From positions 3,255 to 67,254 of the forward strand of contig JBBTRK010000006.1 of NCBI GenBank assembly GCA_038065235.1: a stretch of 64,000 nt of DNA, in the 5' to 3' direction. The DNA comes from Patescibacteria group bacterium (GTDB taxonomy: Bacteria > Patescibacteriota > Patescibacteriia > PEXW01). Shown one piece after another: positions 1 through 64,000 of the stretch; within the stretch, counting starts at the first letter, position 1, and each line of letters begins with the position of its first letter. Position numbers and translations under genes: made by a program. The notes beneath the pieces were generated by a model that had not been told where the DNA came from, ran no database searches, and was given only the letters and a program-made list of their open reading frames with translations.

Positions 1-2657
1 CGGTATGTACCATTGATGTACGTTTTAGGAACTTCGCCAACTTTCCATGTGGTTGCTACATGCGTCCACGTATTTGGTTGCCATAGTTCGTAAGAGGTTG
101 TCCACCCGACAAATGAAGATCCTGCTGGGTATAAGATAAAACTTAGCCACTGTCTCCCATCATTTGCGTAGCGGATGAGTAGTCGTTCACTCCCGGCAGC
201 ATCAAAGTAGTTTACCATTTGCATGTATGAGCTAGCTTTCCAATTTTCGGATCGTACCCAAAAGTGTATTGTTCCAGTATTTCCAGCAAGCGGTTGGGTA
301 TATTGTTTTGTGATCAGTGGTTTGCCGGTAGTCTGTTGTACTGGCACAAAATTTGTAGAGGGAGTATTAGGTAATCTACTTACGGTCTTTGGTTTTGACG
401 CAGGATCCAAGGGGTCAGTTTTGGATTGTATTTCAATTTTATCATTTGTGCCATCAGCATCCGTATCAGCCCTCGTGGAGTTTGTGTTGTATTTTAGCTC
501 CTCAGCACCGGTTAAACCGTCATAATCAGCATCTTTGGACGCATCAGTTTCAGCGGAAACAACACGTTCGTCAGCTGTGTTTTTTCCTGCCACATACATC
601 TCGGCGTAGTAACTAGAACCACCAAAGCTGTCATCGTCAGATGCCTTTGGCATCACCATCTCGTAGGTCAAGGTGTACCCGGTATCTTTTGTTGCGTACA
701 CGAATGGCTTACCAGTGAAGACATCATTGGGTATCGTGCTGCGCTTGTTGTATGCGCCAAAATAGTTTTGTGGATCTTCCCCTAACCCAAGGCCTAATGG
801 TTCTATAGAGTTCCCTATGGATTCAATCTGCAAACTGGCATTTGTGTTCGTTACCTTTTGTTTTTCGGGTTTTTCCAATAGGGCGGTTAACGTATCAGGA
901 TAGGCACCTTTACGATTCTTGTAGTTACCCAATGCACTGCGAATGTCATCGACAGCCGAACGCTGCTTATCGAATTTCTGTTGTTCCTCTGTAATCCCAG
1001 AGATTAGGCGTTCTGCCTCATCCCACGAAATTGGGTTGCTTGGCACGTCGACTTTCGGTTGCTCGCCGAGGTGCTCGAAGGTGAGGGCAATACTCAAGCG
1101 TACCTGTTTGTCTTTCAGCTTTTCTACTTTCTCTGGTGGCACGACAATTGTTTCAAACTGCAGCTTGTGCGGTGTGCCATTGAGATTCTCTATCCATATC
1201 GTCAACGTCGTCTGCCCGGCAATGACGCGCAGACGGTCCAAGTTTTCTGCCTTCACGAGTTCATCCAGTGTTTCGCCGACTTCTTTGACAAGGGCGTTGC
1301 GCTTCGTGGCATCTTCTTTGTACGCCGTCACTGTTGCTGGGAGCTTGTCGGCATCCATAGTGATTTTTATCTTATTCAAGCGTCGACCATTCAAATTCTC
1401 CGAGCCTTCGCGGGTAAGGACAATTGCCTTCGTATCCAACGCTTTACGGATGAATGTCACGGTTTCGGTTTTCACTTTCCCAAGGTCGTCACCAGTTGGC
1501 GTCGAGCCGGTAACGCTATCTAGCGGGAAGATTCCATTGGCCGAGTCCCCGGCGGCCGGGTCGATGAGCACCCACTTGTCCTTGAGAGACGTGAGGTCAA
1601 TAAAGAAGAGGGATGGGAACTGGCGAACAATCCCGTAGTACTTGGCATCTTGCATGCGCACTTCGCCATCAACGGCTATAGTGGTGCCACCTGACGCGTA
1701 CGAGCCTTTCAGGCTGACGTACCCACGGGGCGACTTCTTGCCGTTCACGTCCTGTTCCGCAACGAAGGTCGTCACGCTCCCGCTCAACAGCATATCCGAT
1801 GGCAGGTACCGGAAGAGTGTTGAAGAATCGAAGGTTTCAAGGACGGACGTGCTGCTGTCGCCAGTCGTGCAGGTCGTCGCAGTACCCTCCGCTGAACTCA
1901 CGTTGCCCTTTTTCGTGCTGTCCTGCGTGCAGGTGTACTGCAGGGTATAGTTTTTCTTGTCCTCCGAAAGGGTGTAGGTAATAGGGTTCTCCCCTTCTAC
2001 TCGCATGGTGATATATTTCTTTTCTCTTAGTTCATCCAATGTTGCGGGGTAGCTCGTGGTGTTATCATTGTAGAGTGCGAGCGCCGTTCGCAGTTGACCC
2101 GAATAAGCATCGAGCTCCATGTCCCATGCGCGTGCCTTTGCTGGGCTCACTGCACCTACTACTGGTTCGGGCCAACGTTTCGCTGCGCCATTTTGGGGTT
2201 CTACTTTCACGCTCATCGCGAGGCCAATTTCGCCACTCTTCGTACCCGAGAGTACGTCAATCGCTTTCACCAACTGGTCTTCTAGGTTACTCTTGTTAAG
2301 GAACGGCAGAGGAATGTACCCGCGAATAGCCGCGAAGGCGACGCCCCCGAGGATAAGTAAGCCACCCGCGACAGAGGCGAGGAGGACGAGGTGGCGCATG
2401 AGCCAGGATTTACCTTTCGACTTCGCGTTTGGATCGAATGCTTGCTGAATTTCCGTACGTACGCTCTCGGTTGGGGTTTGCTTGGGCACAAAGGCTGGTT
2501 GAGCCGTAGGTGCAGGAATCGCTGGGGCGAGTATTTTTTGGATTTGATCTGCCTGCCATCCTTGTGCCTTCAGCTGTTCAGCAATCTGCGCATCCAAAAG
2601 ACCCGCGGCGCGTGCCTGGGCAATCCACTGCATAACCCCTTCGTATGCATTATCCAT
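1..2657 (-). CDS. Large membrane-anchored extracellular protein, 3' truncated by window edge (start codon near 2655-2657; no stop in window). One TM helix near the N-terminus, thrombospondin-type-3-like DxDxDG Ca-binding motifs and a LamG/ConA-like C-terminal region.
   Basis: Hand translation of the minus strand from the ATG at about 2657 gives a continuous open frame to position 1 (MDNAYEGVMQWIAQARAAGLLDAQ... TM segment LVLLASVAGGLLILGGVAFAAI ... DADYDGLTGAEE, DTDADGTNDKIE ... WQPNTWTHVATTW). Plus-strand ORFs listed in this span (943..1638 and others) are low-complexity shadow frames. Confidence 0.5.
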   Translation of the reverse strand, partial: MDNAYEGVMQWIAQARAAGLLDAQIAEQLKAQGWQADQIQKILAPAIPAPTAQPAFVPKQTPTESVRTEIQQAFDPNAKSKGKSWLMRHLVLLASVAGGLLILGGVAFAAIRGYIPLPFLNKSNLEDQLVKAIDVLSGTKSGEIGLAMSVKVEPQNGAAKRWPEPVVGAVSPAKARAWDMELDAYSGQLRTALALYNDNTTSYPATLDELREKKYITMRVEGENPITYTLSEDKKNYTLQYTCTQDSTKKGNVSSAEGTATTCTTGDSSTSVLETFDSSTLFRYLPSDMLLSGSVTTFVAEQDVNGKKSPRGYVSLKGSYASGGTTIAVDGEVRMQDAKYYGIVRQFPSLFFIDLTSLKDKWVLIDPAAGDSANGIFPLDSVTGSTPTGDDLGKVKTETVTFIRKALDTKAIVLTREGSENLNGRRLNKIKITMDADKLPATVTAYKEDATKRNALVKEVGETLDELVKAENLDRLRVIAGQTTLTIWIENLNGTPHKLQFETIVVPPEKVEKLKDKQVRLSIALTFEHLGEQPKVDVPSNPISWDEAERLISGITEEQQKFDKQRSAVDDIRSALGNYKNRKGAYPDTLTALLEKPEKQKVTNTNASLQIESIGNSIEPLGLGLGEDPQNYFGAYNKRSTIPNDVFTGKPFVYATKDTGYTLTYEMVMPKASDDDSFGGSSYYAEMYVAGKNTADERVVSAETDASKDADYDGLTGAEELKYNTNSTRADTDADGTNDKIEIQSKTDPLDPASKPKTVSRLPNTPSTNFVPVQQTTGKPLITKQYTQPLAGNTGTIHFWVRSENWKASSYMQMVNYFDAAGSERLLIRYANDGRQWLSFILYPAGSSFVGWTTSYELWQPNTWTHVATTWKVGEVPKTYINGTY

Positions 2658-2747
2658 ATGCTGATTTTTATTTTTCGATACATATATCTTACCAGAAAAT
2701 GCGAGTTTTGTCAAAAGACACCCAAGAAACAGTTATGCTACGCTGCA

Positions 2748-3236
2748 TCTATGATCGGCAGTCATCCACACGGTACACATCACCATTTTGCAAGACTCCT
2801 TGTCCTGGTGGTTGGTGCAATCGTGACCGTCGTCATTACCGCGAGTATGGTTGTTGAGCAGCAGTCAGCTGCGACGCCATCAGCTCCGTGTGTACCGCTC
2901 GCGATTATTGACAGCGTCGCGCGTGCTGATCTCATTCTCACGGGTGAGGTCTTCCTCGTCGTGCCTGCAGATCCAGGGTACGCGACAGTCCTCATAACCC
3001 CGGAGCGCGTGTACAAGGGCGAGGTCTTGAAAGCAGGCGTCCGGATTCGTGCCAAAGCAGATTCACTGGTGGGCGGTAGCGTTTTGGATGACCTCCACTT
3101 CGCCTCAAATCAGCCGCCGTACCTCCTCTTCCTGCAGCAGGATACGGATGGCCTGTACCGTACGAGTAAATGCATCGGTAGTCGTTCGCTGGGGAGCGGA
3201 TTGACGGTTGACGAGCGAGCAGCCTTCGGGTTGTAG
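2748..3236 (+). CDS. Small hypothetical protein with N-terminal hydrophobic segment (start uncertain, within ORF 2391..3236)
   Basis: ORF frame 2391..3236; internal Met followed by LLVLVVGAIVTVVITASMVV hydrophobic stretch; no recognisable family. Confidence 0.25.
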   Translation, partial: SMIGSHPHGTHHHFARLLVLVVGAIVTVVITASMVVEQQSAATPSAPCVPLAIIDSVARADLILTGEVFLVVPADPGYATVLITPERVYKGEVLKAGVRIRAKADSLVGGSVLDDLHFASNQPPYLLFLQQDTDGLYRTSKCIGSRSLGSGLTVDERAAFGL

Positions 3237-3345
3237 ATTTTGTCACAAAGAGTCGTACGCTTGAACGTCGCCTGGCGGTAAATTTTCAATCCTGATATCC
3301 TCCTAGACGGATGGGAGTTCCCATCCGTCTTTTGTCCCCTACGCT

Positions 3346-5093
3346 ATGCGCCTGCTCTGGGAATATCTCAAAAAGTATAAAAAGCTCCTGCTCGGAGCCC
3401 TGCTTTTGGCGGCTATCAATCAGGTGTTCTCTCTGCTCGACCCGCAGCTTGGGCGGATATTGGTAGACAAGTATGCCAGCCACGCGAGTACATTTACCCA
3501 GCATGAGTTTATACGCGGCGTCATCCTACTCGTACTCCTGTCTATGGCCGCGGCACTTATGTCCCGCATCGCCAAGAACTTCCAAGATTACTTCGTCAAC
3601 GTTATTGTACAACGCATGGGTGCTCGGTTGTACGCTCATAGTGTGAGCCACTCGTTTTCCCTCCCCTATCAAGCCTTTGAAGATCAACGCTCGGGCGAGC
3701 TCTTGCAGAAATTGCAGAAAGCCCGGACGGACGCGCAAGCCTTGATCACTAGCGCTATTGGCATTCTCTTCTTCTCCCTGATCGGCATCATTTTCGTCCT
3801 GGTGTACGCGAGTACCGTGCACTGGTCCATTGGGCTGGTGTACTTCCTCATGATTCCCATTTTGGGCTTCATCACGTTCTACATTAGCCGGAGAATAAAA
3901 GTTGCACAGAGGCAAATTGTTGCAGAGATGGCCTCGCTTTCCGGTTCTACCACAGAGACCTTGCGGAATGTGGAATTAGTGAAGAGCTTAGGTTTAGACA
4001 GCCAAGAAATTGACCGCCTGAATGCTACGAATGACCGCATTCTCCAGTTGGAGTTGAAGAAAATCATTCTCATTCGAAAATTTAGCTTCATCCAAGGAAC
4101 GCTCATCAACACCTTCCGATCTGCTTTGCTGGTGCTTATGTTCTGGCTCATTTTTCAGCAGCACATATCCTTGGGTGAATACTTTACGCTACTCATTTAC
4201 TCCTTCTTCATTTTCAGCCCATTGGCTGAGTTGGGGATGGTTGCTCAGCACTATCAAGAAGCACGCGCCAGCATGGAGCAGCTGGAAAAAATTCTCAAGC
4301 AACCAGCAGATGAACAACCGTCGCATCCGCTGGCCGTGGATAAGCTCACCGGTATCACGTTCCAGGATGTAGGCTTTCGCTACGCTTCAGCAGTCCACCC
4401 AGCCGTGGAGCACGTGGATGTCACGCTGCGCTCGGGTCAGACTATTGCTTTTGTTGGGCCCTCGGGCTCGGGCAAAACTACCCTCGTGAAACTCCTCGCG
4501 GGATTGTATAGGTCCACTCACGGCAAGTTGCTCTTTAACGATGTAGACAGCCAAGCCATGGATTATCGACAGTTCCGTCAGCGCATTGGCTTGGTGGCAC
4601 AAGAGACGCAATTATTTGCCGGGAGACGGTCCGCGAGAACCTCCTTTTCGTGCGCCCCAAGGCAACTGACGCCGAATGTATGGAGGCTCTGGACGCCGCT
4701 GCCGCTACGAATATTATGCAGCGCTCCGCCCAAGGGTTGGATACGCGCATTGGCGAAGGCGGCCTAAAACTCTCGGGTGGCGAGCGTCAACGTTTGGCCA
4801 TTGCCCGCGCGTTACTTCGCCAGCCTGACCTGATCATTTTTGATGAAGCAACCAGCAGCTTAGATAGCATTACCGAGCAGTCCATTACCGAAACCATCAA
4901 AGATATTACGGCCAAGAAACCACAGCTTATGACCGTGCTCATTGCCCACCGGCTCTCGACTATTGCGCACGCCGACGTCATTTACGTGCTGGAACGCGGC
5001 AAGGTAGTGGAACATGGCAACCATGCGGACCTGCTCAAAAAAGGTGGCCTCTACGCAGCCTTGTGGCGGCAGCAAGGAGCGAGTCAAGCGTAA
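3346..5093 (+). pseudogene. ABC exporter (MsbA-like fused permease + ATPase) interrupted by a frameshift near 4621-4626
   Basis: ORF 3346..4767 carries six-TM permease region and Walker A (GPSGSGKTT). ORF 4650..5093 in another frame carries ABC signature LSGGERQRLAIARAL and Walker B LIIFDEATSSLD. The expected conserved junction LFAG-TVRENLLF is restored by removing 2 nt from gggAGacggtcc. Confidence 0.7.
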
Positions 5094-5115
5094 GATATTT
5101 TGCTACCATTAGTGT

Positions 5116-5685
5116 ATGCAAAAGCGAGCTATCATCGTTCACTGTTGGGATGGGTACCCGGACTACTGTTGGTATCCAACTGTCAAAGCCGAACTCGAAA
5201 AAGAGGGCTTTGAGGTGCAGGTGCCGGCTATGCCCGAAACCAATGCTCCAAAGCTAAACCTTTGGTTACCGGTACTCAAAGAGATTGCCGGTACACCAGG
5301 TGAGGACCTTTTCCTTATTGGCCACAGTGCTGGCTGCGTTACCATTCTTCGGTACTTAGAACAGTTACCAGTTGGCGTAAAAATTGGTGGGGTTGTACTC
5401 GTTGCCGGATTTACGGATGATCTCGGGTATGATGAGTTAAAGAATTTTTTTGCTACCCCCGTGCCTTTGGCCTCCATCCGAGAGAAAGCGAAAGGTTTCG
5501 TCGCCATTCACTCTGATAATGACCCGTTTGTCGATCTGAAGTACGGTGAGATTTTTAAAAAGGAGCTCGGTGCCGAAGTTATTGTTAAGCACAACATGAA
5601 ACATTTTTCGGGTCCTCGCGATAATGAAGAAAGCTGTACGTCACTGCCCGACGTGACGCAAGCGGTGTTGACGTTAGCCAAGTAA
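5116..5685 (+). CDS. Alpha/beta-fold serine hydrolase, YdeN/RBBP9-like
   Basis: 189 aa; GHSAG nucleophile-elbow motif (LIGHSAGCV), size and layout typical of RBBP9/YdeN-like hydrolases. Confidence 0.65.
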   Translation: MQKRAIIVHCWDGYPDYCWYPTVKAELEKEGFEVQVPAMPETNAPKLNLWLPVLKEIAGTPGEDLFLIGHSAGCVTILRYLEQLPVGVKIGGVVLVAGFTDDLGYDELKNFFATPVPLASIREKAKGFVAIHSDNDPFVDLKYGEIFKKELGAEVIVKHNMKHFSGPRDNEESCTSLPDVTQAVLTLAK

Positions 5686-5689
5686 TACC

Positions 5690-6013
5690 ATGAAGATTAC
5701 CTGGGTACTTATCAACTGTAACTCCCGAGGCGAGGCTGACCGGATTGGTAGCGTACTGCTTTTGAAGCGAAATGTTGCATGTTACGATATTATTCTCCGA
5801 TCAAAAGCCGCGTACTTTTGGCCGCCGCGCAGTGGGAAAATTGAAACTGCAAAAGGAGCGTTACTTATAGCAGTAACCCTACCTTCTTTAGCGTCGAAGC
5901 TCGTTCCGCTTATAACAAAATTACACAGCGATAAACTTCCGTTTATTGGTAAACTACGGATAGAAGTGACATCAGAATATGCGCGCTGGGTACAGGGAGA
6001 GCTGAAGAAATGA
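5690..6013 (+). CDS. cutA: CutA1-like divalent-cation tolerance protein
   Basis: 107 aa; pattern ...VACYDII....YFW......E....LLIAVT......L...I..LH.YE.P ... matches the CutA1 fold consensus. Confidence 0.55.
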   Translation: MKITWVLINCNSRGEADRIGSVLLLKRNVACYDIILRSKAAYFWPPRSGKIETAKGALLIAVTLPSLASKLVPLITKLHSDKLPFIGKLRIEVTSEYARWVQGELKK

Positions 6014-6222
6014 GGCCTGGCTTGTATGAGCACTATAAAGGCAAGTCATATGAAGTCTTAGGTGTGGCTCGTCACTCGGAAACGCTTGTATATTTGGTTG
6101 TCTACCGGGCGCGTTATGGGAAGCAAGCACTTTGGGTGCGGCCCAGGAAAATGTTTGAAGGATATGTGAGAGTACAGGGCAAACGCATAAAGCGATTTAC
6201 TTTTTTGCGCCGTGCAAAGTAA
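6010..6222 (+). CDS. DUF1653 family small protein
   Basis: 70 aa; GLYEHYKGKSYEVLGVARHSETLVYLVVYRARYGKQALWVRP is the characteristic DUF1653 signature; 4-nt overlap with upstream gene. Confidence 0.6.
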   Translation: MRPGLYEHYKGKSYEVLGVARHSETLVYLVVYRARYGKQALWVRPRKMFEGYVRVQGKRIKRFTFLRRAK

Positions 6223-6790
6223 GCGTCAAGCAAGATTGCAGACTGTTGCCAGCCAGCGCCAAGCGGGGTTCATTGTCGTGCTGGAAGATATTCATGATCC
6301 GCACAACGCTGCGGCAATTCTTCGAACTTGCGATGCCTTTGGCGTGCAAGATGTGTGGTTCATCTTCAACCAGGAGAAAGCGTACAACCCGAAGCGCGTC
6401 GGAAAGTCGAGCAGCTCGTCCGCAAATAAATGGTTGACGTTCCGCGTGTTCAAGTCCGTCACCGAATGCAAGGCCGCGCTCAAGAAATTGAAGTATCAAT
6501 CAGTTGGGACGGTTCTCCGGAAAGGCGCCGAGGATTTTACCAAAGCCAAACTCACCGCAAAACGAATTGCGCTTTGGGTCGGCAATGAACATGCGGGTTT
6601 GTCCGAAGAAGCCAGTGCGGCATGCGATCGCCTACTGCTCTTGCCGATGCGCGGCTTTGTGGAGAGCTTGAATGTGTCGGTGATGACCGCGATTTGCGTG
6701 TATGAAATATTTCGCCAACGCGCTGGTAGGAAATATCAAAGGAGCCCACGGGAGGCGTCGGTTATTCTGAAAGAATTTTTGGAGCGTTGA
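6212..6790 (+). CDS. SpoU/TrmH-family RNA 2'-O-methyltransferase
   Basis: 192 aa; motifs VVLEDIHDPHNAAAILRTCDAFGV and LWVGNEHAGLS, LLLPMRGFVESLNVSV typical of SPOUT methyltransferases. Confidence 0.75.
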   Translation: MQSKRQARLQTVASQRQAGFIVVLEDIHDPHNAAAILRTCDAFGVQDVWFIFNQEKAYNPKRVGKSSSSSANKWLTFRVFKSVTECKAALKKLKYQSVGTVLRKGAEDFTKAKLTAKRIALWVGNEHAGLSEEASAACDRLLLLPMRGFVESLNVSVMTAICVYEIFRQRAGRKYQRSPREASVILKEFLER

Positions 6791-6801
6791 GCTCCAACTT
6801 T

Positions 6802-6897
6802 GTCATTCTGAGTCCCGCAGTAGCGGGACGAAGAATCTTGCCGGACTTTCCGGGTAGCAAGATCCTTCCCCCTCGATGGGCTCGGGGTCAGGATGAA
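6802..6897. repeat. Structured palindromic intergenic repeat, subfamily 1 copy A (GTCATTCTGAG...GAAGAATCTTGC...GCAAGATCC...TCAGGATGA); contains GTCCCGCAGTAGCGGGAC hairpin
   Basis: Seen directly: nested inverted repeats; same architecture at about 23567, 29017, 34012. Confidence 0.7.
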
Positions 6898-6913
6898 AAA
6901 TAAGAATGCACGC

Positions 6914-7195
6914 CTAGGAAAGTCGTGCATTTTGTAATTCAAGTCTTCGTTTTTCTGCAAAGAGCGCCATTTCAATCTCTAGGTAGCGTCGGTCATTATC
7001 TGGGCTCGAAAAGTATGTATAGATACTTTTAAATCCAAAATAATCCGCCATTGCTTGGGCATTTTCGAAGGCTTTGTCCCCCACGGCCCATTCCAGTAGT
7101 CTCGCAAGATCATCTGCATTTTTTGCACCTAGACTTTGGGCAATCTTATCAACAAACTCTTGTTGTTCTTCTGTAAGCCGTACTGCTTCACTCAT
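6914..7195 (-). CDS. Hypothetical small protein
   Basis: 93-aa ORF with good coding look (MSEAVRLTEEQQEFVDKIAQSLG...); no family recognised. Confidence 0.35.
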   Translation of the reverse strand: MSEAVRLTEEQQEFVDKIAQSLGAKNADDLARLLEWAVGDKAFENAQAMADYFGFKSIYTYFSSPDNDRRYLEIEMALFAEKRRLELQNARLS

Positions 7196-7231
7196 GCAAA
7201 CTCCTTTTTTGAGGTTCTAGATAATTATAAG

Positions 7232-9079
7232 TCATTTTTTTACCGCCCGTACAATCGCCCTGGCATCAATCCCTTCGTAGGCCAGGAGCTGTTCGGGTGT
7301 GCCGCTGCGGGGAATTTTGCGGACGGCGAGTGAGGTAACTTTTGCAAGATTCCCAACCACTTCTCGTACCGCGTCGGCAATGCCACCTTCAGCGACGTGG
7401 TCCTCGACGACGATAAGGTGCTTGGTCTGGCGAGCGGCCCGGAGCAACGTCACTCGGTCAATTGGCTTCACGCTGTATAGGTCAATGACACGGACGTTGA
7501 TCTTGCGCTTGAGTAGTTCGTTGTAGGCTTTTGCAGCTTCGTGGACCGTGATGCCAGCAGCGATAATCGTCGCCCGGTCTTTCCGGCTTTCGGCCAGAGT
7601 TTTGCTGCCGCCAATGGGGAAGGCCCCGGTATTCTTATAGAGCACAGGCAGCTTCTCCCGCGTCGTGCGGATGTACACGATGCCTTTAGCGCGGGCGGCT
7701 TGTTCCACTAACTTTTCTGTACTCACTGCATCACTTGGGTACAGTACGGTGCTATTGAACGTAGACCGGAACATGGCAATATCCTCCACGCCCATTTGTG
7801 AAGCGCCGTCGTGGCCAATGGAAGCGCCGGCGTGGGAACCGCACAGGACGAGGTGTGCATCGCTCAAGGCTGCCATGCGGATTTGATCATGTGCCCGCGT
7901 TAAGAAAGCGGCAAAGGTCGATGCGAACGGTGTCTTGCCGCGTCGGGTCATGCCCAGCGCCGTGCTCACCATGTTCTGCTCGGCAATGAACATTTCGTAG
8001 AAGCGCTTGGGCTGTGCTTTCGCAAAAACTTCGGTCATGGTGGAGTTGCTCGTCTCGGCATCTAGCACCACGAACTCGGGGTACGCTGGAGCAATATGCG
8101 CCAGCGCCGTGCCGTACGCTTCACGTGTGGCGACGAGTGCACCGCGCGTGTAGTGGAATGGTTTCGCGGGTTTCCGTTTCAAAACCTTTGGTAGTCGTCC
8201 ATGCGGTTTCGCTACAACACCATGGATGCGTTGCGCTTTGCCGAGTTCATCCAATGCCTGGGCGAGCTGCACCTTGGTGAGCGCCTTGCCGTGCCAGCCG
8301 TTCTTGTTCTCTAAAAATCTCACGCCTTTCCCCTTTACCGTTTTCGCGAGGATGATCGTGGGCTTGTTGCTCTTCGCGAGTGCACGACGGTAGACCTTCG
8401 CGATTGCGTCGAGGTTATGACCATCGACAGTAAACGTTCGCCAACCAAACGCGGCAAAGCGTTTGGCGTACACCTGCACGTTCCAGCCCAGCATGGTTTG
8501 TCCGCGCTGGCCGAGCCGGTTGATGTCGGCAATGGCAATGAGATTATTCAGTTTGTAGTGACTCGCGAGCTGCGCCGCTTCCCAGATTTGCCCTTCGGCC
8601 AGCTCGCTATCACCGAGTAGCACGAAGGTCCGGTACGGCAGTTTGTCCATCCTGGCGGCCAACGCCATGCCCAACCCAACCGAAAGGCCTTGGCCGAGCG
8701 AACCAGTGGCTGCTTCGGCGTATGGGAAAGATGAAGGAATCGGGTGGCCTTCGAGTTGGCTGCCGAACTTTCGCAAGGTGAGAAGCTCGCGTTCGGGAAT
8801 AATTCCGGCCGCGGCGTAGAGTGAATAGAGCAAGGGTGCGGCATGGCCTTTTGAAAAAATAATCCGGTCGTTGGTTGGGTTCTTTGGTTTCTTCAGGTCA
8901 GCGCGGAAGAAGCCACCGAAGAACAGCACTGCCATAAGGTCTGTAGCCGAGAGCGACGAGGTAGCGTGGCCAGAGCCGGCGGCCGTGGTCATCTGCAATA
9001 TCCAGCGGCGGATTGTGAGCGCGAGTGCGGTAACTTGTTTCTGCGTCATGGGTACAGTGTACCACTCCCATCCTGCCAT
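7232..9079 (-). CDS. tkt: Transketolase (single chain with TPP-binding and C-terminal domains; start possibly at Met-11, about 9049)
   Basis: 615 aa; GSGHATSSLSATDLMAVLFF..., GHPIPSSFPYAEAATGSLGQGLSVGLGMALA, ...GASIGHDGASQMGVEDIAMFRS are transketolase hallmarks. Confidence 0.85.
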   Translation of the reverse strand: MAGWEWYTVPMTQKQVTALALTIRRWILQMTTAAGSGHATSSLSATDLMAVLFFGGFFRADLKKPKNPTNDRIIFSKGHAAPLLYSLYAAAGIIPERELLTLRKFGSQLEGHPIPSSFPYAEAATGSLGQGLSVGLGMALAARMDKLPYRTFVLLGDSELAEGQIWEAAQLASHYKLNNLIAIADINRLGQRGQTMLGWNVQVYAKRFAAFGWRTFTVDGHNLDAIAKVYRRALAKSNKPTIILAKTVKGKGVRFLENKNGWHGKALTKVQLAQALDELGKAQRIHGVVAKPHGRLPKVLKRKPAKPFHYTRGALVATREAYGTALAHIAPAYPEFVVLDAETSNSTMTEVFAKAQPKRFYEMFIAEQNMVSTALGMTRRGKTPFASTFAAFLTRAHDQIRMAALSDAHLVLCGSHAGASIGHDGASQMGVEDIAMFRSTFNSTVLYPSDAVSTEKLVEQAARAKGIVYIRTTREKLPVLYKNTGAFPIGGSKTLAESRKDRATIIAAGITVHEAAKAYNELLKRKINVRVIDLYSVKPIDRVTLLRAARQTKHLIVVEDHVAEGGIADAVREVVGNLAKVTSLAVRKIPRSGTPEQLLAYEGIDARAIVRAVKK

Positions 9080-9119
9080 AGAGAAAACGCCGTCCGGGGT
9101 GGGGACGACGTTTTGAAGA

Positions 9120-9476
9120 TCAGGCTTTGGGTTTTGGGTGACCTTTAACGAGGAGCGTGTGCCCCAGGTGATAGCAGACGATGCCAGCGAGGCAAACGTA
9201 CCAGCCAGTGCCGAGGCCGAGGTGCGCGGAGTATGCGATGAGCGTTAGGCCAACGAATCCAGCCGACAACGTAATCGCGCCCTGCCAGGATACATACCAC
9301 GGTCTTGCCAAGCCGGCGACGAACGAGAGGATGGGTATCCAGATAATGCCCTGAGCTTTCGGGACGTTCGCTATCTCGACGAATACCAGCCACATGATGA
9401 TTACAATCGCTGAAACGCCAACGCCAATGCCGAAGAGGATCTGGTTCGCGCGTTCCTGCGCGGTTTGTTCAGTCAT
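9120..9476 (-). CDS. Hypothetical membrane protein (3-4 TM helices)
   Basis: 118-aa ORF, hydrophobic throughout (IVIIMWLVFVEIANVP..., LSFVAGLARPWYVSW). Confidence 0.4.
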   Translation of the reverse strand: MTEQTAQERANQILFGIGVGVSAIVIIMWLVFVEIANVPKAQGIIWIPILSFVAGLARPWYVSWQGAITLSAGFVGLTLIAYSAHLGLGTGWYVCLAGIVCYHLGHTLLVKGHPKPKA

Positions 9477-9576
9477 GACAACTCCTTTTGCAATGAGCTT
9501 TCTTCAATCTTCTGGCTATCCAATCATAGTTCGAGTGTTCCGTCAAGCCTAGAGCGAACCCTGGTATACTGCCCAC

Positions 9577-10173
9577 ATGCAGCTCATCTTCGCCACGCAC
9601 AATCCTGGTAAGGTCGTTGAAATGAAGCAAATTCTCCACGGCCTGCCGTTCGAAGTCATGAGTGCAGATGACGCTGGGGTCCATGAGGATGTGGTGGAAG
9701 ATGGGGTGACGTTCGAGGAGAACGCGCTGAAGAAGGCGCGGTTTGTGAGCCAGAGGACCGGCCAGTGGGCGGTAGCTGATGACTCGGGCATTTCTATTGA
9801 TGCGCTGGACGGCGCACCCGGCGTGTTTTCGGCACGGTGGGCGGGAGATGACGCGACCGGCGAGCAACTCGTGGCGTACACCCTGAAAGAGTTGGATGGT
9901 ATTCCCGAGCACCGGCGGAGCGCGTGGTTCGAATCCTCAGCTGCACTCGTCTCACCGGACGGGCAGGAGTGGGTGTTCACCGGCAAAGTGGAAGGCATGA
10001 TCCCCATGGCACCGCGCGGGACACCGCGGGAACGGTTGCCCTACGACGTCATCTTCATTCCCGAAGGTCACACGAAGACCTTTGCCGAGATGACGGATGA
10101 CGAGAAGAACAGCTTGAGCCATCGGGGAGAAGCGTTCCGCCAGCTCAAGGACTTTCTCGGCAACCTAGAGTAG
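9577..10173 (+). CDS. rdgB: Non-canonical purine NTP pyrophosphatase (RdgB/HAM1, dITP/XTP pyrophosphatase)
   Basis: 198 aa; LIFATHNPGKVVEMKQIL, FEENALKKARF, ADDSGISIDALDGAPGVFSARWAG, SHRGEAFRQL are Ham1-family motifs. Confidence 0.85.
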   Translation: MQLIFATHNPGKVVEMKQILHGLPFEVMSADDAGVHEDVVEDGVTFEENALKKARFVSQRTGQWAVADDSGISIDALDGAPGVFSARWAGDDATGEQLVAYTLKELDGIPEHRRSAWFESSAALVSPDGQEWVFTGKVEGMIPMAPRGTPRERLPYDVIFIPEGHTKTFAEMTDDEKNSLSHRGEAFRQLKDFLGNLE

Positions 10174-10176
10174 CGA

Positions 10177-11175
10177 ATGGCTACCAACCCATTTGCGAAG
10201 GAAGCGGCGCGCGTTGCACGAGCAACGGGTTTTCGGCTCGGCGCGCTCCTCTACACCGCGCGGCACTATGGCCGGCAGTACCGGAACGCGATCTACCAGG
10301 GCACGTTCCGTGGCAAGCCCGCGGTGCTGAAGCTGTACGACGAGCCGCAGCCGACTGACGAGCCGCGGGCACTCGCGGCTTTTAATCGGTCGAAACGTAG
10401 TACTATCCTCCACGCGCCCAAGCTGTACGCGTCGGGCATCGTGTCACCCACGCGTGGTTGGTTGATTATGGAGCGCCTGGCAGATCAAGGTCATTTTTTA
10501 CACTCGCCACTCTCCCCTGCTGATCGAGAAGAATTCCTACGCGTGTTCATGGCGTACCGCCAGAGCTTTCCCACGAAGCCGCACCGGCCGCTGACGCTGC
10601 TGGAGCAGCTCCCAGCACACGAGTACCACACCGTTCGGATTAGCCGGTGGCTGCAGCTCGCGGTGGATACGGAGATTGCTAGGCCGTTGCGGCAGCAGGC
10701 ACTCTCCGGTAAGACGTTTGCCCCACTGTACGAGGCGGCCCTCGTGCTCTTGCGAAAGGAATTTAAAAATCGAAGAATGCTCTGGTGCCACGGCCATGTG
10801 AAGCCGAAGGAGATTTTCCAGTGCGCAGATGGCTCGTACGCCCTGACGGACTTCGCGCACACGCGCATGTACCCCGAAGGCTACGAGCTCGCGTTCATCA
10901 TCTGGGCAGACTGGATGCTGCCTGGCAACTGGCGGCTAGCGTACAGCCAGTGGAAAAAACCCATTCGCGAGTGGCTAGCGCTCATCCGCCCCCTGGCCGT
11001 GAAGCTTAGGTACAAACGTGTCGACGCACTTCTGCATGCAAGTTTGGTCGAACGTACGCTTGGTACCATCCTCGCGGATGTTGAGTCACTTGACCTCTCG
11101 TACGCCGAACGGCGGGGACGGCTGAAGCACTTGTTTCGATTGTTGCGAGAATTGCTCGATGGTCAAACATTGTAA
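10177..11175 (+). CDS. Protein-kinase-like fold phosphotransferase (APH/choline-kinase-like), specificity unknown
   Basis: 332 aa; catalytic-loop-like HGHVKPKEIF and DFG-like ALTDFAHTRMYP; starts 4 nt after rdgB stop. Confidence 0.45.
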   Translation: MATNPFAKEAARVARATGFRLGALLYTARHYGRQYRNAIYQGTFRGKPAVLKLYDEPQPTDEPRALAAFNRSKRSTILHAPKLYASGIVSPTRGWLIMERLADQGHFLHSPLSPADREEFLRVFMAYRQSFPTKPHRPLTLLEQLPAHEYHTVRISRWLQLAVDTEIARPLRQQALSGKTFAPLYEAALVLLRKEFKNRRMLWCHGHVKPKEIFQCADGSYALTDFAHTRMYPEGYELAFIIWADWMLPGNWRLAYSQWKKPIREWLALIRPLAVKLRYKRVDALLHASLVERTLGTILADVESLDLSYAERRGRLKHLFRLLRELLDGQTL

Positions 11176-11180
11176 CCTAT

Positions 11181-11993
11181 ATGCATAGCGTCATCGAAGC
11201 AATTGTACAGCGTCGAAATAAAAGTGTACCTGTTCAGGATGGCAAGAAAATTGGCCTGGTGCTGTACGGCGGGGTCATGGGCGGCATTCGGGGTGCCGGA
11301 GCGATGATTGCTTTGGAGGAAATGGGCTTGGCACATGCTTTCGACTGCATCTACACGAATTCTGCGGGATTTGCGAATGCGTCTTACCTTTTAGCTGGGG
11401 CAACACAGCTAGGGACTTCTATATACTACGAGGATCTCGCGAGTTGGAAGTTCATTAACCCTTTCCGGCTTTGGAAGATTGTGGATATTGACTTCCTAAT
11501 TTCCGTCATGCGGGAAGGTAAGCACTTACCAATTGAAAATATTCTTGCGTCTCACACAAAGCTGTTTGTTGCGCTACAGAATGTGCAAAAACATCAAGCC
11601 GAGTACCTTGAAGTGCATAGTGAGCCGAGTGAGCAGTACTTGGAACTCATGCGGGCTGCAACCTCAATACCATTTCTTCACCCTGGTACCGTGAATATTC
11701 ACGATAAGCCATACATGGACATACCGTTGCACCAGCCAGATTTGCACATTGATAAAGCTTTAGCCAATGGCTGCACCGAGGTTCTTGTAATAGCAAATTA
11801 CTCTAGTCAACTTCCTATAGGGCTCATAGCTGACCGACGAGTGTGTATCATTCAACCCGCACCGTCGTGGAAGCTTGCGCGTCTTGAGCGGCAGTCTACA
11901 AGACTACAGCTAGCATGTGTACAGATGGGGACGCTGGTGTTTCAATCATTTGGGGTTGAGAGAGAAATAACATTAGGGTATGCAAAGCTTTAA
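11181..11993 (+). CDS. Patatin-like phospholipase
   Basis: 270 aa; oxyanion-hole motif LVLYGGVMGGIRGAG and nucleophile-elbow-like YTNSAGF, consistent with patatin family (catalytic Ser-Asp dyad). Confidence 0.65.
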   Translation: MHSVIEAIVQRRNKSVPVQDGKKIGLVLYGGVMGGIRGAGAMIALEEMGLAHAFDCIYTNSAGFANASYLLAGATQLGTSIYYEDLASWKFINPFRLWKIVDIDFLISVMREGKHLPIENILASHTKLFVALQNVQKHQAEYLEVHSEPSEQYLELMRAATSIPFLHPGTVNIHDKPYMDIPLHQPDLHIDKALANGCTEVLVIANYSSQLPIGLIADRRVCIIQPAPSWKLARLERQSTRLQLACVQMGTLVFQSFGVEREITLGYAKL

Positions 11994-12303
11994 CCAACGT
12001 GTTTTTGCCGTGGTGCGGAAAATTCCCAAAGGCCGCGTGGCAACGTACGGCCAGATTGCTGCACTCATCGGTAGTCCTCGCGCGGCGCAAGCAGTGGGCT
12101 GGGCGCTGCACTCGCTAGATGCAAGGCCAGATAATAGTGTACCGTGGCAGCGCGTTATCAATCGGTTGGGGTATATTTCTACAACTTGTCTTGAACATAC
12201 CGCCGACGAGCAGGCCTTCCTATTACAAAAGGAAGGGGTGAAAGTTATCAAGCAGAAGAAGATGTGGAATGTCGATTTAGAGAAGTATCTTTGGAAGCCA
12301 TGA
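11980..12303 (+). CDS. Alkyltransferase-like protein (ATL; MGMT DNA-binding domain with Trp replacing the active-site Cys)
   Basis: 107 aa; KIPKGRVATYGQIAALIGSPRAAQAVGWAL...VPWQRVIN: MGMT fold but PCHRV is replaced by PWQRV, as in Atl1/YbaZ-type ATLs; overlaps patatin gene by 14 nt. Confidence 0.7.
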   Translation: MQSFNQRVFAVVRKIPKGRVATYGQIAALIGSPRAAQAVGWALHSLDARPDNSVPWQRVINRLGYISTTCLEHTADEQAFLLQKEGVKVIKQKKMWNVDLEKYLWKP

Positions 12304-12310
12304 TATATTA

Positions 12311-12339
12311 TTAAACCTGCTCAATAGGTGTGCTATAAT
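12311..12339 (+). promoter_or_regulatory. Sigma-70-type promoter (TTAAAC-17 nt-TATAAT) ending 6 nt before the ATG at 12346, leaderless arrangement
   Basis: Perfect -10 TATAAT at about 12334-12339, 17-bp spacer, -35-like TTAAAC. Confidence 0.5.
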
Positions 12340-12345
12340 GGTGAT

Positions 12346-13020
12346 ATGAAAATTGCATTGCAGAAACGTGCTATAATATTGCGTCGAGCAGGTTGGTCGT
12401 ATAACATTATTGCATCTCGACTACATGTATCAAAAAGTTCTTTAAGTCATTGGCTTCGGAGTGTCCCATTTTTTCCAAACAGCACTGTACGGCGGCGGAT
12501 TCGTGAAGGGCCCGCTAAATCAGCGGCACAAAGTGTAGCTCGTAAACTCGCGCGTTTGACTCTGGTTAAGAGAGAGGCTGTGAAAGAATTGAGAACATTG
12601 AATGATCGTGATTGGTTTATGCTGGGACTCGGACTCTACATTGGTGAGGGGACAAAGGCGTATGAAAATATTACCATCGTTAATGCCGATGTTGGGGTTA
12701 TTAAGTTGGCCATTCGTTGGTTTACGAAAATTGGGAATTTAAACAAACAGCATTTCTCCGTTACCCTACATATCTACCCCGATATTTCGGCTGTAAAAGC
12801 AATTTCTTACTGGTCAAGAAATACGAGCATACCAAGGACACGTTTTACAAAGGTAGTTATTGACAAGCGAACGAATAAATCTCGTATTCGACATGGGCGC
12901 TTGCCTTATGGGACGGCTCATGTAACAGTGCGAAGCCATGGTGATGTGCGAAGAGGTGTGGACTTGCACCGAAAGATTATTGCTTGGATCCAACAGATTA
13001 ATAGATTTTTGCGGGTATAG
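12346..13020 (+). CDS. HTH + LAGLIDADG-like putative homing-endonuclease-family protein (free-standing); stop codon overlaps the 5' end of tRNA-Gly
   Basis: About 224 aa from ATG 12346; N-terminal HTH-like segment (GWSYNIIASRLHVSKSSLSHWLR) and LAGLIDADG-like motif WFMLGLGLYIGEGTK; AT-rich relative to neighbours. Confidence 0.45.
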   Translation: MKIALQKRAIILRRAGWSYNIIASRLHVSKSSLSHWLRSVPFFPNSTVRRRIREGPAKSAAQSVARKLARLTLVKREAVKELRTLNDRDWFMLGLGLYIGEGTKAYENITIVNADVGVIKLAIRWFTKIGNLNKQHFSVTLHIYPDISAVKAISYWSRNTSIPRTRFTKVVIDKRTNKSRIRHGRLPYGTAHVTVRSHGDVRRGVDLHRKIIAWIQQINRFLRV

Positions 13021-13084
13021 TTTAATGGTCAAACATCTCCCTTCCAAGGAGAAGTCGGGAGTTCGATTCTCCCTACCCGCTCCA
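13011..13084 (+). tRNA. tRNA-Gly (anticodon TCC), CCA encoded
   Basis: GCGGGTA acceptor / TACCCGC, anticodon loop CTTCCAA, T-arm GGGAGTTCGATTCTCCC, 3' TCCA. Confidence 0.85.
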
Positions 13085-13401
13085 CTCGACGCGTCCCGCT
13101 ACGCGGGACTTGCTCGTGGTCTTCGACCAGCTATTGAGTAGCGCAAAGAATGTTAAGTTGCGATGCGTCGAGTGTCCCGAGCGCTTGTCGAGGGACAACC
13201 ACGCGAAGCCTCGCTTAACCCCACGACCGCGTGCTCGTCCCGCAGATATGGGACTGCGCGCCACGCTCGTAGGAACCCCGAATGGAACCGAACGGGTGCG
13301 ACAACCCCAAAATATAGTATGTTGCTTTTTTCCTACAAATGTGTTTTTTTGGTACACTAATACTCTATAGGTATTGTGGGCAATATAAAAACATCCCAGG
13401 T

Positions 13402-15045
13402 ATGAACATAGAAAGTACGCCGCTAAAAGAAGCCCTGCTTGCGGGGAACTACGTCAGCACCGAGGATCTCCAACGCGCCGAGCAGTACAGCAAAGACAAC
13501 CATTCGCCGATGGTTGATTTTCTGCTGCAGGAAAACCTAATCTCCAATGATATTCTCGGCCAAGCTATGGCCGAACACTTCGGCGTGACGTACGCAGACC
13601 TCAACACCTACCCGCCTTCGCGCGAGCAGGTACTGCGTATACCCGAGCGTATCGGCAGTGCCTCCCGCGTTGTAATTTTTAAGGAAGCGAAGGGGAAGGT
13701 GACGGTTGCTACGGATAACCCGAAGCGGCCCGACCTTGCAACATCTATCCAGAACGCATTGGGTGTGAAGGACGTTACGATTGCTTACGGTTTGCCTGAT
13801 GACGTCGACGCGACACTGCGGCACTACCGCAAGCCGCTCACCACCCGTTTTGCCGAAATTCTTTCGGCTAAGCACCGCGTGGCACCCGAGCTTTTCGAAG
13901 CCATTCTCGGTGACGCGCTTAATGCTCGCGCTTCGGACGTGCACTTTGATGCGCAGGATAAAGAGGTTGTCATCCGCTTCCGCATCGATGGGGTGCTACA
14001 CGAAGCCGGCCGCATCCCAAAAATTTACTACGAGAATCTCCTCAACCGCGTTAAGGTGCAGGCGCACCTCCGCATCGACGAGCACTACGCGACGCAGGAC
14101 GGTGCCATGCGCATGGAGCATAGCGGCCGGCTTATCGACTTGCGCGTCTCCATTGCACCCACGCTGGATGGTGAGAAGATTGTCTTGCGTTTGCTAGGCG
14201 AGTACGTGAAGAACTTTACGCTCACCGACCTGGGTGTAGCCTCCCACGACCTGGGCAAAGTCTACGATGCTATCGAGAAGCCATTCGGTATGGTCATTGT
14301 CTGCGGCCCGACAGGTAGCGGCAAGACCACAACGCTGTACGGCATCCTGCGCATGCTCAACCGGCCCGAGATAAACATTGCAACTATTGAAGACCCCGTG
14401 GAGTACAAAGTGCCAGGTCTCAACCAGATTCAGGTGAATGCTGATACGAACCTGACGTTCGCCACCGGTTTGCGCTCTATTGCCCGGCAAGACCCAGATG
14501 TGATCATGGTTGGCGAAATCCGTGACCAGGAGACCGCGGACATCAGCGTGAACGCGGCACTCACCGGTCACCTGCTCCTCTCCACCTTCCACGCGAATGA
14601 CGCGGCAACGGCAATCCCCCGCCTCATGGAAATGGGTGTGGAGCCATTCCTCCTCGCTTCGACGTTGGAGCTCCTCGTGGCGCAGCGCTTAGTACGAAAA
14701 CTCTGTGAAACCTGCCGTTACAGTGAGCCAACTAAACTCGAGGATATTGAGAAGCACCTACCGTCAGCGAAGCAGTGGTTCCACGGTCGCACGCACCTCT
14801 ACCATGCCAAAGGGTGCGCGGCGTGCGGTGGGACTGGCTTCAAAGGCCGAACAGGGATCTTCGAGTTCATCCACGTCACCCGGCCGCTCCAGGAGCTCAT
14901 CCCCAAACAGCCATCGAGCCGGGAGATTTGGACCGTAGCCAGCAAGGGCGGCTCCCGCTCGCTCTTCGAGGACGGCATTGAGAAAGTGCAGAACGGCGTG
15001 ACGACGCTGGAGGAGCTGCTCCGCGTCGCAACCCCGTCACAGTAA
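13402..15045 (+). CDS. pilB: Type IV pilus assembly ATPase PilB / GspE family
   Basis: Walker A GPTGSGKTTTLY, Asp box, His box (LLSTFHANDAATAIPRLMEMG), C-terminal tetracysteine CETC...CAACGG; N-terminal GspE-N domain. Confidence 0.9.
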   Translation: MNIESTPLKEALLAGNYVSTEDLQRAEQYSKDNHSPMVDFLLQENLISNDILGQAMAEHFGVTYADLNTYPPSREQVLRIPERIGSASRVVIFKEAKGKVTVATDNPKRPDLATSIQNALGVKDVTIAYGLPDDVDATLRHYRKPLTTRFAEILSAKHRVAPELFEAILGDALNARASDVHFDAQDKEVVIRFRIDGVLHEAGRIPKIYYENLLNRVKVQAHLRIDEHYATQDGAMRMEHSGRLIDLRVSIAPTLDGEKIVLRLLGEYVKNFTLTDLGVASHDLGKVYDAIEKPFGMVIVCGPTGSGKTTTLYGILRMLNRPEINIATIEDPVEYKVPGLNQIQVNADTNLTFATGLRSIARQDPDVIMVGEIRDQETADISVNAALTGHLLLSTFHANDAATAIPRLMEMGVEPFLLASTLELLVAQRLVRKLCETCRYSEPTKLEDIEKHLPSAKQWFHGRTHLYHAKGCAACGGTGFKGRTGIFEFIHVTRPLQELIPKQPSSREIWTVASKGGSRSLFEDGIEKVQNGVTTLEELLRVATPSQ

Positions 15046-15056
15046 CACCACCACCC

Positions 15057-16112
15057 ATGCAGATTGGAGGCGCGAAGGAACGTGCGTACGTCGTTGAGAA
15101 CCTGGCCGTGCTCCTCGGCGCTGGCATGGATGTATTGTCTGCCGTCTCGGCTGTTGAGACGCAGGTGCGCTCGGTAGCGATGAAGCAGACGCTCGCGACG
15201 ATTCGAGAGGAACTCAGCAATGGCGCGGCAATTTGGCGCACACTCGATGCGGCGAAGATCCTGCCGAAGCGCGCGACGTACTTGGTGCGGTTGGGTGAAG
15301 ATTCTGGACGGCTCGCGGAGAATCTCACGCTCATCGCCAAGCAGCAAGAGAAAGACCGCCTGCTCACGTCAAAGATTCGATCCGCAATGGTGTACCCCAT
15401 TTTCGTTTTGGGTCTCACCATTGTGGTTGGCCTAGGAGTGTCGTGGTTCATCCTGCCGCGCTTGAGCACGGTATTTGGCTCGCTCAACGTCCACCTGCCA
15501 GCCATAACCAAAGCGCTCATTCAGTTTGGCGCATTTCTGCAGGACTGGGGAGCCATTGCTGTACCGGCAACTATCGTCGTCATCGGAGGGGCGATCATAG
15601 TTGCCTTTCGGCGGCCCGGGAGCAGAGCGGCACTGCAAGGGTTTGCTTTGAAAATCCCCGCGATACGGAATGTCGTGTTGGAGGTTGAGCTCACGCGGTT
15701 CGGCTTTGTCCTTGGCACGCTGCTGCAGGCTGGCTTGCCGGTCGTCGAGGCGGTGGAATCGCTAGAGCAGTCCTCGGCGATCGTGCAGTACAAGAAGCTC
15801 TACGCCAGGCTCCGTAGCGACATCGAGGATGGCGAATCATTCCACGCCAGCCTCCGCGCGTACCCCAAGAGCAATCAGCTCATTCCTATTCCGATCCAGG
15901 AACTTATTGCGACCGGTGAGCAATCTGGCAAGCTCGCCGAGATGCTGCTGCGCATCTCCGTCATCTACGAGCAGAAGACTGACCAGAGTACCAAGAACCT
16001 CTCTTCTATCCTGGAGCCAATTCTCCTCGTCATTGTTTGGCTGGGCGTGCTCGGCGTGGCTGTTGCCATCATCCTGCCCATTTACAGTCTCGTCGGGCAG
16101 TTCAACCCGTAG
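15057..16112 (+). CDS. pilC: Type IV pilus platform protein PilC / GspF family
   Basis: 351 aa with two T2SS-F repeats and 3 TM segments (MVYPIFVLGLTIVV...). Confidence 0.85.
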   Translation: MQIGGAKERAYVVENLAVLLGAGMDVLSAVSAVETQVRSVAMKQTLATIREELSNGAAIWRTLDAAKILPKRATYLVRLGEDSGRLAENLTLIAKQQEKDRLLTSKIRSAMVYPIFVLGLTIVVGLGVSWFILPRLSTVFGSLNVHLPAITKALIQFGAFLQDWGAIAVPATIVVIGGAIIVAFRRPGSRAALQGFALKIPAIRNVVLEVELTRFGFVLGTLLQAGLPVVEAVESLEQSSAIVQYKKLYARLRSDIEDGESFHASLRAYPKSNQLIPIPIQELIATGEQSGKLAEMLLRISVIYEQKTDQSTKNLSSILEPILLVIVWLGVLGVAVAIILPIYSLVGQFNP

Positions 16113-16160
16113 GTCATGCCCCGGCGCGGATTTATCCAGCACCACTTTGCAGACCACATA

Positions 16161-16631
16161 ATGCATAATTCTTCTCGACGCGTTGCCGCTCGTGACGTAC
16201 AAAGTGGTGCTGGATTTACCCTTATTGAAGTCCTTCTCTCGGTGGCTCTCATTGGGCTCATCGCCAGCATTGGCGCAGTGGTGTACCAGCAGTTGCAGAA
16301 CCGCAATGCCCTAGACGTCGCTGCGGTGACCGTGGCCACGCAGTACCGACGCGCACAAGCCTTGAGCCGCGCCGCAGACGCAGACACCACCTGGGGCGTG
16401 CGCGTGAATGCCGGCACACTCACTCTTTTCCAAGGCACCTCGTTCGCAACGCGTGTTTCCGCGTTTGACGAGGTATCCACACTCTCATCATCAATTACCC
16501 CGAGCGGCTTGGTGGAAGTTATTTTCGCCAAGCTCACGGGTTTGCCGCAGGCCACGGGCACGCTCACCCTCACCGGTCCGAACGACACGCGGACCCTCAC
16601 CCTCAATGCGCAAGGCACGGTCAGCTACTAG
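16161..16631 (+). CDS. Prepilin-type pseudopilin / minor pilin
   Basis: Class III signal ...SGAG|FTLIEVLLSVALIGLIASIGAVVY with Glu+5; start chosen at Met 16161 (alternative 16116). Confidence 0.7.
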   Translation: MHNSSRRVAARDVQSGAGFTLIEVLLSVALIGLIASIGAVVYQQLQNRNALDVAAVTVATQYRRAQALSRAADADTTWGVRVNAGTLTLFQGTSFATRVSAFDEVSTLSSSITPSGLVEVIFAKLTGLPQATGTLTLTGPNDTRTLTLNAQGTVSY

Positions 16632-18348
16632 CAAAGGTTTCTCCGTCGTCGAGGTGCTCCTCGCCGCATCGATTTTCTCGTTGCTCGTCACGGCACTGGT
16701 TGGTGCGTTCCTCTATGGCCAGGAATCGTCAGCGCTCGCCGGCGCCCGCGCCCGAGCCGGCCAGCTGGCTGATGAAGGTTTGGAAGCGAGCCGAAGCATT
16801 CGCGATGGGGCATTTACCAACCTCACCGATGGGGCGCATGGCTTGGCCGTCAGCGGCGGCGTGTGGACCTACAGCGGCACGCAGGATATTGCCGGTCAAT
16901 TTACACGAGCGGTAACCGTGAGTACCGTTGACGCAAACACGAAAACGCTCACCAGCACCGTCAGCTGGCAGCAGAATGCCCAGCGCACTGGGACAGCGAG
17001 CGCAACGACTCGGCTGACGAATTGGTCCGTGGCTGTCGCGGCACTTTTCCCGGATGGTCTGCTCGTCTATGGCGACGGCACGACCACGCCGAAGTACCGA
17101 ACCTACGCCACAAGCACGAATACATTCGGCGCCCAGACCGGCACGCTTGTCGCTACTTCTGGCCGAACCTTTACCCTACGTACGTCGCCCACGAAGACCG
17201 AGGCGATTGCTGGGTACGTGACCGCCGCTGGCGTACTCAACGTGTTGTGTTTCAATGGCACCACCTGGACAAATGATTGGTCGGTCACCGTTGGCGGCAC
17301 CGGCACCACGCGCCGTTTCGACATTGCTTACGAAACTGCGAGTGGCGATGTTATGGTGCTTTATAGCACGAACACGGCAACGACGAACGAGCTGGCGTAC
17401 CGGACGAAGTTGGGGAGCGCCGGCTGCGGTGCGGCGAACTGGGCAGCGGCGACGAACCTTAACCCTGTGCGCACCTCTGGCATCGTCCACTGGGTGAAAA
17501 TGGCGTGGGATAGGCGGGCTGGCCAGAATCTCATCACCGCCATTTGGGCGGATGCAAGTGCTGACCTCTCGGCCATGGTGTGGAGCGGCAGCGCGTGGGG
17601 CAACGAGCCGACCACGGCGATGAGCACAACCCTCGAAGTGGTTACTGCAGCACAGGATGTGGAAGATTTTGATGTGGATTACGAATCGCTGTCTGGTGAC
17701 GTTATGGTGGTGTGGTCTAATGCTGTTGTGGGTAATACCGTGCGGTACCGGGCGTGCACGGGTGGAACAGCTACCTGCACATGGAGCGCAATAACCACCC
17801 CGATATTTGCCGACGATGCAACGAATTTGGATATTTCGGCAAACCCCAATACTGACCAAATAGTTTTTGCCTCGATTGGCAATTTACAGAGCGACTTACA
17901 GCTTGGCTACTGGAGCGGTACCGCGTGGACGATTGCTACCAACGTCGATCAAACCGCCGCAACGCCACTTGCCGGGACAAAATTAGTGAGCACTGGCTGG
18001 CTCATCAATGGTGCTACAACGCGGAGCATTGTGGTTTACAACGATAGCGCAACTACGAATATTGGTTACTATGCCGGTAACCTGGGGGTCTTCACCGTGC
18101 AAGCAGATTTTGCCCCCACGCCAGTATTTGCAAATCCGCAAAAGTATTACCAGCTCGAGATGAACCCGTTGAGCAAAGACCAGCTCATGTTAAGCCTGTC
18201 GGATAACCTTAACGATTCATACAGCAAGCGTTTGCTAATGACCGCGGTACCCGCTTTCACCTGGACGAATGCCGATGGCGGGGCGCTGGTGACCACGCTT
18301 CCGCAAGCCATCAACAGCCCCTTCGCCTTTGCCTATAAGCGGTTTTAA
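16606..18348 (+). CDS. Large (about 580 aa) type IV pilin-like protein with extended Thr/Ala/Gly-rich C-terminal domain
   Basis: N-terminus MRKARSATSKG|FSVVEVLLAASIFSLLVTALVG (prepilin motif, Glu+5); the ORF-track start 16408 is an upstream out-of-context extension; overlaps previous gene by about 26 nt in a different frame. Confidence 0.65.
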   Translation: MRKARSATSKGFSVVEVLLAASIFSLLVTALVGAFLYGQESSALAGARARAGQLADEGLEASRSIRDGAFTNLTDGAHGLAVSGGVWTYSGTQDIAGQFTRAVTVSTVDANTKTLTSTVSWQQNAQRTGTASATTRLTNWSVAVAALFPDGLLVYGDGTTTPKYRTYATSTNTFGAQTGTLVATSGRTFTLRTSPTKTEAIAGYVTAAGVLNVLCFNGTTWTNDWSVTVGGTGTTRRFDIAYETASGDVMVLYSTNTATTNELAYRTKLGSAGCGAANWAAATNLNPVRTSGIVHWVKMAWDRRAGQNLITAIWADASADLSAMVWSGSAWGNEPTTAMSTTLEVVTAAQDVEDFDVDYESLSGDVMVVWSNAVVGNTVRYRACTGGTATCTWSAITTPIFADDATNLDISANPNTDQIVFASIGNLQSDLQLGYWSGTAWTIATNVDQTAATPLAGTKLVSTGWLINGATTRSIVVYNDSATTNIGYYAGNLGVFTVQADFAPTPVFANPQKYYQLEMNPLSKDQLMLSLSDNLNDSYSKRLLMTAVPAFTWTNADGGALVTTLPQAINSPFAFAYKRF

Positions 18349-18351
18349 CCC

Positions 18352-18864
18352 ATGCGCCGAACCATGCACCAGAAAGGTTTCACGCTAGTTGAGCTTCTAC
18401 TCTACGTTGCGATGACGACGATTATGGTTGGCACGATTTCGGTGTTCCTATTCATAATCTTGCAGGTACGGGTAAAGAACCAAGTTATTAATGAAGTAGA
18501 GCAGCAAGGCCAGCAAGTCGTGCAGCGCATAAATCAGGTGGTACGCAATGCCACCGGGATTACCGTACCGTCCATTGGTGTAAGCGGAGCCAGTACCACG
18601 CTTACCGTCACGCCAGCCGGAAACAGCCCCACAGTCTTCGACCTTTCCACCGGGGCGCTGCGCATTACCGAAGGTGCGGGCTCACCTATCGTCCTTACCA
18701 ACGCCCGCGTGACCGTTTCGGCGCTTACGTTTACCAATACCAGCCGCAGTGCCATATCCAAAGACCTCCGCGTAACCTTTACCCTCACGGCCGTGAATAG
18801 CAGCGGCCGCAACGAGTACGATTACACCAAGACCTTTACGACCTCTGCCCATGTCCGCCCCTAA
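18352..18864 (+). CDS. Prepilin-type pseudopilin / minor pilin
   Basis: MRRTMHQKG|FTLVELLLYVAMTTIMVGT. Confidence 0.7.
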   Translation: MRRTMHQKGFTLVELLLYVAMTTIMVGTISVFLFIILQVRVKNQVINEVEQQGQQVVQRINQVVRNATGITVPSIGVSGASTTLTVTPAGNSPTVFDLSTGALRITEGAGSPIVLTNARVTVSALTFTNTSRSAISKDLRVTFTLTAVNSSGRNEYDYTKTFTTSAHVRP

Positions 18865-19243
18865 GCCCAAAGGTTTTGTCACGCTCATGAGCGTCCTCAT
18901 CCTGGGGGCGGTCGGTGTTTCGGTGGTCGTTTCCCTCATCCAGCTGGGCTTAGGCAGCTCGCGGACCAGCTTTGCCACCGAGCAATCTATCCAGGCGCGC
19001 GGTCTCGCAGACGCGTGCGGGGAAGCAGCCTTGAGCACAATCCGGCTTACGCCAGCGTTTACAGGGACAACCCCCCTAACTTTTGGCTCTGGTACCTGCT
19101 CATTCACGGTAACGAATACCGGCGGGACAACCCGGCTCGTTGTTGCCAGTGGGACTGTTGGCACCATTCTCCGTCGAGTGAGCATTGTTGTCGCCACGGT
19201 CGCGCCAGTCACCCTTACGAGTTGGCAAGAGGTTGCGAACTAG
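18851..19243 (+). CDS. Pilin-like small protein (degenerate prepilin N-terminus)
   Basis: MSAPKPKGFVTLMSVLILGAVGVSVVVSL; hydrophobic N-terminal helix but no Glu+5; overlaps previous gene by 14 nt. Confidence 0.45.
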   Translation: MSAPKPKGFVTLMSVLILGAVGVSVVVSLIQLGLGSSRTSFATEQSIQARGLADACGEAALSTIRLTPAFTGTTPLTFGSGTCSFTVTNTGGTTRLVVASGTVGTILRRVSIVVATVAPVTLTSWQEVAN

Positions 19244-19290
19244 TCGCTTTGGCGTATACTGTACGTAGTTCACTCTTAATCCTAGGTCAT

Positions 19291-19749
19291 ATGCGCAGCA
19301 CTTCACGCGGTTTTACTCTCATCGAAATTCTGCTGGTCGTGGCGGCAATTGGCATCCTTGCCGGTATTGTTATTTTGGCAATTAACCCCAACAAGCAGCT
19401 GGGCGACACGAAGGACGCGCAGCGGAGCGCTGACGTGACCACCATTCTCAACGCGGTGTACCAGTACGCCATTGATAGTAACGGCGTTGCGCCGGCGACG
19501 ATTACCAACGGCACAGGGTGTGGCATAGCCACGCAAGAAGTCTGCAAGACCGGCGGCACCTGTACGGGGCTTACTGACCTGGGCGTGCTTACCACCAATG
19601 CCAAGTACCTTGTTGCCATGCCTACCGATCCAACGGGTGCATCCACCAACGGGGCTGGCTACGAAGTGTATAAGAACGCCACGACAAGCCGCATCACGGT
19701 TTGCGCGCCAGATGTGGAGCAGAGCGCTACAATATCCGTTACTCGGTAA
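19291..19749 (+). CDS. Type IV pilin, candidate major pilin (about 152 aa, Cys-containing C-terminal region)
   Basis: MRSTSRG|FTLIEILLVVAAIGILAGIVILAI; four Cys in C-terminal half; followed by strong hairpin. The ORF-track start 19015 is an N-terminal shadow extension. Confidence 0.7.
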   Translation: MRSTSRGFTLIEILLVVAAIGILAGIVILAINPNKQLGDTKDAQRSADVTTILNAVYQYAIDSNGVAPATITNGTGCGIATQEVCKTGGTCTGLTDLGVLTTNAKYLVAMPTDPTGASTNGAGYEVYKNATTSRITVCAPDVEQSATISVTR

Positions 19750-19766
19750 CATTCTCATTCATTCAG

Positions 19767-19798
19767 AAAACTGCTCTCGAGATGCTCGCGGCAGTTTT
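19767..19798. terminator. A/T-flanked 8-bp hairpin (AAAACTGC-16 nt-GCAGTTTT) between major pilin (plus) and IMPase (minus) gene ends; putative bidirectional terminator
   Basis: Perfect inverted repeat with internal palindrome TCTCGAGA in loop. Confidence 0.35.
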
Positions 19799-19800
19799 CG

Positions 19801-20565
19801 TTAGTGGGAAACGTGTCGAAGCTTCTCGAGCAGCAGCAGTGGTCCCGCGTACAGGTCTCGGCTCTTTGGTTTCCATTCGTTTCCACGTTCATCCTGCACA
19901 GCACACCCAGCCTCCTGCGCAATGACTACACCAGCCGCAACGTCCCACAGGTTTATTGGCCCCGCGATGATGACTGCGTCGAGCCGGCCCGCAGCCAGGT
20001 AGGCCAGGTCGAGCGCGGTTGAGCCAGCGTGGCGGACAGCCCGCAGCTTGTGGCTGAGCTTTTCAGCGATGACGAGCGACGCGTGCAACGACCGAAGAGA
20101 GTGGCTGTAGCCGTATCCGATGATGGCCTGGCTGAGCGGCCGGCTGGGGTGGCGGTGCAGAGGTTTGCCATTCTTCGTTGCGCCCTGGCCGTGCGCGCCA
20201 ATGAACGTCTCACCCGTGGGCGGGCAAGTGATGACCCCGAAGAGCGACGTGTCACCTTCCATGAGAGCAATGGATACGCCGAAGAACGGCACATGTAGGA
20301 CGAAGTTCGTGGTGCCATCCAGCGGGTCAATGACCCAGCGGAGTTTTCCCGGCCGGTTGTGACCTTCTTCCGAGAGGACGCCAATGTTCGGGAAAGCTTT
20401 ACGCAGTGTACGCTGGATGAGAAGGTTCGCTGCTCTATCTGCAGAGGTCACGAGCTCGTGGGCAGACTTCGCGTCCACGTCACGGCGGTGGAGGTTCTGG
20501 AAGCGTTTGAGCAGAAGCTTCCCGGCGAGATCTGCTGCGCGTTTTGCAATGGTGATTGGTTGCAT
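19801..20565 (-). CDS. Inositol monophosphatase family protein (SuhB-like)
   Basis: Motifs WVIDPLDGTTNF and EEG..., start taken at MQPITIAKRAADLAG. Confidence 0.8.
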   Translation of the reverse strand: MQPITIAKRAADLAGKLLLKRFQNLHRRDVDAKSAHELVTSADRAANLLIQRTLRKAFPNIGVLSEEGHNRPGKLRWVIDPLDGTTNFVLHVPFFGVSIALMEGDTSLFGVITCPPTGETFIGAHGQGATKNGKPLHRHPSRPLSQAIIGYGYSHSLRSLHASLVIAEKLSHKLRAVRHAGSTALDLAYLAAGRLDAVIIAGPINLWDVAAGVVIAQEAGCAVQDERGNEWKPKSRDLYAGPLLLLEKLRHVSH

Positions 20566-20623
20566 AGACGTTTGACTTCCCCTGTGTCCCCTCCTTACCA
20601 AGGAGGGGACGTAAGGGGTGGTA

Positions 20624-21286
20624 TTAGAGTTTACCGATAAGCCAATAGTAGCAGTTTGCGGCGTACTCGCGCAGCACGCCCTTCGTGCTCTGCAACCTTC
20701 GGTTGGGTGAGTTCTGCGAGACAGTGCTACGGTCTGCAGCGCGGCACGTCACCGGCGGGGCCCCGGCGTTGCGGAAGAAGGCGCACGCCCGGCGGGTGTG
20801 GAAGTCGCTGGTGAGCACGATGATGGACTTCCAGCCGAGTTTGCGACCAATGGCGATTACGTTTGCGGCATTTTCTAGGGTGTTTTGGGCTTCGGCCTCT
20901 TGAATGATATTGTTCTCAACCACCCCCAGCTGCTGTAAGAGTTTGGCCATTGCCGGCGCTTCGGCAAACGGGTTGCTGCCAACTTTCCCACCGGTTACGA
21001 CGACAACTGGCGCAATCTTGTCATTCAAGAAGAGCTGCGCCCCGGTGCGCACGCGCTCCTCGGTTTTGAAAGAGAGTACCCCGGTTTCCTCGTCAATGCC
21101 GCCGCCGAGGATGACCAGTGCGTCAACATTTTTCAGCGGTTCTTGCTCCAGCCACGTGCGGCCCAGCATGACGTTGAGGTTGGTGAAGCCAGAGAGGATG
21201 ACGAAGAGCACAAGCGTGCCAATGAGCAGCCAAACTGCAGGCGGGAGCTTGCGGTAGATTTTCTCGTAGCGTGGTGCGAGCTTCAT
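20624..21286 (-). CDS. DUF218 (YdcF/ElyC-like) membrane-anchored protein
   Basis: N-terminal TM helix then VDALVILGGG ... VVVTGG ... LTSDFHTRRA pattern of DUF218; start at MKLAPRYEK giving ATGA overlap with nfo. Confidence 0.6.
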   Translation of the reverse strand: MKLAPRYEKIYRKLPPAVWLLIGTLVLFVILSGFTNLNVMLGRTWLEQEPLKNVDALVILGGGIDEETGVLSFKTEERVRTGAQLFLNDKIAPVVVVTGGKVGSNPFAEAPAMAKLLQQLGVVENNIIQEAEAQNTLENAANVIAIGRKLGWKSIIVLTSDFHTRRACAFFRNAGAPPVTCRAADRSTVSQNSPNRRLQSTKGVLREYAANCYYWLIGKL

Positions 21287-22122
21287 GATCGAAGCTTCTT
21301 CAGCAAAGCAATGTCTTTGATGTGCTTGCCGTCGTGGTGGGTTTCTAGAACCATGTCGATGTTCTTTAGCTTCGGGTGTCGGCACAAGGCCTTGAATCCC
21401 GCTAAGCCAATTTTCCCATCGCCAATGTGCTCGTGCCTGTCGCGGTGGTCGCCCAAACCCATTTTACTATCGTTCACATGGAAGAGCTTTAGGTATTGCA
21501 GGCCAATGAGCTTGTCAAATTTTTTCAGGAAAGCGTAAACTGCCGACTTCGTGCGCAGGTCGTAGCCGCTGGCAAAGGCGTGACAGGTGTCTAGGCAGAT
21601 GCCGATTTTTTTCTTACTCGCCGCAGGCACAGCCTTGATGAACGATGCGAGTTCCTCGAGCGTATCTCCCACCACCGCGCCAGCCCCGGCGGCATTTTCG
21701 AGCAGGAAGAGCGCAGTGCCGGTGTAGCCTTTGAGAATTTCCTTTATTGCATCCGCCACCATCTTCGTCGCCTTTGCTTCTGGTACGTCTTTCGCCGAGC
21801 CCAAATGCGTCATGACTGCGGTGACTCCTAACAAAGTTGAACGCTCCAATTCACCCCGAACAATTTCAATAGAACCTTTGCGCAGGCGCGGGTTTGCCGA
21901 AGCAAAGTTGATGAAGTAGGGGGTGTGCACGTAGGTGCGCGGGATGGTGTACTTTTCATTCTCGGCTTTGAATGCCGCAATAATGTCCGCGGTCAGCTTG
22001 GGTGCCGCACCGCCCTGCGGCGAGCGCGTGAAAAATTGGTAGACTTCACATTTCAGGTCGTGGGCGTTCTTCGGGGCGTTCTGGCTGCCGCCCGCGGCGG
22101 AGACGTGGTTGCCGATAAGCAT
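21283..22122 (-). CDS. nfo: Endonuclease IV (AP endonuclease family 2)
   Basis: MLIGNHVSAAGG start, HTPYFINFAS, LENAAGAG, CLDTCHAFASGYD, HVNDSK...LGDHRDRHEHIG metal-binding motifs. Confidence 0.8.
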   Translation of the reverse strand: MLIGNHVSAAGGSQNAPKNAHDLKCEVYQFFTRSPQGGAAPKLTADIIAAFKAENEKYTIPRTYVHTPYFINFASANPRLRKGSIEIVRGELERSTLLGVTAVMTHLGSAKDVPEAKATKMVADAIKEILKGYTGTALFLLENAAGAGAVVGDTLEELASFIKAVPAASKKKIGICLDTCHAFASGYDLRTKSAVYAFLKKFDKLIGLQYLKLFHVNDSKMGLGDHRDRHEHIGDGKIGLAGFKALCRHPKLKNIDMVLETHHDGKHIKDIALLKKLRS

Positions 22123-22205
22123 ACGAGTAGTATAGCATCGGAACCCATCCCTAATTTCACAAAAGGTATAGTAAAGGAACGCATTGTACTCCTTCAAATC
22201 AGTAC

Positions 22206-23495
22206 TTACTTCTTCGGTTCGACCTTTTCCAGAATCCAGGCAATGGTCTTCCGGTTGGTGAGCACCATTTTCAAGTAATTCTTGTAGTCATCGGAGTCTA
22301 CTTGCTTCAGTAGCTCTGGGTTACTGCCCAAGCGGAGTTTTTCGGCGCTGATTTCACCTTCGACTTCTGCTGTGCTGGCGACCAGGTTATTTGCATCAGC
22401 CATGTGTCGCAGCAACAGTGCAACTTTCACGCGGTCTTCGGCGCGCTTCACGAATTCTTTCTTCAAGTCATCACGGGTCTTCTTGAGGGACGAGAGGTAG
22501 TCTTCAAACTTTCCGCCATCGTGCTTAATAGCATGCTGGAGTTCGTGGACCATTTTATCCTGCTCCGATTCGACCAGGATTGCAGGCACGTCATCGATCG
22601 TGCTCTTCTTCAGGAGTTCCTCCAGGATTGCCTGCTCGTAGCGCTGGCGTTCTCGGTCTGCAGACTCCTCGTGCAGGTTCTCCTTCACCTTCTCTCGTAG
22701 TTTCTCCATGCTCTCAAAGTTGCCTAGCTTCTTGGCAAAAGCGTCATCCAGATTGGGCATGCTGGTGTCGTACACCGTGCGGAGCTTCACCTTGAACTCT
22801 GCCTCCTTGCCCTGCAGGTCTTTCTTGCCGTACTCCTTGGGGAAGGTGAGCTTGAAAGTTTTCTCCTGATCAGCTTCCAGGCCAATGAGCTGCTCTTCAA
22901 AGCCCGGGATGAACATTTGTTCGCCAATGGTCATGGTCTGGTTCGTCCCCTTCCCATTCTCCAGCGGGACGTTGTTGAGCGCGACGTCGAAGTCCACATC
23001 CACGCGGTCACCGTGCTTCGCTGGGCGCTTGGCTGCTGCGTGCGAGGCGTGGGTTAGCTGCAGGCTTTTCAACGTTTTCTCAATTTGCTCGTTCGTCACT
23101 TCCACTGGTTTCCGTTCAATCTTGATCGAGCCAATGTCGCCGACCTTGATTTCTGGCAGCACCGGGACTTCGGCCGAGAACACAAATGGGTTTCCCTCGG
23201 CGAGTTTCTCCACGCTGATTTTCGGTTGCCCAATGGTCCGTAGCTTCTGTTCGACGACAGCCTTCGCGAAGGTGTCCTGCAAGGCGTGCTCGGCTGCGTG
23301 TTCCAGTATGCTCCCGAGGCCGACCTTCTTCTCAATCATTTCTCGCGGGGCCATGCCCGGGCGGAAGCCAGGAATCTTCGCACTCGCGGCGAGGTGCTGG
23401 ACTGCGCCGGTGATGTGCTTGGCAAATTCCTCTGCCGTGAGTTCCACAGTGAGTTTGACGAGGCCTTTGGATTGCTTGGTGGCGGTAACCTGCAT
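22206..23495 (-). CDS. tig: Trigger factor
   Basis: 429 aa; N-terminal ribosome-binding signature FRPGMAPREMIEKKVG, central PPIase-like and C-terminal arm domains. Confidence 0.9.
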   Translation of the reverse strand: MQVTATKQSKGLVKLTVELTAEEFAKHITGAVQHLAASAKIPGFRPGMAPREMIEKKVGLGSILEHAAEHALQDTFAKAVVEQKLRTIGQPKISVEKLAEGNPFVFSAEVPVLPEIKVGDIGSIKIERKPVEVTNEQIEKTLKSLQLTHASHAAAKRPAKHGDRVDVDFDVALNNVPLENGKGTNQTMTIGEQMFIPGFEEQLIGLEADQEKTFKLTFPKEYGKKDLQGKEAEFKVKLRTVYDTSMPNLDDAFAKKLGNFESMEKLREKVKENLHEESADRERQRYEQAILEELLKKSTIDDVPAILVESEQDKMVHELQHAIKHDGGKFEDYLSSLKKTRDDLKKEFVKRAEDRVKVALLLRHMADANNLVASTAEVEGEISAEKLRLGSNPELLKQVDSDDYKNYLKMVLTNRKTIAWILEKVEPKK

Positions 23496-23566
23496 AGCAA
23501 AAACGGCTAGGGTGAGAGGGTTAGGTTAGCCGAAAAGCTGGAGTCCGTAAAGGGTCACCCTCTCTT

Positions 23567-23655
23567 GTCATTCTGAGGCCGAGCTCACCGAGGCCGAAGA
23601 ATCTTGCTGCCTTATTAAAAGCGCGCAAGATCCTTCGCTGTTGCTCAGGATGACA
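23567..23655. repeat. Structured palindromic intergenic repeat, subfamily 1 copy B
   Basis: GTCATTCTGAGGCCGAGCTCACCGAGGCCGAAGAATCTTGC...GCAAGATCCTTCG...CTCAGGATGACA; reverse-complement orientation of copy D. Confidence 0.7.
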
Positions 23656-23747
23656 AATGAATATACAGCTATCTGTCCCAAACCCCCGGACTGCTAAAAA
23701 GAAGAAGCCCCGCAGTGGTGCAGGGCTTTAAAATGCAAGCAGACTAT

Positions 23748-24185
23748 TTACCCTTGCATTTCCATCCAAGCTGAGGGTGTGTGGTATATCTCGAGTGAGG
23801 CAGTGGCTCCATCGGGAACCAGATGTACGAATTCAAGTTCAATATCTGTTCCAATGGTGTCGAGTTCGCCGATTGTTTTCGACTCTGCATTCCCGAACAA
23901 AATGGTAATATGCAGGTCGTGAGTGAAAATGTCGAACGGGCTTCGTTCGAGGACGTCAATTATGACATCTTTAGGCATCACAGTTCCACCAACACCAGGG
24001 AAGGAAAGATACTTTGCCACTGGTTCTGGTATGGCTGCAATTATCTTTTTAAGAGCCTCATCGTTTACAGTCGCTTTGTTGTTACGTTTAATGATAACTT
24101 GTGACACGTTTACCTCCGTTTTTTTTGGTTGAGTTTGACCGATGAGTATACAGGAATAGGCGCCTCTGTCAATAGCAGAGGGCAT
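23748..24185 (-). CDS. Hypothetical protein in AT-rich segment
   Basis: 145-aa ORF, lower GC than flanks; no family recognised. Confidence 0.35.
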   Translation of the reverse strand: MPSAIDRGAYSCILIGQTQPKKTEVNVSQVIIKRNNKATVNDEALKKIIAAIPEPVAKYLSFPGVGGTVMPKDVIIDVLERSPFDIFTHDLHITILFGNAESKTIGELDTIGTDIELEFVHLVPDGATASLEIYHTPSAWMEMQG

Positions 24186-24214
24186 ACGACCTAACAGGTT
24201 GTAATGACGGATTG

Positions 24215-25666
24215 TTAGTTTTTAGGTCTTACATCCACCACCCGCTTCTCTTTGGGCTCGGTTTCCATGCCGACCATCTTCAATATTTCGGCGAGCGGCT
24301 TTTCGACCAAGCGGGCAGTCACGCCGGTTTCGGCCATGATTTTGCGGTTGAGGGCGTGCTCCAGCTGCATGAAGGTTACATTTGGCTTCGGCGCAACGTA
24401 GAGGACGAGCTCATCAACTTCGAATGGGTCGTTGTTCACTTTGGCAATTTGCAGCTGCCACTCTTCCACTTCGGGGCTGCCCGAGAGCAAGGGGAAGAAG
24501 GCGTTGAGGTCTACGAGTTCGCCTTTCACTTTAGTCAAGTTAAATTCTTTGATTTCAGATTTGCGTTTAATATCTTTACTAATCCTCGCCACGGTGCGGC
24601 CGCAGTGTGAGCACTGGTCGTAAGATATGCCTTGGATAATATCACCCGTGCGATAGCGCACCATGACGGTGCCGCGCCAGTTGAGGCTGGTATACACCAG
24701 CTCGCCAGGTTGGCCATCAGGGACGCGGTTGCCTGCATCGTCCACCACTTCGAATATTTCCATGTCTGGGTAGGTGTGGTAGCCGGTTTCCTCACTGCAT
24801 TGCGTCCACGCAGTCTTGCCTTCGGTCATGGCGTAGGTAGCGATGATCTTCACGTCCATGGCGCCAACTTCTTTGAGGAGGTCTTTCACCTTCGCGCGCA
24901 AGCCTTCGCTCACCCGCTCGCCGCCGAACACCACGTACTGCATGCTGGACCAGTTTTTCTTCTGTGTGACAGCTTCGCGCAAACTGTGGTAGAAGTAGCC
25001 GGGGATAGCAGTGACGACAGTTGCCTTTAACCGCTCAATGGCGTCAATGATTTTCTGCGTGCCCATCACTTTGCCGCCGCCGGTTTGCAGTGTGGTGAGC
25101 CCGAGGCTAGAGGTGGCGAAGAAGGCCAGCCAGAAGGCCAGGTGCGGTGCATAGGGGAAGGCATTCACCACCACGGCGTTGCCAGGAATGCCCATGGTGA
25201 GGAAGAGCCGGCTGGCTGTTTCTTTGAGAACGCTCAAGTCCCGTTGCGAGTAGCCAACAGCGGTTGGGAGCGCAGTGCGGCCGGTGGTGAAGTGCAGGTG
25301 AATGGGCTTGTACTCCCACTCTAATTTTTTCTTCACATCCTGGCCGGCGAGCTTCTGGAGCAGGATGCCAATGAGCTTGGTTTTGGCGGCATACTGCTTG
25401 ATGAGGTGCTCGTCAGGTTGCAGGATGAAGGCGCGGGATTTCGCGGGGTCTTCCGGCGTTGGGGCTAAATCGGCTTTCGAGGAGAACGGGATCTTCTGCA
25501 AATCGTCGATGGAGTTTATGTCCGAGAATTTTAGGTTGTGCTTCTCGAAGAGTGCGCGAAAGTACGGGCTGTAAGGCAGCTCGTGGTGGAAGAAGTGTCG
25601 CAGGCGCTTGGTCTGCAGGCTGGTGATTTCGTCGGTGGTGAGGCGGGAAACGGTAGACCAATCCAT
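24215..25666 (-). CDS. Adenylate-forming enzyme, phenylacetate-CoA ligase / coenzyme F390 synthetase-like (PaaK family)
   Basis: 483 aa; PaaK-like N-terminal region and AMP-binding core (TSGTT-like FTTGRTALPT, YAMTEG..., GELVYTSL). Confidence 0.65.
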   Translation of the reverse strand: MDWSTVSRLTTDEITSLQTKRLRHFFHHELPYSPYFRALFEKHNLKFSDINSIDDLQKIPFSSKADLAPTPEDPAKSRAFILQPDEHLIKQYAAKTKLIGILLQKLAGQDVKKKLEWEYKPIHLHFTTGRTALPTAVGYSQRDLSVLKETASRLFLTMGIPGNAVVVNAFPYAPHLAFWLAFFATSSLGLTTLQTGGGKVMGTQKIIDAIERLKATVVTAIPGYFYHSLREAVTQKKNWSSMQYVVFGGERVSEGLRAKVKDLLKEVGAMDVKIIATYAMTEGKTAWTQCSEETGYHTYPDMEIFEVVDDAGNRVPDGQPGELVYTSLNWRGTVMVRYRTGDIIQGISYDQCSHCGRTVARISKDIKRKSEIKEFNLTKVKGELVDLNAFFPLLSGSPEVEEWQLQIAKVNNDPFEVDELVLYVAPKPNVTFMQLEHALNRKIMAETGVTARLVEKPLAEILKMVGMETEPKEKRVVDVRPKN

Positions 25667-25675
25667 GTAGGTAGT

Positions 25676-26311
25676 CTAATAGGGCGATGGCATACCTGCA
25701 AGCTCGCCAATAGCCACCATGATGGTGCGGGTGGTGCTGGTCAACAAGTCTTTGGTTATTTGGTTTTCCGTACGTTTCGGGAAGATGAGTGGCGTACCGA
25801 CACGGAGCGCCATATTGCGACGAGGCGAGAGCGAAGCGCGGATAGCTTGGCTAACGGTCCAGGTGAACGGACCCTGAAAACCGCAAGGGATAACCGGTAC
25901 CCCAGTCCAATGAGCCAAACGAGCCACGCCGGTTTTGCCCGGCATAACAAACGGCGCAGCATTGCGCATACCTTCTGGGAAAATCCCGACAGGATTCCCA
26001 GCTTCGAGTTCTCGACGTAATTGCACCAAGCACTCGCTCGGTTGGTTTTCATTTTTTTCTACCATGCCTAGCCACTCGTACCCAAATTTTTTACCGAATA
26101 CTTTTATAAGTTTGTCATACACCACAAAGATGACCGGTTGATGCGTGAATCGGTAGACGACAGCAACGATGAACATGGGGTCGGGTGAGCCAATGTGATT
26201 GACTGCCAGGATGTATGAGCCGGTTTTTGGAAAGTTCTCTAAGCCTTCGATCGTGTGGAAACGTCGAGTGAATAATGGCAGGAGCCAATTGAGGCCAGCG
26301 TAGCGTTTCAT
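25676..26311 (-). CDS. plsC: 1-acyl-sn-glycerol-3-phosphate acyltransferase family (PlsC-like)
   Basis: HxxxxD motif (VNHIGSPDP), FPEGMRN, PGKTGVARLA blocks. Confidence 0.6.
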   Translation of the reverse strand: MKRYAGLNWLLPLFTRRFHTIEGLENFPKTGSYILAVNHIGSPDPMFIVAVVYRFTHQPVIFVVYDKLIKVFGKKFGYEWLGMVEKNENQPSECLVQLRRELEAGNPVGIFPEGMRNAAPFVMPGKTGVARLAHWTGVPVIPCGFQGPFTWTVSQAIRASLSPRRNMALRVGTPLIFPKRTENQITKDLLTSTTRTIMVAIGELAGMPSPY

Positions 26312-26928
26312 CCGGTATAAGTTTTGTCGGCGAGCTCAGCGACACGGCTCATGATTTGTGCCATGACCTTGTCGAGCAGCGGTCGGTCCACCGTGAGGCT
26401 ATACCAAGCCGAGAGGTCGATGGGTTTGCCAATGGTCATTTGCAAGCGACCCATAAGCATGTCGTGGCGGTGGTCGGCAGAGGTTTGGGGTATGGGCGTC
26501 GTCCGCCGCAAGCCAATGGGGATGACTGGCGCGCGTGTTGCAAGCGCTAGGCGGGCCGCGCCGGTTTTAACTTTCCCAATCGTCTGTAGCGTATTTACCC
26601 CCGCTTCGGGGTAGAAGCACACCAGCTCACCGCGCTGGAGGATTGATGTTGCTTCGGCAAGGGTTTGCTTGCGATTTGGAAAAAGTGGGATGGTATTCGC
26701 GATGTACCGGACTATAGGGTTTTCAAAAATTTTCCATTTCGTAATAAAGTATGGCATGCGGTGGCGGTGAGCCAGCACAACGCCGAAGAGCGCTTGCGGA
26801 TCTTGCAAGCCAACATGATTAGCAACGAGTATCGCGCCGCCAGTTTTTGGAATATTATCCAAACCTTCCGCTGACGTTGCGCGCCAGCGGAAGAGGGGTG
26901 ACAGGAGGGTACGGAGGTCAAAAGCCAT
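26308..26928 (-). CDS. Second PlsC-family lysophospholipid acyltransferase
   Basis: VANHVGLQDP (HxxxxD), FYPEAGVN, KTGAARLA; 4-nt overlap with downstream paralogue. Confidence 0.6.
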   Translation of the reverse strand: MAFDLRTLLSPLFRWRATSAEGLDNIPKTGGAILVANHVGLQDPQALFGVVLAHRHRMPYFITKWKIFENPIVRYIANTIPLFPNRKQTLAEATSILQRGELVCFYPEAGVNTLQTIGKVKTGAARLALATRAPVIPIGLRRTTPIPQTSADHRHDMLMGRLQMTIGKPIDLSAWYSLTVDRPLLDKVMAQIMSRVAELADKTYTG

Positions 26929-26949
26929 ACGCCACTCGTTTATCAGAAA

Positions 26950-28962
26950 TTAGAGCTTCCAGTTAATCAGCAGGCCGACGATGAGCAGAGCCACAATGTT
27001 GATGATCTTGATCATTGGGTTGATGGCTGGGCCGGCAGTATCTTTGTACGGGTCGCCCACAGTGTCGCCGGTGACGGCTGCCTTGTGCGCTTCCGAACCC
27101 TTGCCGCCGAAGTTGCCAGCCTCAATAAATTTCTTGGCATTATCCCAGGCGGCGCCGCCACTGGTCATAGAGATGGCGACGAAGAGGCCAGTGACAATTG
27201 CGCCGACGAGCATGCCGCCGACCGCAACTGGGCCGAGGATGAGGCCGACGACGATTGGCGCAAGCACGGGGATAAGCGCAGGTACGAACATGGCGCGGAT
27301 GGCGCCGCGGGTAACAATATCAACCGCCCGGCTGTAGTCGGGTTTCTGCGTGCCCAACATAATACCAGGCATTTCCCGAAACTGGCGGCGCACTTCTTCC
27401 ACCACGTAGCCCGCGACCTTGCCGACTGCTTCCATAGCGCGGGCGCCGAAGAAGAATGGCAACATGCCGCCGATGAATAGGCCGATGATGACGTTCACGT
27501 CGCTAAGGTCAAATTGCAGGTTGTACCCTCGGTCCGCGAACTCCTGCACGTACGCCGCGAAGAGCACGATGGCGGCGAGGCCAGCGGAGCCAATTGCATA
27601 GCCTTTGGTCACCGCTTTCGTGGTGTTGCCAACTGCATCGAGCGGGTCGGTTACGTCGCGGATTTCCTGTGGCAAGTTGGCCATTTCGGCAATGCCGCCA
27701 GCGTTATCCGTAATCGGACCAAACGCATCGATAGTAATGATAATGCCGGTGAGTGAGAGCATGGCCATGGCCGCGATCGCGACGCCGTACAATCCTGCCA
27801 GCTCGTATGAGCCCCAGATGCCTAAGGCAATTGCGATGACCGGGAAAACCGTTGCTTTCATACCCACGGCGAGGCCGGTGATTATGTTCGTGCCATGGCC
27901 CGTGCGTGACGCTTCGGCAATGGATTGCACGGGGCGGTACTTGGTTGACGTGAAGTACTCGGTAATAACCACGATGAGCGCGGTGACGCCGAGACCGACG
28001 AGGCTCGCTAGGTACAACTGCGTTACGGTGTACTGGCCATTATCCTTCATGAGCCACTGCGTAATGGGGTAGAAGAATATTGCCGCAATAACTCCGGCGG
28101 CGATGAGGCCTTTGTAGAGCGCGCCCATGATGTTCTGCTTCACGCCCAATCGGATGAAGAACGTGCCGAGGATGGAGGCGACAATAGAGATGGCACCGAG
28201 TGCGAGTGGGTAGATCAACGGCGCGTCCATACCCGGGAAGAGCAGGGAGCCCAAGAGCATGGCGGCAATTGCGGTCACAGCGTAGGTCTCGAAGAGGTCT
28301 GCAGCCATACCGGCGTCGTCGCCGACGTTATCACCCACGTTATCGGCAATCACGGCCGGGTTGCGTGGGTCGTCTTCGGGTATCCCAGCTTCCACTTTAC
28401 CCACGAGGTCAGCACCGACGTCCGCGGCTTTGGTGAAGATGCCACCACCGAGCCGAGCGAAGACCGAGATGAGCGAGCCACCGAAGCCAAGGCCGATGAG
28501 CGCTTTTACGTCTTTCGTAATCCAGTAGAAAACGGTCACACCGAGCAAGGCGAGGCCCACCACGAGCAAACCCGTGACCGCGCCGCCACGGACGGCGACT
28601 TTTAACGCTGGCTGCATGCCCGATTTCGCAGCTTCAGCGGTGCGGACGTTGGCGCGCACGGCAATGTACATGCCGACGTACCCAGCGAGTGCCGAGAGCA
28701 CAGCACCGACGAGGAAGCCAATGGCGGTAGTCCAATCTACGAACAAGCCGAGGATGACGAAGAGCGCAGCGGCAATCCAGGCAACGGTCATCGTCTGCCG
28801 GTTGAGGTACGCCCGCGCACCTTGCTGAATGGCGCTGGCAATTTCTTTCATTTTATCTGTCCCCTGTGGGAGGCCGAGAATCCATTTCGCCAGCCAGAGG
28901 CCAGCGAGAATAGCGAGGATGGCTGCACCGAGAGCGAAGCTTAAGGTCTGCGTCATTTCCAT
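26950..28962 (-). CDS. hppA: Membrane-bound H+/Na+-translocating pyrophosphatase
   Basis: 670 aa, about 16 TM; signature blocks [29 protein letters not shown], DAxGNTTKAxTKGxAIGSA, [25 protein letters not shown]. Confidence 0.9.
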
Positions 28963-29005
28963 ACGGTTACGAATTACGAATGAAAGATACGAATGGGATC
29001 AAAAT
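28963..29005 (-). promoter_or_regulatory. Upstream motif with ATTCGTA heptamer direct repeats immediately 5' of hppA ATG (shared with cmk upstream region)
   Basis: Sense strand: ...CCCATTCGTATCTTTCATTCGTAATTCGTAACCGT-ATG; near-identical ...ATTCGTATCTCTATTCGTAATTCGTAACCG-ATG before cmk. Confidence 0.35.
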
Positions 29006-29016
29006 ATTTATTTTAT

Positions 29017-29142
29017 GTCATTCTGACCCCGAGTAATCGAGGGGGAAGAATCTTGCCGCTATTTACCTTGCGCAAGATCCTCCCGCCTGCCTCGTCACTA
29101 CGAGTTCGGCGGGCAGGTCGGCCTGCTGGCCTCAGGATGACA
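29017..29142. repeat. Structured palindromic intergenic repeat, subfamily 1 copy C (longest copy)
   Basis: TGTCATTCTGACCCCGAG...GGGGAAGAATCTTGCCGC...GCGCAAGATCCTCCCGCC...GGCGGGCAGG...CTCAGGATGACA between hppA start and nusA end. Confidence 0.7.
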
Positions 29143-29163
29143 ATCGAATAGAGAAGAGTAAAA

Positions 29164-30549
29164 TTACGAGTCAGTTTTTTCTGATGGAACTTCGGGTTTT
29201 GTTTCTTCTGGTGCTTGCGCTTCCGCAACAGGCGCAGCCTCAGCCGGGGCTTCAGTATTCGCTTCGGCTGCTGCAGCAGCTTTGGCGGCTTCAGCTTCTT
29301 CTTTGCTGCGGCGCGGCGCGCCACCTTCACCGACGATATCGATGCGCCAGCCCGTGAGCTTGGCAGCGAGGCGGACGTTCTGGCCAGACTTGCCGATGGC
29401 GAGGGAAAGCTGGTCTTCCTTCACCTCAACTTTGGCGGTATGCGTCTCGTCATCGAGCGTTATGGAGATGACCTTCGCGGGCGAGAGGGCGTTGCCGATG
29501 AAAGCGATGTTATCCTCGGACCATTCGATGATATCAATTTTCTCGCCGCCGAGCTCGTTAATGACCGTCTGCACGCGGCTGCCACGTTGGCCAACACACG
29601 AGCCGATCGGGTCGATGTTCGGCTGCAGGCTAGCGACGGCAATCTTCGAGCGGAAGCCAGCTTCACGCGCCACGGCTTTGATCTCGACCGTCGCGTTCTG
29701 AATTTCTGGCACCTCGAAGGCGAAGAGCTTGCGGACAATTTCTGGGTGGGTGCGGGAGACAATGATCTCTGGCCCTTTGGTCGTGGAGTTCACGGACACA
29801 ATGTAGACTTTGATGCGGGCGCCCGCGCGGTATTGCTCGGTGGGCAGCTGCTCGCTCGGCGGCATAATACCCATGGCGTGGCCAATGTCGAACATGACCA
29901 AGCGGCCTTCCTGTCTCTGGACCGTGGCGTTGAAGAGCTCCCCTTCTTTATCCTTGAATTCTTTGAAGATAATTTCCCGTTCGGCTTCGCGGAGCTGTTG
30001 GATGATTACCTGTTTGGCCGTTTGGGCAGCCATGCGGCCATACGTGGATGGCGGGAAGAGTTCGGTGCGGATGACGTCGCCAATAGCCGCGCCTTTCTTC
30101 AGGGTCTTCGCATCGGTCTTGGTAATTTCGGTTTTCGGGTCGAAGCGTTCGAACACCGGTTCCTCGGGCTGTGCTTCGGTTGTGGCTTCCTCTGCCGCTT
30201 CTGCCTGCTTCAGGGCATGCGCTTCTTCTTCGCTGCGTGCCACGGTTTCCCCGGCGGCAACTTTTGCGGCCCGGTCAGCTTCCTCGGCTTCAATTTTCGC
30301 TTTGCGTTCGGCATCGTAGGCTTCGGTGGTAGCCTTCTTGGTATCTTCCACAACCGTCTTCTCATCGAAAATCCGGCTCGACCCGTCTTCCAGGCTGAAG
30401 TCGACCTTGATATTCTGGTCTTTCTCACCGAAATCCTTGCGGTATGCCACGGCGAGTGCAGCCTCCACGGTGTGGATGACCGAATCCATGGGGATGCGTT
30501 TTTCGTCCGCGATCTGCTTCATTGCGTCGATAATTGGGTTGGCAGCCAT
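29164..30549 (-). CDS. nusA: Transcription termination/antitermination factor NusA with large low-complexity insertion and acidic C-terminal tail
   Basis: NusA N-terminal segment, S1 domain and two KH domains (GSCVGQRGSRVQTVINELGGEKIDII; GKSGQNVRLAAKLTGWRIDI); about 150-aa Ala/Glu/Lys-rich insert and EEAEAAKAAAAAE... tail. Confidence 0.85.
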   Translation of the reverse strand: MAANPIIDAMKQIADEKRIPMDSVIHTVEAALAVAYRKDFGEKDQNIKVDFSLEDGSSRIFDEKTVVEDTKKATTEAYDAERKAKIEAEEADRAAKVAAGETVARSEEEAHALKQAEAAEEATTEAQPEEPVFERFDPKTEITKTDAKTLKKGAAIGDVIRTELFPPSTYGRMAAQTAKQVIIQQLREAEREIIFKEFKDKEGELFNATVQRQEGRLVMFDIGHAMGIMPPSEQLPTEQYRAGARIKVYIVSVNSTTKGPEIIVSRTHPEIVRKLFAFEVPEIQNATVEIKAVAREAGFRSKIAVASLQPNIDPIGSCVGQRGSRVQTVINELGGEKIDIIEWSEDNIAFIGNALSPAKVISITLDDETHTAKVEVKEDQLSLAIGKSGQNVRLAAKLTGWRIDIVGEGGAPRRSKEEAEAAKAAAAAEANTEAPAEAAPVAEAQAPEETKPEVPSEKTDS

Positions 30550-30624
30550 ACGTATGTAGGAAAAAAAGAAACAGCCTCATTCAAGGGCTGTCTAGAGAGG
30601 AGTATACAGTAACCGTGCGGTTCG

Positions 30625-30972
30625 TCAACCCCACACGTCAATCAAGTGTGTGCAGCGAGGCGGGTTTCCAGTAATTCCAATCACATCGATGCGATATGCG
30701 CCTTGGAGTTTGTGTAGAGTGACGTACCATTCGGCCGCGCGGCGCATGCGCTCTAGCTTCTTGCCCATTACCACTTCCTCAGGGTTTCCGAAAGCCGTTG
30801 AGGCACGGAATTTTACCTCGACAAAGACTGTAGTTTTTCTATCATCACACACCAGGTCAATTTCGCCGAACGGTGACCGCACGTTGCGTTCCACAAGCCG
30901 GTAACCCTTTTGGCGCAGAAACTCAGCCGCGAGATCTTCGCCGCGCATTCCACGTTCCTGCGTCAGGCTCAT
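30625..30972 (-). CDS. YraN/UPF0102-family endonuclease-like protein
   Basis: GEDLAAEFLRQKGYRLVERNVRSPFGEIDLV...VFVEVKFR matches UPF0102; start at internal Met (about 30972 or 30948). Confidence 0.6.
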   Translation of the reverse strand: MSLTQERGMRGEDLAAEFLRQKGYRLVERNVRSPFGEIDLVCDDRKTTVFVEVKFRASTAFGNPEEVVMGKKLERMRRAAEWYVTLHKLQGAYRIDVIGITGNPPRCTHLIDVWG

Positions 30973-31063
30973 AGATCCCGCAATTAGACTTGGTGAAAAG
31001 ATGTCTGCGGGATGACGCGCGCAAAAATGCAGTTTTGATGTATTTGCAGGTCCATTGCCCGCG

Positions 31064-31618
31064 TCACTTCTTGAAGACAAGGCCGAAGTGGTACGGCCCA
31101 GGTTTCATTTCCTCCACGAAGAGGAAGCCGGCATCTTCCGCCGAGCGTCGAATGTCTGAAGCGTGGATGAGCTGTTCACGGTGCGGTCCCATCTTCACGC
31201 CTGTAATTTTCCAGTCAATAATGAGAAGGCGGCCGCCGGTTTTGAGCATGCGGTACGTCTCGCGCAGAATGTCTGGGTGGCGGTGCGATTGGAAGAGGAG
31301 GTTGATGAGCAAGCTGACATCGACAACTTCATCGCGCACCAAGCGGGCGCCGCGGTACACCTCGAGGTTGGACCACACGGGTACGATGTTCGCGAGGTCT
31401 GCCAAACGTGCGCGGCTGACGAGGTTGGAGAGTGCGGACTTCAGCACGTCGATGCCGAAGACCGTCCCCTTGCTCCCGACCATCTTCGCTGCTTGCAGCA
31501 CGAAGTACCCCGAGCCGCCGCAGCCGAGGTCAGCCACGACCATGCCTGGCCCCACGCCCATGCGGCGCAGGATGTGTTCAGTGTGGAAGAGGGTTGTGCC
31601 CGAGGGGATTTTCGCCAT
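31064..31618 (-). CDS. Class I SAM-dependent methyltransferase
   Basis: Motif I VVADLGCGGSGYFVL, acidic motif II GIDV, motif III LKTGGRLLIID. Confidence 0.6.
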   Translation of the reverse strand: MAKIPSGTTLFHTEHILRRMGVGPGMVVADLGCGGSGYFVLQAAKMVGSKGTVFGIDVLKSALSNLVSRARLADLANIVPVWSNLEVYRGARLVRDEVVDVSLLINLLFQSHRHPDILRETYRMLKTGGRLLIIDWKITGVKMGPHREQLIHASDIRRSAEDAGFLFVEEMKPGPYHFGLVFKK

Positions 31619-31624
31619 AGTATT

Positions 31625-32437
31625 TTACCGTTGTGTTCGCTTCGCGCGCTTCTTCGCTCGAGGTGCTCTCTTCTTTATACTCTTCTTCAGCTTCTTTGTC
31701 TGGATGACGCGTTTCTTCGGTTTACCAGTTGCGACCCGCGTGCGTCCTCGTCGAGTGGGTTTTGCTTTACGGAACACCGTAGGTTTCTTCTTCTTATTTA
31801 TGAATTTTTTCGAAGCTTTTTGGGCTGCCGTTTGAACAGGTGCAAAACTCATCCTGTGTGCCAGTGTTGGGCCGTGCATGGCGAGGAGCTTGGCGTGCAA
31901 GGGCGTACCGTAACCCTTGTGCACGTGAAAGTGGAATTTGGGGTACAGCCGGTTGAGCTCCGAGCTCATGATTTGGTCGCGCACAACCTTGGCGATGATT
32001 GATGCGGCGCTGATGCTCCGCTCCAGCGCATCGCCGTCGATGATGTTCACGACCGGTGTTGCACCGAGGTCGATTTTGAACGCATCTACTAAGACCGCAT
32101 CGGGGGAGACGTGGAGCTTCTCCACAGCTTTCTTCAGTGCAGCAAGGTTCGCTTTGTGTACGCCGTCCTTATCGATTTCGGTAACGGGTACGACGTATGC
32201 TGTCCAGGCCAGAGCTTTCTTCGTAATCGAAACGAACGCCCGTTCGCGCTGCGTCGGGGTTAACATTTTCGAATCGTAGAGCTCGGTGGGAATATCCGTC
32301 TCGTCCAAAATTACCGCCGCGGTCACCAGCGGTCCTGCCCAGCTGCCTTTTCCTGCCTCATCCACTCCAGCAATCAGCCGATGTCCTGCTTTTCGCAATT
32401 TCGTTTCGTGGTGGTTGGTGGGGGCTGATTTTGGCAT
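31625..32437 (-). CDS. rnhB: Ribonuclease HII with about 60-aa Lys/Arg-rich C-terminal extension
   Basis: IAGVDEAGKGSWAGPLVTAAV (DEAGRG motif), KVVRDQIM, HKGYG...; tail KKKKPTVFRKAKPTRRGRTR...KKRAKRTQR. Confidence 0.85.
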   Translation of the reverse strand: MPKSAPTNHHETKLRKAGHRLIAGVDEAGKGSWAGPLVTAAVILDETDIPTELYDSKMLTPTQRERAFVSITKKALAWTAYVVPVTEIDKDGVHKANLAALKKAVEKLHVSPDAVLVDAFKIDLGATPVVNIIDGDALERSISAASIIAKVVRDQIMSSELNRLYPKFHFHVHKGYGTPLHAKLLAMHGPTLAHRMSFAPVQTAAQKASKKFINKKKKPTVFRKAKPTRRGRTRVATGKPKKRVIQTKKLKKSIKKRAPRAKKRAKRTQR

Positions 32438-32470
32438 GCAGCCAGTATACTCTATCCCTGTCTTTTTTAC

Positions 32471-32527
32471 ACAAAAATAAAAGGGCTCGAGGCCTGTATA
32501 TCATAGAGATTAAGAGGCTGAGCCCTT
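32471..32527 (-). terminator. Rho-independent terminator (8-bp GC-rich stem + T-tract) 35-40 nt upstream of rnhB start
   Basis: AAGGGCTC-loop-GAGCCCTT followed by TTTTATTTTT on minus strand. Confidence 0.5.
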
Positions 32528-32894
32528 AAATAGTTTAGTGAGTAGACGTGGGCCACCCGGTTCGCAACTCCTCAACGAGAGCAGTCGTCAACCGGGCAGC
32601 TCATGCCATGAACCTCGCTAAACTTTGCATTCATCGTTTTCCACATTTCTCGATGAATAGTGACTACCACTCTTGTGGTTATACCCCTTGCCCGAAAGCG
32701 TAAGAGTTAACCTTTTATGCTAGGGAATTTTTATATTCTCCTAGTTTTTCTTTTCAGTCAGCCGTGTGGACGGCTATGACGAGTAGTAGAACAGAAGCCC
32801 CACAACGTTTGGTAGTGCCAGCTGTCGTACTTCTCGTTTCCTTGGGTTTTCCAAGGGTAGTAGTCTGCGGATTCAAGGAGCGTTCTTAATTTCT
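32475..32894 (-). ncRNA. Orphan structured RNA candidate (about 420 nt), class unassigned, bounded by consensus promoter and intrinsic terminator
   Basis: Minus strand: TTGACA-17 nt-TATACT at about 32929-32901; terminator hairpin AAGGGCTC...GAGCCCTT + TTTTATTTTT at about 32527-32471; no ORF >=60 aa; multiple internal hairpins. RNase P P4 (GGAAAGUCCGG) and tmRNA tRNA-like-end motifs not found. Confidence 0.3.
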
Positions 32895-32900
32895 ATCAGG

Positions 32901-32929
32901 AGTATAGCACCATTTTGACCCCATGTCAA
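32901..32929 (-). promoter_or_regulatory. Sigma-70 consensus promoter TTGACA-17-TATACT driving the ncRNA candidate
   Basis: Exact -35 hexamer, 17-nt spacer, 5/6 -10. Confidence 0.5.
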
Positions 32930-32961
32930 CAATTTGGTGTGGCTAAGGTTAGCCAAAATGC

Positions 32962-33522
32962 CTACAGGCCTTTCTTCCAGGCTTGGAATTTGGCTTTTAC
33001 CTTCCGGACGACCGTCGGGATAGGGATACGGCTGGTGTTGAGGACGAAGTCGTACTGGTCTTTCTGCAGGAAGTCTACCCCGTAGAGTATGCGGTAGCGC
33101 TTCCGGTCAGAGCGCACGCGTTTCGCATGGAGGCGCATCACGGAAGCAATTGACTGCTGTTCTCCCAGTTCGCTCTGCCGTTCGCGGCGGTTCTGCAGCG
33201 TCCGCTTAGCACCGATGCGTGGGCTTACGGTGAGCAGGACTTTAAAAGAGCTCGGGAAGAAGTGCCAGGCGGTCCGGCTGCTGATGACGATGCGTGGTTG
33301 GTGGCTAACCGTTCGAACGAGCTGCTGGTCAAAGGCTTTGTCTCCAGCATTTGGGTGCGCCTCTGACCAGGCATTAAACTCGTGGAGCGACATGCCTTTC
33401 TGCTGCGCGGCCTTCCGGCGAAGCTGCCCGACGTCTATTGTCTTGTAACGCAGGAGCTTGGCCAAGCGGTCCGTGACTGTCGATTTTCCTGACCCCGGCG
33501 CGCCGTTGATGGTGATGATCAT
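32962..33522 (-). CDS. cmk: Cytidylate kinase-like P-loop kinase
   Basis: MIITINGAPGSGKSTV P-loop, 186 aa, archaeal/short-type CMP kinase architecture. Confidence 0.55.
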   Translation of the reverse strand: MIITINGAPGSGKSTVTDRLAKLLRYKTIDVGQLRRKAAQQKGMSLHEFNAWSEAHPNAGDKAFDQQLVRTVSHQPRIVISSRTAWHFFPSSFKVLLTVSPRIGAKRTLQNRRERQSELGEQQSIASVMRLHAKRVRSDRKRYRILYGVDFLQKDQYDFVLNTSRIPIPTVVRKVKAKFQAWKKGL

Positions 33523-33565
33523 CGGTTACGAATTACGAATAGAGATACGAAATACGAATCGGGGA
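33523..33565 (-). promoter_or_regulatory. Second copy of ATTCGTA-repeat upstream motif, immediately 5' of cmk ATG
   Basis: Sense strand CCCCGATTCGTATTTCGTATCTCTATTCGTAATTCGTAACCG-ATG. Confidence 0.35.
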
Positions 33566-33964
33566 CTATTTAGGCTTTCCTAGTAGTAAGAAGTCTAGCG
33601 CAAAAATTGTTGCAATGAACAGTCCGAAGGCAGAGTACGTCCATACGTGCGTGACGTACCAGATGTTCGCAGCGTAGCAAATTGCAATCAGGATGAGCGC
33701 CGTTTTCAGCGCGTACGTGGTGAACTGCAGTGCCGGGTGTTTATCCCAGCCAATGAATTGTCGCGCCGTGAAGAAGAAGTCCAGAATTACTGCCAGTGCA
33801 CTTACCGCACCCGCGGCAATGAGTTGTTCGGATAAGCCGTAGCGCGTGGCGGCGAAGGCCATGATGATGACCACCACCCAACAGCGGAAGAGGTCGGTGA
33901 TGATAAGTATAGTGCCGGCGAAATTACGACCGGGTTGAAGGTGGTGCCAATGCCTTGCGATCAT
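33566..33964 (-). CDS. Hypothetical membrane protein (4 TM)
   Basis: 132-aa hydrophobic ORF. Confidence 0.4.
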   Translation of the reverse strand: MIARHWHHLQPGRNFAGTILIITDLFRCWVVVIIMAFAATRYGLSEQLIAAGAVSALAVILDFFFTARQFIGWDKHPALQFTTYALKTALILIAICYAANIWYVTHVWTYSAFGLFIATIFALDFLLLGKPK

Positions 33965-33985
33965 GAGAAAAGGATAGCATGCCTT

Positions 33986-34101
33986 GTCAATGCGAGCCCG
34001 CCATATTTTTTGTCATCCTGAGCAACAGCGAAGGATCTTGCACGCTTTTGAAGAGTACGGCAAGATTCTTCGGCCTCGGTGAGCTCGGCCTCAGAATGAC
34101 A
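33986..34101. repeat. Compound repeat: subfamily-2 head fragment (TGTCAATGCGAGCCCG) + complete subfamily-1 copy D (34012-34101)
   Basis: GTCATCCTGAGCAACAGCGAAGGATCTTGC...GCAAGATTCTTCGGCCTCGGTGAGCTCGGCCTCAGAATGACA; reverse complement of copy B with transition (wobble-compatible) differences. Confidence 0.7.
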
Positions 34102-34142
34102 ATTGGAAAACCCAAGCGGCAGTGTAGCTGTGGAAAACTCGG

Positions 34143-34535
34143 CTACTTACGCAAAACCCAGGCGATGTTGAAGTCCTGCGCCTCGAAGAACTTCTTGGCG
34201 AAATCTGCAACGACGTTGGGGTCGTAGAACTTGCAGCTGAAGATATCCAGGTAGATGTTGTTGCTCTGGTTGGCGAAATGGCCGGAGATGAGGGACGTCT
34301 CGATGAGCTGGGTCATGGAGAAGCCGGCGACGCGCTCATCTTCACCGAAGTCAACAACGACGGTATCGCCGAAGCGTTTCATGCCTATGAGGTCGCAGAG
34401 TTCGCGGACAAACTGTTTGATTTTTTCTGCATCCCGGAGCGTTGTCGGATTGCAGGTGTGCAGGTCGAGCTGCGTGGCGAGGCCCCAGGCGTCGGTGCTC
34501 TCGTAGCGCTGCTGCAGGTCGGCGACACTTTCCAT
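34143..34535 (-). CDS. speH: Pyruvoyl-dependent S-adenosylmethionine decarboxylase proenzyme (small SpeH/SpeD class)
   Basis: 130 aa; cleavage/active-site region GFSMTQLIETSLISGHF and DIFSCK pattern of class 1b AdoMetDC. Confidence 0.6.
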   Translation of the reverse strand: MESVADLQQRYESTDAWGLATQLDLHTCNPTTLRDAEKIKQFVRELCDLIGMKRFGDTVVVDFGEDERVAGFSMTQLIETSLISGHFANQSNNIYLDIFSCKFYDPNVVADFAKKFFEAQDFNIAWVLRK

Positions 34536-34612
34536 TTCTTTTGGTGGTTAAGAAGAATTCAGCAATATATATTGTACGGCATGGAGCTGCAGGCGCAAGA
34601 GTTTTCCCCTCT

Positions 34613-34727
34613 GTCATTGCGAGCCCGAATCTTACGAGGGCGCGGCAATCCCGTTTTTTGGTGTGTAGCCACGAGCCCTCGCTCGTGGTTCAGATTAAAG
34701 CCCGCAGCGAGGGCTGCGGGCTACACG
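34613..34727. repeat. Structured intergenic repeat, subfamily 2 copy E (partial: head GTCATTGCGAGCCCG...GCGGCAATCCCG then divergent hairpins)
   Basis: Shares head with copies F, G, H; followed by CCACGAGCCCTCGCTCGTGG and GCCCGCAGCGAGGGCTGCGGGC hairpins. Confidence 0.6.
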
Positions 34728-34812
34728 ATAATGGCGCCGCCCGCGTTGGGATGTTTTTGTAACCAAAAGCCGCTCGGAAATCCGAGCGGCTTGTTCAATC
34801 AATTACTTATGC

Positions 34813-37113
34813 TTACTCGCGTCGGCGGAAGTGGCCACCATCACCGCCACCCCGGGGGCCGTTGAAGCCGCGCGGGCCGCGGTGGTCTCGGCCACCAGTG
34901 CCGTTGAAGCCACCTTGGCCACCCGTATCAAAGGCAGACTCTGGAATGACCAGGTCGCTTTCGGCACCCAAGGCTTTCACCGAGAGGCTAATGCGGCCAC
35001 GCTCCTTGTCCACCTCCATGACCTTCACCTTCAGCTTCTGGCCAACCTGGACAATGTCCGAGACAGCGCGGATGCGGGCCGAGGCGAATTCGGAAATGTG
35101 GACCATGCCATCTTTGCCCGGAGCGAACTCCACAATGGCGCCAATCTCGCCGCCGCTGTTACGGTCCTTCATGATTTGGGTCACCGTGCCTTCGAAGATC
35201 TCACCAACCACGACCTCGCGGGTGATGTTCTTAATCCACTCCTCAGCCTTCTTGGCCATTTCCGAATTGGTGGAGGTAATGAAGATTAAACCGTCGTCAT
35301 CGATGTCGATCTTGGTCACGTCTGCACCGCCGCACTCGTCAATAATCTTGTTGATGGTCTCGCCACCCTTGCCAATGACGTCGCGGATGAGCTCGGGGTT
35401 GATGCGGATGCTGGTGATGCGCGGGGCGTACGGCGACAGCTCTTTGCGCGGCTCGGCAATTGCCTTGGCCATGACGTCCAGAATCTGCAACCGGGCCTTC
35501 TGCGCGCCGGTGAGTGCTTCCTTTACCATGTCCATGGTCAGCCCATCTACCTTGATGTCTACCTGGATGGCGGTGATGCCCTTGGTGGTACCAGCAACTT
35601 TGAAGTCCATGCCACCAGCGTGGTCTTCAAGGCCTTGGATGTCGGTGATGACTTTATATTTGCTTGCGTCCTTTGGGTCGACAATGAGACCCATGGCAAT
35701 GCCGGCAACCGGCGCGCTAATTGGTACGCCCGCGTCCATGAGCGCCAGGGACGAGCCGCACGCCGAGGCTTGCGAGGTTGAGCCATTGCTGGAGAGCACT
35801 TCGCTCACCACGCGGATGGTGTAGGGGAAAGATTCCTTATCTGGCAGCACAGGCATGAGTGCCTTTTCGGCGAGGGCGCCGTGGCCAATTTCGCGGCGTC
35901 CGGGGCCGCGGTTCGGTTTCACCTCACCAACCGAGTAGGAGGGGAAGTTGTAGTGGTGCATGTAGCGCTTCTTGCCATTCTCTTCCATACCGTCCAGGGT
36001 CTGCTCATCGCCCGGCGAACCGAGCGTGACAATGGACATAACCTGCGTCTCGCCACGTTGGAAGACGCCAGTGCCGTGCGTGCGCGGGAGCAGCGCAACT
36101 TCCGCAGAGAGCGAGCGGAGTTCATCCACCCCGCGGCCATCCACGCGCTTGCCGGTTTCCAGCACCAGGGCCATCGCGGCTTCGCTGATGAATTCATCCA
36201 GCATGCCCACGCCTATAGCACGCTCATCCTTGCTTACTTCATTATCCGCTTTGAGCATGACGTCGAGTTCAGCAGTCAAATTCTTTATTGCTGTGCTCTG
36301 CGCTTGCTTGGTCGGGTCCACGAAGAGGCTCTGCTCCTTCTCGGCAGTGAAGAACGCCTCTACCTTCGCATGGAGCTTTTTTTTCATATCAGCGTCAGCG
36401 CCTTCAGTAGCGATGACGATCTTCGGCTTGCCCACCGCAGCAACCACCTGCTCGATGAGCTCGATGATCTTGCGGTTGTGCTTCAATCCGAACTCCACAG
36501 CACCGGCGACGGTCGCTTCGTCTACCTGCTTAGCACCAGCTTCAATCATCACGGCTTTCTCTTTGCTCGCTGCTAGCACGAGGTCTAGGTCGGACTTCAG
36601 GCGTGCTTCGTAAGAGGGGTTCAGCACCCACTCGCCGTTGATCTGGCCGACGCGAACGCCGGCGATTGGGCCGTTCCACGGAATTTCGGACATGGAGAGC
36701 ACGGTGGCAGCGCCGATGAGCGCTGGCATGTCGGGGTCATTCTCCTGGTCGACGGAGAGGACGAGCACGGAAACCTGCACGTCGTTGCGCATCCGGCTAT
36801 CGAACAATGGCCGGACCGAGCGGTCTATGACGCGGCCGGTGAGAATAGCCTCGTCGGTCGGTCGGCCTTCACGCTTGATGAAGCGCGAGCCCTTAATTTT
36901 CCCGGCGGCGTAGAGGCGTTCCTCGTAGTCCACCATGAGCGGGAAGTAGTCTATACCTTCGCGCACTTTACCAGAGCGCACGACGGTGGCGAGCACGACG
37001 GTGTCGCCGTACTGGACGGTGCACGCGGCGTTCGCCAGGCCGGCGTACTTGCCCGTCTGGATGCTGAGGGTCTTGCCGCCGATGTCGGCGGTGAATGTCT
37101 TGATGTCTGCCAT
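34813..37113 (-). CDS. pnp: Polynucleotide phosphorylase with Gly/Arg-rich (RGG-like) C-terminal tail
   Basis: Two RNase PH domains, KH (GKGGETINKIIDECG) and S1 domains; start MADIKTF at 37113; tail GGQGGFNGTGGRDHRGPRGFNGPRGGGDGGHFRRRE. Confidence 0.9.
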   Translation of the reverse strand: MADIKTFTADIGGKTLSIQTGKYAGLANAACTVQYGDTVVLATVVRSGKVREGIDYFPLMVDYEERLYAAGKIKGSRFIKREGRPTDEAILTGRVIDRSVRPLFDSRMRNDVQVSVLVLSVDQENDPDMPALIGAATVLSMSEIPWNGPIAGVRVGQINGEWVLNPSYEARLKSDLDLVLAASKEKAVMIEAGAKQVDEATVAGAVEFGLKHNRKIIELIEQVVAAVGKPKIVIATEGADADMKKKLHAKVEAFFTAEKEQSLFVDPTKQAQSTAIKNLTAELDVMLKADNEVSKDERAIGVGMLDEFISEAAMALVLETGKRVDGRGVDELRSLSAEVALLPRTHGTGVFQRGETQVMSIVTLGSPGDEQTLDGMEENGKKRYMHHYNFPSYSVGEVKPNRGPGRREIGHGALAEKALMPVLPDKESFPYTIRVVSEVLSSNGSTSQASACGSSLALMDAGVPISAPVAGIAMGLIVDPKDASKYKVITDIQGLEDHAGGMDFKVAGTTKGITAIQVDIKVDGLTMDMVKEALTGAQKARLQILDVMAKAIAEPRKELSPYAPRITSIRINPELIRDVIGKGGETINKIIDECGGADVTKIDIDDDGLIFITSTNSEMAKKAEEWIKNITREVVVGEIFEGTVTQIMKDRNSGGEIGAIVEFAPGKDGMVHISEFASARIRAVSDIVQVGQKLKVKVMEVDKERGRISLSVKALGAESDLVIPESAFDTGGQGGFNGTGGRDHRGPRGFNGPRGGGDGGHFRRRE

Positions 37114-37248
37114 AGGGCGGACCTTTCTTTGGCTCCGCCGCACCCACAGTTTGCAGTCAGGAGAGCGCGTCGCTGGGACGTGGGCTACTGACTTCAAACT
37201 ACGAACGCGAGCTGGAGCTTGGTTAAGAGAGAAAACGAGTGAGTGAGT

Positions 37249-37788
37249 TTAGCGGCGCAACAGGCGCAGGCGGCCTTCGCGCGCGAGCTTGCTAGGAATC
37301 AGGAACGAGCGCTTGTCGATGGAGAGGTCGGTGAATTGGTCAACGGCTTCTTTGAGCTTGATGGAGGCAGCGAGGCCGAAGGCCATGCCTTCCACGCGGA
37401 CGCCTTCATGTTGCAGGGCGCGGACGAGGGGGACGAAGTCGCCGTCGCCAGTGATGAGGATGACCACGTCAACCTTCTTGGCGTAGCGCAGGGCGTCAAT
37501 AGCGATACCGACATCCCAGTCACCTTTCTTCGTACCGTCGCCGAAGACCTGCAGTTCTTTCATCCGGAGTTCGTAGCCAACTTTCGTGAGCAGTTCAAAG
37601 AATTTTTCCTCTTCTGGCGTCTGGTTGCTAATGCCGTAGGCGAACGCGCGGATGAGTTTGCGGTTGCCCACGCCCTTCTCCAGAATTGCACCAAAGTTTG
37701 GCCGGCTGCCGTGGAGGCGCCGAGCCGAGTGGTAGAGGTTGGAGAGGTCTACGAAGACGCCGATGCGTTGGTCTGCGGTGGAAATCAT
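37249..37788 (-). CDS. NYN-domain (LabA-like) putative ribonuclease
   Basis: GVFVDLSNLYHSARRL..., VVILITGDGDFVPLV motifs of NYN/LabA; sits between rpsO and pnp; ATG overlaps rpsO stop by 1 nt (TAATG). Confidence 0.7.
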   Translation of the reverse strand: MISTADQRIGVFVDLSNLYHSARRLHGSRPNFGAILEKGVGNRKLIRAFAYGISNQTPEEEKFFELLTKVGYELRMKELQVFGDGTKKGDWDVGIAIDALRYAKKVDVVILITGDGDFVPLVRALQHEGVRVEGMAFGLAASIKLKEAVDQFTDLSIDKRSFLIPSKLAREGRLRLLRR

Positions 37789-38087
37789 TATTCGGCTGGG
37801 GCGGTGGGAATCACGTAGGTCTGGGCTTTGAGCTTGAGCTTCTTGGCGAGCTCCTCGAAGCGGGTGTTGTCTTCACGCTGCAGGTACACCATGAGGCGGC
37901 GGCGCTGGCCGACCTTCTTCAGCAGTCCACGACGAGAGCTGAAATCCTTCTTGTGGGTTTTCAGGTGGTCTGTCAGGTGGGTGATTTCGTACGAGAGTAT
38001 GGCAATTTGGACCTCGGGCGAGCCCGTGTCCCCTTCGTGGGTCTTGTACTTCTTGATAATCCTATCCTTGGCAGTCTTGTCGAGCAT
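37788..38087 (-). CDS. rpsO: 30S ribosomal protein S15
   Basis: [69 protein letters not shown]. Confidence 0.85.
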
Positions 38088-38213
38088 AGCGTGATCCTTT
38101 CGCGGTGACCTAGCCACCCCGAGCAATGTCGAGGGGGAGCCGATGTCACCGTACCAGTGAATATTGAGACGCAGAGACTATAGCGGGATTGGCTAATGCT
38201 GTCAACCTTCATT

Positions 38214-38325
38214 GTCATTGCGAGCGACCGAAGGAAACGTGGCAATCCCGCTTACATTGGTACAAGTCACGAGTTCAGCGGGATTGCTTCGTCAGTGCCC
38301 ATGGGCACTTCCTCGCAATTGACAG
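38214..38325. repeat. Structured palindromic intergenic repeat, subfamily 2 copy F (plus a partial fragment at about 38183-38207)
   Basis: GTCATTGCGAGCGACCGAAGGAAACGTGGCAATCCCGC...GCGGGATTGCTTCGTCAGTGCCCATGGGCACTTCCTCGCAATTGACAG. Confidence 0.7.
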
Positions 38326-38378
38326 AGAAAGAAAAACCCCAGGCATTAAAATGTCTGGGGTCAAGAACGTGAGCAATT

Positions 38379-39023
38379 TCACGCATGTGGCTGGAAGAGC
38401 TGCCAGGCGCGGTGTGCGCGAGCAGCACATGTCCATAGCGTGGAAGCGACGATGGTCAGCAGACCGAACGCGATTATGAACGTGTCGGCGTTTGGGAAGA
38501 TCCCAGCGATGATGACGGTACCCATGATTTGAACGTGGAGCGTGGCACGAGTGAGCGGCCGCTTCTCCACGAGCTTGCGGTCCATACTCTCGATCTTCGC
38601 GCGCATCCAGCTGCTAATGATGTTGGCAAAGCCCGCAGCGCAGATGGCGAGCGTAATCCAGTTCGCAACCCGAGGCATGCAGTAGGCTGCAGCGCCCAGG
38701 AAGAGCGCGCTGTCTGCGAACCGATCAACGGCGGGGTCTAGGAACGTGCCGAACTGCTGTCGGTGCAGCTGTCGATCGGGCATGCGACGGGAGAGCTCGC
38801 CATCCATAACATCGCCGAAGCCGTTGAGGAGCAGCAGGATGAGGGTCGCCCACCATGCTCCCATCCCGAAGGCAAAGCCGGCACCGAACGCCAGCAGTAA
38901 GCCGATGAGGGTCACAGTGTTCGGCTCTACGCGGGCATTGAATAGCAACGTCACGACCGGCCTAAACACGCGCGCCGCTAGCATATGTGCTTTCGTGGTG
39001 GTGAGTGTGGGTGGCACGGCCAC
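38379..39023 (-). CDS. CDP-alcohol phosphatidyltransferase family protein
   Basis: DG(x)2AR(x)8G(x)3D(x)3D signature: GDVMDGELSRRMPDRQLHRQQFGTFLDPAVDRFAD; multi-TM. Confidence 0.7.
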   Translation of the reverse strand: MAVPPTLTTTKAHMLAARVFRPVVTLLFNARVEPNTVTLIGLLLAFGAGFAFGMGAWWATLILLLLNGFGDVMDGELSRRMPDRQLHRQQFGTFLDPAVDRFADSALFLGAAAYCMPRVANWITLAICAAGFANIISSWMRAKIESMDRKLVEKRPLTRATLHVQIMGTVIIAGIFPNADTFIIAFGLLTIVASTLWTCAARAHRAWQLFQPHA

Positions 39024-39167
39024 CTCCTTTCTATGTCAGAGAACGTATTTTGCCCCACCTTACGCCTGGGGGCTTAGAAATGCAAATGAAAATCCCCCAA
39101 CCATTTGGCGTAACAGTTGAGGGATGTGCTGCAGCTGCTGTAGTTCAGCGGCGAGATTTGGAAAGGA

Positions 39168-39860
39168 TTAGCCTTTGATGCGGTCAGGGTAGTCGGTGAA
39201 GATCCCATCGACGCCTTTGGCCTTCAGGCGGTTCGCTTCGTCCTGGTCGTTAACCGTGTACACTGCCACGTTGAGGCCAAGATCGTGCGCACTGTCGACT
39301 AGTTCTTGGGTGACGAAATCCCGGTCAAGGTTGATGGAGTAGGCTCCCATGTCCTTGGCGTACTGTGCGAGGTTCACCGGCACGCCACAGAACAGCACAC
39401 CGATACGGATGTCCGGCATGAGCTTATGAAACTTTGCCAGTTCCACGTGGTTAAAGGAGGAGACGAGGAAATCTTCGGAGTCCCAACCCACATCACTCTT
39501 GTGGCGAATATACGCGCGGATTACCTTGGCGACTTCTTCAGCCGTGCCCACACCCTTCAGTTCAATATTGACGTACGTGTCGGAGCCAACAGTATCCAAC
39601 ACTTCTTGGAGCGTCGGGATTTGGGCGCCACCACCAGCATCCAACTTGCGGAGTTCCTCGAAAGTCATTTCCATGACCCAGCCCTTGCCGTTTGTGGTAC
39701 GGTCCACAGTATTGTCATGGATGACGACGAGTTGTCCATCGACGCAGTACACATCCAGTTCGATTGCTTTCGTGGACTTTATCCCTTCCAAGAATGACGG
39801 GATGGTGTTCTCGGGTTTGAGTCCGCGAGCGCCTCGATGGCCAAAAATTTTCATTGCCAT
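39168..39860 (-). CDS. Glycerophosphodiester phosphodiesterase (GDPD family)
   Basis: IFGHRGARGLKPENT and ELDVYCVDGQLVVIHDNTVDRTTNG catalytic motifs. Confidence 0.8.
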   Translation of the reverse strand: MAMKIFGHRGARGLKPENTIPSFLEGIKSTKAIELDVYCVDGQLVVIHDNTVDRTTNGKGWVMEMTFEELRKLDAGGGAQIPTLQEVLDTVGSDTYVNIELKGVGTAEEVAKVIRAYIRHKSDVGWDSEDFLVSSFNHVELAKFHKLMPDIRIGVLFCGVPVNLAQYAKDMGAYSINLDRDFVTQELVDSAHDLGLNVAVYTVNDQDEANRLKAKGVDGIFTDYPDRIKG

Positions 39861-40080
39861 AGTGAATCCTTTCTCGTATGAGCGGTTTTAGTGTATTTGT
39901 TTTTGACTTCGTAGACTAGCGGAAAATATTGGTAATGTCAATGCTTGTCTTCCTGTCTGTCTTCCTGTCGTCCCTGGCAGTTCACTCGGGACCTTGCCGC
40001 AAGATGCCGGATCGGTGTCCGGCATGACAAAGGAAAGGTAATTCGCTTTTTTCCTAGTAGTGTCGTACAATATCCGCGCT

Positions 40081-41028
40081 ATGGCTGTACCTACTTTATC
40101 CAAGCTCCTCACCGAATTTCTGGAGTACTTGGAAATCGAGAAGAACGTCTCCCCGCTCACGGTGAAGAATTACGACTTCTACCTGCGCCGTTTCTTAACG
40201 TGGGGCAAGCTGCAGGACCCCAAGGACATTACCTCGGAGAAAGTTCGGCAGTACCGGCTCTACCTCAACCGTCTGGTCAATCCGCAGAAGGAGCTGCTCA
40301 AAGCGAGCACGCGCAACTACCACCTCATCGCCTTGCGCGCCTTCCTCAAGTATATGGCCAAGCGCGATGTAGTCTCGCTCTCGTCAGAGAAAGTTGAACT
40401 CGCCAAGCAGCAGGATCGGCAGGTGAGCTTCATGGAAGGTTCTGACCTCGAAAGATTCTTAGAGGCGCCGTTGAAAATTGAACAACAAAATATTGTGCAG
40501 ATTCGGGATAAGGCAATTCTGGAGCTCCTTTTCTCCACGGGTCTGCGCGTTTCAGAGTTGGCAGGACTAAAGAAGGATCAGATTAATATGGAGAAAGATG
40601 AATTCACCGTCCGCGGCAAGGGCGGCAAGCTGCGCGTCGTGTTCCTCAGCCATAACGCGCGGCACTGGGTTGCTGAGTACCTGAAGCAGCGCAGCGATGA
40701 CGAGGAGTGGATGTTCTTGCGTCACGACCGCGCCATGAAGCGCTCGGCCGAGAACTTCAAACCCATTACCCCGCGCTCTATCCAGCGCATCGTGCAGTTC
40801 TACGCCAAAGCCGCTGGCATCACCAAGCGCATCACGCCGCACACCTTGCGTCACAGCTATGCCACGGACTTGCTGATGAACGGCGCAGACATCCGCAGTG
40901 TGCAATCCATGCTCGGCCATGCGTCAATTACGACGACGCAAATTTACACGCACGTCACCAACCAGCAGCTGCGGGAAGTGTACAAGGCCTTTCACAATAG
41001 AAGAGGTAAAAAACAAAAGGACGATTGA
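40081..41028 (+). CDS. Tyrosine site-specific recombinase, XerC/XerD-like
   Basis: N-terminal SAM-like domain (MAVPTLSKLLTEFLEYLEIEKNVS), catalytic R...K...HxxR...Y: LSTGLRVSE, TPHTLRHSYATDLL, GHASITTTQIYTHV; tRNA-Arg 35 nt downstream. Track start 40060 (GTG) is an alternative. Confidence 0.8.
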   Translation: MAVPTLSKLLTEFLEYLEIEKNVSPLTVKNYDFYLRRFLTWGKLQDPKDITSEKVRQYRLYLNRLVNPQKELLKASTRNYHLIALRAFLKYMAKRDVVSLSSEKVELAKQQDRQVSFMEGSDLERFLEAPLKIEQQNIVQIRDKAILELLFSTGLRVSELAGLKKDQINMEKDEFTVRGKGGKLRVVFLSHNARHWVAEYLKQRSDDEEWMFLRHDRAMKRSAENFKPITPRSIQRIVQFYAKAAGITKRITPHTLRHSYATDLLMNGADIRSVQSMLGHASITTTQIYTHVTNQQLREVYKAFHNRRGKKQKDD

Positions 41029-41062
41029 CGGTTCAACCTTTTCGTCGTAGCGTTTACAACTT

Positions 41063-41137
41063 GCCCTGGTAGTTCAACGGATAGAACAGTGGACTTCTAA
41101 GCCACGAATGGGGGTTCAATTCCCTCCCAGGGCACCA
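41063..41137 (+). tRNA. tRNA-Arg (anticodon TCT), CCA encoded
   Basis: GCCCTGG/CCAGGGC acceptor, anticodon loop CTTCTAA, T-arm GGGGGTTCAATTCCCTC. Confidence 0.8.
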
Positions 41138-41196
41138 ACAATATTAAGATTATGTCCGACACCGAAATTCTCAACGTCTTGGATGAGTAAGGGAAC

Positions 41197-41676
41197 GTGG
41201 TGCGCACGGTAACGCGTGAAGAGGCCGAACGCGACAACCACACCACGCCCAATGCGCTCATGTTCATTTTCACCCCGAAGGGTGCAGTGTGGGTGCAGAA
41301 GCGCGCGAAGACGAAGAAGCACTTCCCCGGGCTTTGGGATATTTCGGCGTGTGGCGGAATCGTGCACGGTGAGAAGCCGGAAGTGAGCGCACAGCGGGAG
41401 ATGGAAGAGGAGATGGGTTTTACCTGTCCATTGCACTTTGTAGAATTTTTCTTCAACGAGTTCCCTGGTGAGCATGGTTCAATGCACCGACGGATTTCAC
41501 ACTTGTACATTGGCATGAGTGACAAGATTCCTCAGGTGAATGAAGAAGTGGACGAATTCGTGTCTGTGCCTGCTGCAGAACTTGCGCAGAAAATCCAGCA
41601 GCACCCCGAGGAGTACGTACCATCGTTTTTAATGGAATTGGAAAAGGCGCGGGCAGCTTACGCAAAGCTATTCTAA
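41197..41676 (+). CDS. NUDIX hydrolase; the conserved N-terminus (ATG 41152, MSDTEILNVLDE) is separated from the body by an in-frame TAA at about 41188-41190
   Basis: Nudix box GGIVHGEKPEVSAQREMEEEMGF; upstream in-frame peptide MSDTEILNVLDE-stop-GNVVRTVTREEAER matches the usual Nudix N-terminus. Confidence 0.6.
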   Translation: MVRTVTREEAERDNHTTPNALMFIFTPKGAVWVQKRAKTKKHFPGLWDISACGGIVHGEKPEVSAQREMEEEMGFTCPLHFVEFFFNEFPGEHGSMHRRISHLYIGMSDKIPQVNEEVDEFVSVPAAELAQKIQQHPEEYVPSFLMELEKARAAYAKLF

Positions 41677-41693
41677 ATAGTAGGGCGTCAATC

Positions 41694-42269
41694 TTAAAGA
41701 CGTGATTTGTGTTGTGAGTGTGGTACCGTAAGCCACTGGTGGATGTGCGACCAGATGAAACGCACCATGGCCCATATCCACAGACTCGCAACGACGTAAC
41801 CGAAGAGCACGTCGGAGAGCCAGTGCACGCCAAGGACGAGGCGCGAGTAGCCGACGAGAATAATTAAAACAGTGCCGACCAATCCTGGCCACCAGCGTTT
41901 GGGTTTGCGGAAGAGGATAATCAATGACGCCGTGAAGAGCACAATGCCCAGGGCGTGACCACTGGGGAAACTATAGCCGCTCTCGTGAACGAGAACATGT
42001 ACGAGCGCGGCATCTGGGCGCGGCCGGGCAAAAACACCCTTAAGAAATGGCGTGAGGATGTTTCCAGCCGAAATAACGATGAGTTTAGCAGCAAGGTCAC
42101 GGCGTTTGCGGTGGTAGAGCACGACGGTCACGAGCAAGCACATCCCGGCAAGGAACGTGGGCTCGAAGACAAGACTCACGAGGTGCATGAACTGGTTGAG
42201 CCAGTCTGCGCTGGCTTGTTGGATGGCGTGGCTTACTGCAAGATCAAACATGAACGGCATGGAGAACAT
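41694..42269 (-). CDS. PAP2-family membrane phosphatase (phosphatidic acid / undecaprenyl-PP phosphatase-like)
   Basis: KxxxxxxRP (KGVFARPRP), PSGH (SFPSGHA), SRxxxxxHxxxD-like third motif; 5-6 TM. Confidence 0.7.
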   Translation of the reverse strand: MFSMPFMFDLAVSHAIQQASADWLNQFMHLVSLVFEPTFLAGMCLLVTVVLYHRKRRDLAAKLIVISAGNILTPFLKGVFARPRPDAALVHVLVHESGYSFPSGHALGIVLFTASLIILFRKPKRWWPGLVGTVLIILVGYSRLVLGVHWLSDVLFGYVVASLWIWAMVRFIWSHIHQWLTVPHSQHKSRL

Positions 42270-42335
42270 GCAAGTAATGTTAGCACGTTTTAGTAATGCA
42301 ATTTTTAGTCAGCTTGCCATCGTGCAAATCTGAAA

Positions 42336-42434
42336 TGGTGGACCTGCCCGGCAGGGCCGGGTCCGGCTTTGCCGGAAGGGGAATCGGCCTTCGGCCCGGG
42401 GCGCTGCGATTGCTCGCGCCCGTTCGATTCCCCA
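42336..42434. other. GC-rich highly structured element bounded by an 11-bp direct repeat of the tRNA-Ala 3' end (TGGTGGACCTG at 42336 and 42478); not a canonical tRNA
   Basis: Hairpins CCTGCC-CG-GCAGG, CCGGC-TTT-GCCGG, GGCC-TTCG-GCC (UUCG tetraloop), GGGCGC...GCGCCC, long closing stem GGGGAATCG...CGATTCCCC. Confidence 0.25.
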
Positions 42435-42477
42435 ATACAAAAACGATCAGCCACCACTGCGTGATGTCTGCTCGTTT

Positions 42478-42551
42478 TGGTGGACCTGAGGGGAATCGAA
42501 CCCCTATACCCCGGATGCAAACCGGGTGCTCTACCACTAAGCTACAGGCCC
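42478..42551 (-). tRNA. tRNA-Ala (anticodon TGC), CCA encoded
   Basis: GGGCCTGTAGCTTAGTGGTAGAGCACCCGGTTTGCATCCGGGGTATAGGGGTTCGATTCCCCTCAGGTCCACCA. Confidence 0.85.
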
Positions 42552-42559
42552 AAAAAAAT

Positions 42560-42835
42560 TTACAGTGATTCGCTCTCTTCTTCCTGCGGCGTGAGCGTGG
42601 GCTCGTTCGGATTGAATACCTTTTTCAGTCCGCTGCCAAGCCCGCCGCTCATGAGGAGGAAAGAGAGCAAGATGATGAACACGCCAATGAGTTTGTAGAA
42701 GAGGCGGGTGCCACCGTCGGAGCCGAGGTGCGCTTCAGCCCACTCAATGCGACCCATGTTATCCATTAGCCAGTTGGACTTCCAAATGATGACGAAGCCA
42801 ACTGCGATGAGGATGATGCCGACGAGGTACTTCAT
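42560..42835 (-). CDS. Small membrane protein (2 TM), hypothetical
   Basis: 91-aa ORF MKYLVGIILIAVGFVIIW...LIGVFIILLSFLLMSGG. Confidence 0.4.
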   Translation of the reverse strand: MKYLVGIILIAVGFVIIWKSNWLMDNMGRIEWAEAHLGSDGGTRLFYKLIGVFIILLSFLLMSGGLGSGLKKVFNPNEPTLTPQEEESESL

Positions 42836-42994
42836 AGAGAGATTCTAGCATGGGGTCAAGCGAGACTGCCCTGAACCACTCGTCCTTCGGACTCGGGAAC
42901 AGGGCATGAACCACTTCCTATATAGATTACTGATATTCAGGAACTAGCGAGTGATTGTTGGCTCGCCATGAACCCGAACGTAGTGAGTGGTTCA

Positions 42995-43154
42995 TGGTGG
43001 GCAACGTAGGAGTCGAACCTACGACCTTCTCGGTGTAAACCCGCTTCGACTCGCGGAGCTCGCCGACGCGAGGCGAGCGAGACGCTCTGGCCTGGGTGCT
43101 CCCGATGGGTCGCACCCGTCCCGCAGTAGCGGGACCCAGCTGAGCTTCTCATAA
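42995..43154 (-). pseudogene. Disrupted tandem tRNA-Val(TAC)-like copy: intact T-arm/3' end and anticodon arm, but 38-nt and 49-nt insertions (anticodon-stem/loop junction and D-loop) and a non-pairing 5' acceptor strand
   Basis: Aligns to tRNA-Val 16 nt upstream (shares CTACGACCTTCTCGGTGTAAAC, GAGACGCTCT, AGCTGAGC); D-loop insert contains GTCCCGCAGTAGCGGGAC, identical to the hairpin in repeat A. Confidence 0.45.
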
Positions 43155-43161
43155 GACTGCC

Positions 43162-43238
43162 TGGTGGGCGGTGTAGGATTCGAACCTACGACCTTCTCGG
43201 TGTAAACGAGACGCTCTAACCAGCTGAGCTAACCGCCC
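43162..43238 (-). tRNA. tRNA-Val (anticodon TAC), CCA encoded
   Basis: GGGCGGTTAGCTCAGCTGGTTAGAGCGTCTCGTTTACACCGAGAAGGTCGTAGGTTCGAATCCTACACCGCCCACCA. Confidence 0.85.
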
Positions 43239-43330
43239 GTAAGTCTTCTTTTCATAGCATGACTATCGGATAGCGCAAAGTGCGCACATCATTAGTCAAA
43301 CCGCTCGAACGGGCATCTTTCGCATACCCC

Positions 43331-43385
43331 TTGACACCCCTGCTACTGCGTGATACTATGTACTGGTAGTACGTAGTACTACATA
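43331..43385 (+). promoter_or_regulatory. padR promoter (TTGACA-17-TACTAT) followed by palindromic operator-like sites GTACTGGTAGTAC / GTAGTACTAC overlapping the transcription start region
   Basis: Exact -35, 17-nt spacer; two adjacent perfect palindromes immediately downstream, typical of PadR autoregulation. Confidence 0.45.
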
Positions 43386-43403
43386 CCATTCACCCCAACA
43401 CCC

Positions 43404-43721
43404 ATGGAAAATATTACGGAAATGCTCAAAGGCGTGCTCGAAGGCTGCGTACTAGAGACCATTAGCCGCAGCAAAACCTACGGCTACGCCATTGCCTCGG
43501 CCTTGCGCCAGCTCGGCTTCACCGACGTGGTGGAAGGCACGGTCTACACCATCCTGCTGCGGCTCGAAAGCCGCAAGCTGGTGGACATCGAGAAGCAGCC
43601 CTCGGACCTGGGGCCGCCGCGCAAGTTCTACACGCTCAACCCTGCCGGGCGCAAAGAGCTGGCAGGCTTCTGGGCCAAATGGAAGTTCGTCTCCGCTCGC
43701 ATTAACACCTTGAAAGGCTAA
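43404..43721 (+). CDS. PadR-family transcriptional regulator
   Basis: LEGCVLETISRSKTYGYAIASAL...VVEGTVYTILLRLESRKLV winged-HTH PadR signature. Confidence 0.8.
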   Translation: MENITEMLKGVLEGCVLETISRSKTYGYAIASALRQLGFTDVVEGTVYTILLRLESRKLVDIEKQPSDLGPPRKFYTLNPAGRKELAGFWAKWKFVSARINTLKG

Positions 43722-43725
43722 CGCT

Positions 43726-44064
43726 ATGTACAACTTTCTCAAAAAAATTATCGGGGATAAGCGAGAGTGGCGCAGGATGGAAGCGCGCGCCAAAGCCCTG
43801 CCCTCGGACTACCAAGTGGTGTACGGGGAAATCAAAGGCTACCTGTTCAAGTTTTCGGCGGGCAGCGGGCTGGATACTATGGACGTCTTGCGGGATCTGC
43901 TGGGCTTGTTCGAAGAAGGTGCGGCAAACCACAAAGGCGTGCTGGAAATTACCGGGCAGGATGTGGCAGCGTTCTGCGACGAGCTACTCAAGAACACCAA
44001 GACCTACACAGCCAACTGGGGCGCAGCGCTGAACCGGGATATTGCGAAGAAGCTTGGGAAATAG
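43726..44064 (+). CDS. DUF1048-family protein (PadR-associated)
   Basis: 112 aa immediately downstream of padR; pattern ...KREWRRMEARAKALPSDYQVVY..I..YLF.. typical of DUF1048 partners of PadR. Confidence 0.55.
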   Translation: MYNFLKKIIGDKREWRRMEARAKALPSDYQVVYGEIKGYLFKFSAGSGLDTMDVLRDLLGLFEEGAANHKGVLEITGQDVAAFCDELLKNTKTYTANWGAALNRDIAKKLGK

Positions 44065-44159
44065 GAAACGAATGTATAGACAGCCGTAATTGCTGGGTGT
44101 AGATTGTAGGCGCTATTTAATGAGACCCCACGTGATCTGAAGAAAGAAGGGGCTAATTA

Positions 44160-44894
44160 ATGTCTCTATTATTAAAAGCTAACATGGAGCTAGACCCACG
44201 AATTACTTTATTGTCGACAACAGGAAGTACCGAGCCATTTGTAGCCAGAATTGAGTTAGGGTTACCAGAAATTGTTAACGCGACCAAGTTTGATAACAAA
44301 GAAAAAATTAATGAGGCAATTCTTGTCATGGGTATTGAGTGCCTTCACCCTGCATTTGTCAGTCTTCAAGAAATTCGAAAACTAAAGCCCGACAACCGGC
44401 AAGTTCCACTTGTGAATATCCAGAAGCTCTATAAAGATCTTTATGGATATTTGTGGTCAGCATACAAGGATAGAATGCAACTTATCGTTAAACTGTTAGG
44501 GTTTAACATTGGATTTCTATTTCAAAATGATTTGGACTTTGAGAAAGGTGTGACCTCTTTCCAGCATCAGCACATAGACCCACAATTCTTTGAGATGCTC
44601 CGAAATGAACGAAAGACGTGGCAACAGGCGCTTGCAAAGTTTAGAAATGATTATTTAGATCACAATAAATTAACAGAGCCGGAAGTACGGCACTACTTCA
44701 AACCGCAAGTTGCGGAAACGATGTTTCAGAATTGCTGGGAGGCAATTGAGGATATTCTTATCACACTCATTAGAACTGGTTTACAGTTGGAAGCGGGTAT
44801 CGATATCGCTCAGATTCCAGAAGTTGAGCGTGATCCTAGCTTCCCAAAGCGTTTTCGTTTTATAATAAAACATTCTGCTCAGCCTGCTAAGTAG
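44160..44894 (+). CDS. Hypothetical protein (AT-rich gene, no recognised domain)
   Basis: 244-aa ORF in low-GC block. Confidence 0.4.
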   Translation: MSLLLKANMELDPRITLLSTTGSTEPFVARIELGLPEIVNATKFDNKEKINEAILVMGIECLHPAFVSLQEIRKLKPDNRQVPLVNIQKLYKDLYGYLWSAYKDRMQLIVKLLGFNIGFLFQNDLDFEKGVTSFQHQHIDPQFFEMLRNERKTWQQALAKFRNDYLDHNKLTEPEVRHYFKPQVAETMFQNCWEAIEDILITLIRTGLQLEAGIDIAQIPEVERDPSFPKRFRFIIKHSAQPAK

Positions 44895-44985
44895 CAAATT
44901 ATTTTACCCGCCACCTTCACCGCGGCGGCTTTATTAAATATGTCTTACATTGCACTGACGAGCCTGTGCTTGCTACTATCCTGCT

Positions 44986-45594
44986 ATGACCAACGATAAA
45001 ATTAAAGCCGTCCTATTTGATGCGGATGGGGTAACAATTACTCCAAAAGAGCCTTTTTCTGTTCAATACGCAAAATTACACGGACTAGATCCCAAGATAC
45101 TTAGTTCTTTTTTTGATGCGCATTTTGGTGAAGCTTTGATTGGAAAACGCGATCTAAAAGAATTACTTGAAACAAAGCGCGATCTTTGGGAGTGGAAGGG
45201 CCCCATTGAAAATTTGTTGACAAATTGGTTTGAGGCAGAAAACCATAAAAATCAGGAGTTACTCATCCTCATCCACCAAGTACGAGCCACTGGCCTATCC
45301 TGTTACTTGGCAATGAACCAAGAAAAATACCGAAGCAAGTACATAAAAGAAATAATGTTTCCAGAAGTTTTTGACTTCATTTATTCTTCAGCCGAAATTG
45401 GTATGAAGAAGCCAGATCCAAAATACTACCAATACATCATCAATGAATTACAGAATGCACACGTCATTCATGAGCCAGGTGAGATAGTATATTTTGATGA
45501 TTCGGTTTCAAACGTACAGGCAGCAAAAGATTTAGGATTACAGGCGCATCTATACACTGGCGTCGAACAGGTGAAGAAAGTGATGCTATCCTAA
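44986..45594 (+). CDS. HAD-superfamily hydrolase
   Basis: Motif I LFDADGV, motif III K (GMKKPDP), motif IV FDDS. Confidence 0.7.
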   Translation: MTNDKIKAVLFDADGVTITPKEPFSVQYAKLHGLDPKILSSFFDAHFGEALIGKRDLKELLETKRDLWEWKGPIENLLTNWFEAENHKNQELLILIHQVRATGLSCYLAMNQEKYRSKYIKEIMFPEVFDFIYSSAEIGMKKPDPKYYQYIINELQNAHVIHEPGEIVYFDDSVSNVQAAKDLGLQAHLYTGVEQVKKVMLS

Positions 45595-45601
45595 ACCTAC
45601 T

Positions 45602-46000
45602 ATGACCAACGAAATTACCACCTACAACCGCAGCCAAGCAAAAGATGCCAAGCGCATATGCGATGCCCTGCGGCGGGTTATTGATGCAGCCTTGCCCAAG
45701 GCCGAGAGTAAGGTGTGGCATGCCGGACCAGTGTGGTTTTTGGCGGGCAACCCGATTGTTGGCTACTCCTTGCGCAAGCAGGGCGTGCAGTTGCTGTTCT
45801 GGAGCGGCACGTCGTTTGCCGAACCGGGCCTGCTGCCCATTGGCAACGTCCAGAAGTTCAAGGCCGCGGGCATTACCTACACCAGCGTCAAAGACCTAAA
45901 GTTGGCCGACCTCAAACGCTGGCTACGAAAAGCCAAAACCATCCAGTGGGATTACAAGAACATTGTAAAGCGCAGGGGGAAACTAGTGCGGTTGAAGTAG
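45602..46000 (+). CDS. DUF1801 (YdhG-like) domain protein
   Basis: 132 aa; typical DUF1801 layout. Confidence 0.5.
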   Translation: MTNEITTYNRSQAKDAKRICDALRRVIDAALPKAESKVWHAGPVWFLAGNPIVGYSLRKQGVQLLFWSGTSFAEPGLLPIGNVQKFKAAGITYTSVKDLKLADLKRWLRKAKTIQWDYKNIVKRRGKLVRLK

Positions 46001-46101
46001 TTCATCACCAATCCAAATTTGCGTAAGTATGTATCTCGGCATTACGCTCCTCATAGCTGACTCACGTGCCTATATTCAGTCGAAAGTGATAGTATACAGA
46101 T

Positions 46102-46974
46102 ATGGGGAACCTAACTGACAAGAGGGTGCTTATCACCGGGGTTGGTTTGAAACCAGTTCGTTTTGTATTCAAGGACATCACTACCGGTAGACCATCGCAT
46201 ACTGCAATCGTTGTGGATGCGAAGGAATTCAAAGCGAATATCGGAGCAGCAACTGCATTAGAATGCGCGAAGGCTGGCGCGATCGTGCACCTTGTAGCAC
46301 GCACGGAAAAAAATTTGACGATTGTAAAACAGTGGATTGAAAGTATCGTGGCTGACGCCAAAGTCGAATTTACCGCTACAGATCTTGGTGATAGGCAATC
46401 ATTAAAGCGTCTCGTTGAGAGTATTCCGCGCAATCATCCTCTCTACTGGGTACAATCAGTTGGTCTTGGTGCTGGAACAATTAAGCTTAAAGACGATAAT
46501 CCTTATTTACCGATCGATGAAATCCCTGAGGGGCTTGTAGATGCTGAACTTTCAGTTTTGAAAAATACAATAACACTTTTGCAATCACTATTACCTCGTT
46601 TCCGCCAGCAAGAAGAAACACGTGTTTGCATTATTTCCTCAATGTCAGCCGTTCGGTCTTTTGCTTCTGGCAGTATCCATAATGCTGCAAAAGGCGCAAT
46701 AAGCCGTTTCGCAAACGCGGCAATGATTGAACTCGATCATGAAAAAATATTTGTAACCGATATTCGTCCTGGCGGTGTTGATACCGGCATGTATGATTCT
46801 GAGGTTGTCCGCAAAACTGTTCAACGTATATCAAAAGACTTTAATTATTCTGATATCCACTACATTCCTCCCTCAGCCGTTGGACAAGCGATAGTTCATG
46901 CCCTCTCCACTGATGCGCACATTACTTCCATAAACATGGTTGGTAAAGGACAATGGCCGCATGAGGGGTCTTGA
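46102..46974 (+). CDS. Short-chain dehydrogenase/reductase-like protein (atypical SDR)
   Basis: N-terminal Rossmann motif KRVLITGVGL..., catalytic-region-like S...Y...K pattern degenerate; AT-rich. Confidence 0.5.
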   Translation: MGNLTDKRVLITGVGLKPVRFVFKDITTGRPSHTAIVVDAKEFKANIGAATALECAKAGAIVHLVARTEKNLTIVKQWIESIVADAKVEFTATDLGDRQSLKRLVESIPRNHPLYWVQSVGLGAGTIKLKDDNPYLPIDEIPEGLVDAELSVLKNTITLLQSLLPRFRQQEETRVCIISSMSAVRSFASGSIHNAAKGAISRFANAAMIELDHEKIFVTDIRPGGVDTGMYDSEVVRKTVQRISKDFNYSDIHYIPPSAVGQAIVHALSTDAHITSINMVGKGQWPHEGS

Positions 46975-47035
46975 CCCACATGGCTTGAGCTGAGCTCAAA
47001 TTAAAACCTCAAAAGACTCCGTACCAAAGTCAAAG

Positions 47036-47470
47036 CTACCTCACCGCTTTTTTCAGCAGGCTGGTAATTTTTGCTTTTTCCGCAGCGCCTAACTTCTTCA
47101 ACGCAAAGGCTACGGGCCACATTGGGCCGTCGTCCAGTTTAGCGGTGTCACTAAAGCCAAGCGACGCGTACCGCGTTTTGAACTTGCTCCCCGCTTGGAA
47201 AAAGCACACCACCTTCTCACCCTTGGCGTAGGCAGGCATGCCGTACCAGGTTTTTGATAGAAGACTTGGCGCGTGCTTGGCCACCAGGGCGTGGAGTTTT
47301 TTCGCAATGGACTTGTCTGGCTCTTTCATTTTTGCAATGGCCGCCTGCACATCCCGCTCGCCTTGCGCCCGGTTCTTGCCAGCGCGGGCTTCGGCCACCA
47401 GCTCTTTGGCCCGGTTCTGCATGGCCGTTTTTTCAAAATCCGAGAATCCTTGGCTTTTCTGCTTTGGCAT
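47036..47470 (-). CDS. Hypothetical protein, DUF1801-like
   Basis: 144-aa ORF; weak resemblance to YdhG/DUF1801. Confidence 0.35.
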   Translation of the reverse strand: MPKQKSQGFSDFEKTAMQNRAKELVAEARAGKNRAQGERDVQAAIAKMKEPDKSIAKKLHALVAKHAPSLLSKTWYGMPAYAKGEKVVCFFQAGSKFKTRYASLGFSDTAKLDDGPMWPVAFALKKLGAAEKAKITSLLKKAVR

Positions 47471-47659
47471 AGTGTTTTGCGTTTACGGAAAATAGTTGAA
47501 AAATTTCTCCTGCATCTGCTATACTCATACTCTACCATTCGGAGTTTTCTATGGCACTAGCAATTACCGTTAGTAGCTCCGAGAATTTGTCCGCTTGTTC
47601 CCATTGGCGGCTTTTATCGTTGTATAGTACATAGAGCTCTCCCCTTACAATCTGACTAC

Positions 47660-47821
47660 ATGACTGCAGATGCCCCTAATGGTTTTGCCGAGGTGTACGA
47701 CGCCCACATCGAGAAGATTTACACCTTCATCTACTACCGCGTGCTCGTCCCGCGTGCGCAGGACTGCGCGCCACATCCACGGGGATCCCGCAGTAGCTGC
47801 GACATCCAATATGATAGTTAA
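47660..47821 (+). pseudogene. Remnant of ECF sigma-factor N-terminus (region 2.1-like FAEVYDAHIEKIYTFIYYRV) running into a GTCCCGC hairpin module
   Basis: 53-aa ORF; first 30 aa match ECF sigma consensus, remainder is translation of hairpin repeat (ACCGCGTGCTCGTCCCGC...GGACTGCGCGCCAC also at about 13226). Confidence 0.3.
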
Positions 47822-48155
47822 GAAGAAAGAACGACGAAAAGAAGTTATTACTCGAAACTGGAAAGTTTTTGATTATCCATTGCGTTCAAAGACGACTGGC
47901 ATTGCATACCAGATACTGAGCGGCCGCACCCCAAAAGTAGGGAGTTTTCGAAACAACATTTGCACCGAGATTTTTTACATTATCGGTGGCTCAGGAGTAA
48001 TTGTTGTAAAAAACCATGAATACATCTTACGTGAAGGCGATGTATATATCGCCAAACCCAAAGAGCAGCATTTCTTAGTTGGCAAAAAACTAACGTTTTT
48101 AGTGATTACCACACCAAATTGGTATCCAGCGCAGTGCGAGATCCTGAAAGATTAG
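47811..48155 (+). CDS. Cupin-domain protein
   Basis: About 114 aa; G(X)5HXH-like/ cupin beta-barrel motifs EIFYIIGGSGVIVV...GDVYIAKPKEQHF. Confidence 0.5.
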   Translation: MIVKKKERRKEVITRNWKVFDYPLRSKTTGIAYQILSGRTPKVGSFRNNICTEIFYIIGGSGVIVVKNHEYILREGDVYIAKPKEQHFLVGKKLTFLVITTPNWYPAQCEILKD

Positions 48156-48202
48156 ATTTAATAATTTTTGACGTGCCACGTTTGTGGAGCCCCGATGACA
48201 AT

Positions 48203-48751
48203 ATGAACGAAGAAGACATTCTAAATCTCATCAAGGCGGACGAATGGATGATGAGCATTTTGCGCACTGCAGAAGCGCTTCAGCTTCCCGATTGGGTCAT
48301 CGGTGCAGGTTTTGTGCGCAATAAGGTGTGGGACCATTTGCATGGGTACACGAAGTCAGCAGTTGATACGGCTGATATTGATTTGGTGTACTTTGATCCA
48401 AACGGGAATGATGAGAAAGCCGACGAGACGTTGTCGAAAAAGCTACTAACAGAAACAGGCCTACCATGGGAAGTCGTGAATGAGGTGTATGCGCACATTT
48501 GGAATAACTTGCCGCCGTATCGGTCAACCAAAGACGCGCTCGCTCAATGGCCCGAGACTGCGACCGGGATTGGGGTGAGGCTGGAGAACGGGACATTACA
48601 ATTGGTCGCTCCGCATGGTATAGATGATCTCGTCCACCTCATAGTTCGGCCAAGCCCGAAATTCCCAGATGGTGAAACACGCGTGGCAGAGCGGGCACGC
48701 GAAAAGAAGTGGCAAGAAAAGTGGCCGAAGTTGTGCTTTCTTTCTGCATAA
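48203..48751 (+). CDS. Nucleotidyltransferase-family protein (DUF925/NTP_transf_6-like)
   Basis: GAGFVRNKVWDHLHGY...DIDLVYFD pattern. Confidence 0.45.
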   Translation: MNEEDILNLIKADEWMMSILRTAEALQLPDWVIGAGFVRNKVWDHLHGYTKSAVDTADIDLVYFDPNGNDEKADETLSKKLLTETGLPWEVVNEVYAHIWNNLPPYRSTKDALAQWPETATGIGVRLENGTLQLVAPHGIDDLVHLIVRPSPKFPDGETRVAERAREKKWQEKWPKLCFLSA

Positions 48752-48761
48752 TTCCTCAACT

Positions 48762-48971
48762 ATGCCAGACGTACAAACCTTCCACTGTCGAGATTGCGGG
48801 CATGATGGCTCAGCAGTAATGGACGAGAAAGAACGTCCGCAAGGGTCTGACCTCATCACGAAGTACTCAGGCTTCTTGGGTGCGCGGGTAATGAAGTTCG
48901 CGAACATCCTCATCGAGCCAACCAAGCGTTGTGAGCGGTGCAAGAGCAAGAAGCTTACTCGTCTCCCATAG
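48762..48971 (+). CDS. Small zinc-ribbon protein (two CxxC pairs)
   Basis: HCRDCGH ... CERCKS; 69 aa. Confidence 0.3.
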   Translation: MPDVQTFHCRDCGHDGSAVMDEKERPQGSDLITKYSGFLGARVMKFANILIEPTKRCERCKSKKLTRLP

Positions 48972-48985
48972 CCACTTGAAGTAAA

Positions 48986-49019
48986 GAAAAACCGTCATCC
49001 AAAAGGGGTGACGGTTTTC
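48986..49019. terminator. Bidirectional intrinsic terminator (ACCGTCA-11 nt-TGACGGT flanked by A5/T4 tracts) between convergent genes
   Basis: Seen directly; abuts stop codon of sigma factor gene. Confidence 0.5.
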
Positions 49020-49878
49020 ACATAAGGTACGGTCGCAGTGCGCGACTACGGGAAGCATGGCGGAGACGCTTGATGGCCTTCTCCTTAATCTGACGCACGC
49101 GCTCTCGGGTGAGCGAGTAGCGAACCCCAATCTCTTCGAGGGTATGCCGTTTCTCGTGGTCGAGTCCGAAGTAGAGTTTGATCACCTCGGCCTCACGAGC
49201 AGTGAGCGTATCCAGAGTTTGCTCGATGAGCTCTTTCAATTCACGCGCATGCAATATTTCATCGGCTGCGGGTGTGTGCTTATCTTTCAGGGAATCGTTG
49301 AGTGAACTGTCATTCGTTTCACTGTAGGGGGCATCGAGCGAAGGGTTCACACCTTGAATGACTATGGCTTCGCTCACCGTGTGTTCCGTGTAATTCAGTT
49401 CAATGGCGATCTCGTCCGGGGACGGTTGCCGCCCGAGTCCCTGCTCCAGACGGGCGGATGCCTTATTCGTTTTGTTCACCGCCTCCACACGGCTCAACGG
49501 CAGACGGTAAATTCGACTCTGCTCGGCGAGCGCATACAGGATTGCCTGGCGGATCCACCACACCGCGTAGCTAATGAACTTGTACCCAAGCGCCCCGTCG
49601 AAGCGTTTGGCCGCCTTGATGAGACCTAGGTTACCCTCGTTAATGAGGTCAGCTAAAGTCATGCCCTGGTTCTGGTACTTTATGGCGACAAACACCACAA
49701 AGCGTAGATTTGCCTTGGTGAGTTTTTCCAAGGCCAACTTGTCACCTTTCTTAATGCGCCGGGCGAGCCGTACTTCTTCGTGAGCCGGGAGCGGATGCGA
49801 GTTTTCGATCTGTCGCATGTATATCTCTAGTGACCGTTCGTCATCAGACCCAATCGGGAGTTTGCTCACGCAACTCAC
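49018..49878 (-). CDS. RNA polymerase sigma-70 family factor (compact RpoD/SigA-like, regions 2-4)
   Basis: Region 2 LADLINEGNLGLIKAAKRFD, YAVWWIRQAI; region 3; region 4 LTAREAEVIKLYFGL...TLEEIG..YSLTRERVRQIKEKAIKRLR. Confidence 0.8.
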   Translation of the reverse strand: MSCVSKLPIGSDDERSLEIYMRQIENSHPLPAHEEVRLARRIKKGDKLALEKLTKANLRFVVFVAIKYQNQGMTLADLINEGNLGLIKAAKRFDGALGYKFISYAVWWIRQAILYALAEQSRIYRLPLSRVEAVNKTNKASARLEQGLGRQPSPDEIAIELNYTEHTVSEAIVIQGVNPSLDAPYSETNDSSLNDSLKDKHTPAADEILHARELKELIEQTLDTLTAREAEVIKLYFGLDHEKRHTLEEIGVRYSLTRERVRQIKEKAIKRLRHASRSRALRPYLM

Positions 49879-50039
49879 CTCCTTCCGAATTGTTAAAAGT
49901 TTGTTTGTTTCAGCCGCTGACTATACCAGAGGGGTTGTGGGATGTCAAAAAAAGTGGTGCTGGGTTGACTGACAACCGCAATCATCGTACACTGCGCACG
50001 CAATCGAAGTTCTTTTCGTCGTCTATTCGGACGCACCGG

Positions 50040-50114
50040 GGTGGCCATGGTGTAGTGGTAACACAGAGGCTTGTGGAGCCTTTATCTCGGGTTCGATCCC
50101 CGATGGCCACCCCA
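50040..50114 (+). tRNA. tRNA-His (anticodon GTG) with encoded G-1 and CCA
   Basis: G-GTGGCCA...anticodon loop TTGTGGA...GGGTTCGATCCCCGA TGGCCAC C CCA. Confidence 0.85.
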
Positions 50115-50185
50115 GTTTGTCTGAAGAATATTTTTTTCGTCATCCATCGTCGTTTCGGCGGGTTTCGGCTACAATAGATGCAGCT

Positions 50186-51790
50186 ATGGCAGATACTTCC
50201 CTATTTCCGAATAGCGTCCAGAAGTTGGTGCAGTCGTATGAGCAGCCTTTGCCGAACCTGGAGGCGCCCCCAGGCGTGCCCGGCATAAAATTGAACGAGG
50301 TCATTGGCAAAATGGCCTATTTCTACGAGAAGCTGCGTAATAGCATTGAGTTCAACGAAGAACACCTCCTGCGGCGGAACGCCATCGAACGTATCCTGCG
50401 CCGAAGATTCTTGGTTGAGAATCGCGCTCAGGTGAATGCGCGGCTGCTCATCCATGAGCTCATCCGTGGCCGTTACTTACCGAATGATGCGCTTCCCGAA
50501 ACGCTCGTGGTCGTCGTGCAGAACTACGTGGACCGCTACCTTGCCCTACTCGACCATTTGCAGCTCAAGCGCACGTACCCTGAAGATCGCCGACACATTC
50601 GCTGGCTTTTGAGCGTCGCCTCTGCAGACTTAGAAGAACGTCTGTCCCCCAGCACGCGGCAAGATGCGCTTGTAGAGGTTATGTATGCAACCATTCGTAG
50701 CAGTTTGGTGCTTCCTGCAAACGTCCCTGCTGGCCAAGAACAGGATGTGCTGGTGTACCTGGCTATTCACCGTGCACTCATCAAAAGTGACGATGCGGTG
50801 TTGCGGTACCACCTCTTCAAGTGGGCATATCCACAGTGGGAGAATCCCAACCACGCCGTGACCGAGCAGGTGCGCGAGAAGTTCCCCAAGCTCGTCGAAT
50901 CTATTGAAGCTAAAATCAACCACCCGCTCTCGGAACGTATACTCGTCATCTGTCGGCGGTACACCATTCCCTTCATCATCCTCGCCGATGTGGTACGGGA
51001 GCAGGGCGGTGCCGCGGCTAGGCTCTTGCTGCAGCAACCTGCGGCGTTGCAGGAAGCAGTTGAGGAAGCCATGAAGACGAAATTGAAGACCGCCAGGACA
51101 CGTCTCCGTCGGACCTCGGTGCGTAGCATTATCTACATTTTCATAACCAAGATGATGCTAGCTTTGTCAATCGAGCTTCCGTATGAGATTTTCGTCCTGC
51201 GCGAGCGTGCGCTCCTGCCCATCTACATCAATAGCATTTTCCATCCAATACTCATGTTCACCATTGCCCTGACGGTGAAGCTCCCTGGCAAAGAGAACAC
51301 CGCCCTGGTGGTACAAGCGGTACAGGAAATTGTGAACCCCAGTGTGCCCCGAGAGATTTTCGGCGCACGTCTTCGCCCCCGTCCCCGCGGGAAGGTGCGG
51401 TCATTCTTCTTCTACCTCTTCTACTTCGCGACGTTCGGGGTAACTTTCGGGGCAATCATTTGGGGTCTCATGACGCTGCAATTCAACTGGCTCTCCATCG
51501 TCGTCTTCATCTTCTTCCTCTCCGTCATTTCCCTGTTCGGGACGCGGGTGCGGGGTATTGCGCGGGAGCTCACCGTGCGTGACCGGCGAGAGAATCTGTT
51601 CCTATTGCTACTTTCCTCGCTATCGCTGTCAATCTTGCGCGTTGGCCAGTGGCTCAGCAAAAAGGTGCCAAAGGTTAACTTCATCGTTTTCTTCCTAGAC
51701 TTCATCATCGAGGCGCCGTTCAAGATGTTCGTCGAAGCCGTGGATGAGTGGTTCAGCTTCCTCAAGGAGAAGCGCGAAGAGATTTCCTAG
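50186..51790 (+). CDS. Hypothetical protein with soluble N-terminal half and polytopic membrane C-terminal half
   Basis: Start MADTSLF (track ORF 50117 overlaps tRNA-His); C-terminal FFFYLFYFATFGVTFGAIIWGLMTL..., IVVFIFFLSVISLF TM segments; no family recognised. Confidence 0.5.
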   Translation: MADTSLFPNSVQKLVQSYEQPLPNLEAPPGVPGIKLNEVIGKMAYFYEKLRNSIEFNEEHLLRRNAIERILRRRFLVENRAQVNARLLIHELIRGRYLPNDALPETLVVVVQNYVDRYLALLDHLQLKRTYPEDRRHIRWLLSVASADLEERLSPSTRQDALVEVMYATIRSSLVLPANVPAGQEQDVLVYLAIHRALIKSDDAVLRYHLFKWAYPQWENPNHAVTEQVREKFPKLVESIEAKINHPLSERILVICRRYTIPFIILADVVREQGGAAARLLLQQPAALQEAVEEAMKTKLKTARTRLRRTSVRSIIYIFITKMMLALSIELPYEIFVLRERALLPIYINSIFHPILMFTIALTVKLPGKENTALVVQAVQEIVNPSVPREIFGARLRPRPRGKVRSFFFYLFYFATFGVTFGAIIWGLMTLQFNWLSIVVFIFFLSVISLFGTRVRGIARELTVRDRRENLFLLLLSSLSLSILRVGQWLSKKVPKVNFIVFFLDFIIEAPFKMFVEAVDEWFSFLKEKREEIS

Positions 51791-51873
51791 CATTCGTCAA
51801 TTCTTGACAATCTCCTACCGACCTGAAGGGTGATTTGCTATACTCCTACCACTTCATTCTTAACGAATACGCT

Positions 51874-53055
51874 ATGCGTAAGTTAACGTTTGCCAGTAGC
51901 ATCGGCGCGATTGCGCTGTTTGCCCTTGTTGGCTTTGGCCAACCCGCCAGAGCCACCGAGAAGCTAGAGTTAGAGCCAGTATCGAAGGTGAAGGTTCCTG
52001 GGACTTTCGTTACGGGAACATTGACTGCGATGAGTAGCGCGTCAGTGCCGGCGACGCTCACGGTGAAAGCTGGGGCGACCATTTACACGGCAGAGGTTAC
52101 ATCCGCGACGACGATTGTTCGGAGGTACAATGGCAGCACCGACCTGGGCGAGTTTCTGGTTGGCGATACCGTTGAAGTACGCGGCACACTCTCGAATGAC
52201 GTGGCGAATACGATTAGCGCAACGAAGTTAAAAAACGTTTCGATCCAGCGTGTTGGTGGGACGTTTAAGGGGAAAGTTGTTTCTCGGAACTGCGATGCAG
52301 GTTACTTTACCTTCAAGCCCGAAGGACGCGATGAGCAGTCGGTATACTTCACCGCGAACACGAAGTTCATTCGCGGGGGTGAGAAGATCAGCTGTGCCAG
52401 CCTCGTAGCGAACGAACGGGTAAAGGTCATTGGCCTGTGGCGGAAAGCAGATGCCCGCATTGACGCCGACCGGGTGATCGTCGATATGCGGACGATTAGC
52501 GGCACGATCAGCACGATCACGCTGACCAATGGTGGCTTACCCGCAACCTTGGTCATCGATCGGAAGGGGAAGGTTAAGAGCACTGCCTTCCAGGCCGCGA
52601 CGTCGGAGAGCAGCGAAACTACCACGGAGTCTTGGACGGTGAACATTACCAGCACCACGAAGCTGTACCGTAAGTACATGAAGATTGCGACGATTGAGGA
52701 AATGCTCGTTGGCGACAAAGTTGACGTTCGCGGAACAGTAGCTGAAGGGAACGTCATGAATGCCAGAGTGCTTCGCAACAACTCCCTCGTCATCAAGTAC
52801 GGCGATATGCAGGGCACCGTTCTTTCTGTCGATGCAGATGCGAAAACGTTCGTGCTGCGGACGAAGGAGAAGAAGCTAGGCGACGTTATCGTAACCGTGA
52901 CCGACGCCACAAAGTATGTGGACGAGAACGGCATGCGTGTATTCACTGACCTCACGGTCGGCGATAAGTTGAAGGTCCTCGGAACTTACAACTCGAGCAC
53001 CAAGAAGATTGCCGCAACCCGCGTCTTTTTCAAGGAAGCGCAAGAGACACTCTAG
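51874..53055 (+). CDS. Secreted repeat protein (signal peptide + at least 4 copies of a 60-aa beta-rich module ending ...VGD.V.V.G...)
   Basis: MRKLTFASSIGAIALFALVGFGQPARA signal; internal repeats TIVRRYNGSTDLGEFLVGDTVEVRGTL / KVIGLW / LVGDKVDVRGTV / TVGDKLKVLGTY. Confidence 0.55.
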   Translation: MRKLTFASSIGAIALFALVGFGQPARATEKLELEPVSKVKVPGTFVTGTLTAMSSASVPATLTVKAGATIYTAEVTSATTIVRRYNGSTDLGEFLVGDTVEVRGTLSNDVANTISATKLKNVSIQRVGGTFKGKVVSRNCDAGYFTFKPEGRDEQSVYFTANTKFIRGGEKISCASLVANERVKVIGLWRKADARIDADRVIVDMRTISGTISTITLTNGGLPATLVIDRKGKVKSTAFQAATSESSETTTESWTVNITSTTKLYRKYMKIATIEEMLVGDKVDVRGTVAEGNVMNARVLRNNSLVIKYGDMQGTVLSVDADAKTFVLRTKEKKLGDVIVTVTDATKYVDENGMRVFTDLTVGDKLKVLGTYNSSTKKIAATRVFFKEAQETL

Positions 53056-53104
53056 AGATTGGTTCGAAGAAAAGCGGCTCCGCGAGGAGCCGCTTTTTGT
53101 ATTT

Positions 53105-53196
53105 GTCACTGCGAATCCCTTAGCAGTGAGGTGAAGCAATCCCCCTGATACAACGGGATTGCCACGCCTCTCGATTACTCGAGGCCCGCAATGACA
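53105..53196. repeat. Structured palindromic intergenic repeat, subfamily 2 copy G
   Basis: GTCACTGCGAATCCCTTAGCAGTGAGGTGAAGCAATCCCCC...ACGGGATTGCCACGCC...CGCAATGACA. Confidence 0.65.
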
Positions 53197-53200
53197 ATAA

Positions 53201-56200
53201 TTACCGCGGAATCAGCCGGACCACGCTGGCGCCGAGTACGCGGCCCTTGCTGTAGGTAATCTTCTTAATGGTCTGGCGGCCGTCGCTGTTGGTGAAGGTC
53301 ATGTCGTAGGTGGCGTTCTTCAACTTACTCGTGGGCACGGTGACGAGCAGGCTCTTGGCGCTCTTCACCTGTACCTTGCTCGCCTTCACTGTGCCGACAG
53401 CAGCACTGACCTTGCTGGTAAAGTTTGTGCCGACAATTTCCAGTACCATGCTGCTGCCAGATTTGCTCTTGTACTTCACGCCGCTCACGGTGGGCTTCTT
53501 CTTCGCTGTACCCGTGACAGAGAATTTTGTGAGGTGCGTGGTGGTGAGCGTGGCAGTGTTGTCTTTGGTGTCCACTAAACCGGTGGCCCCATCGGTTGAC
53601 CAGGTCTCGGTCTGCGGGTCCCAGAATTTCGTGGCCAGGCCCTTCTCGCGCAGGCCGCTATTCACCACGGCACTGTCGGTGTAGGGCAACGTTATCGTGG
53701 CAGGCTTATCGAGGTTCTTCTTCTCATTGCCCGAGCTGTCGATCGCCTTCACTTCGTAAGCCAGCGACGCAGGCCGGTCAGACGTCGTCGGGTCGATATC
53801 AATCGTCGGCGTGACTGTGACGGAGACGGTGCCGCTGGTGCCCAAGGCAAATGGCGGCAAGGATACGGTTGTACCATCGGCCAAGCTAATAGCTAAGCCA
53901 TCATCCGCACTGGCAGACTTCGTGATCGGCCCGGGAATGGTTATACCCGAATCTTTGAGGGTCAGGTTCACGGTGTTTGCGCCAACCTTGGGGGTAACTT
54001 CGGAAACCTCGCTAGTGGTAAGTTTAGTGCCGCTGATATCCGTGACGACTACGTTCCATTTCTCGCCGCTGGTGACGTTCAAACTGTAGGTGCCAGTCGC
54101 ACTCACCGTGCCCGTGACTTGCGAACCGTCGTTGGAGTAGGCGGTGACCGTGCCGCCCTTTTCGGCCTTTGTACCAAACTTTACCGTACCTTGTAATGTA
54201 GCGTTGGTTGCTTCAAATTTGAAATTCGCAGTGGTCGTGCTGCTGCCCGAAACTTTCACGGCCTTGCCGTCGGGTGGTAGCTGGGTCTCGGCCACGGCTG
54301 GGGTTTCGCCGACGGTTACCAGGTACGTACCGTCAGGAACTTTGGCGGTGTACACCCCGCTATCATTCGTTTCTACAGTCACGGTCACAATATCGTTTGG
54401 GTTGGTGGCGGCATTATTCTCCAACGCCGTGCGGTTATCCAGGGTAACCAAGGCACGTTTTACCACTGCGCCGCTAGTGTCCGTAACGGCACCGGTAACC
54501 GTGTTATTCCCTTTGAATACCGTTAGGTTGCGGGCCACGCTCTGGCCGGCGGTCACGGTAACGCTATTTTGTCCGGCGGGTTTGTTTAGCAACGCAGCCG
54601 TGAGTTCTGGATTCTCAATGTCGTAGTCGTACAACCACGTTCCCGCAGCCAGCGGCAGGCTATACGTACCATCAGCCGCTACTGTTGTGCTGGTGAAATT
54701 CCCGTCAGCGTCCAAGGCCAAAATCTGTATATCCGAACCCGGGCTGGTCACCATTGTACCGTCTTGGAGTTTGAGGGCACCCGTCAGCGTTGCGTCATAT
54801 GCCCGGAGAGTCAGGTCCTGGGTGGCGGTACTGCCAGCCATGGTGACTTGTTTTTCCGACCCGCCCGCGTAATTAGCGCCTGGTGCGGCTTGCACCCCGA
54901 CGATTACCTTTGAGCCTGTGACTTCGGTTGAAGCAAAATCGAGGCTGAAAGTGCCGTCAACCACGGGGGCAGACACGCGGACTTTATTATTTATGGTACG
55001 GACATAGGCGCTGCCCACAAAGTCTGTGACTTTTGTGCCGGCGCTGTTGAGCACGTTGCCGGTAATCCCACGGTCAATCGTTTTCATCTTAATATTAAGA
55101 TCGCTCACGGTCTGACCATTGATGACGGTCGCTGTGGCTGGCGCTACTTGGGCGTACTGAGTTTTCCCGGTCGGGGCATTCAGGCCAATACTCCAGGTGC
55201 CGGCACCGACGGTAATATCAAAGGCGCCAGTGGGATCGGTATTCACATTCACGCGCTCGCTCCCACCTTCCCGAACTGCCAGCAGCGAAACATTAGAAAG
55301 CGCTGCGCCAGAGGTTGAGGTAACTTTACCTTTGAGGTGTGCGCTGTTGACTGATGCGGTAACTGTACCTAAGTCCACGTTCCCGCCTTCGGTCATGACG
55401 AAGGTCGTGGCAGCCGGGTCAAAAGACTTGCCTTGCAAATCCGTGTGGAATGCCGAGAGGGAATAAATACCAGGTGTCAGGTACACACTCACCACCGAAT
55501 CAGCTTGGCGGACTTTGCGCACTGTACCCACGCCGTCGGCGCGGCGGATGTCCACATCTGCCACAAAACTGCTCGTGGTTAGGTTGCTGCCATCGCTATT
55601 TAGCAAACGCACGGTGACTTTACCGGTAGCGGGGGTCACCACAAAGTTCAAGGTCTGGGTTTCGGTGGTGCTGTCTGCAGCAAAATCCACGCGGGTCGGT
55701 GCGACTTCCGAAATCCAAGTCGGGGTGTATTCCGAAAGGTTGACCACCGGCTGCACAAACCAGGTGCCACCCACCATAGTCCCGCTGTACACCCCACTCG
55801 CGTTGGTGCGCACATTCGAGAGTCGGCTCGCCCCGGTTATATTGTACGGGTCGATATTAATGTCGGCATCGGTAATAATTTTACCGGTAGTATCGGTTAC
55901 CGTACCGGTAATCGTCTTCGACGTTTGGGTGAACGTGAAATTAACCGCTGTTTGCGACGTACCCGAGTAGGTAAAATTATAGGAACCGTTACCCGAACGA
56001 TTGTAACCGGTGGGGGTACGCGCCTCTACCACGTAAGGAGTACCGTTGGTCAAGTCGTTATTGAAGGCGTAGGTACCATTTGCGGCCGTGGTGGTGTTCA
56101 CGCTAAAAATTCCGTCCGGTGTATGTAGCTCAATTGTGACGCTTGCCATCGGCGTACCGGTAGTAGTGCTTACCGTGCCAGTCACGACATTCACCACCGC

Positions 56201-56299
56201 CCGGGCGGGCTGGATGACGCCGGGAAAAGACAAAAGCATGGCAGCAACCATGAGACTGGCTGTACCACGGAGAGATCGTCGGAGCGTGCGGGTACGCAT
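53201..56299 (-). CDS. Giant (1032 aa) secreted/surface protein built of tandem CarboxypepD_reg-like (transthyretin/Cna-B-type) beta-sandwich repeats; putative adhesin
   Basis: Signal peptide MRTRTLRRSLRGTASLMVAAMLLSFPGVIQPARA; repeated motif (I/V)TG(T/N/A)V.....G.......V.L.; Thr/Asn/Gly/Val-rich. Confidence 0.7.
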   Translation of the reverse strand: MRTRTLRRSLRGTASLMVAAMLLSFPGVIQPARAVVNVVTGTVSTTTGTPMASVTIELHTPDGIFSVNTTTAANGTYAFNNDLTNGTPYVVEARTPTGYNRSGNGSYNFTYSGTSQTAVNFTFTQTSKTITGTVTDTTGKIITDADINIDPYNITGASRLSNVRTNASGVYSGTMVGGTWFVQPVVNLSEYTPTWISEVAPTRVDFAADSTTETQTLNFVVTPATGKVTVRLLNSDGSNLTTSSFVADVDIRRADGVGTVRKVRQADSVVSVYLTPGIYSLSAFHTDLQGKSFDPAATTFVMTEGGNVDLGTVTASVNSAHLKGKVTSTSGAALSNVSLLAVREGGSERVNVNTDPTGAFDITVGAGTWSIGLNAPTGKTQYAQVAPATATVINGQTVSDLNIKMKTIDRGITGNVLNSAGTKVTDFVGSAYVRTINNKVRVSAPVVDGTFSLDFASTEVTGSKVIVGVQAAPGANYAGGSEKQVTMAGSTATQDLTLRAYDATLTGALKLQDGTMVTSPGSDIQILALDADGNFTSTTVAADGTYSLPLAAGTWLYDYDIENPELTAALLNKPAGQNSVTVTAGQSVARNLTVFKGNNTVTGAVTDTSGAVVKRALVTLDNRTALENNAATNPNDIVTVTVETNDSGVYTAKVPDGTYLVTVGETPAVAETQLPPDGKAVKVSGSSTTTANFKFEATNATLQGTVKFGTKAEKGGTVTAYSNDGSQVTGTVSATGTYSLNVTSGEKWNVVVTDISGTKLTTSEVSEVTPKVGANTVNLTLKDSGITIPGPITKSASADDGLAISLADGTTVSLPPFALGTSGTVSVTVTPTIDIDPTTSDRPASLAYEVKAIDSSGNEKKNLDKPATITLPYTDSAVVNSGLREKGLATKFWDPQTETWSTDGATGLVDTKDNTATLTTTHLTKFSVTGTAKKKPTVSGVKYKSKSGSSMVLEIVGTNFTSKVSAAVGTVKASKVQVKSAKSLLVTVPTSKLKNATYDMTFTNSDGRQTIKKITYSKGRVLGASVVRLIPR

Positions 56300-56371
56300 A
56301 CGCTTTGGGGTTAGTTTGAGAGGTCAATCGAGTATACCACCTGCACCCCTGCAGTGCGCTATACTGCACGC

Positions 56372-58549
56372 ATGCTTCGGAGGAAAGGCACGACACTCAT
56401 CGAGACGCTCATCGGCATTGCCATCCTGGCATTCGTCATGACCTTTGCGTTCGCGATGTTCTCTTTGAGCACCGAGAAGCTCGCCCGCTCGAAATTTCGT
56501 GTACTGGCAACAGCACTGGCCACCGAGCAGGTAGAAATTATTCGGAATGTGCCGTTCGATCAGGTGGGGACTCAAGCGCCGACGTGCGAAGTAACCGGGC
56601 CTTTTTTGCGTACCAGTACCGTCACCCGTTCAAACGTCAACTTTACGGTTGACACCTGCGTGAAGTGGGTCGATGACCCGTTCGACAAGCTGGTAAGTGA
56701 TACGCCCTGGGATACCGTACCGACTGACTACAAGCTTGTAGAAATTTCGGTGAGCTGGCCCGGCGGTGATTCCCCGGTTAAGTTCACCACGACGGTGACG
56801 CCGAAGGGTTTGGAAGCGCCGTCAAACACGGGGTCGTTCCTAATCACCGTGTACGATGCGTCGGTGTTGCCTGTTCCCGAGGCAGATGTTACGGTCACGA
56901 ATACAATATTGGTGCCAGCCGTGAACATCGTTTCGAAAACCGATTTGCAAGGAAAATTGCAGCTTTTGGGTTTGGCGCCGGATGCGGGCAGCAACTATCA
57001 TATCGTCGTAACTAAGTCTGGCTACACCACGGATCAGACCGAGGCAGCGACTGCCCAGATACCCAACCCAGTTCTACAGGATTTCTCGTTATCCGCCGGG
57101 GGCATTGTGGACGTGGCTTTTAAAATTGACCGCGTGAGTAGTCTTGCTTTCACCACGGTCGGCGAAACATGTACGGCCATTCCGAGTGTTAATTTCAACC
57201 TCAAGGGGCAGAAATTAAAAGGGAACCCACCGCCAGACCCGGTGCTGAAGTACGATCAGAATTTTACGACCAGCAACCCCCTCGGCCAAGTAACCGCCAG
57301 TAACTTGGGGTGGGATCAGTACACATTGCTCTTGAGTGGCACGAGTAGGAACATCGCCGGCATTATTCCTCCAGCGAGCCTCAACGTGCTACCGAACACG
57401 AATCCACTTGTACAGCTGGTGCTGACGAGTAGCTACTCGGCTAACTCTCTTTTGGCGAGCGTGAAGGATACAAATACGAATCTGCCCGTGAGCGGTGCGA
57501 CGATTACTGTTACGGGTGTCGGCACCAAGGTCACTGGCCAAGGGGCTTGGTCGCAGACTGACTGGTCTGGCGGGATAGACCCAGCAGCGCTGTTCACCGA
57601 CGCGACGAAGACGAAGTTCGCTACCGAGGACGGGAACATCGATTGGCTTACCACACCGGGGCAAACAACGTTGCAGAAGGCCGCCTCAGCAGATACGGTA
57701 GTGGAGAGTTTTGACGCAACGACATATAAAGACCCCTCCATGACTGCGGTCTGGGATACTTCTGCCGGTGAAGTCCGCCTCCCGCAAACCAGCGGGCAGT
57801 ACGACGCGAGTGCAACCGGCCAGAGCCTGAAGCTACCTGTTGTTGCGGGGAAAATTGTTCGGGCTACGCTCACGGCAACGGATCAAACGAACGGCCAGAG
57901 TATCCAGTACTTCCTGGCCGCGGATGGCGTTACTTTCGAGGCGGTCACCCCCGGGGTCGCGTACGATTTCGTGGCAACCGGTGACGACCTACGGTTCAAA
58001 ATCCAGCTCGGGACGACTAATCCGGCCATGACGCCGACCGTTGCTAATATTTCTATAGCAGTAACCGTCGAAGCGTACGCCATTAGCGGTCATCTTACTT
58101 CCTCAACCTTCGATACGGGGACGGTTAGTAATTTTATTGATCTTACTTGGAATCCGCAGAGCCAGGGCGGGAATGTTGGGGCAGACCCCGTTCGTTTCCA
58201 GCTGGCGACGAATGATGACAACGCCACATGGAATTTTGTTGGATATGACGGCACTGCCGCTACGTACTTCACCACCAGCGGCACAACCGTGCCAGCCGCC
58301 CTCCAGGGCAAACGGTACGTGCGATACAAAATGTATTTACAAACGTCAGACCGAAAATTTACTCCAGGCGTCACGGATGTTAGTATCGGGTACACCACGG
58401 GCTGTACCCCGCCGGGACAAGCTTACTTCCCTGCCTTGAGTGTTCAGACGTACAGCGTCACCATTACGAAAGCAGGCTACATTGATTTGGTAGTTGACGT
58501 CGATGTCAACGGGAACCTGCAGAATACATTTAATCTCACGCCGAACTAA
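56372..58549 (+). CDS. Large (about 725 aa) pseudopilin-like protein with CarboxypepD_reg-like C-terminal domains
   Basis: N-terminus MLRRKG|TTLIETLIGIAILAFVMTFAFA (prepilin-like, Glu+5). Confidence 0.6.
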   Translation: MLRRKGTTLIETLIGIAILAFVMTFAFAMFSLSTEKLARSKFRVLATALATEQVEIIRNVPFDQVGTQAPTCEVTGPFLRTSTVTRSNVNFTVDTCVKWVDDPFDKLVSDTPWDTVPTDYKLVEISVSWPGGDSPVKFTTTVTPKGLEAPSNTGSFLITVYDASVLPVPEADVTVTNTILVPAVNIVSKTDLQGKLQLLGLAPDAGSNYHIVVTKSGYTTDQTEAATAQIPNPVLQDFSLSAGGIVDVAFKIDRVSSLAFTTVGETCTAIPSVNFNLKGQKLKGNPPPDPVLKYDQNFTTSNPLGQVTASNLGWDQYTLLLSGTSRNIAGIIPPASLNVLPNTNPLVQLVLTSSYSANSLLASVKDTNTNLPVSGATITVTGVGTKVTGQGAWSQTDWSGGIDPAALFTDATKTKFATEDGNIDWLTTPGQTTLQKAASADTVVESFDATTYKDPSMTAVWDTSAGEVRLPQTSGQYDASATGQSLKLPVVAGKIVRATLTATDQTNGQSIQYFLAADGVTFEAVTPGVAYDFVATGDDLRFKIQLGTTNPAMTPTVANISIAVTVEAYAISGHLTSSTFDTGTVSNFIDLTWNPQSQGGNVGADPVRFQLATNDDNATWNFVGYDGTAATYFTTSGTTVPAALQGKRYVRYKMYLQTSDRKFTPGVTDVSIGYTTGCTPPGQAYFPALSVQTYSVTITKAGYIDLVVDVDVNGNLQNTFNLTPN

Positions 58550-58579
58550 CGTATGCTAGGATCACGCCGAAAAAACATA

Positions 58580-59182
58580 ATGAAAAGTGCTGCGGGGTTC
58601 ACCCTCGTAGAATTACTTATAACCGCAAGCATCCTGGCCATAATTGGAACGTTGCTGGGCGTATTCGCTTCGGCGGGTATTCGCTCTTGGGGCCAGAATC
58701 GGGAGCAGGTAGAAGCGCAAGAGAGTGCTCGGGCAGCTTTGGCACGCATGACGAAAACAATCCGGAAAGCAGCCTCGGCGGATAATGGCGCGTATACCAT
58801 TTCGACCGCAGCAGCGCAGACATTGACCTTCTACGCCAACGTTGACAGCGATACGAACCGCGAGCAGGTGCGCTTCTTCCTGCAAGGGACAAATTTGAAG
58901 ATTGGTATCATCCAGCCTGTGGGTCAGCCTGCCACGTACCCCGCGGGGAATGAAGCCGTGAGTGTCCTGGCGGGCGGCATTCAGAATAGTGCGAACCCAA
59001 TTTTCCTCTACTACGATACCAATTACACTGGCACGCAAGCGGCACTCACCCAACCCGTGAACCTGCAGGATGTCCGTTTAGTACACATTACTTTGTCCAT
59101 TGATACTGACACTACGAAGCCCCCGACGGCAATCGATCTTCAGACCAGCACCTCATTCCGAAACTTGAAGAATAACCTGTAA
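58580..59182 (+). CDS. Prepilin-type pseudopilin
   Basis: MKSAAG|FTLVELLITASILAIIGTLLG. Confidence 0.7.
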   Translation: MKSAAGFTLVELLITASILAIIGTLLGVFASAGIRSWGQNREQVEAQESARAALARMTKTIRKAASADNGAYTISTAAAQTLTFYANVDSDTNREQVRFFLQGTNLKIGIIQPVGQPATYPAGNEAVSVLAGGIQNSANPIFLYYDTNYTGTQAALTQPVNLQDVRLVHITLSIDTDTTKPPTAIDLQTSTSFRNLKNNL

Positions 59183-59191
59183 GCTTTACGA

Positions 59192-60916
59192 ATGAGTATA
59201 CCAACCCGCCAACCCACAAACTCCCACCAACCAGTTCCCTATCCCAAAGGAACTATGCTTGTAAGTATTCTCGTCGTCACTGGCCTTTTTGTGACCCTAG
59301 GCATGCTCGCCCTACAGTTCGTCATCACGCAAAATGCCGCCAGCCGGTTCCGCGTGGATCGGGAGCGCGCCATCCAGATCGCCGAGGCCGGGGTGGACTA
59401 TTACCGTTGGCATTTGGCACATGTACCAGATGACTATCAGGATGGTACGGGTGCGGCGGGGCCGTATGTACACACTTATAAAGACGCGACCGGCAACACC
59501 CTGGGCACGTTCAGCCTGGAAATTACCCCGCCGCCTTCTGGTTCCACGGTGGTGACCATAAAATCCACCGGGCAAATCACTAATCGCCCAACGAGCAGTC
59601 GGACTGTTACGGTTCAACAAGGGATACCCTCATTCACCAAGTGGGCTGTAGTGGCGAATGCCGATATCCGCTTTGGCGTGGGCACCGAGGTGTTCGGGCC
59701 CATTCATTCTAACGGTGGTATTCGCTTCGACGGCCTGGCACACAACCTGGTCAGCTCGTACCGTTACAGCTACGACGACCCCGATCACACCGGCAGCAAT
59801 GAACTGGGCGTGCACACGCACGTTACACCCCTCGATGCCATTCCTCCGGTAACGCCACCCGCAACCATTGCGAGTCGGCCGGATGTTTTTGCGGTTGGGC
59901 GGCAGGTGCAGGCGAACTTCGTGGATTTCAATAGCATCAGCGTTGACATGCAGGCGATGAAAACAAAAGCCTCGGCCAACGGTATTTACGTTTTGCCCTC
60001 AGGCGGGCAGGGTTACCACATTACCTTCCGCCAGGATGGCAAGGTGGACATGCGCATCGTCAATACCCAGTTGCGTTGCCAGTACAGGTCTGGCGCACAA
60101 TGGCGTGACTATGGGTACTGCTCGAACAATTACAATTTGACCTGCACGCAGAACAGTAACTGCACCAGCGGCGCAACCTGCATCCAGTCCAGTCATTCCA
60201 TTGGCACCCGCGCGGCGGACCAGGCGGCCTTCACCTACCAGAGTGCCTCATCACTCGGCGTCCCAATCCCAGCGAATGGTCTCATATTCATTGAAGATGA
60301 CGCCTGGGTAGACGGCGTGGTGCCTAATGGTACGCGTCTTACCCTGGTGGCAGCCAAAGAACCGCTCGCGTCAGGTTTGGCGAATATTTACCTGGACAAA
60401 GATTTAACCTATGGCCGTTATTGTAACAATGCCACCCAGAATGCTTGTTCGCTCGATAGCGAATGTACCGGTGGGGCAACGTGCGTGGATGTATCAAATG
60501 GTACGTCAGCAGTGGGTCTTATAACCCAGCAAAACATCCTGGTTGGGTACTTCAGCGAGAATAACCTACGCCTAGATGCCGCACTCATCGCGCAGAACGG
60601 TCGGGTGGGTCGGCCTAATTTTGGTGCCAGCGGTTCCAGCTATCAACTCTACCCTACGGGTAGTCCGTTGCCGAACGGTGGAGGCGGCGAGAATAGTTGT
60701 GATGACTTTAGATCGCGAAGTCTTATTACCACTTTTGGCGCAATTGCCACCAATCAGCGCTACGGTTTTGCCTGGACTGGCGGCAGTTTTTGCAATAGCT
60801 CCAGTTCTGGCTACTGTGACCGCACCCTAAACTTTGATGCGAATCTCACGTACGCCCCGCCACCAGATTTTCCCACCACTGGGCAGTACGAAGCCTTGAG
60901 TTGGGAGGAGCAGTAG
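59192..60916 (+). CDS. Large pilus-associated protein (PilX/PilY-like candidate; N-terminal hydrophobic helix without Glu+5), Cys-rich C-terminal region
   Basis: KGTMLVSILVVTGLFVTLGMLALQFVITQ; multiple CxxxC-like motifs (CTQNSNCTSGATC, CSLDSECTGGATC). Confidence 0.5.
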   Translation: MSIPTRQPTNSHQPVPYPKGTMLVSILVVTGLFVTLGMLALQFVITQNAASRFRVDRERAIQIAEAGVDYYRWHLAHVPDDYQDGTGAAGPYVHTYKDATGNTLGTFSLEITPPPSGSTVVTIKSTGQITNRPTSSRTVTVQQGIPSFTKWAVVANADIRFGVGTEVFGPIHSNGGIRFDGLAHNLVSSYRYSYDDPDHTGSNELGVHTHVTPLDAIPPVTPPATIASRPDVFAVGRQVQANFVDFNSISVDMQAMKTKASANGIYVLPSGGQGYHITFRQDGKVDMRIVNTQLRCQYRSGAQWRDYGYCSNNYNLTCTQNSNCTSGATCIQSSHSIGTRAADQAAFTYQSASSLGVPIPANGLIFIEDDAWVDGVVPNGTRLTLVAAKEPLASGLANIYLDKDLTYGRYCNNATQNACSLDSECTGGATCVDVSNGTSAVGLITQQNILVGYFSENNLRLDAALIAQNGRVGRPNFGASGSSYQLYPTGSPLPNGGGGENSCDDFRSRSLITTFGAIATNQRYGFAWTGGSFCNSSSSGYCDRTLNFDANLTYAPPPDFPTTGQYEALSWEEQ

Positions 60917-60932
60917 GGGGTTCCACTTGATT

Positions 60933-61045
60933 GTCATTGCGAGCCCGAGCCCTGCGAGGGTGCGGCAATCCCGTTTGGACAAAGCGCAGTTCCATTTAAA
61001 CGAGATTGCTTCGTCGTCCGCACCAGTGGGACGTGGCATTGACAG
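60933..61045. repeat. Structured palindromic intergenic repeat, subfamily 2 copy H
   Basis: GTCATTGCGAGCCCGAGCCCTGCGAGGGTGCGGCAATCCCG...CGAGATTGCTTCGTCGTCCGCACCAGTGGGACGTGGCATTGACAG. Confidence 0.7.
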
Positions 61046-61210
61046 CTGTTACAGCCTGTTATAGGCTATGAATGTTAAGTCTCCTACGCCTGTCCCCTCT
61101 GGGGACAGTGTGTAGGATTTCTGTTAGAATGCGATTATGCAACGTGTACAGGTTTAACTTAGAGATATATACGTCAGTTATTTGCATCAACCTATGATAA
61201 AACTTCTGGA

Positions 61211-61627
61211 ATGAACGAGGAGCTCGAAAGACAAATACGATTAGAGCAAACAAGAGCGCATTTGGATACTTTTCGACAGCTTGTGGGCATGCGTTCTTCG
61301 TTGGTAGCGGTTGTTGCAACTTTGGCAGCGGGCTTACTCGTAGTAGCGACTTTCAATGACCGATTGATTCCTCTAACTGAACTCGTTAGAGTTTCACTCA
61401 TCATTCTGCTTGCACTTATCGTCGTTGCACTGTGGGATGTACTTTTAGAAATTCATCGAGGGACAAATAAAGTTATAGCAAAACTAGGCGTGCAAGAAAA
61501 AGCGAAAAGACTTTTTGCAGAAGGTGACTTCCTTCAGAAGTTTCAGAATATATCGATTTACATTTACATTCCACTAATGACTATAGTGATAATCTTCCTG
61601 ATATTTTCAATCATTAGGAACTGGTAG
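61211..61627 (+). CDS. Hypothetical membrane protein (AT-rich gene)
   Basis: 138-aa ORF with 3 TM segments. Confidence 0.35.
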   Translation: MNEELERQIRLEQTRAHLDTFRQLVGMRSSLVAVVATLAAGLLVVATFNDRLIPLTELVRVSLIILLALIVVALWDVLLEIHRGTNKVIAKLGVQEKAKRLFAEGDFLQKFQNISIYIYIPLMTIVIIFLIFSIIRNW

Positions 61628-61659
61628 TACTGTATTTTCATTCGCTAATCCCCGTAAGA

Positions 61660-62577
61660 ATGCCCCACAAACTCATTATCATCGGTTCCGGCCCAGCAGG
61701 CTTATCTGCCGCGCTTTACGCCAGTCGCGCCGAAATGCAACCACTCGTCATTGCCGGTAGCAAGCCTGGTGGACAGTTGATGGACACCACCGAGATTGAG
61801 AATTTTCCCGGCGTGCCATCTATGCAAGGGCCAGAGCTCATGCAGGTCATGCGCGGCCAGGCCGAGAAGTTCGGGACGAAGTTCATCGATGGCGACGCAA
61901 CGAAGGTTGACTTCAGCAGCCGGCCGTTCACCGTGTGGGTTGGCGATCGGCAAGAGCAAGCACAGACCGTCATCATCGCCACCGGTGCCACAGCCCGTTG
62001 GCTCAACATTCCCAGCGAGCAGAAGCTGCGCGGCCATGGCGTATCGGCCTGCGCCACGTGCGACGGATTCTTCTTCAAAGGCAAGGACGTTGCCGTCATT
62101 GGTGGAGGCGACTCGGCAATGGAAGAAGCAACATTCCTGACGAAGTTCGCCAACCACGTCACCATCCTGCACCGCAAAGATACGTTCAGCGCGAGCAAGA
62201 TCATGCAGAAGCGCGCTTTCGATAATCCAAAGATTTCCGTCGTCTGGAACACGACAGTTGTAGAAGTATTGGGCGAGGATAAAGTAACCGGTCTTCGTTT
62301 GCAGAACGTTCAAACGAACGCGACGGAAGATATGCCGATGGACGGGCTCTTCCTCGCGATTGGCCACATGCCCGCGACAAATATTTTTTCAGGCCAGGTT
62401 GAAACCGGTAAAGGCGGCTACATTGTCGTTACCGATTACACCCACACATCTGTGCCGGGCGTGTTTGCAGCGGGTGACGTGCAAGACCCGCGCTACCGCC
62501 AAGCGTCCGTGGCTGCCGGCTGGGGTGTCATGGCCATGTTGGATGCGGAGAAGTTCTTGGCTGCCTCGGAGGACTAA
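61660..62577 (+). CDS. trxB: Thioredoxin reductase
   Basis: FAD motif IIGSGPAGLSAALYA, redox CATC (ACATCDG), NADPH motif VAVIGGGDSAMEEA, C-terminal FAAGDVQD. Confidence 0.9.
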   Translation: MPHKLIIIGSGPAGLSAALYASRAEMQPLVIAGSKPGGQLMDTTEIENFPGVPSMQGPELMQVMRGQAEKFGTKFIDGDATKVDFSSRPFTVWVGDRQEQAQTVIIATGATARWLNIPSEQKLRGHGVSACATCDGFFFKGKDVAVIGGGDSAMEEATFLTKFANHVTILHRKDTFSASKIMQKRAFDNPKISVVWNTTVVEVLGEDKVTGLRLQNVQTNATEDMPMDGLFLAIGHMPATNIFSGQVETGKGGYIVVTDYTHTSVPGVFAAGDVQDPRYRQASVAAGWGVMAMLDAEKFLAASED

Positions 62578-62593
62578 GACAACTGAACAAAAA

Positions 62594-62626
62594 GAAAACG
62601 CACCGGTTGGAATACGGTGCGTTTTT
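62594..62626. terminator. Bidirectional rho-independent terminator (ACGCACCG-9 nt-CGGTGCGT + T5) between trxB and the convergent KAS III-like gene
   Basis: Seen directly. Confidence 0.6.
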
Positions 62627-62644
62627 GATGAGCGATGTTGGTGT

Positions 62645-63859
62645 CTACCTCCACGTAAAGTACGTACTGCCCCAGCTGTACCCACCGCCGAAGGCAATTT
62701 GCATGATGCGCGTGCCAGGCTTGATGAGCTCGAGCTCCCGTGCCTCGTAGGTGCAAAGGGCTGTGGCTGGGGACGTGGTATTGCCGAAGTGGTCAATGTT
62801 GTCGTACCAGATGATCGTGTGGGTTTTCTGTACTGTGCTCTTTCCAAAGGGAATTCCTTCAGGACAGTCCCGTGTCGCCATGCGGAACTCCACGTGCGGG
62901 TACTGTTTGGCGAGCCGCTTCACGACCGCCTCGCTCATCCTTTTGTTCGCCTGGTGCGGCGTAATGACATCGACGTCTTCGATGGTGAGGCCGAAGAACT
63001 CGAGCGCATCGGGAACGAGTCGGTCATTCACATGCGGGACAATGTCCTCAAATACTGTTCTGCCATCCATGAACATGAGGTGGTCGTCACGTCGCGGATC
63101 CAAGTGCTCTGCCAGGAGTGGCACGGCCGATCCGCCCGCGAGCGTCTTAATGCGGTTTTCGTTCACACCATCGATGCCGCCATCACCACCCATGAATACC
63201 GGCGGGTTTTTGAACCACGAGTGTTCGGGTGCACACGCTTCGAGCGCGTACGCTGCGCCTGCGTCGCCGAGAATAGCGAATGGTGAACGTGCACGGTGGT
63301 GACGACCCGTTGTGCTGCTCATGATGTCTGCCAACGCCACGATGCCACGCTTGCACGTACCGCTCTGGATGAGCGCGCAGCCGACGCTGAGGGCGGCCAT
63401 CGGGGTGGTGCAGGCGTACGAGACGTCCATGGTTATGCAATTTCGTAACCGCTTGCCGGCAAGACCATTTCGGTACGGCGGGAAGTGCATCTTCCGCAAC
63501 GCTACAGCCGACGTCGGCGGGGTCTGCGGGTGGTCCGGTGACACGGTACCCAGGATGAAGAATTCCGGCAGCTCCAGACCATCACCGTACGCATCGGTCC
63601 ATGCTTCGTGCGCAGCGCGCATGGCGTAGTCGCTCGTCGTCTCGCCTGGTTCGGCGAACCGACGTTCCTTAATACCAGTGCGGGAGAGGATCCACTCATC
63701 GCTCGTTTCGTACACTTCGCGTTCAGCATCCGTGAGCATAATGCCACTGGCGAGAACACACTCGCGTTCTTCCAGGTACATCCTGGCAATGTCGTCGTTC
63801 GTGACGATACGCTTGGGGAGGGCAATGCCCAAACCCGCAATGCGAACTCCTTGCATGTG
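62645..63859 (-). CDS. 3-oxoacyl-ACP synthase III-like (FabH/chalcone-synthase-like thiolase fold) with long insertions
   Basis: Active-site Cys region (DVSYACTTPMAALSVGCALIQSG), His/Asn region (HQANKRM, ...GNTTSPATALC); about 405 aa from MQGVRIAG. Confidence 0.7.
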   Translation of the reverse strand, partial: HMQGVRIAGLGIALPKRIVTNDDIARMYLEERECVLASGIMLTDAEREVYETSDEWILSRTGIKERRFAEPGETTSDYAMRAAHEAWTDAYGDGLELPEFFILGTVSPDHPQTPPTSAVALRKMHFPPYRNGLAGKRLRNCITMDVSYACTTPMAALSVGCALIQSGTCKRGIVALADIMSSTTGRHHRARSPFAILGDAGAAYALEACAPEHSWFKNPPVFMGGDGGIDGVNENRIKTLAGGSAVPLLAEHLDPRRDDHLMFMDGRTVFEDIVPHVNDRLVPDALEFFGLTIEDVDVITPHQANKRMSEAVVKRLAKQYPHVEFRMATRDCPEGIPFGKSTVQKTHTIIWYDNIDHFGNTTSPATALCTYEARELELIKPGTRIMQIAFGGGYSWGSTYFTWR

Positions 63860-63946
63860 CTTTCTCCTTTTCAAAGAGGTTTGTGTTTTCTTGTGCCCCC
63901 ACCCTACCGCCTCGACCTTCGGGCGTCAACTTGCTAGGCTACGACC

Positions 63947-64000
63947 ATGCGGAAGAAACTCATCGCTACTTTCATCCTTTCGCTCGCTGGTATTGCTCTT
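63947..64000 (+). CDS. 5' end of a gene encoding a signal-peptide protein (truncated by window)
   Basis: ATG then RKKLIATFILSLAGIAL hydrophobic leader. Confidence 0.25.
   Translation, partial: MRKKLIATFILSLAGIAL

Follow-up and report, generated by a model that had tools for sequence, protein, structure and literature searches.

An intact tRNA-Val(UAC) gene (anticodon TAC; acceptor strands GGGCGGT/ACCGCCC) is located on the minus strand at positions 43162..43238 of the window, by which we mean the whole 64-kb stretch of DNA that was analysed. The gene had been reported in the first-pass annotation and was confirmed with ARAGORN and with Rfam (RF00005, 75.1 bits). When the minus strand is read in the 5' to 3' direction, the CCA of this gene is followed by a 16-nt leader (GGCAGTCTTATGAGAA; 43146..43161, assigned by sequence reading) and then by a second, Val-like copy in the same orientation, referred to here as the relic (43145-42995, minus strand). 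The presence of such a copy 16 nt downstream of the intact gene (43238-43162) had also been noticed earlier, and it was borne out by sequence reading and by a 46-nt 3' repeat common to both Val copies, which the repeat finder gave at 91% identity; the repeat copies differ at four positions, and three of these lie in the acceptor strand.

The relic consists of three tRNA-derived pieces separated by two inserts, all on the minus strand. Piece 1 (GCTCAGCTGG; 43136..43145) covers tRNA positions 10-19, which comprise the D-stem 5' strand and the first part of the D-loop; it matches tRNA-Val at 10 of 10 positions, with no 5' acceptor strand ahead of it. It is followed by the D-loop insert (43094..43135), which carries two hairpins that are separate in the MFE structure: hairpin 1 (GTCCCGCTACTGCGGGAC, that is, GTCCCGC-TACT-GCGGGAC; 43135-43118), an 18-mer that also occurs exactly at 6812, and hairpin 2 (GGGTGCGACCCATCGGGAGCACCC, that is, GGGTGC...GCACCC; 43117-43094), assigned from the MFE fold. 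Piece 2 (43078..43093) is made up of the linker AGGCC and AGAGCGTCTCG (43088-43078), the latter matching tRNA-Val at 11 of 11 positions and corresponding to the D-stem 3' strand, position 26 and the anticodon-stem 5' strand (positions 21-31). The earlier size of the D-loop insert, 49 nt in place of GGTT, is restated here as 47 nt in place of TT, the two descriptions being equivalent. The second insert, whose length of 38 nt and position beside the anticodon loop were confirmed at 43077-43040 (43040..43077), runs from the anticodon-stem 5' strand to the anticodon loop and is folded into two small hairpins. Piece 3 (42995..43039; repeat D2 of the repeat finder), TTTACAC...GTTGCCCACCA, comprises the anticodon loop TTTACAC, the anticodon-stem 3' strand, the variable loop, an intact T arm, the 3' acceptor strand GTTGCCC and ACCA. 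A conserved structured motif, element X (42866..42994, minus strand), starts at the CCA of the relic and was recognised by its match to the flank of the tRNA-Val gene of the sister genome L022.

No terminator-like site was found between the working tRNA and the relic, and thus the relic is probably transcribed within the 3' trailer of the working tRNA, with no decoding role. Two contigs of the same species (L001 and L003) are identical to the window over the relic, with one substitution in the entire 568-nt spacer, downstream of the relic; they therefore carry no covariation information.

The relic as a possible tRNA or other structured RNA

The relic was not called by ARAGORN, with the intron mode included, and it scored 16.9 bits with Rfam RF00005 against a gathering threshold of 29. 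The acceptor stem is dead, as had been stated in the first-pass annotation: the 7-bp stem is absent, TTATGAG being unpairable with GTTGCCC. A scripted search (helix, 3-nt bulge, 4-bp helix, 3-nt bulge, helix) gave no BHB motif at the relic or its insert boundaries, and the inserts fold on themselves. The relic spliced in silico was called at a lowered threshold only, with the acceptor 5' strand still absent, and a canonical call required an invented GGGCAAC 5' end. As for group I introns, for which we took a length of about 200 nt or more and a P1-P9 core detectable with Rfam as the criterion, no match was found in Rfam; the inserts are only 38 and 47 nt, and the earlier remark that they are too short holds. 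At the gathering score or at E <= 10, Rfam gave nothing beyond tRNA over 42400-43500, and tmRNA, Y-RNA-like and other known tRNA mimics, considered at E <= 10 in the same region, gave only sub-threshold matches on the true tRNAs. An intron-bearing tRNA was rejected, the ARAGORN intron mode, the BHB script and Rfam all being negative. The permuted or processed tRNA that had been offered as one interpretation of the locus is likewise abandoned: neither a BHB motif nor a group I or other Rfam match was found, splicing restores no acceptor stem, and the relics of relatives are variably truncated and always stand beside an intact tRNA-Val of the same anticodon. For annotation, the locus should be regarded as one tRNA-Val gene, not two, and as holding no intron-bearing tRNA.

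An alternative acceptor helix, GGCAGU/GUUGCC (6 bp with two G-U pairs, one register off), would leave a 10-nt linker ahead of the D stem. Its counterpart in L008, a genome of another species, is GACAAU/AUCGUC, with 5 of 6 pairs; the L008 fold shows no such closing helix, and in L015 and L053 the helix cannot form, since the relic there comes directly after an ORF. The pairing was treated as chance.

The relic, alone or with element X, might also be a functional structured RNA, such as a processing or termination module of the 3' trailer, a decoy for tRNA factors or an unusually maturing tRNA. The fold of the relic is more stable than those of shuffled sequences (z = -3.5), its inserts sit in loops so that the D, anticodon and T stems are still pairable, compensatory changes distinguish the D-loop hairpins of the window from those of L008 (GTCCCGC/GCGGGAC versus GTTCCGCC/GGCGGAAC), the tRNA segments of the relic and element X are more conserved than the adjacent gene, and the possible 6-bp closing helix has a partial counterpart in L008. 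However, the L008 relic does not fold better than its shuffles (z = -1.8) and has mismatched anticodon and T stems; the relics of L006, L015, L016, L024 and L025 each lack different parts, and the site is empty in the close relatives L004, L005 and L013. In addition, the relic belongs to no Rfam family, and the adjacent intact tRNA-Val(UAC) makes a second decoder unnecessary. Together with the missing BHB motif, group I match and acceptor stem, these points make a functional RNA unlikely.

Origin of the two tRNA-Val alleles

The 3' half of the relic (45 nt) is identical at 45 of 45 positions to the functional tRNA-Val of L008 (positions 32-77), the working tRNA-Val is identical at 76 of 77 positions to that of L013, and the differences between the relic and its neighbour fall exactly where the acceptor stem of the L008 allele co-varies. 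The 3' flank of the relic (element X) agrees at 118 of 128 positions (92%) with the flank of the tRNA-Val of L022, which is single and intact, whereas the gene adjoining element X is only 77% identical between the window and L022. In the same manner, the flank of the L008 relic is 87% identical to that of the intact tRNA-Val of L019. The stretch formed by CCACCA, the leader and GCTCAGCTGG is 84% identical over 32 nt to positions 2078-2109 of L008 (leader alone, 11/16). At the level of sequence comparison, these data show that the relic and the working gene derive from two different tRNA-Val alleles, and that the relic with its 3' flank represents the "tRNA-Val + X" unit that is intact in L022.

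The relic is the remains of an older tRNA-Val, which was replaced by the complete copy just upstream, and it was broken when sequences were inserted and its 5' end was replaced. Since its tRNA-derived segments match at 67 of 67 positions (no substitution), it is not slowly decaying. With respect to the decaying duplicate colonised by a hairpin repeat that had been the other earlier interpretation, the dead gene and the hairpin from a dispersed family are retained, and the descent from the neighbour and the slow decay are not. The old 5' acceptor fragment was not recovered in the 165-nt spacer upstream of the working gene, which matches no other locus; the left boundary of the event was lost, as the Val-to-Ala segment of the window has the opposite orientation in L008.

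These data bear on a plain tandem duplication of tRNA-Val with no cassette, in which one copy decayed slowly and a dispersed hairpin landed there by chance. The adjacent and co-oriented Val copies, the 46-nt repeat and the dispersed family of the hairpin would agree with it, but the four differences in the 3' half recreate the functional L008 allele including its acceptor strand, which random decay would not do, and the wholly replaced 5' acceptor strand beside unchanged tRNA segments indicates a breakpoint and not drift. Moreover, the relic and its flank match the intact unit of L022, and a duplication cannot yield the nested 5' and 3' pieces that recur at other tRNAs (see below). We thus consider such a duplication quite improbable.

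Relics and GC hairpins at tRNA genes of related Patescibacteria

Relatives were compared by the common synteny tRNA-Val, 91-aa gene and tRNA-Ala. The comparison of orthologous loci suggested by the first-pass annotation gave a divided result: a single intact tRNA-Val with no relic was found in L004, L005, L013 and L010, and Val relics of varying extent were found in L008, L006, L015, L016, L018, L024, L043, L025 and L053, always adjoining an intact tRNA-Val(UAC). Of the two strains L015 and L016, with 98% identity in the 91-aa gene, one carries a relic unit that the other lacks, which suggests recent activity. Hence, both presence/absence polymorphism at a conserved tRNA target and mosaic flanking alleles were observed among the relatives, and mosaic flanking alleles are what is expected from co-conversion during repair.

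The combination of a complete tRNA gene with a relic of the same isoacceptor was found in related groundwater bacteria of the ABY1 Patescibacteria for Val, Arg, Ala, Ile, Pro, Asn and Ser genes. The relics are broken at the loop tips (D-loop, about 18-20; anticodon loop, 35|36; T-loop, about 55|56), with GC hairpins abutting the junctions. Nested genes of the same isoacceptor had their junction at nucleotides 35|36 (Val, TTTA|C; Arg, CTTC|T; Ala, TTTG|C; Pro, CTTTG|), other junctions lay in the D-loop or the T-loop, and 5' fragments were located upstream of the new gene in relatives. The anticodon-side insert of the window is at 31|32, in contrast to the 35|36 usual in the relics of relatives. 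Thus, in small genomes in which most tRNAs are single-copy, tRNA genes have time and again been broken and replaced in situ, and the breaks share their positions in the tRNA structure irrespective of the isoacceptor.

The 18-mer shared by the relic and the region around 6812, reported in the first-pass annotation, is exact at both 6812 and 43118, and 0.07 matches would be expected even with three mismatches allowed. It belongs to the hairpin family TCCCGC-N2-8-GCGGGA, of which the window has three copies (0.06 expected), the third one being 9 nt after tRNA-Gly. One copy each was present in 13 of 139 loci (9 distinct), and those of the copies with checked coordinates are beside tRNA genes or relics. 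The Val relics of L008 and L053 and the Ala relic of L004 carry the same two-hairpin module as the window, at the corresponding place in the D-loop, and the identity of the Ala-relic hairpins among four lineages is about 93-95%. The 38-nt insert shares its right end (CGAGTCGAAGCGGG) with tRNA-Val-associated inserts of other lineages, in which it is likewise at the right end; the end motif (GAAGCGGG / AAGCGGGCCGGG) is present in L008, L018 and L016 and adjoins the old 3' piece in L008 and L018. For the 38-nt insert and the second D-loop hairpin, no homology to other places was found beyond the GAAGCGGG end motif and the overall arrangement of two hairpins. As in REP/BIME sequences, a short GC-rich palindrome (TCCCGC-loop-GCGGGA) is thus present at several intergenic sites; unlike them, the hairpin is much shorter (15-18 nt) and mostly lies by or in tRNA genes, or in other structured repeats.

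The relic might alternatively be an attL/attR remnant of a tyrosine-integrase element that was integrated in tRNA-Val and later almost entirely deleted. Partial tRNA genes commonly come from element integration and can be mistaken for genes by annotation tools (PMC9897764). The 46-nt repeat, from the anticodon loop to CCA, is of a typical att size, a tyrosine recombinase gene lies 2 kb away (40060-41028), and the locus resembles att duplications in having a complete tRNA beside a dead fragment of the same tRNA and in varying among relatives. However, the recombinase is XerC/XerD-like by its best NCBIfam matches and stands next to GDPD and tRNA-Arg also in L008 and L015, so that it looks like a housekeeping gene. 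No integrase-type element is present between the two copies, which are separated by just 16 nt, and the relic keeps D-arm pieces and not a 3' fragment alone. The 5' fragments of relatives and the 35|36 and D-loop junctions over several isoacceptors are unlike integrase crossovers, as are loop-tip junctions, a new gene that can be nested within the old one and GC hairpins at the junctions unlike att duplications in general. An att remnant therefore appears very improbable.

Archaeal multi-intron, split and permuted tRNA genes are described with interruptions in the D-, anticodon- and T-loops and with mobile-looking inserts (PMC3218864), and interruptions of these three loops are seen in the present relics, too. 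In contrast to the archaeal introns, which are bounded by BHB motifs and removed by the splicing endonuclease to give the sole copy of the tRNA, no BHB motif is present here, the junction is at 35|36 and not at 37|38, the pieces are truncated to varying degrees, and a complete gene is never missing.

GIY-YIG ORFs, element X and the putative cassette

At several loci in the relatives, an Slx1-like GIY-YIG ORF of 78-90 aa separates the complete gene from the relic. It is found inside the relic structures of L015, L016 and L053 (Val), L008 (Arg) and L027 (Ile), and the leader of the window (43146..43161) corresponds to the place of the ORF in L015 and L053. The ORFs of L015, L008, L053 and L027 match Pfam PF01541 (E = 1e-14 to 1e-16); the domain spans 68-71 of 78-86 residues, leaving a stand-alone catalytic domain with no auxiliary domains, and the nearest solved relatives are 1zg2 and 1ywl (UPF0213), followed by SLX1. 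Among 80 metagenomic GIY-YIG homologues, 21 have a tRNA within 300 nt, in all cases co-oriented with the ORF, and fragments of the same tRNA are near nine of these 21. No GIY-YIG ORF was found in the 64-kb window with tblastn, and hence the link of the window to a nuclease rests on analogy and on element X. With nhmmer, element X was detected in at least 12 of the 80 GIY-YIG loci, in each case immediately ahead of the ORF; in other genomes it joins the 3' end of a tRNA or tmRNA to a small GIY-YIG ORF, and thereby appears to link the window locus to GIY-YIG cassettes.

We consider it reasonably probable that the window holds a dead tRNA-Val(UAC) relic, of which the function was taken over by the gene 16 nt upstream, and that the relic is the degenerate footprint of a tRNA-targeting nuclease cassette. 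In the mechanism that we propose, tRNA genes would be the target of small mobile cassettes, and a hit would not be lethal since the cassettes bring along or regenerate a copy that replaces the gene. The best-preserved cassettes encode the Slx1-like GIY-YIG protein, a putative nuclease of the structure-specific type, which may cut the hairpin tips formed by tRNA genes in DNA. Were such a cut repaired from a template carrying the cassette, the cassette would be copied into the site and nearby tRNA sequence co-converted with it, and the mosaic of alleles seen here could thus have arisen. In the window, the nuclease ORF would have been lost, with the leader, the hairpins, element X and the relic being left, and the redundant relic might keep target sites and absorb further hits harmlessly. 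The conservation of element X relative to the adjoining gene, of the Ala-relic hairpins and of the 67 nt of the relic could reflect a recent horizontal spread or a selection for homology arms, but also a cellular function.

More tentatively, and with somewhat less than even confidence, we suggest that ABY1 Patescibacteria and other metagenomic bacteria host a hitherto undescribed family of miniature mobile cassettes with a bare Slx1-like GIY-YIG domain, which would break tRNA genes at loop tips (D, anticodon 35|36 and T), carry or regenerate a spare tRNA copy, and leave behind relics of the nested "tRNA inside tRNA" type with GC hairpins as caps, with a pseudoknot-like element X pairing with the CCA end of the tRNA; the tRNA-Val of the window would be one degenerate footprint and the tRNA-Ala relic another.

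Free-standing GIY-YIG homing endonucleases include the Seg proteins of phage T4, of which SegB is encoded in the T4 tRNA gene cluster. The present loci resemble the Seg-type systems in having a small GIY-YIG gene at a conserved target, presence/absence polymorphism and mosaic flanks. Unlike those of the Seg type, the proteins here are bare catalytic domains (78-90 aa) with no DNA-binding domain, and the putative cassette disrupts its target and supplies a spare, instead of being intergenic or in a self-splicing intron. They also differ from Seg and I-TevI in that the nearest family is Slx1/UPF0213 (PMC1564403). The prokaryotic Slx1-like family has been described as mostly vertically inherited repair-type nucleases, the only hint of RNA metabolism being a fusion to a TrmH-like tRNA (G18) methyltransferase (PMC1564403). 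Residence of Slx1-like GIY-YIG genes in broken tRNA genes is described neither there nor in the literature retrieved by full-text searches, in which nested tRNA genes, and bacterial GIY-YIG genes adjacent to tRNA genes, were likewise not found described. If the GIY-YIG proteins are the cause, a role would be provided for the widespread UPF0213 or prokaryotic Slx1-like family of unknown function. If the proposal is true, a spare copy would be a third route for a selfish nuclease into an essential gene, besides an intron or intein, and the mosaic tRNA alleles and the clutter of GC hairpins near tRNA genes of the CPR (Candidate Phyla Radiation) would be explained.

Element X has no Rfam family. 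L022 has tRNA-Val and element X with neither relic nor nuclease ORF, and element X may be an independent resident of tRNA 3' ends. It shows compensatory changes in two helices and is a candidate for a new structured RNA or DNA motif that is directly testable.

Structure and origin of the tRNA-Val relic

The genome is that of a groundwater member of the Patescibacteria; an identical contig is included in the Hainich aquifer assemblies, and the homologues of one neighbouring gene carry Parcubacteria or Patescibacteria labels. Five tRNAs were identified in the window with ARAGORN and Rfam, and an intact tRNA-Val(UAC) (43238-43162, minus strand; 75 bits) was found with both. Sixteen nucleotides past its CCA, a Val-like gene lies in pieces on the same strand: GCTCAGCTGG, corresponding to tRNA positions 10-19 (43145-43136), an 18-nt hairpin (43135-43118), a 24-nt hairpin (43117-43094), AGGCC (43093-43089), AGAGCGTCTCG, corresponding to tRNA positions 21-31 (43088-43078), a 38-nt insert (43077-43040), and the anticodon loop through CCA (43039-42995). 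The 5' acceptor strand is missing from this relic, neither ARAGORN nor Rfam accepted it as a tRNA, and its 18-mer has an exact second occurrence at 6812; thus, the first-pass annotation of a broken second tRNA-Val sharing an 18-mer with that site was confirmed.

The annotation had also allowed for a tRNA requiring unusual maturation, a reading without support here. In-silico removal of the inserts rebuilt the D and anticodon arms of the relic, and in the minimum free energy fold GGCAG, directly past the upstream CCA, paired with UUGCC, with a partial counterpart in L008 (L-numbers denote loci fetched from related genomes or from metagenomes). The closing helix was missing from the fold of the L008 relic, the stability was no better than that of shuffled sequences, and in L015 and L053 an ORF fills the place of the GGCAG strand. 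An intron-bearing or permuted tRNA was rejected because the inserts were predicted to fold into self-contained hairpins, a scripted search for the bulge-helix-bulge motif, suggested earlier as a check of the insert boundaries, found none in the relic, nothing in Rfam matched the relic, and removal of the inserts did not restore the acceptor stem.

Four sites distinguish the 3' half of the relic from that of its neighbour, three of them in the acceptor strand and the fourth in the T loop. Carrying these differences, the 45-nt 3' half of the relic agrees at every position with the functional tRNA-Val of L008, another species (GGGCAAC/GTTGCCC acceptor, TTCGACT T loop), and the working tRNA-Val gene of the window is 76/77 identical to the allele of L013, a third species. 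All tRNA-derived nucleotides of the relic (67/67) match functional alleles, and the gene is damaged solely through insertions and a cleanly replaced 5' end. Past the CCA of the relic, 129 nt show 92% identity to the flank of the single intact tRNA-Val of L022, with the adjoining 91-aa membrane protein gene just 77% identical between the two; likewise, the flank of the homologous L008 relic corresponds to that of the intact tRNA-Val in L019 (87%). Thus, the relic and its flank represent a "tRNA-Val plus flank" unit that is still intact elsewhere, being either the resident gene or an import from an L022-like donor, and simple in-place duplication of the neighbour is excluded under both origins. 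The relic is a non-functional remnant of a different tRNA-Val allele; the earlier term "decaying duplicate" was apt as to loss of function and wrong as to a copy of the neighbour, given the L008-type 3' half and the L022-type flank. As an object, the relic is ordinary, namely a tRNA gene remnant at a mobile-element hotspot.

Broken and nested tRNA genes in related genomes

The order tRNA-Val(UAC), 91-aa membrane protein, tRNA-Ala(UGC) was conserved across ABY1-type Patescibacteria (Kerfeld-, Magasanik-, Uhr-, Falkow- and Veblenbacteria), and the interval 3' of tRNA-Val was highly variable among them. In L004, L005 and L013, tRNA-Val is followed by a gap of 20-24 nt without a relic, and in L010 by an unrelated ORF. 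The L008 relic has the window-type leader and two-hairpin D-loop module, and also has insertions in the T loop and, after TTTA, in the anticodon loop; L006 has a truncated version of it. L024 contains two tandem 168-nt units, each closed by a tRNA 3' end. In L018, the D loop of the old gene is split by hairpins and a complete new tRNA-Val is present; in L043, a complete new tRNA-Val with complementary arms splits the anticodon loop of the old gene after TTTA, and L025 shows the same nesting in several rounds. As a side observation from comparing 40060-43403 with L008 and L015, a PAP2 gene and the tRNA-Val to tRNA-Ala segment are inverted in the window relative to a XerC/D-like recombinase and tRNA-Arg, with one breakpoint close to, or directly at, the 5' side of the tRNA-Val pair. 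This neighbouring gene encodes a tyrosine recombinase; an integrase origin of the relic is unlikely, since this recombinase is XerC/D-like and syntenic.

A fragment search of all fetched loci revealed the same nesting at tRNA-Arg(UCU), tRNA-Ala(UGC) and tRNA-Ile(UAU), and, in the metagenomic set, at tRNA-Pro, tRNA-Asn, tRNA-Ser and tRNA-Arg(CCG). In four isoacceptor families, the anticodon-loop junctions fell at 35|36 (Val TTTA|C, Arg CTTC|T, Ala TTTG|C, Pro CTTTG|), whereas one insert of the window relic is at 31|32; other junctions were in the D loop after about G18/G19 and in the T loop after about T55. A nested gene is flanked by complementary arms, with conserved outer ends (CCCCGCC.../...GGCGGGG) and co-varying inner parts, and short GC hairpins abut the junctions (e.g., TCCCGC-loop-GCGGGA, TCCGCC-AGCT-GGCGGA and CCCCGCC-TT-GGCGGGG). 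In L022 (1333-1549), an old 5' half of tRNA-Arg(UCU) is identical to positions 1-35 of the window tRNA-Arg; next come a complete new tRNA-Arg, enclosed by complementary arms, and then the old 3' half, whose T loop holds a hairpin insert. In the nested tRNA-Arg(UCU) of L008 (1153-1595), a GIY-YIG ORF separates the old pieces from the new gene. The second example in the window is a 3' relic of tRNA-Ala(UGC) downstream of the intact tRNA-Ala (42433-42336, minus strand), in which two GC hairpins split the T loop, two more precede the acceptor strand CAGGTCCACCA, and an inverted T-arm copy, GGGGAATCGAAC, faces CGATTCCCC. A tRNA-Ala relic with the same two T-loop hairpins is common to L006, L012 and L022, and these hairpins are about 93-95% identical, by eye and unscored, over a stretch of about 44 nt (window, L022 and L006). 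The locus of the tRNA-Val relic is a hotspot for repeated breakage, at loop tips, and replacement of tRNA genes.

Note that a 33-nt stretch at the end of an ORF, 1.9 kb upstream of tRNA-Gly (11138-11170, plus strand), is 79% identical to the tRNA-Gly 5' flank (7 nt) and first 26 nt, a similarity that may be fortuitous or may mark an old 5' fragment.

GIY-YIG ORFs and element X

In L015, L016 and L053, an ORF of 78-86 aa separates the complete tRNA-Val from a relic that begins in the D arm (with the two-hairpin D-loop insert in L053), so that the architecture is that of the window with the 16-nt leader swapped for the ORF. At the Arg locus of L008 and the Ile locus of L027, an old 5' fragment is followed by hairpins, the ORF and a complete tRNA, in that order. 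The ORFs of these five loci all consist of a bare GIY-YIG domain (PF01541, E = 1e-14 to 1e-16), and among solved structures they are closest to UPF0213 proteins and to SLX1, a structure-specific nuclease. A tRNA was found within 300 nt of 21 of 80 metagenomic Slx1-like homologues (L060-L139), co-oriented with the ORF in all 21; from general tRNA gene density a few per cent would be expected, as an estimate rather than a computed control. Fragments of the same tRNA were also present at 9 of the 21. In L060, the ORF comes after an old tRNA-Pro piece, exactly past nt 35; in L097, it follows a tmRNA gene; and in L108, two such ORFs flank one tRNA-Asn. The prokaryotic Slx1-like group is described as consisting of minimal stand-alone domains without an assigned role (PMC1564403).

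No GIY-YIG ORF of this kind was found in the window. The relic flank (42994-42866, minus strand) nevertheless matches sequence directly upstream of GIY-YIG ORFs in unrelated metagenomes. This element X, starting at the CCA of the relic, is conserved, spans about 130 nt, is apparently pseudoknotted and has no Rfam family; in a profile search, at least 12 of the 80 GIY-YIG loci contained it, always between the 3' end of a tRNA or tmRNA and the start of the ORF. Its first helix includes the tRNA's own CCA, with compensatory variants (CCAUGAACC/GGUUCAUGG, CCACGAACC/GGUUCGUGG, CCAUGUACC/GGUACAUGG and CCCUGCACC/GGUGCAGGG), and a second hairpin also co-varies. The relic and element X form one unit, and, judged from sequence, element X ties the window locus to the putative GIY-YIG cassettes.

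A putative cassette mechanism and dispersed elements

We infer that the agent is a mobile cassette built round the Slx1-like nuclease, which would cut the tips of hairpins that can form in the DNA of tRNA genes (a predicted activity); repair would then copy the cassette in and co-convert nearby sequence. Such repair would account for the mosaic alleles, homology arms or recent arrival for the pristine tRNA-derived segments, and cassette activity for the difference between the strains of L015 and L016; further inserts would pile up in the relic because hits on it are harmless. Against the cassette it counts that the ORF is missing from the window, that L022 has element X with neither relic nor ORF, and that one window insert is at 31|32. 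A cellular function, too, would be compatible with the strong conservation of the relic, hairpin and X units. The formation route of such relics appears to be undescribed in the literature searched, and the process in these genomes deserves follow-up.

The 3' trailer of tRNA-Gly(UCC) (13085-13285, plus strand) opens with a third mini-hairpin copy, GTCCCGCTACGCGGGAC (13093-13109), and further on carries an element (13205-13285, about 80 nt) with near identity to the flank past the L008 Val relic; therefore, the same structured element occurs on different tRNAs in different species. Two intergenic repeat families were also observed (6795-6900, 23565-23657, 34009-34102 and 29038-29090; also 34612-34656 and 60932-60976), the first ordered TTGTCATTCTGAG-[variable hairpin]-GAAGAATCTTGC-[hairpin]-GCAAGATCCTTC-...-TCAGGATGACAA and the second TGTCATTGCGAGCC...GCGGCAATCC. 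In the copy at 6812, the 18-mer of the Val relic fills the variable-hairpin slot, and in L015 and L016 a member of the first family lies past the Val relic.

Follow-up and report, generated by a model that had tools for sequence, protein, structure and literature searches.

Which pilus do three neighboring pilin genes serve when they lie far from any assembly gene, and what part of it do they form? In the window (the whole 64-kb stretch of DNA that was analyzed), genes for prepilin-like proteins of 725, 200 and 574 aa, hereafter the trio, are transcribed divergently from a gene for a 1032-aa repeat protein. The sequence-only reading had seen here a self-contained host-attachment module, with giant pilins as the stalk, the 1032-aa protein as the adhesin, and the PilB/PilC pair at 13.4 kb as the assembly machinery. 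Our analysis confirmed the five ORFs described in that reading (Table 1) but led to another interpretation: the trio is likely a single operon that encodes the core minor pilins of the type IV pilus of a Patescibacterium, and these proteins most likely start and cap the pilus as its priming and tip complex, with small major pilins making up the stalk.

Table 1. Features of the trio locus and of the second pilus cluster, called type A, with positions in the window
Feature	Position	Strand	Basis or remarks
4xDUF5666 secreted protein, 393 aa	51874..53055	+	Four DUF5666 stretches, E 3.5e-18 (Pfam)
Hairpin, 13-bp stem with T-runs	53069..53098	.	Intergenic; flanked by the DUF5666 and 1032-aa genes, which converge
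1032-aa Sec-signal surface or secreted protein	53201..56299	-	ORF; Sec-type leader MRTRTLRRSLRGTASLMVAAMLLSFPGVIQPARA; Pfam
Giant minor pilin, 725 aa	56372..58549	+	ORF; leader RRKG/TTLIE; CarboxypepD_reg E 1.7e-7; N_methyl E 6e-4 (Pfam)
Small minor pilin, 209 aa (200 aa from ATG at 58580)	58553..59182	+	Leader ...KSAAG/FTLVE
Glu5-less cap pilin, 574 aa, PilX/GspK/ComZ-like	59192..60916	+	Leader PKG/TMLVS, Ser at +5
Type A cluster, ComG-like in gene content	13339..19749	+	PilB, PilC, five pilins
Type A PilB	13339-15045	+	
Type A PilC	15057-16112	+	
Type A pilin	16116-16631	+	
Type A pilin, ~575 aa	about 16609-18348	+	
Type A pilin	18352-18864	+	
Type A Glu5-less cap, 130 aa	18851-19243	+	
Type A putative major pilin, 152 aa	19291-19749	+	

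The N-terminal prepilin cleavage context survived closer alignment of all three families. The first two pilins carry both Gly-1 and Glu+5, with Glu+5 in 50/50 sequences and Gly-1 in 45 of the 46 ungapped sequences of the 725-aa family, and the motif [GA]xxxxE in 79/79 sequences of the 200-aa family. The third has Gly-1 (62/65 in its family alignment), and Glu occurs at +5 in none of its relatives. The 200/209-aa protein matched the N_methyl family of Pfam with 26.2 bits (cut-off, 21.2) and also exceeded the cut-off of TIGR02532, and the Pfam search with the 574-aa protein gave no hit. Each trio protein has exactly one hydrophobic segment, which is N-terminal, and the genes are spaced by 3 and 9 nt. 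Gly, Ala, Ser and Thr make up 36-38% of the trio proteins versus 26.9% of PilB, a high content also reported for exposed pilins in TM7x (PMC11623550).

We compared 82 related loci, of which 80 were the best-scoring of at least 581, so that the linkage frequencies may be biased to a few classes. An uninterrupted trio with conserved gene order was present in 74/82 loci, and contig ends or the selection of ORFs truncated the remainder; the 725-aa homologue directly preceded the other two genes in 77/82, and the 200-aa homologue was followed immediately by the 574-aa homologue in 78/82. More than 2764 homologues of the 574-aa protein were found, in Patescibacteria only (1990 cluster representatives at E<=1e-3), some of them named PilX N-terminal domain protein or PF14341. 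Identity between classes was 35-63% in this family, similar to that of PilC (31-66%). Where at least 4 kb of upstream sequence was available (68 loci), pilB and/or pilC immediately preceded the trio on the same strand in 41 cases, and pilM-N-O often followed or preceded the set (L007, L023, L027, L028, L038, L060, L081 and L009). A gene for a small major pilin, 39-42% identical to the 152-aa pilin of the window, comes right after the trio in L048 and L066. Thus, what had been described as an ATPase-less, private adhesin module is an order-conserved minor-pilin set found across Patescibacteria, and its separation from pilB-pilC in the window is a lineage-specific rearrangement. As seen in an assembly of 99.8% identity, pilT lies ~0.9 kb past the window end, ~4 kb beyond the trio, and a position 3.5-6.3 kb downstream of the trio is conserved throughout the clade of the window.

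The predicted folds are in line with a role at the filament tip. In the AF2 model of the 574-aa protein (pLDDT 90.3, pTM 0.85), a long alpha1 helix (19-77) precedes a pilin sheet into which a large beta-solenoid with loops rich in Cys is inserted. Its best PDB match in Foldseek was Thermus ComZ (6QVI, E 1.7e-10, prob 1.0), followed by ice-binding beta-solenoids and PilA2, which are also the relatives reported for ComZ itself (PMC6561018). The likeness is structural only, as the family profile found none of the PDB sequences, and global TM-scores were low (0.24-0.27), as can occur with multi-domain chains. ComZ, which likewise combines a pilin fold with a beta-solenoid insertion, has been proposed to cap the pilus, its bulk being argued to fit only at the tip (PMC6561018). 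Beta-solenoid PilX proteins also belong to cyanobacterial core sets, and a Glu5-less subunit caps the filament (bioRxiv 10.64898/2026.02.12.705559). The 725-aa protein is predicted to be a pilin with a chain of Ig-like domains: its AF2 model (pLDDT 86.3) starts with the class III leader, the alpha1 helix and a small pilin sheet, and continues with tandem Ig-like/CarboxypepD_reg sandwiches, a jelly-roll-like module and a C-terminal sandwich. Foldseek matched this model to TIE, PitA, SpaA and BcpA. Residues 438-565 form an insertion, and ~600-aa members of the family do without it. Names such as PilV-like and PilW-like for the 725-aa and 200-aa proteins would reflect gene position and size only.

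By analogy with GspI/J/K, PilV/W/X and ComZ/PilA2, the trio proteins would insert into the membrane through their N-terminal helices, and prepilin peptidase would cut after Gly-1; such processing is to be expected of the 725-aa and 200-aa pilins and is possible in the 574-aa protein. The three helices would bundle into a small initiation complex with the Glu5-less protein on top as a cap, its pilin fold carrying the solenoid. Because a PilB/PilC motor would then add small major pilins underneath, the trio would end up at the distal tip, where the solenoid and the Ig-like chain and jelly-roll module of the 725-aa protein may offer a contact surface; PilT would retract the pilus. Since Glu+5 is missing, the 574-aa pilin would terminate rather than extend the filament. 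This, together with the ComZ-like solenoid and the existence of small major pilins, in the window and after the trio in relatives, speaks against giant pilins as the stalk. The proposal of a pilus tip module is thus retained insofar as the trio plausibly sits at the tip, and abandoned as regards a new, dedicated attachment system.

Which motor would serve the trio in this genome is a separate matter. The sole PilB and PilC of the window are those of type A and none lies near the trio, as the sequence-only reading had stated; the region from 48 to 64 kb contains no PilB, PilC or prepilin peptidase, and the whole window neither prepilin peptidase nor PilMNO. The type A PilB and PilC belong to a different paralogue clade, the PilB being separate from all trio-adjacent PilBs, and come with their own complete set of five pilins including a cap, an architecture shared by L084 and L085, so that assembly of the trio by this motor is not supported. 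It is nevertheless possible, if doubtful, that the lineage lost the PilB/PilC/PilMNO that usually accompany the trio, whose PilB/PilC type is absent from the window, and uses the trio as an alternative priming set for the type A motor. With similar reserve we consider that one machine may draw on two minor-pilin sets and so build filaments of two types, for which there is a cyanobacterial precedent, proposed for Synechocystis (bioRxiv 10.64898/2026.02.12.705559). In favor of such sharing, type A provides the only PilB/PilC within the window, the two clusters share contigs in relatives (P0249 with L003, 49,298 bp; P0245 with P0124, 100,217 bp), and the major pilins that follow the trio in L048 and L066 are related to the type A-linked one. 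Yet the window represents 64 kb of a 1.09-Mb genome, the retention of pilT near the trio suggests a complete retractile system elsewhere, and in 49/49 related loci with a full-length PilB this protein fell outside type A, in the other clade or on an intermediate branch.

As to the ligand of the proposed tip complex, the trio might be a putative DNA receptor on a DNA-uptake pilus, as proposed for Thermus ComZ/PilA2, and would then serve the nucleotide scavenging on which Patescibacteria depend. Several observations are consistent with this: the best structural match is a DNA-binding tip pilin, the conservation of the 574-aa family is unusually high for a protein at the tip and would fit a universal ligand, and 29 Paceibacteria loci keep the order pilB-pilC-trio-TIM-PGK-...-recJ-rnhA-comEC on one strand. 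Moreover, DNA scavenging has been proposed for CPR bacteria, in which ComEC is enriched (PMC6744442). However, the synteny with comEC probably goes back to one inherited arrangement, and glycolytic genes intervene; the proteins are mildly acidic, with a median pI of 5.6 in the 574-aa family and 4.5 in the 725-aa family; the similarity to ComZ is too low for its lysines to be mapped onto the 574-aa protein; cyanobacterial solenoid PilX proteins occur in both competence-type and motility-type sets (bioRxiv 10.64898/2026.02.12.705559); and the type A cluster, with its ComG-like gene content, is no less plausible as a DNA-uptake system. We therefore regard DNA as an unlikely, though not negligible, choice of ligand.

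The self-contained attachment module fared considerably worse. The organism does have a small genome, the near-identical contig being 1.09 Mb long, and the 1032-aa protein is rich in beta-sandwiches: Pfam detected four CarboxypepD_reg domains (E 8.9e-22), SpaA/SdrD_B/NOMO-like domains and a C-terminal TIG domain, and an iterative self-search found 7 copies of an ~85-aa repeat (residues 39-123, 130-219, 322-405, 412-499 [weak], 505-594, 601-695 and 702-782). It has 7-8 CarboxypepD_reg-like repeats, and the earlier figure of about 10 beta-sandwich domains is a fair estimate. CarboxypepD_reg-like domains are common to this protein and the 725-aa pilin, and only 72 bp separate their divergent genes. 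A 1032-aa homologue adjoins the trio, however, in just 4/82 loci (L002, L005, L006 and L008), all of the window's own clade, and is absent beside it in the other 78, including L003 and L004 of the same clade. The protein has a Sec signal and no LPXTG motif, membrane anchor or pilin helix. Its gene is a lineage-specific neighbour outside the conserved module, and so is that of the adjoining secreted protein, whose four-copy module is DUF5666 and which starts with a signal-like hydrophobic segment: phmmer found DUF5666 homologues flanking the trio in 7/82 loci, of which one, in L048, was an unrelated match, and the gene lies beside the trio only in the clade of the window. The hairpin between the two neighbour genes is probably a terminator that splits them into different transcripts. 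As the 1032-aa protein is only a local neighbour, and with the objections to stalk and motor given above, the trio is better seen as an ordinary pilus part, and a dedicated attachment system is improbable. It is scarcely credible that the trio is an orphaned, nonfunctional leftover of a broken operon, despite the >40 kb upstream that separate it from any assembly genes within the window, given that none of the three ORFs is broken or truncated, that their spacing is retained, that the window sequences keep every invariant family residue (in 43 and 40 invariant columns), and that the arrangement is kept with intact genes across a clade spanning 55-85% identity.

The core minor-pilin set that we propose resembles GspI/J/K and PilV/W/X in comprising contiguous, low-abundance pilins with one bulky, Glu5-less cap. 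More than one such set per genome is possible, and the window has two (16.1-19.2 kb and 56.4-60.9 kb). Unlike four-member core sets, the trio shows no evident GspH/FimU-type linker; one of its Glu5-bearing members is a giant with Ig-like and jelly-roll modules, and most relatives have the set between pilC and pilM and not as an operon of its own. With the ComZ/PilA2 system of Thermus thermophilus (6QVI, 6QVF; PMC6561018) it shares a protein whose model aligns to ComZ over its whole length, with a long N-terminal helix and a GspK-like sheet split by an ice-binding-protein-like beta-solenoid, encoded by a gene that adjoins small pilin genes and, in some relatives, immediately precedes a major pilin gene, as comZ lies beside pilA4. 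The 574-aa protein differs from ComZ in its Cys-rich loops of variable length and in having no detectable sequence similarity to it, and the system differs in its modular pilin partner of 600-790 aa and its monoderm host without a secretin; DNA binding is a feature of Thermus ComZ and putative for the 574-aa protein.

Within the Patescibacteria, a close parallel is Saccharibacteria TM7x (PMC11623550), which also has two pilus gene sets (T4P-1 and T4P-2), a pilin-only locus apart from its ATPase (locus three), and a pilT associated with one system. Its largest minor pilins, PilX1 and PilX2, lack a recognisable PilD signal and have been proposed as tip adhesins; compared by description, they contain a jelly-roll and a beta-propeller, not the beta-solenoid of the trio cap. 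Pilins were described there as poorly conserved across Patescibacteria, in contrast to the between-class identities of the trio (35-63%). The type A cluster, for its part, resembles Firmicutes ComG (comGA-GG) in having an ATPase, a platform protein and five pilins including a Glu5-less one, and no PilMNO. NCBIfam matches to ComGD, ComGE and ComGC were weak, all far below the family cut-offs, and type A departs from ComG in that its major pilin comes last, not first, and one of its pilins has about 575 aa.

All five ORFs named by the sequence-only reading were present, and the three pilin-like genes among them (725, 200 and 574 aa, hereafter the trio) are tightly spaced, with gaps of 3 and 9 nt and a 72-bp spacer between the 725-aa gene and the 1032-aa gene. 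Each trio protein has one hydrophobic segment, located at the N terminus. The 725-aa and 200-aa proteins carry the class III signal claimed for them, i.e., a basic leader, Gly at position -1, Glu as the fifth mature residue (Glu5) and a hydrophobic helix of approximately 20 residues. The N terminus of the 574-aa protein is also pilin-like, without Glu5, as is typical of cap subunits.

Features of the window relevant to the pilin genes, by position (a slash in a motif marks the prepilin cleavage point)
Feature	Position	Strand	Remarks
230-aa HTH_23 protein and tRNA-Gly	12328-13084		Directly upstream of pilB
PilB/PilC	13339-16112	+	
171-aa pilin	16116-16631	+	AG/FTLIE; easily missed
~575-aa pilin	Start near 16609, inside ORF 16408-18348	+	KG/FSVVE; easily missed
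170-aa pilin	18352-18864	+	
130-aa Glu5-less cap	18851-19243	+	PKG/FVTLM; easily missed
152-aa pilin	19291-19749	+	
Tyrosine recombinase (Phage_integrase)	40060-41137		Ends 35 bp before tRNA-Arg(tct)
Low-GC 2-kb bin	44000-46000		43.6% GC versus ~55% elsewhere
557-aa multi-pass membrane protein	50117-51790		No Pfam/NCBIfam match
DUF5666 protein, 393 aa	51874-53055	+	Signal-like N terminus; four DUF5666 modules, Pfam E 3.5e-18
Hairpin, 13-bp stem	53069-53098		Separates the convergent DUF5666 and 1032-aa genes
1032-aa protein	53201-56299	-	Sec-type leader; four CarboxypepD_reg stretches, SpaA/SdrD_B/NOMO-like matches, C-terminal TIG (Pfam)
725-aa pilin	56372-58549	+	RRKG/TTLIE; CarboxypepD_reg E 1.7e-7 (Pfam)
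Small pilin, 209 aa (200 aa from second ATG)	58553-59182	+	AAG/FTLVE; above N_methyl cut-off
574-aa pilin	59192-60916	+	PKG/TMLVS
Thioredoxin reductase	61660-62577		Just downstream of the trio in the window's clade

Alignment of each family preserved the cleavage context. Glu5 was found in all 50 aligned relatives of the 725-aa protein and the motif [GA]xxxxE in 79/79 relatives of the 200-aa protein, while the 574-aa family has Gly-1 in 62 of 65 members and Met, Pro, Leu, Ile, Gln or Ser at +5, Glu occurring in none. Against N_methyl (PF07963, cut-off 21.2 bits) the 200-aa protein scored 26.2 bits and the 725-aa protein 19.7, just under the cut-off; precomputed matches place PF07963 on many members of the latter's family. 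The 200-aa protein also exceeded the TIGR02532 cut-off (19.6 versus 16.3), and its matches to GspH were weak and confined to the N terminus (E 9.6e-4, 19 bits versus 80). The 574-aa protein matched neither PF07963 nor TIGR02532 and had no Pfam match at E≤0.1, PilX_N (PF14341) included; PF14341 is found on about 10 of 120 listed homologues, several of which are named 'PilX N-terminal domain-containing'. All three proteins are enriched in Gly, Ala, Ser and Thr (36-38% versus 26.9% in PilB), in agreement with exposure at the surface, for which the same argument has been made with TM7x pilins (PMC11623550). Among those window ORFs that were scanned, none encodes a Peptidase_A24 (prepilin peptidase). 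Base composition is even over the region holding the trio and its neighbours. A promoter scan of 51.7-61.7 kb returned 8 matches, versus 6.8 ± 2.4 in shuffled sequences, none of them in the 72-bp divergent spacer, and Rfam and tRNA scans detected five tRNAs and nothing else.

The 574-aa family has Cys-rich loops of highly variable length (2-34 Cys per protein; residues ~296-330 and ~410-435 in the window protein), and one NCBI record of the family bears the name 'dickkopf-related'. In the window's clade the trio is followed by the thioredoxin reductase gene and by a VKOR gene (L002:14729-15190 in one relative's locus; L083:16704-17168 in a near-identical ENA contig), both of which may relate to disulfide formation in this family.

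The structure of the 574-aa protein was predicted with AF2 from a 71-sequence alignment (pLDDT 90.3, pTM 0.85). The model has residues 19-77 in one long helix, followed by a small sheet, numerous short strands at regular spacing and C-terminal strands that rejoin the sheet, i.e., a predicted pilin fold with a large triangular beta-solenoid in the sheet. In a Foldseek search of the PDB its first match was ComZ of Thermus thermophilus (6QVI; E 1.7e-10, probability 1.0, ~630 aligned columns), followed by ice-binding beta-solenoid proteins and, weakly, PilA2 (6QVF); global TM-scores to PDB matches were low, at 0.24-0.27. ComZ is described as GspK-like in its pilin fold, with a triangular beta-solenoid insert for which only the pilus tip has room, and its reported structural relatives are those of the 574-aa model (PMC6561018). 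The profile of the 71-member family did not retrieve ComZ from all PDB sequences, the best hit being unrelated (E 0.053) and the rest noise, with beta-trefoil designs at E>0.05. The predicted relation between the 574-aa protein and ComZ is thus one of architecture, not of demonstrable homology.

In the 725-aa model (AF2, pLDDT 86.3) the pilin helix and its sheet lead into tandem beta-sandwiches, a jelly-roll-like module predicted with very high confidence and one last sandwich; in the PDB it matched the multi-Ig proteins TIE, PitA, SpaA and BcpA. Residues 438-565 (~128 residues) form a very confidently predicted beta-module insertion that forms of 700-790 aa have and the ~600-aa forms, which are common in Paceibacteria, lack, so that the giant-pilin family has two architectural variants.

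The trio proved to be widely conserved. More than 2764 homologues of the 574-aa protein were found among the candidates scored, a profile search with its family yielded 1990 cluster representatives at E≤1e-3, and all homologues of the three pilins and of PilB came from Patescibacteria (CPR) assemblies. We mapped the window proteins onto 82 loci: 80 from species-representative genomes with 10-kb flanks (the best 80 of at least 581) and two more. In 74 of them the three genes are contiguous, with order and strand unchanged, the other loci being cut by contig ends or ORF selection; the conserved block holds just three pilin genes and no fourth, GspH/FimU-type linker pilin. The sequence-only reading had named loss of the cleavage context on closer alignment and lack of co-conservation as grounds for doubting it; both were checked, and as cleavage context and co-conservation were retained, the outcome favours genuine pilins.

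Gene order in these relatives accounts for the missing ATPase. At least 4 kb of sequence upstream of the trio was available for 68 loci. Among these, pilB and/or pilC lie directly upstream on the same strand in 41 and elsewhere in the locus in 7; neither is found in 20 loci, 7 of which belong to the window's own clade. The pilMNO genes adjoin the trio in at least 17 loci, with the order pilB-pilC-trio-pilM-pilN-pilO in L007, L023, L027, L028, L038, L060 and L081 and pilB-pilC-pilMNO-x-trio in Kerfeldbacteria (L009, L010, L041 and L080). In L048 and L066 the trio is directly followed by small pilins that share 39-42% identity with the 152-aa pilin of the window. Linkage to pilB, pilC and pilMNO is therefore a feature of the relatives that is broken in the window itself, and the lack of an ATPase, previously taken as an unusual trait, is by gene order a lineage-specific rearrangement of a trio that normally sits in the middle of the main pilus operon.

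Two further arrangements were observed. L048 has an insertion between the giant and the small pilin, the gene (L048:7627-9321) of a 564-aa protein that combines a Sec signal with a C-terminal membrane anchor, showing that the block tolerates insertion of a surface-protein gene. In 29 Paceibacteria loci (e.g., L046:4300-18414, L043, L054, L059 and L068) the order pilB-pilC-trio-TIM-PGK-(x)-recJ-RNase H (rnhA)-comEC occurs on one strand, which puts the pilus operon approximately 5 kb or less from the gene of the DNA-uptake channel.

The 1032-aa protein, with seven copies of an ~85-aa repeat detected by iterative self-search, had been proposed as the adhesin partnered with the trio. Its homologues flank the trio solely in L002, L005, L006 and L008 among the 82 loci. 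The gene is missing from L003 and L004, yet these belong to the same clade (574-aa proteins 70% identical) and share with the window the 557-aa and DUF5666 genes on the upstream side as well as trxB on the downstream side. The DUF5666 and 557-aa genes are themselves confined beside the trio to this clade, and a 57% identical relative (L001, 1.08-Mb contig) has unrelated genes upstream of the trio. Such a distribution is consistent with synteny inherited by recent descent, with one slot that varies, and not with functional partnership, and the proposed partnership was abandoned: the giant repeat protein beside the trio should not be read as a pilus part. NCBIfam has no family for the 574-aa, 1032-aa, DUF5666 or 557-aa proteins. 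The 557-aa gene accompanies the DUF5666 gene upstream of the trio in L002-L005 and L008.

Other surface systems were compared with the region. A sortase-anchored pilus or MSCRAMM adhesin was rejected for the 1032-aa protein, which shares only the CnaB/SpaA-like fold with these: an LPxT[GASN] motif is lacking throughout its sequence, and no hydrophobic stretch follows the signal peptide. A PilY1/PilC-type tip adhesin, a non-pilin with a C-terminal beta-propeller, was likewise rejected, as neither PilY1 nor a beta-propeller occurs among the best 50 Foldseek matches listed for either model or among the region's Pfam matches. The Pam pili of CPR bacteria, considered as a possible identity for the Sec-signal neighbours, are formed by the Ig-like pilins PamA/PamB through donor-strand exchange, from a pam operon with PamC/PamD chaperones, and Pam pilins were placed mainly in Saccharimonadia and Microgenomatia (bioRxiv 10.64898/2026.03.03.709456).

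The near-identical contig L083 (ENA ERZ1286166 contig_2308) is 99.8% identical to window positions 47241-64000, and its 1,087,894 bp point to a genome of approximately 1.1 Mb. It carries 19 indels that disrupt genes, and indels have split its 1032-aa, 725-aa, 574-aa and pilT genes into fragments. Some TPA_asm records with this operon (L005, L007, L015, L024 and others) carry the label 'uncultured Gammaproteobacteria' or 'Saccharibacteria', which is probably wrong. Within the window, the tyrosine recombinase and the low-GC bin may mark a small integrated element.

The window's PilB and PilC belong to a separate cluster with its own five pilins (type A, 13339-19749), which has no PilMNO; the same architecture without pilMNO occurs in two similar clusters, L084 and L085. 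PilBs adjacent to a trio are 46-75% identical to one another and 34-41% identical to the window PilB; the corresponding values for PilC are 31-66% and 26-31%. In a neighbour-joining tree the window PilB falls in a separate clade from trio-linked PilBs. These identities and the separate clade indicate that type A is a second, self-contained ComG-like system and that the trio's usual motor type is absent from the window. The idea that the window PilB is a fast-evolving orthologue of trio-linked PilB was rejected on account of its 57-61% identical homologues in many CPR lineages and by its own clade. The HTH_23 protein encoded upstream may be a local regulator of the type-A cluster.

A trio-type pilB-pilC-pilMNO set may lie elsewhere in the genome, beyond the 64-kb window. 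TM7x has a locus of pilins alone that relies on machinery encoded at another place in its genome (PMC11623550), so separation as such is not unusual. That the trio now primes filaments on the type-A motor seems doubtful, if conceivable. The region is not wholly without a pilus ATPase, as a conserved pilT (TIGR01420, 438 bits in L006) lies 3.5-6.3 kb downstream of the trio throughout the clade (L002-L006 and L008), at 84-95% identity; in L083 it spans positions 17648-18689, equivalent to ~64.9-65.9 kb, just past the window end.

Two Glu5 pilins and a Glu5-less solenoid pilin, encoded inside a pilus operon, lead us to regard the trio as most likely, by analogy, the priming/tip complex of a type IV pilus. 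In type II secretion systems (T2SS) and in type IVa pili, a complex of three or four minor pilins, joined via their N-terminal helices, primes polymerisation and ends at the tip; a Glu5-less subunit (GspK, PilX) caps this complex, and cyanobacterial core sets include beta-solenoid PilX proteins likened to ComZ (bioRxiv 10.64898/2026.02.12.705559). Similarly, the three minor pilins would associate by their N-terminal helices and prime polymerisation, capped by the 574-aa solenoid pilin, and the small major pilin would make up the shaft, leaving the solenoid and the Ig/jelly-roll arm as the exposed contact surface. We infer the complex, its position and its ligand from the pilin signals, gene order, linkage and predicted folds. 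The earlier proposal that the giant pilins form the stalk does not hold up.

As to the ligand, the modular Ig/jelly-roll arm of the 725-aa pilin, with the lectin-like tip pilins of TM7x as a parallel, suggests a device for adhesion to a host or surface. Capture of DNA at the tip is unlikely, even though the cap matches ComZ in structure, is highly conserved (35-63% between classes) and is encoded in the comEC-linked order kept in the 29 Paceibacteria loci: that synteny is probably a single inherited event, the family is mildly acidic, and the ComG-like type-A cluster is an equally good candidate for DNA uptake. We give little credence to a broader reading, in which the trio, with its ComZ-like solenoid cap and giant modular pilin, would serve non-Saccharibacteria Patescibacteria as a universal contact device, here uncoupled from its own motor and priming on the ComG-like one to give two pilus types. 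Because the cap is conserved as strongly as PilC, it would then recognise a universal ligand (extracellular DNA or a common envelope polymer) rather than a receptor specific to the host.

Type IV pili are near-universal in CPR (PMC6744442), both pilin-only loci and large Glu5-less tip pilins have been reported for Saccharibacteria (PMC11623550), cap pilins with a solenoid occur in Thermus and cyanobacteria, and databases already name trio-family proteins as prepilin-type or PilX-N-domain proteins. In the searchable literature we found no description of the trio as a conserved unit across Patescibacteria, of its ComZ-like cap, or of a split of PilB/PilC into two clades that each have a minor-pilin set, and nothing of relevance on ComZ or solenoid pilins in connection with Patescibacteria.

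The strongest candidates for the means by which ultrasmall episymbionts locate a host and acquire DNA are type IV pili, whose tip proteins have been studied in Saccharibacteria alone. A single, well-conserved set of three putative tip genes is common to many other Patescibacteria, the predicted cap resembling the Thermus DNA-receptor pilin ComZ, and these genomes contain two paralogous PilB/PilC systems, each with minor pilins of its own. The soluble solenoid domain and the jelly-roll module thus offer defined, widely applicable targets for DNA- or glycan-binding tests.

Priming/tip complex as it most likely is, the trio resembles the GspK/PilX-capped minor-pilin sets in its Glu5-less cap member but differs from them in having three genes rather than four, without a GspH/FimU linker. 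With Thermus ComZ, the 574-aa model shares a pilin fold with an inserted beta-solenoid, whereas their sequences have no detectable similarity. A parallel in genome organization is TM7x (PMC11623550), where large Glu5-less tip pilins and pilin-only loci have been described, and the window trio likewise stands apart from its motor.
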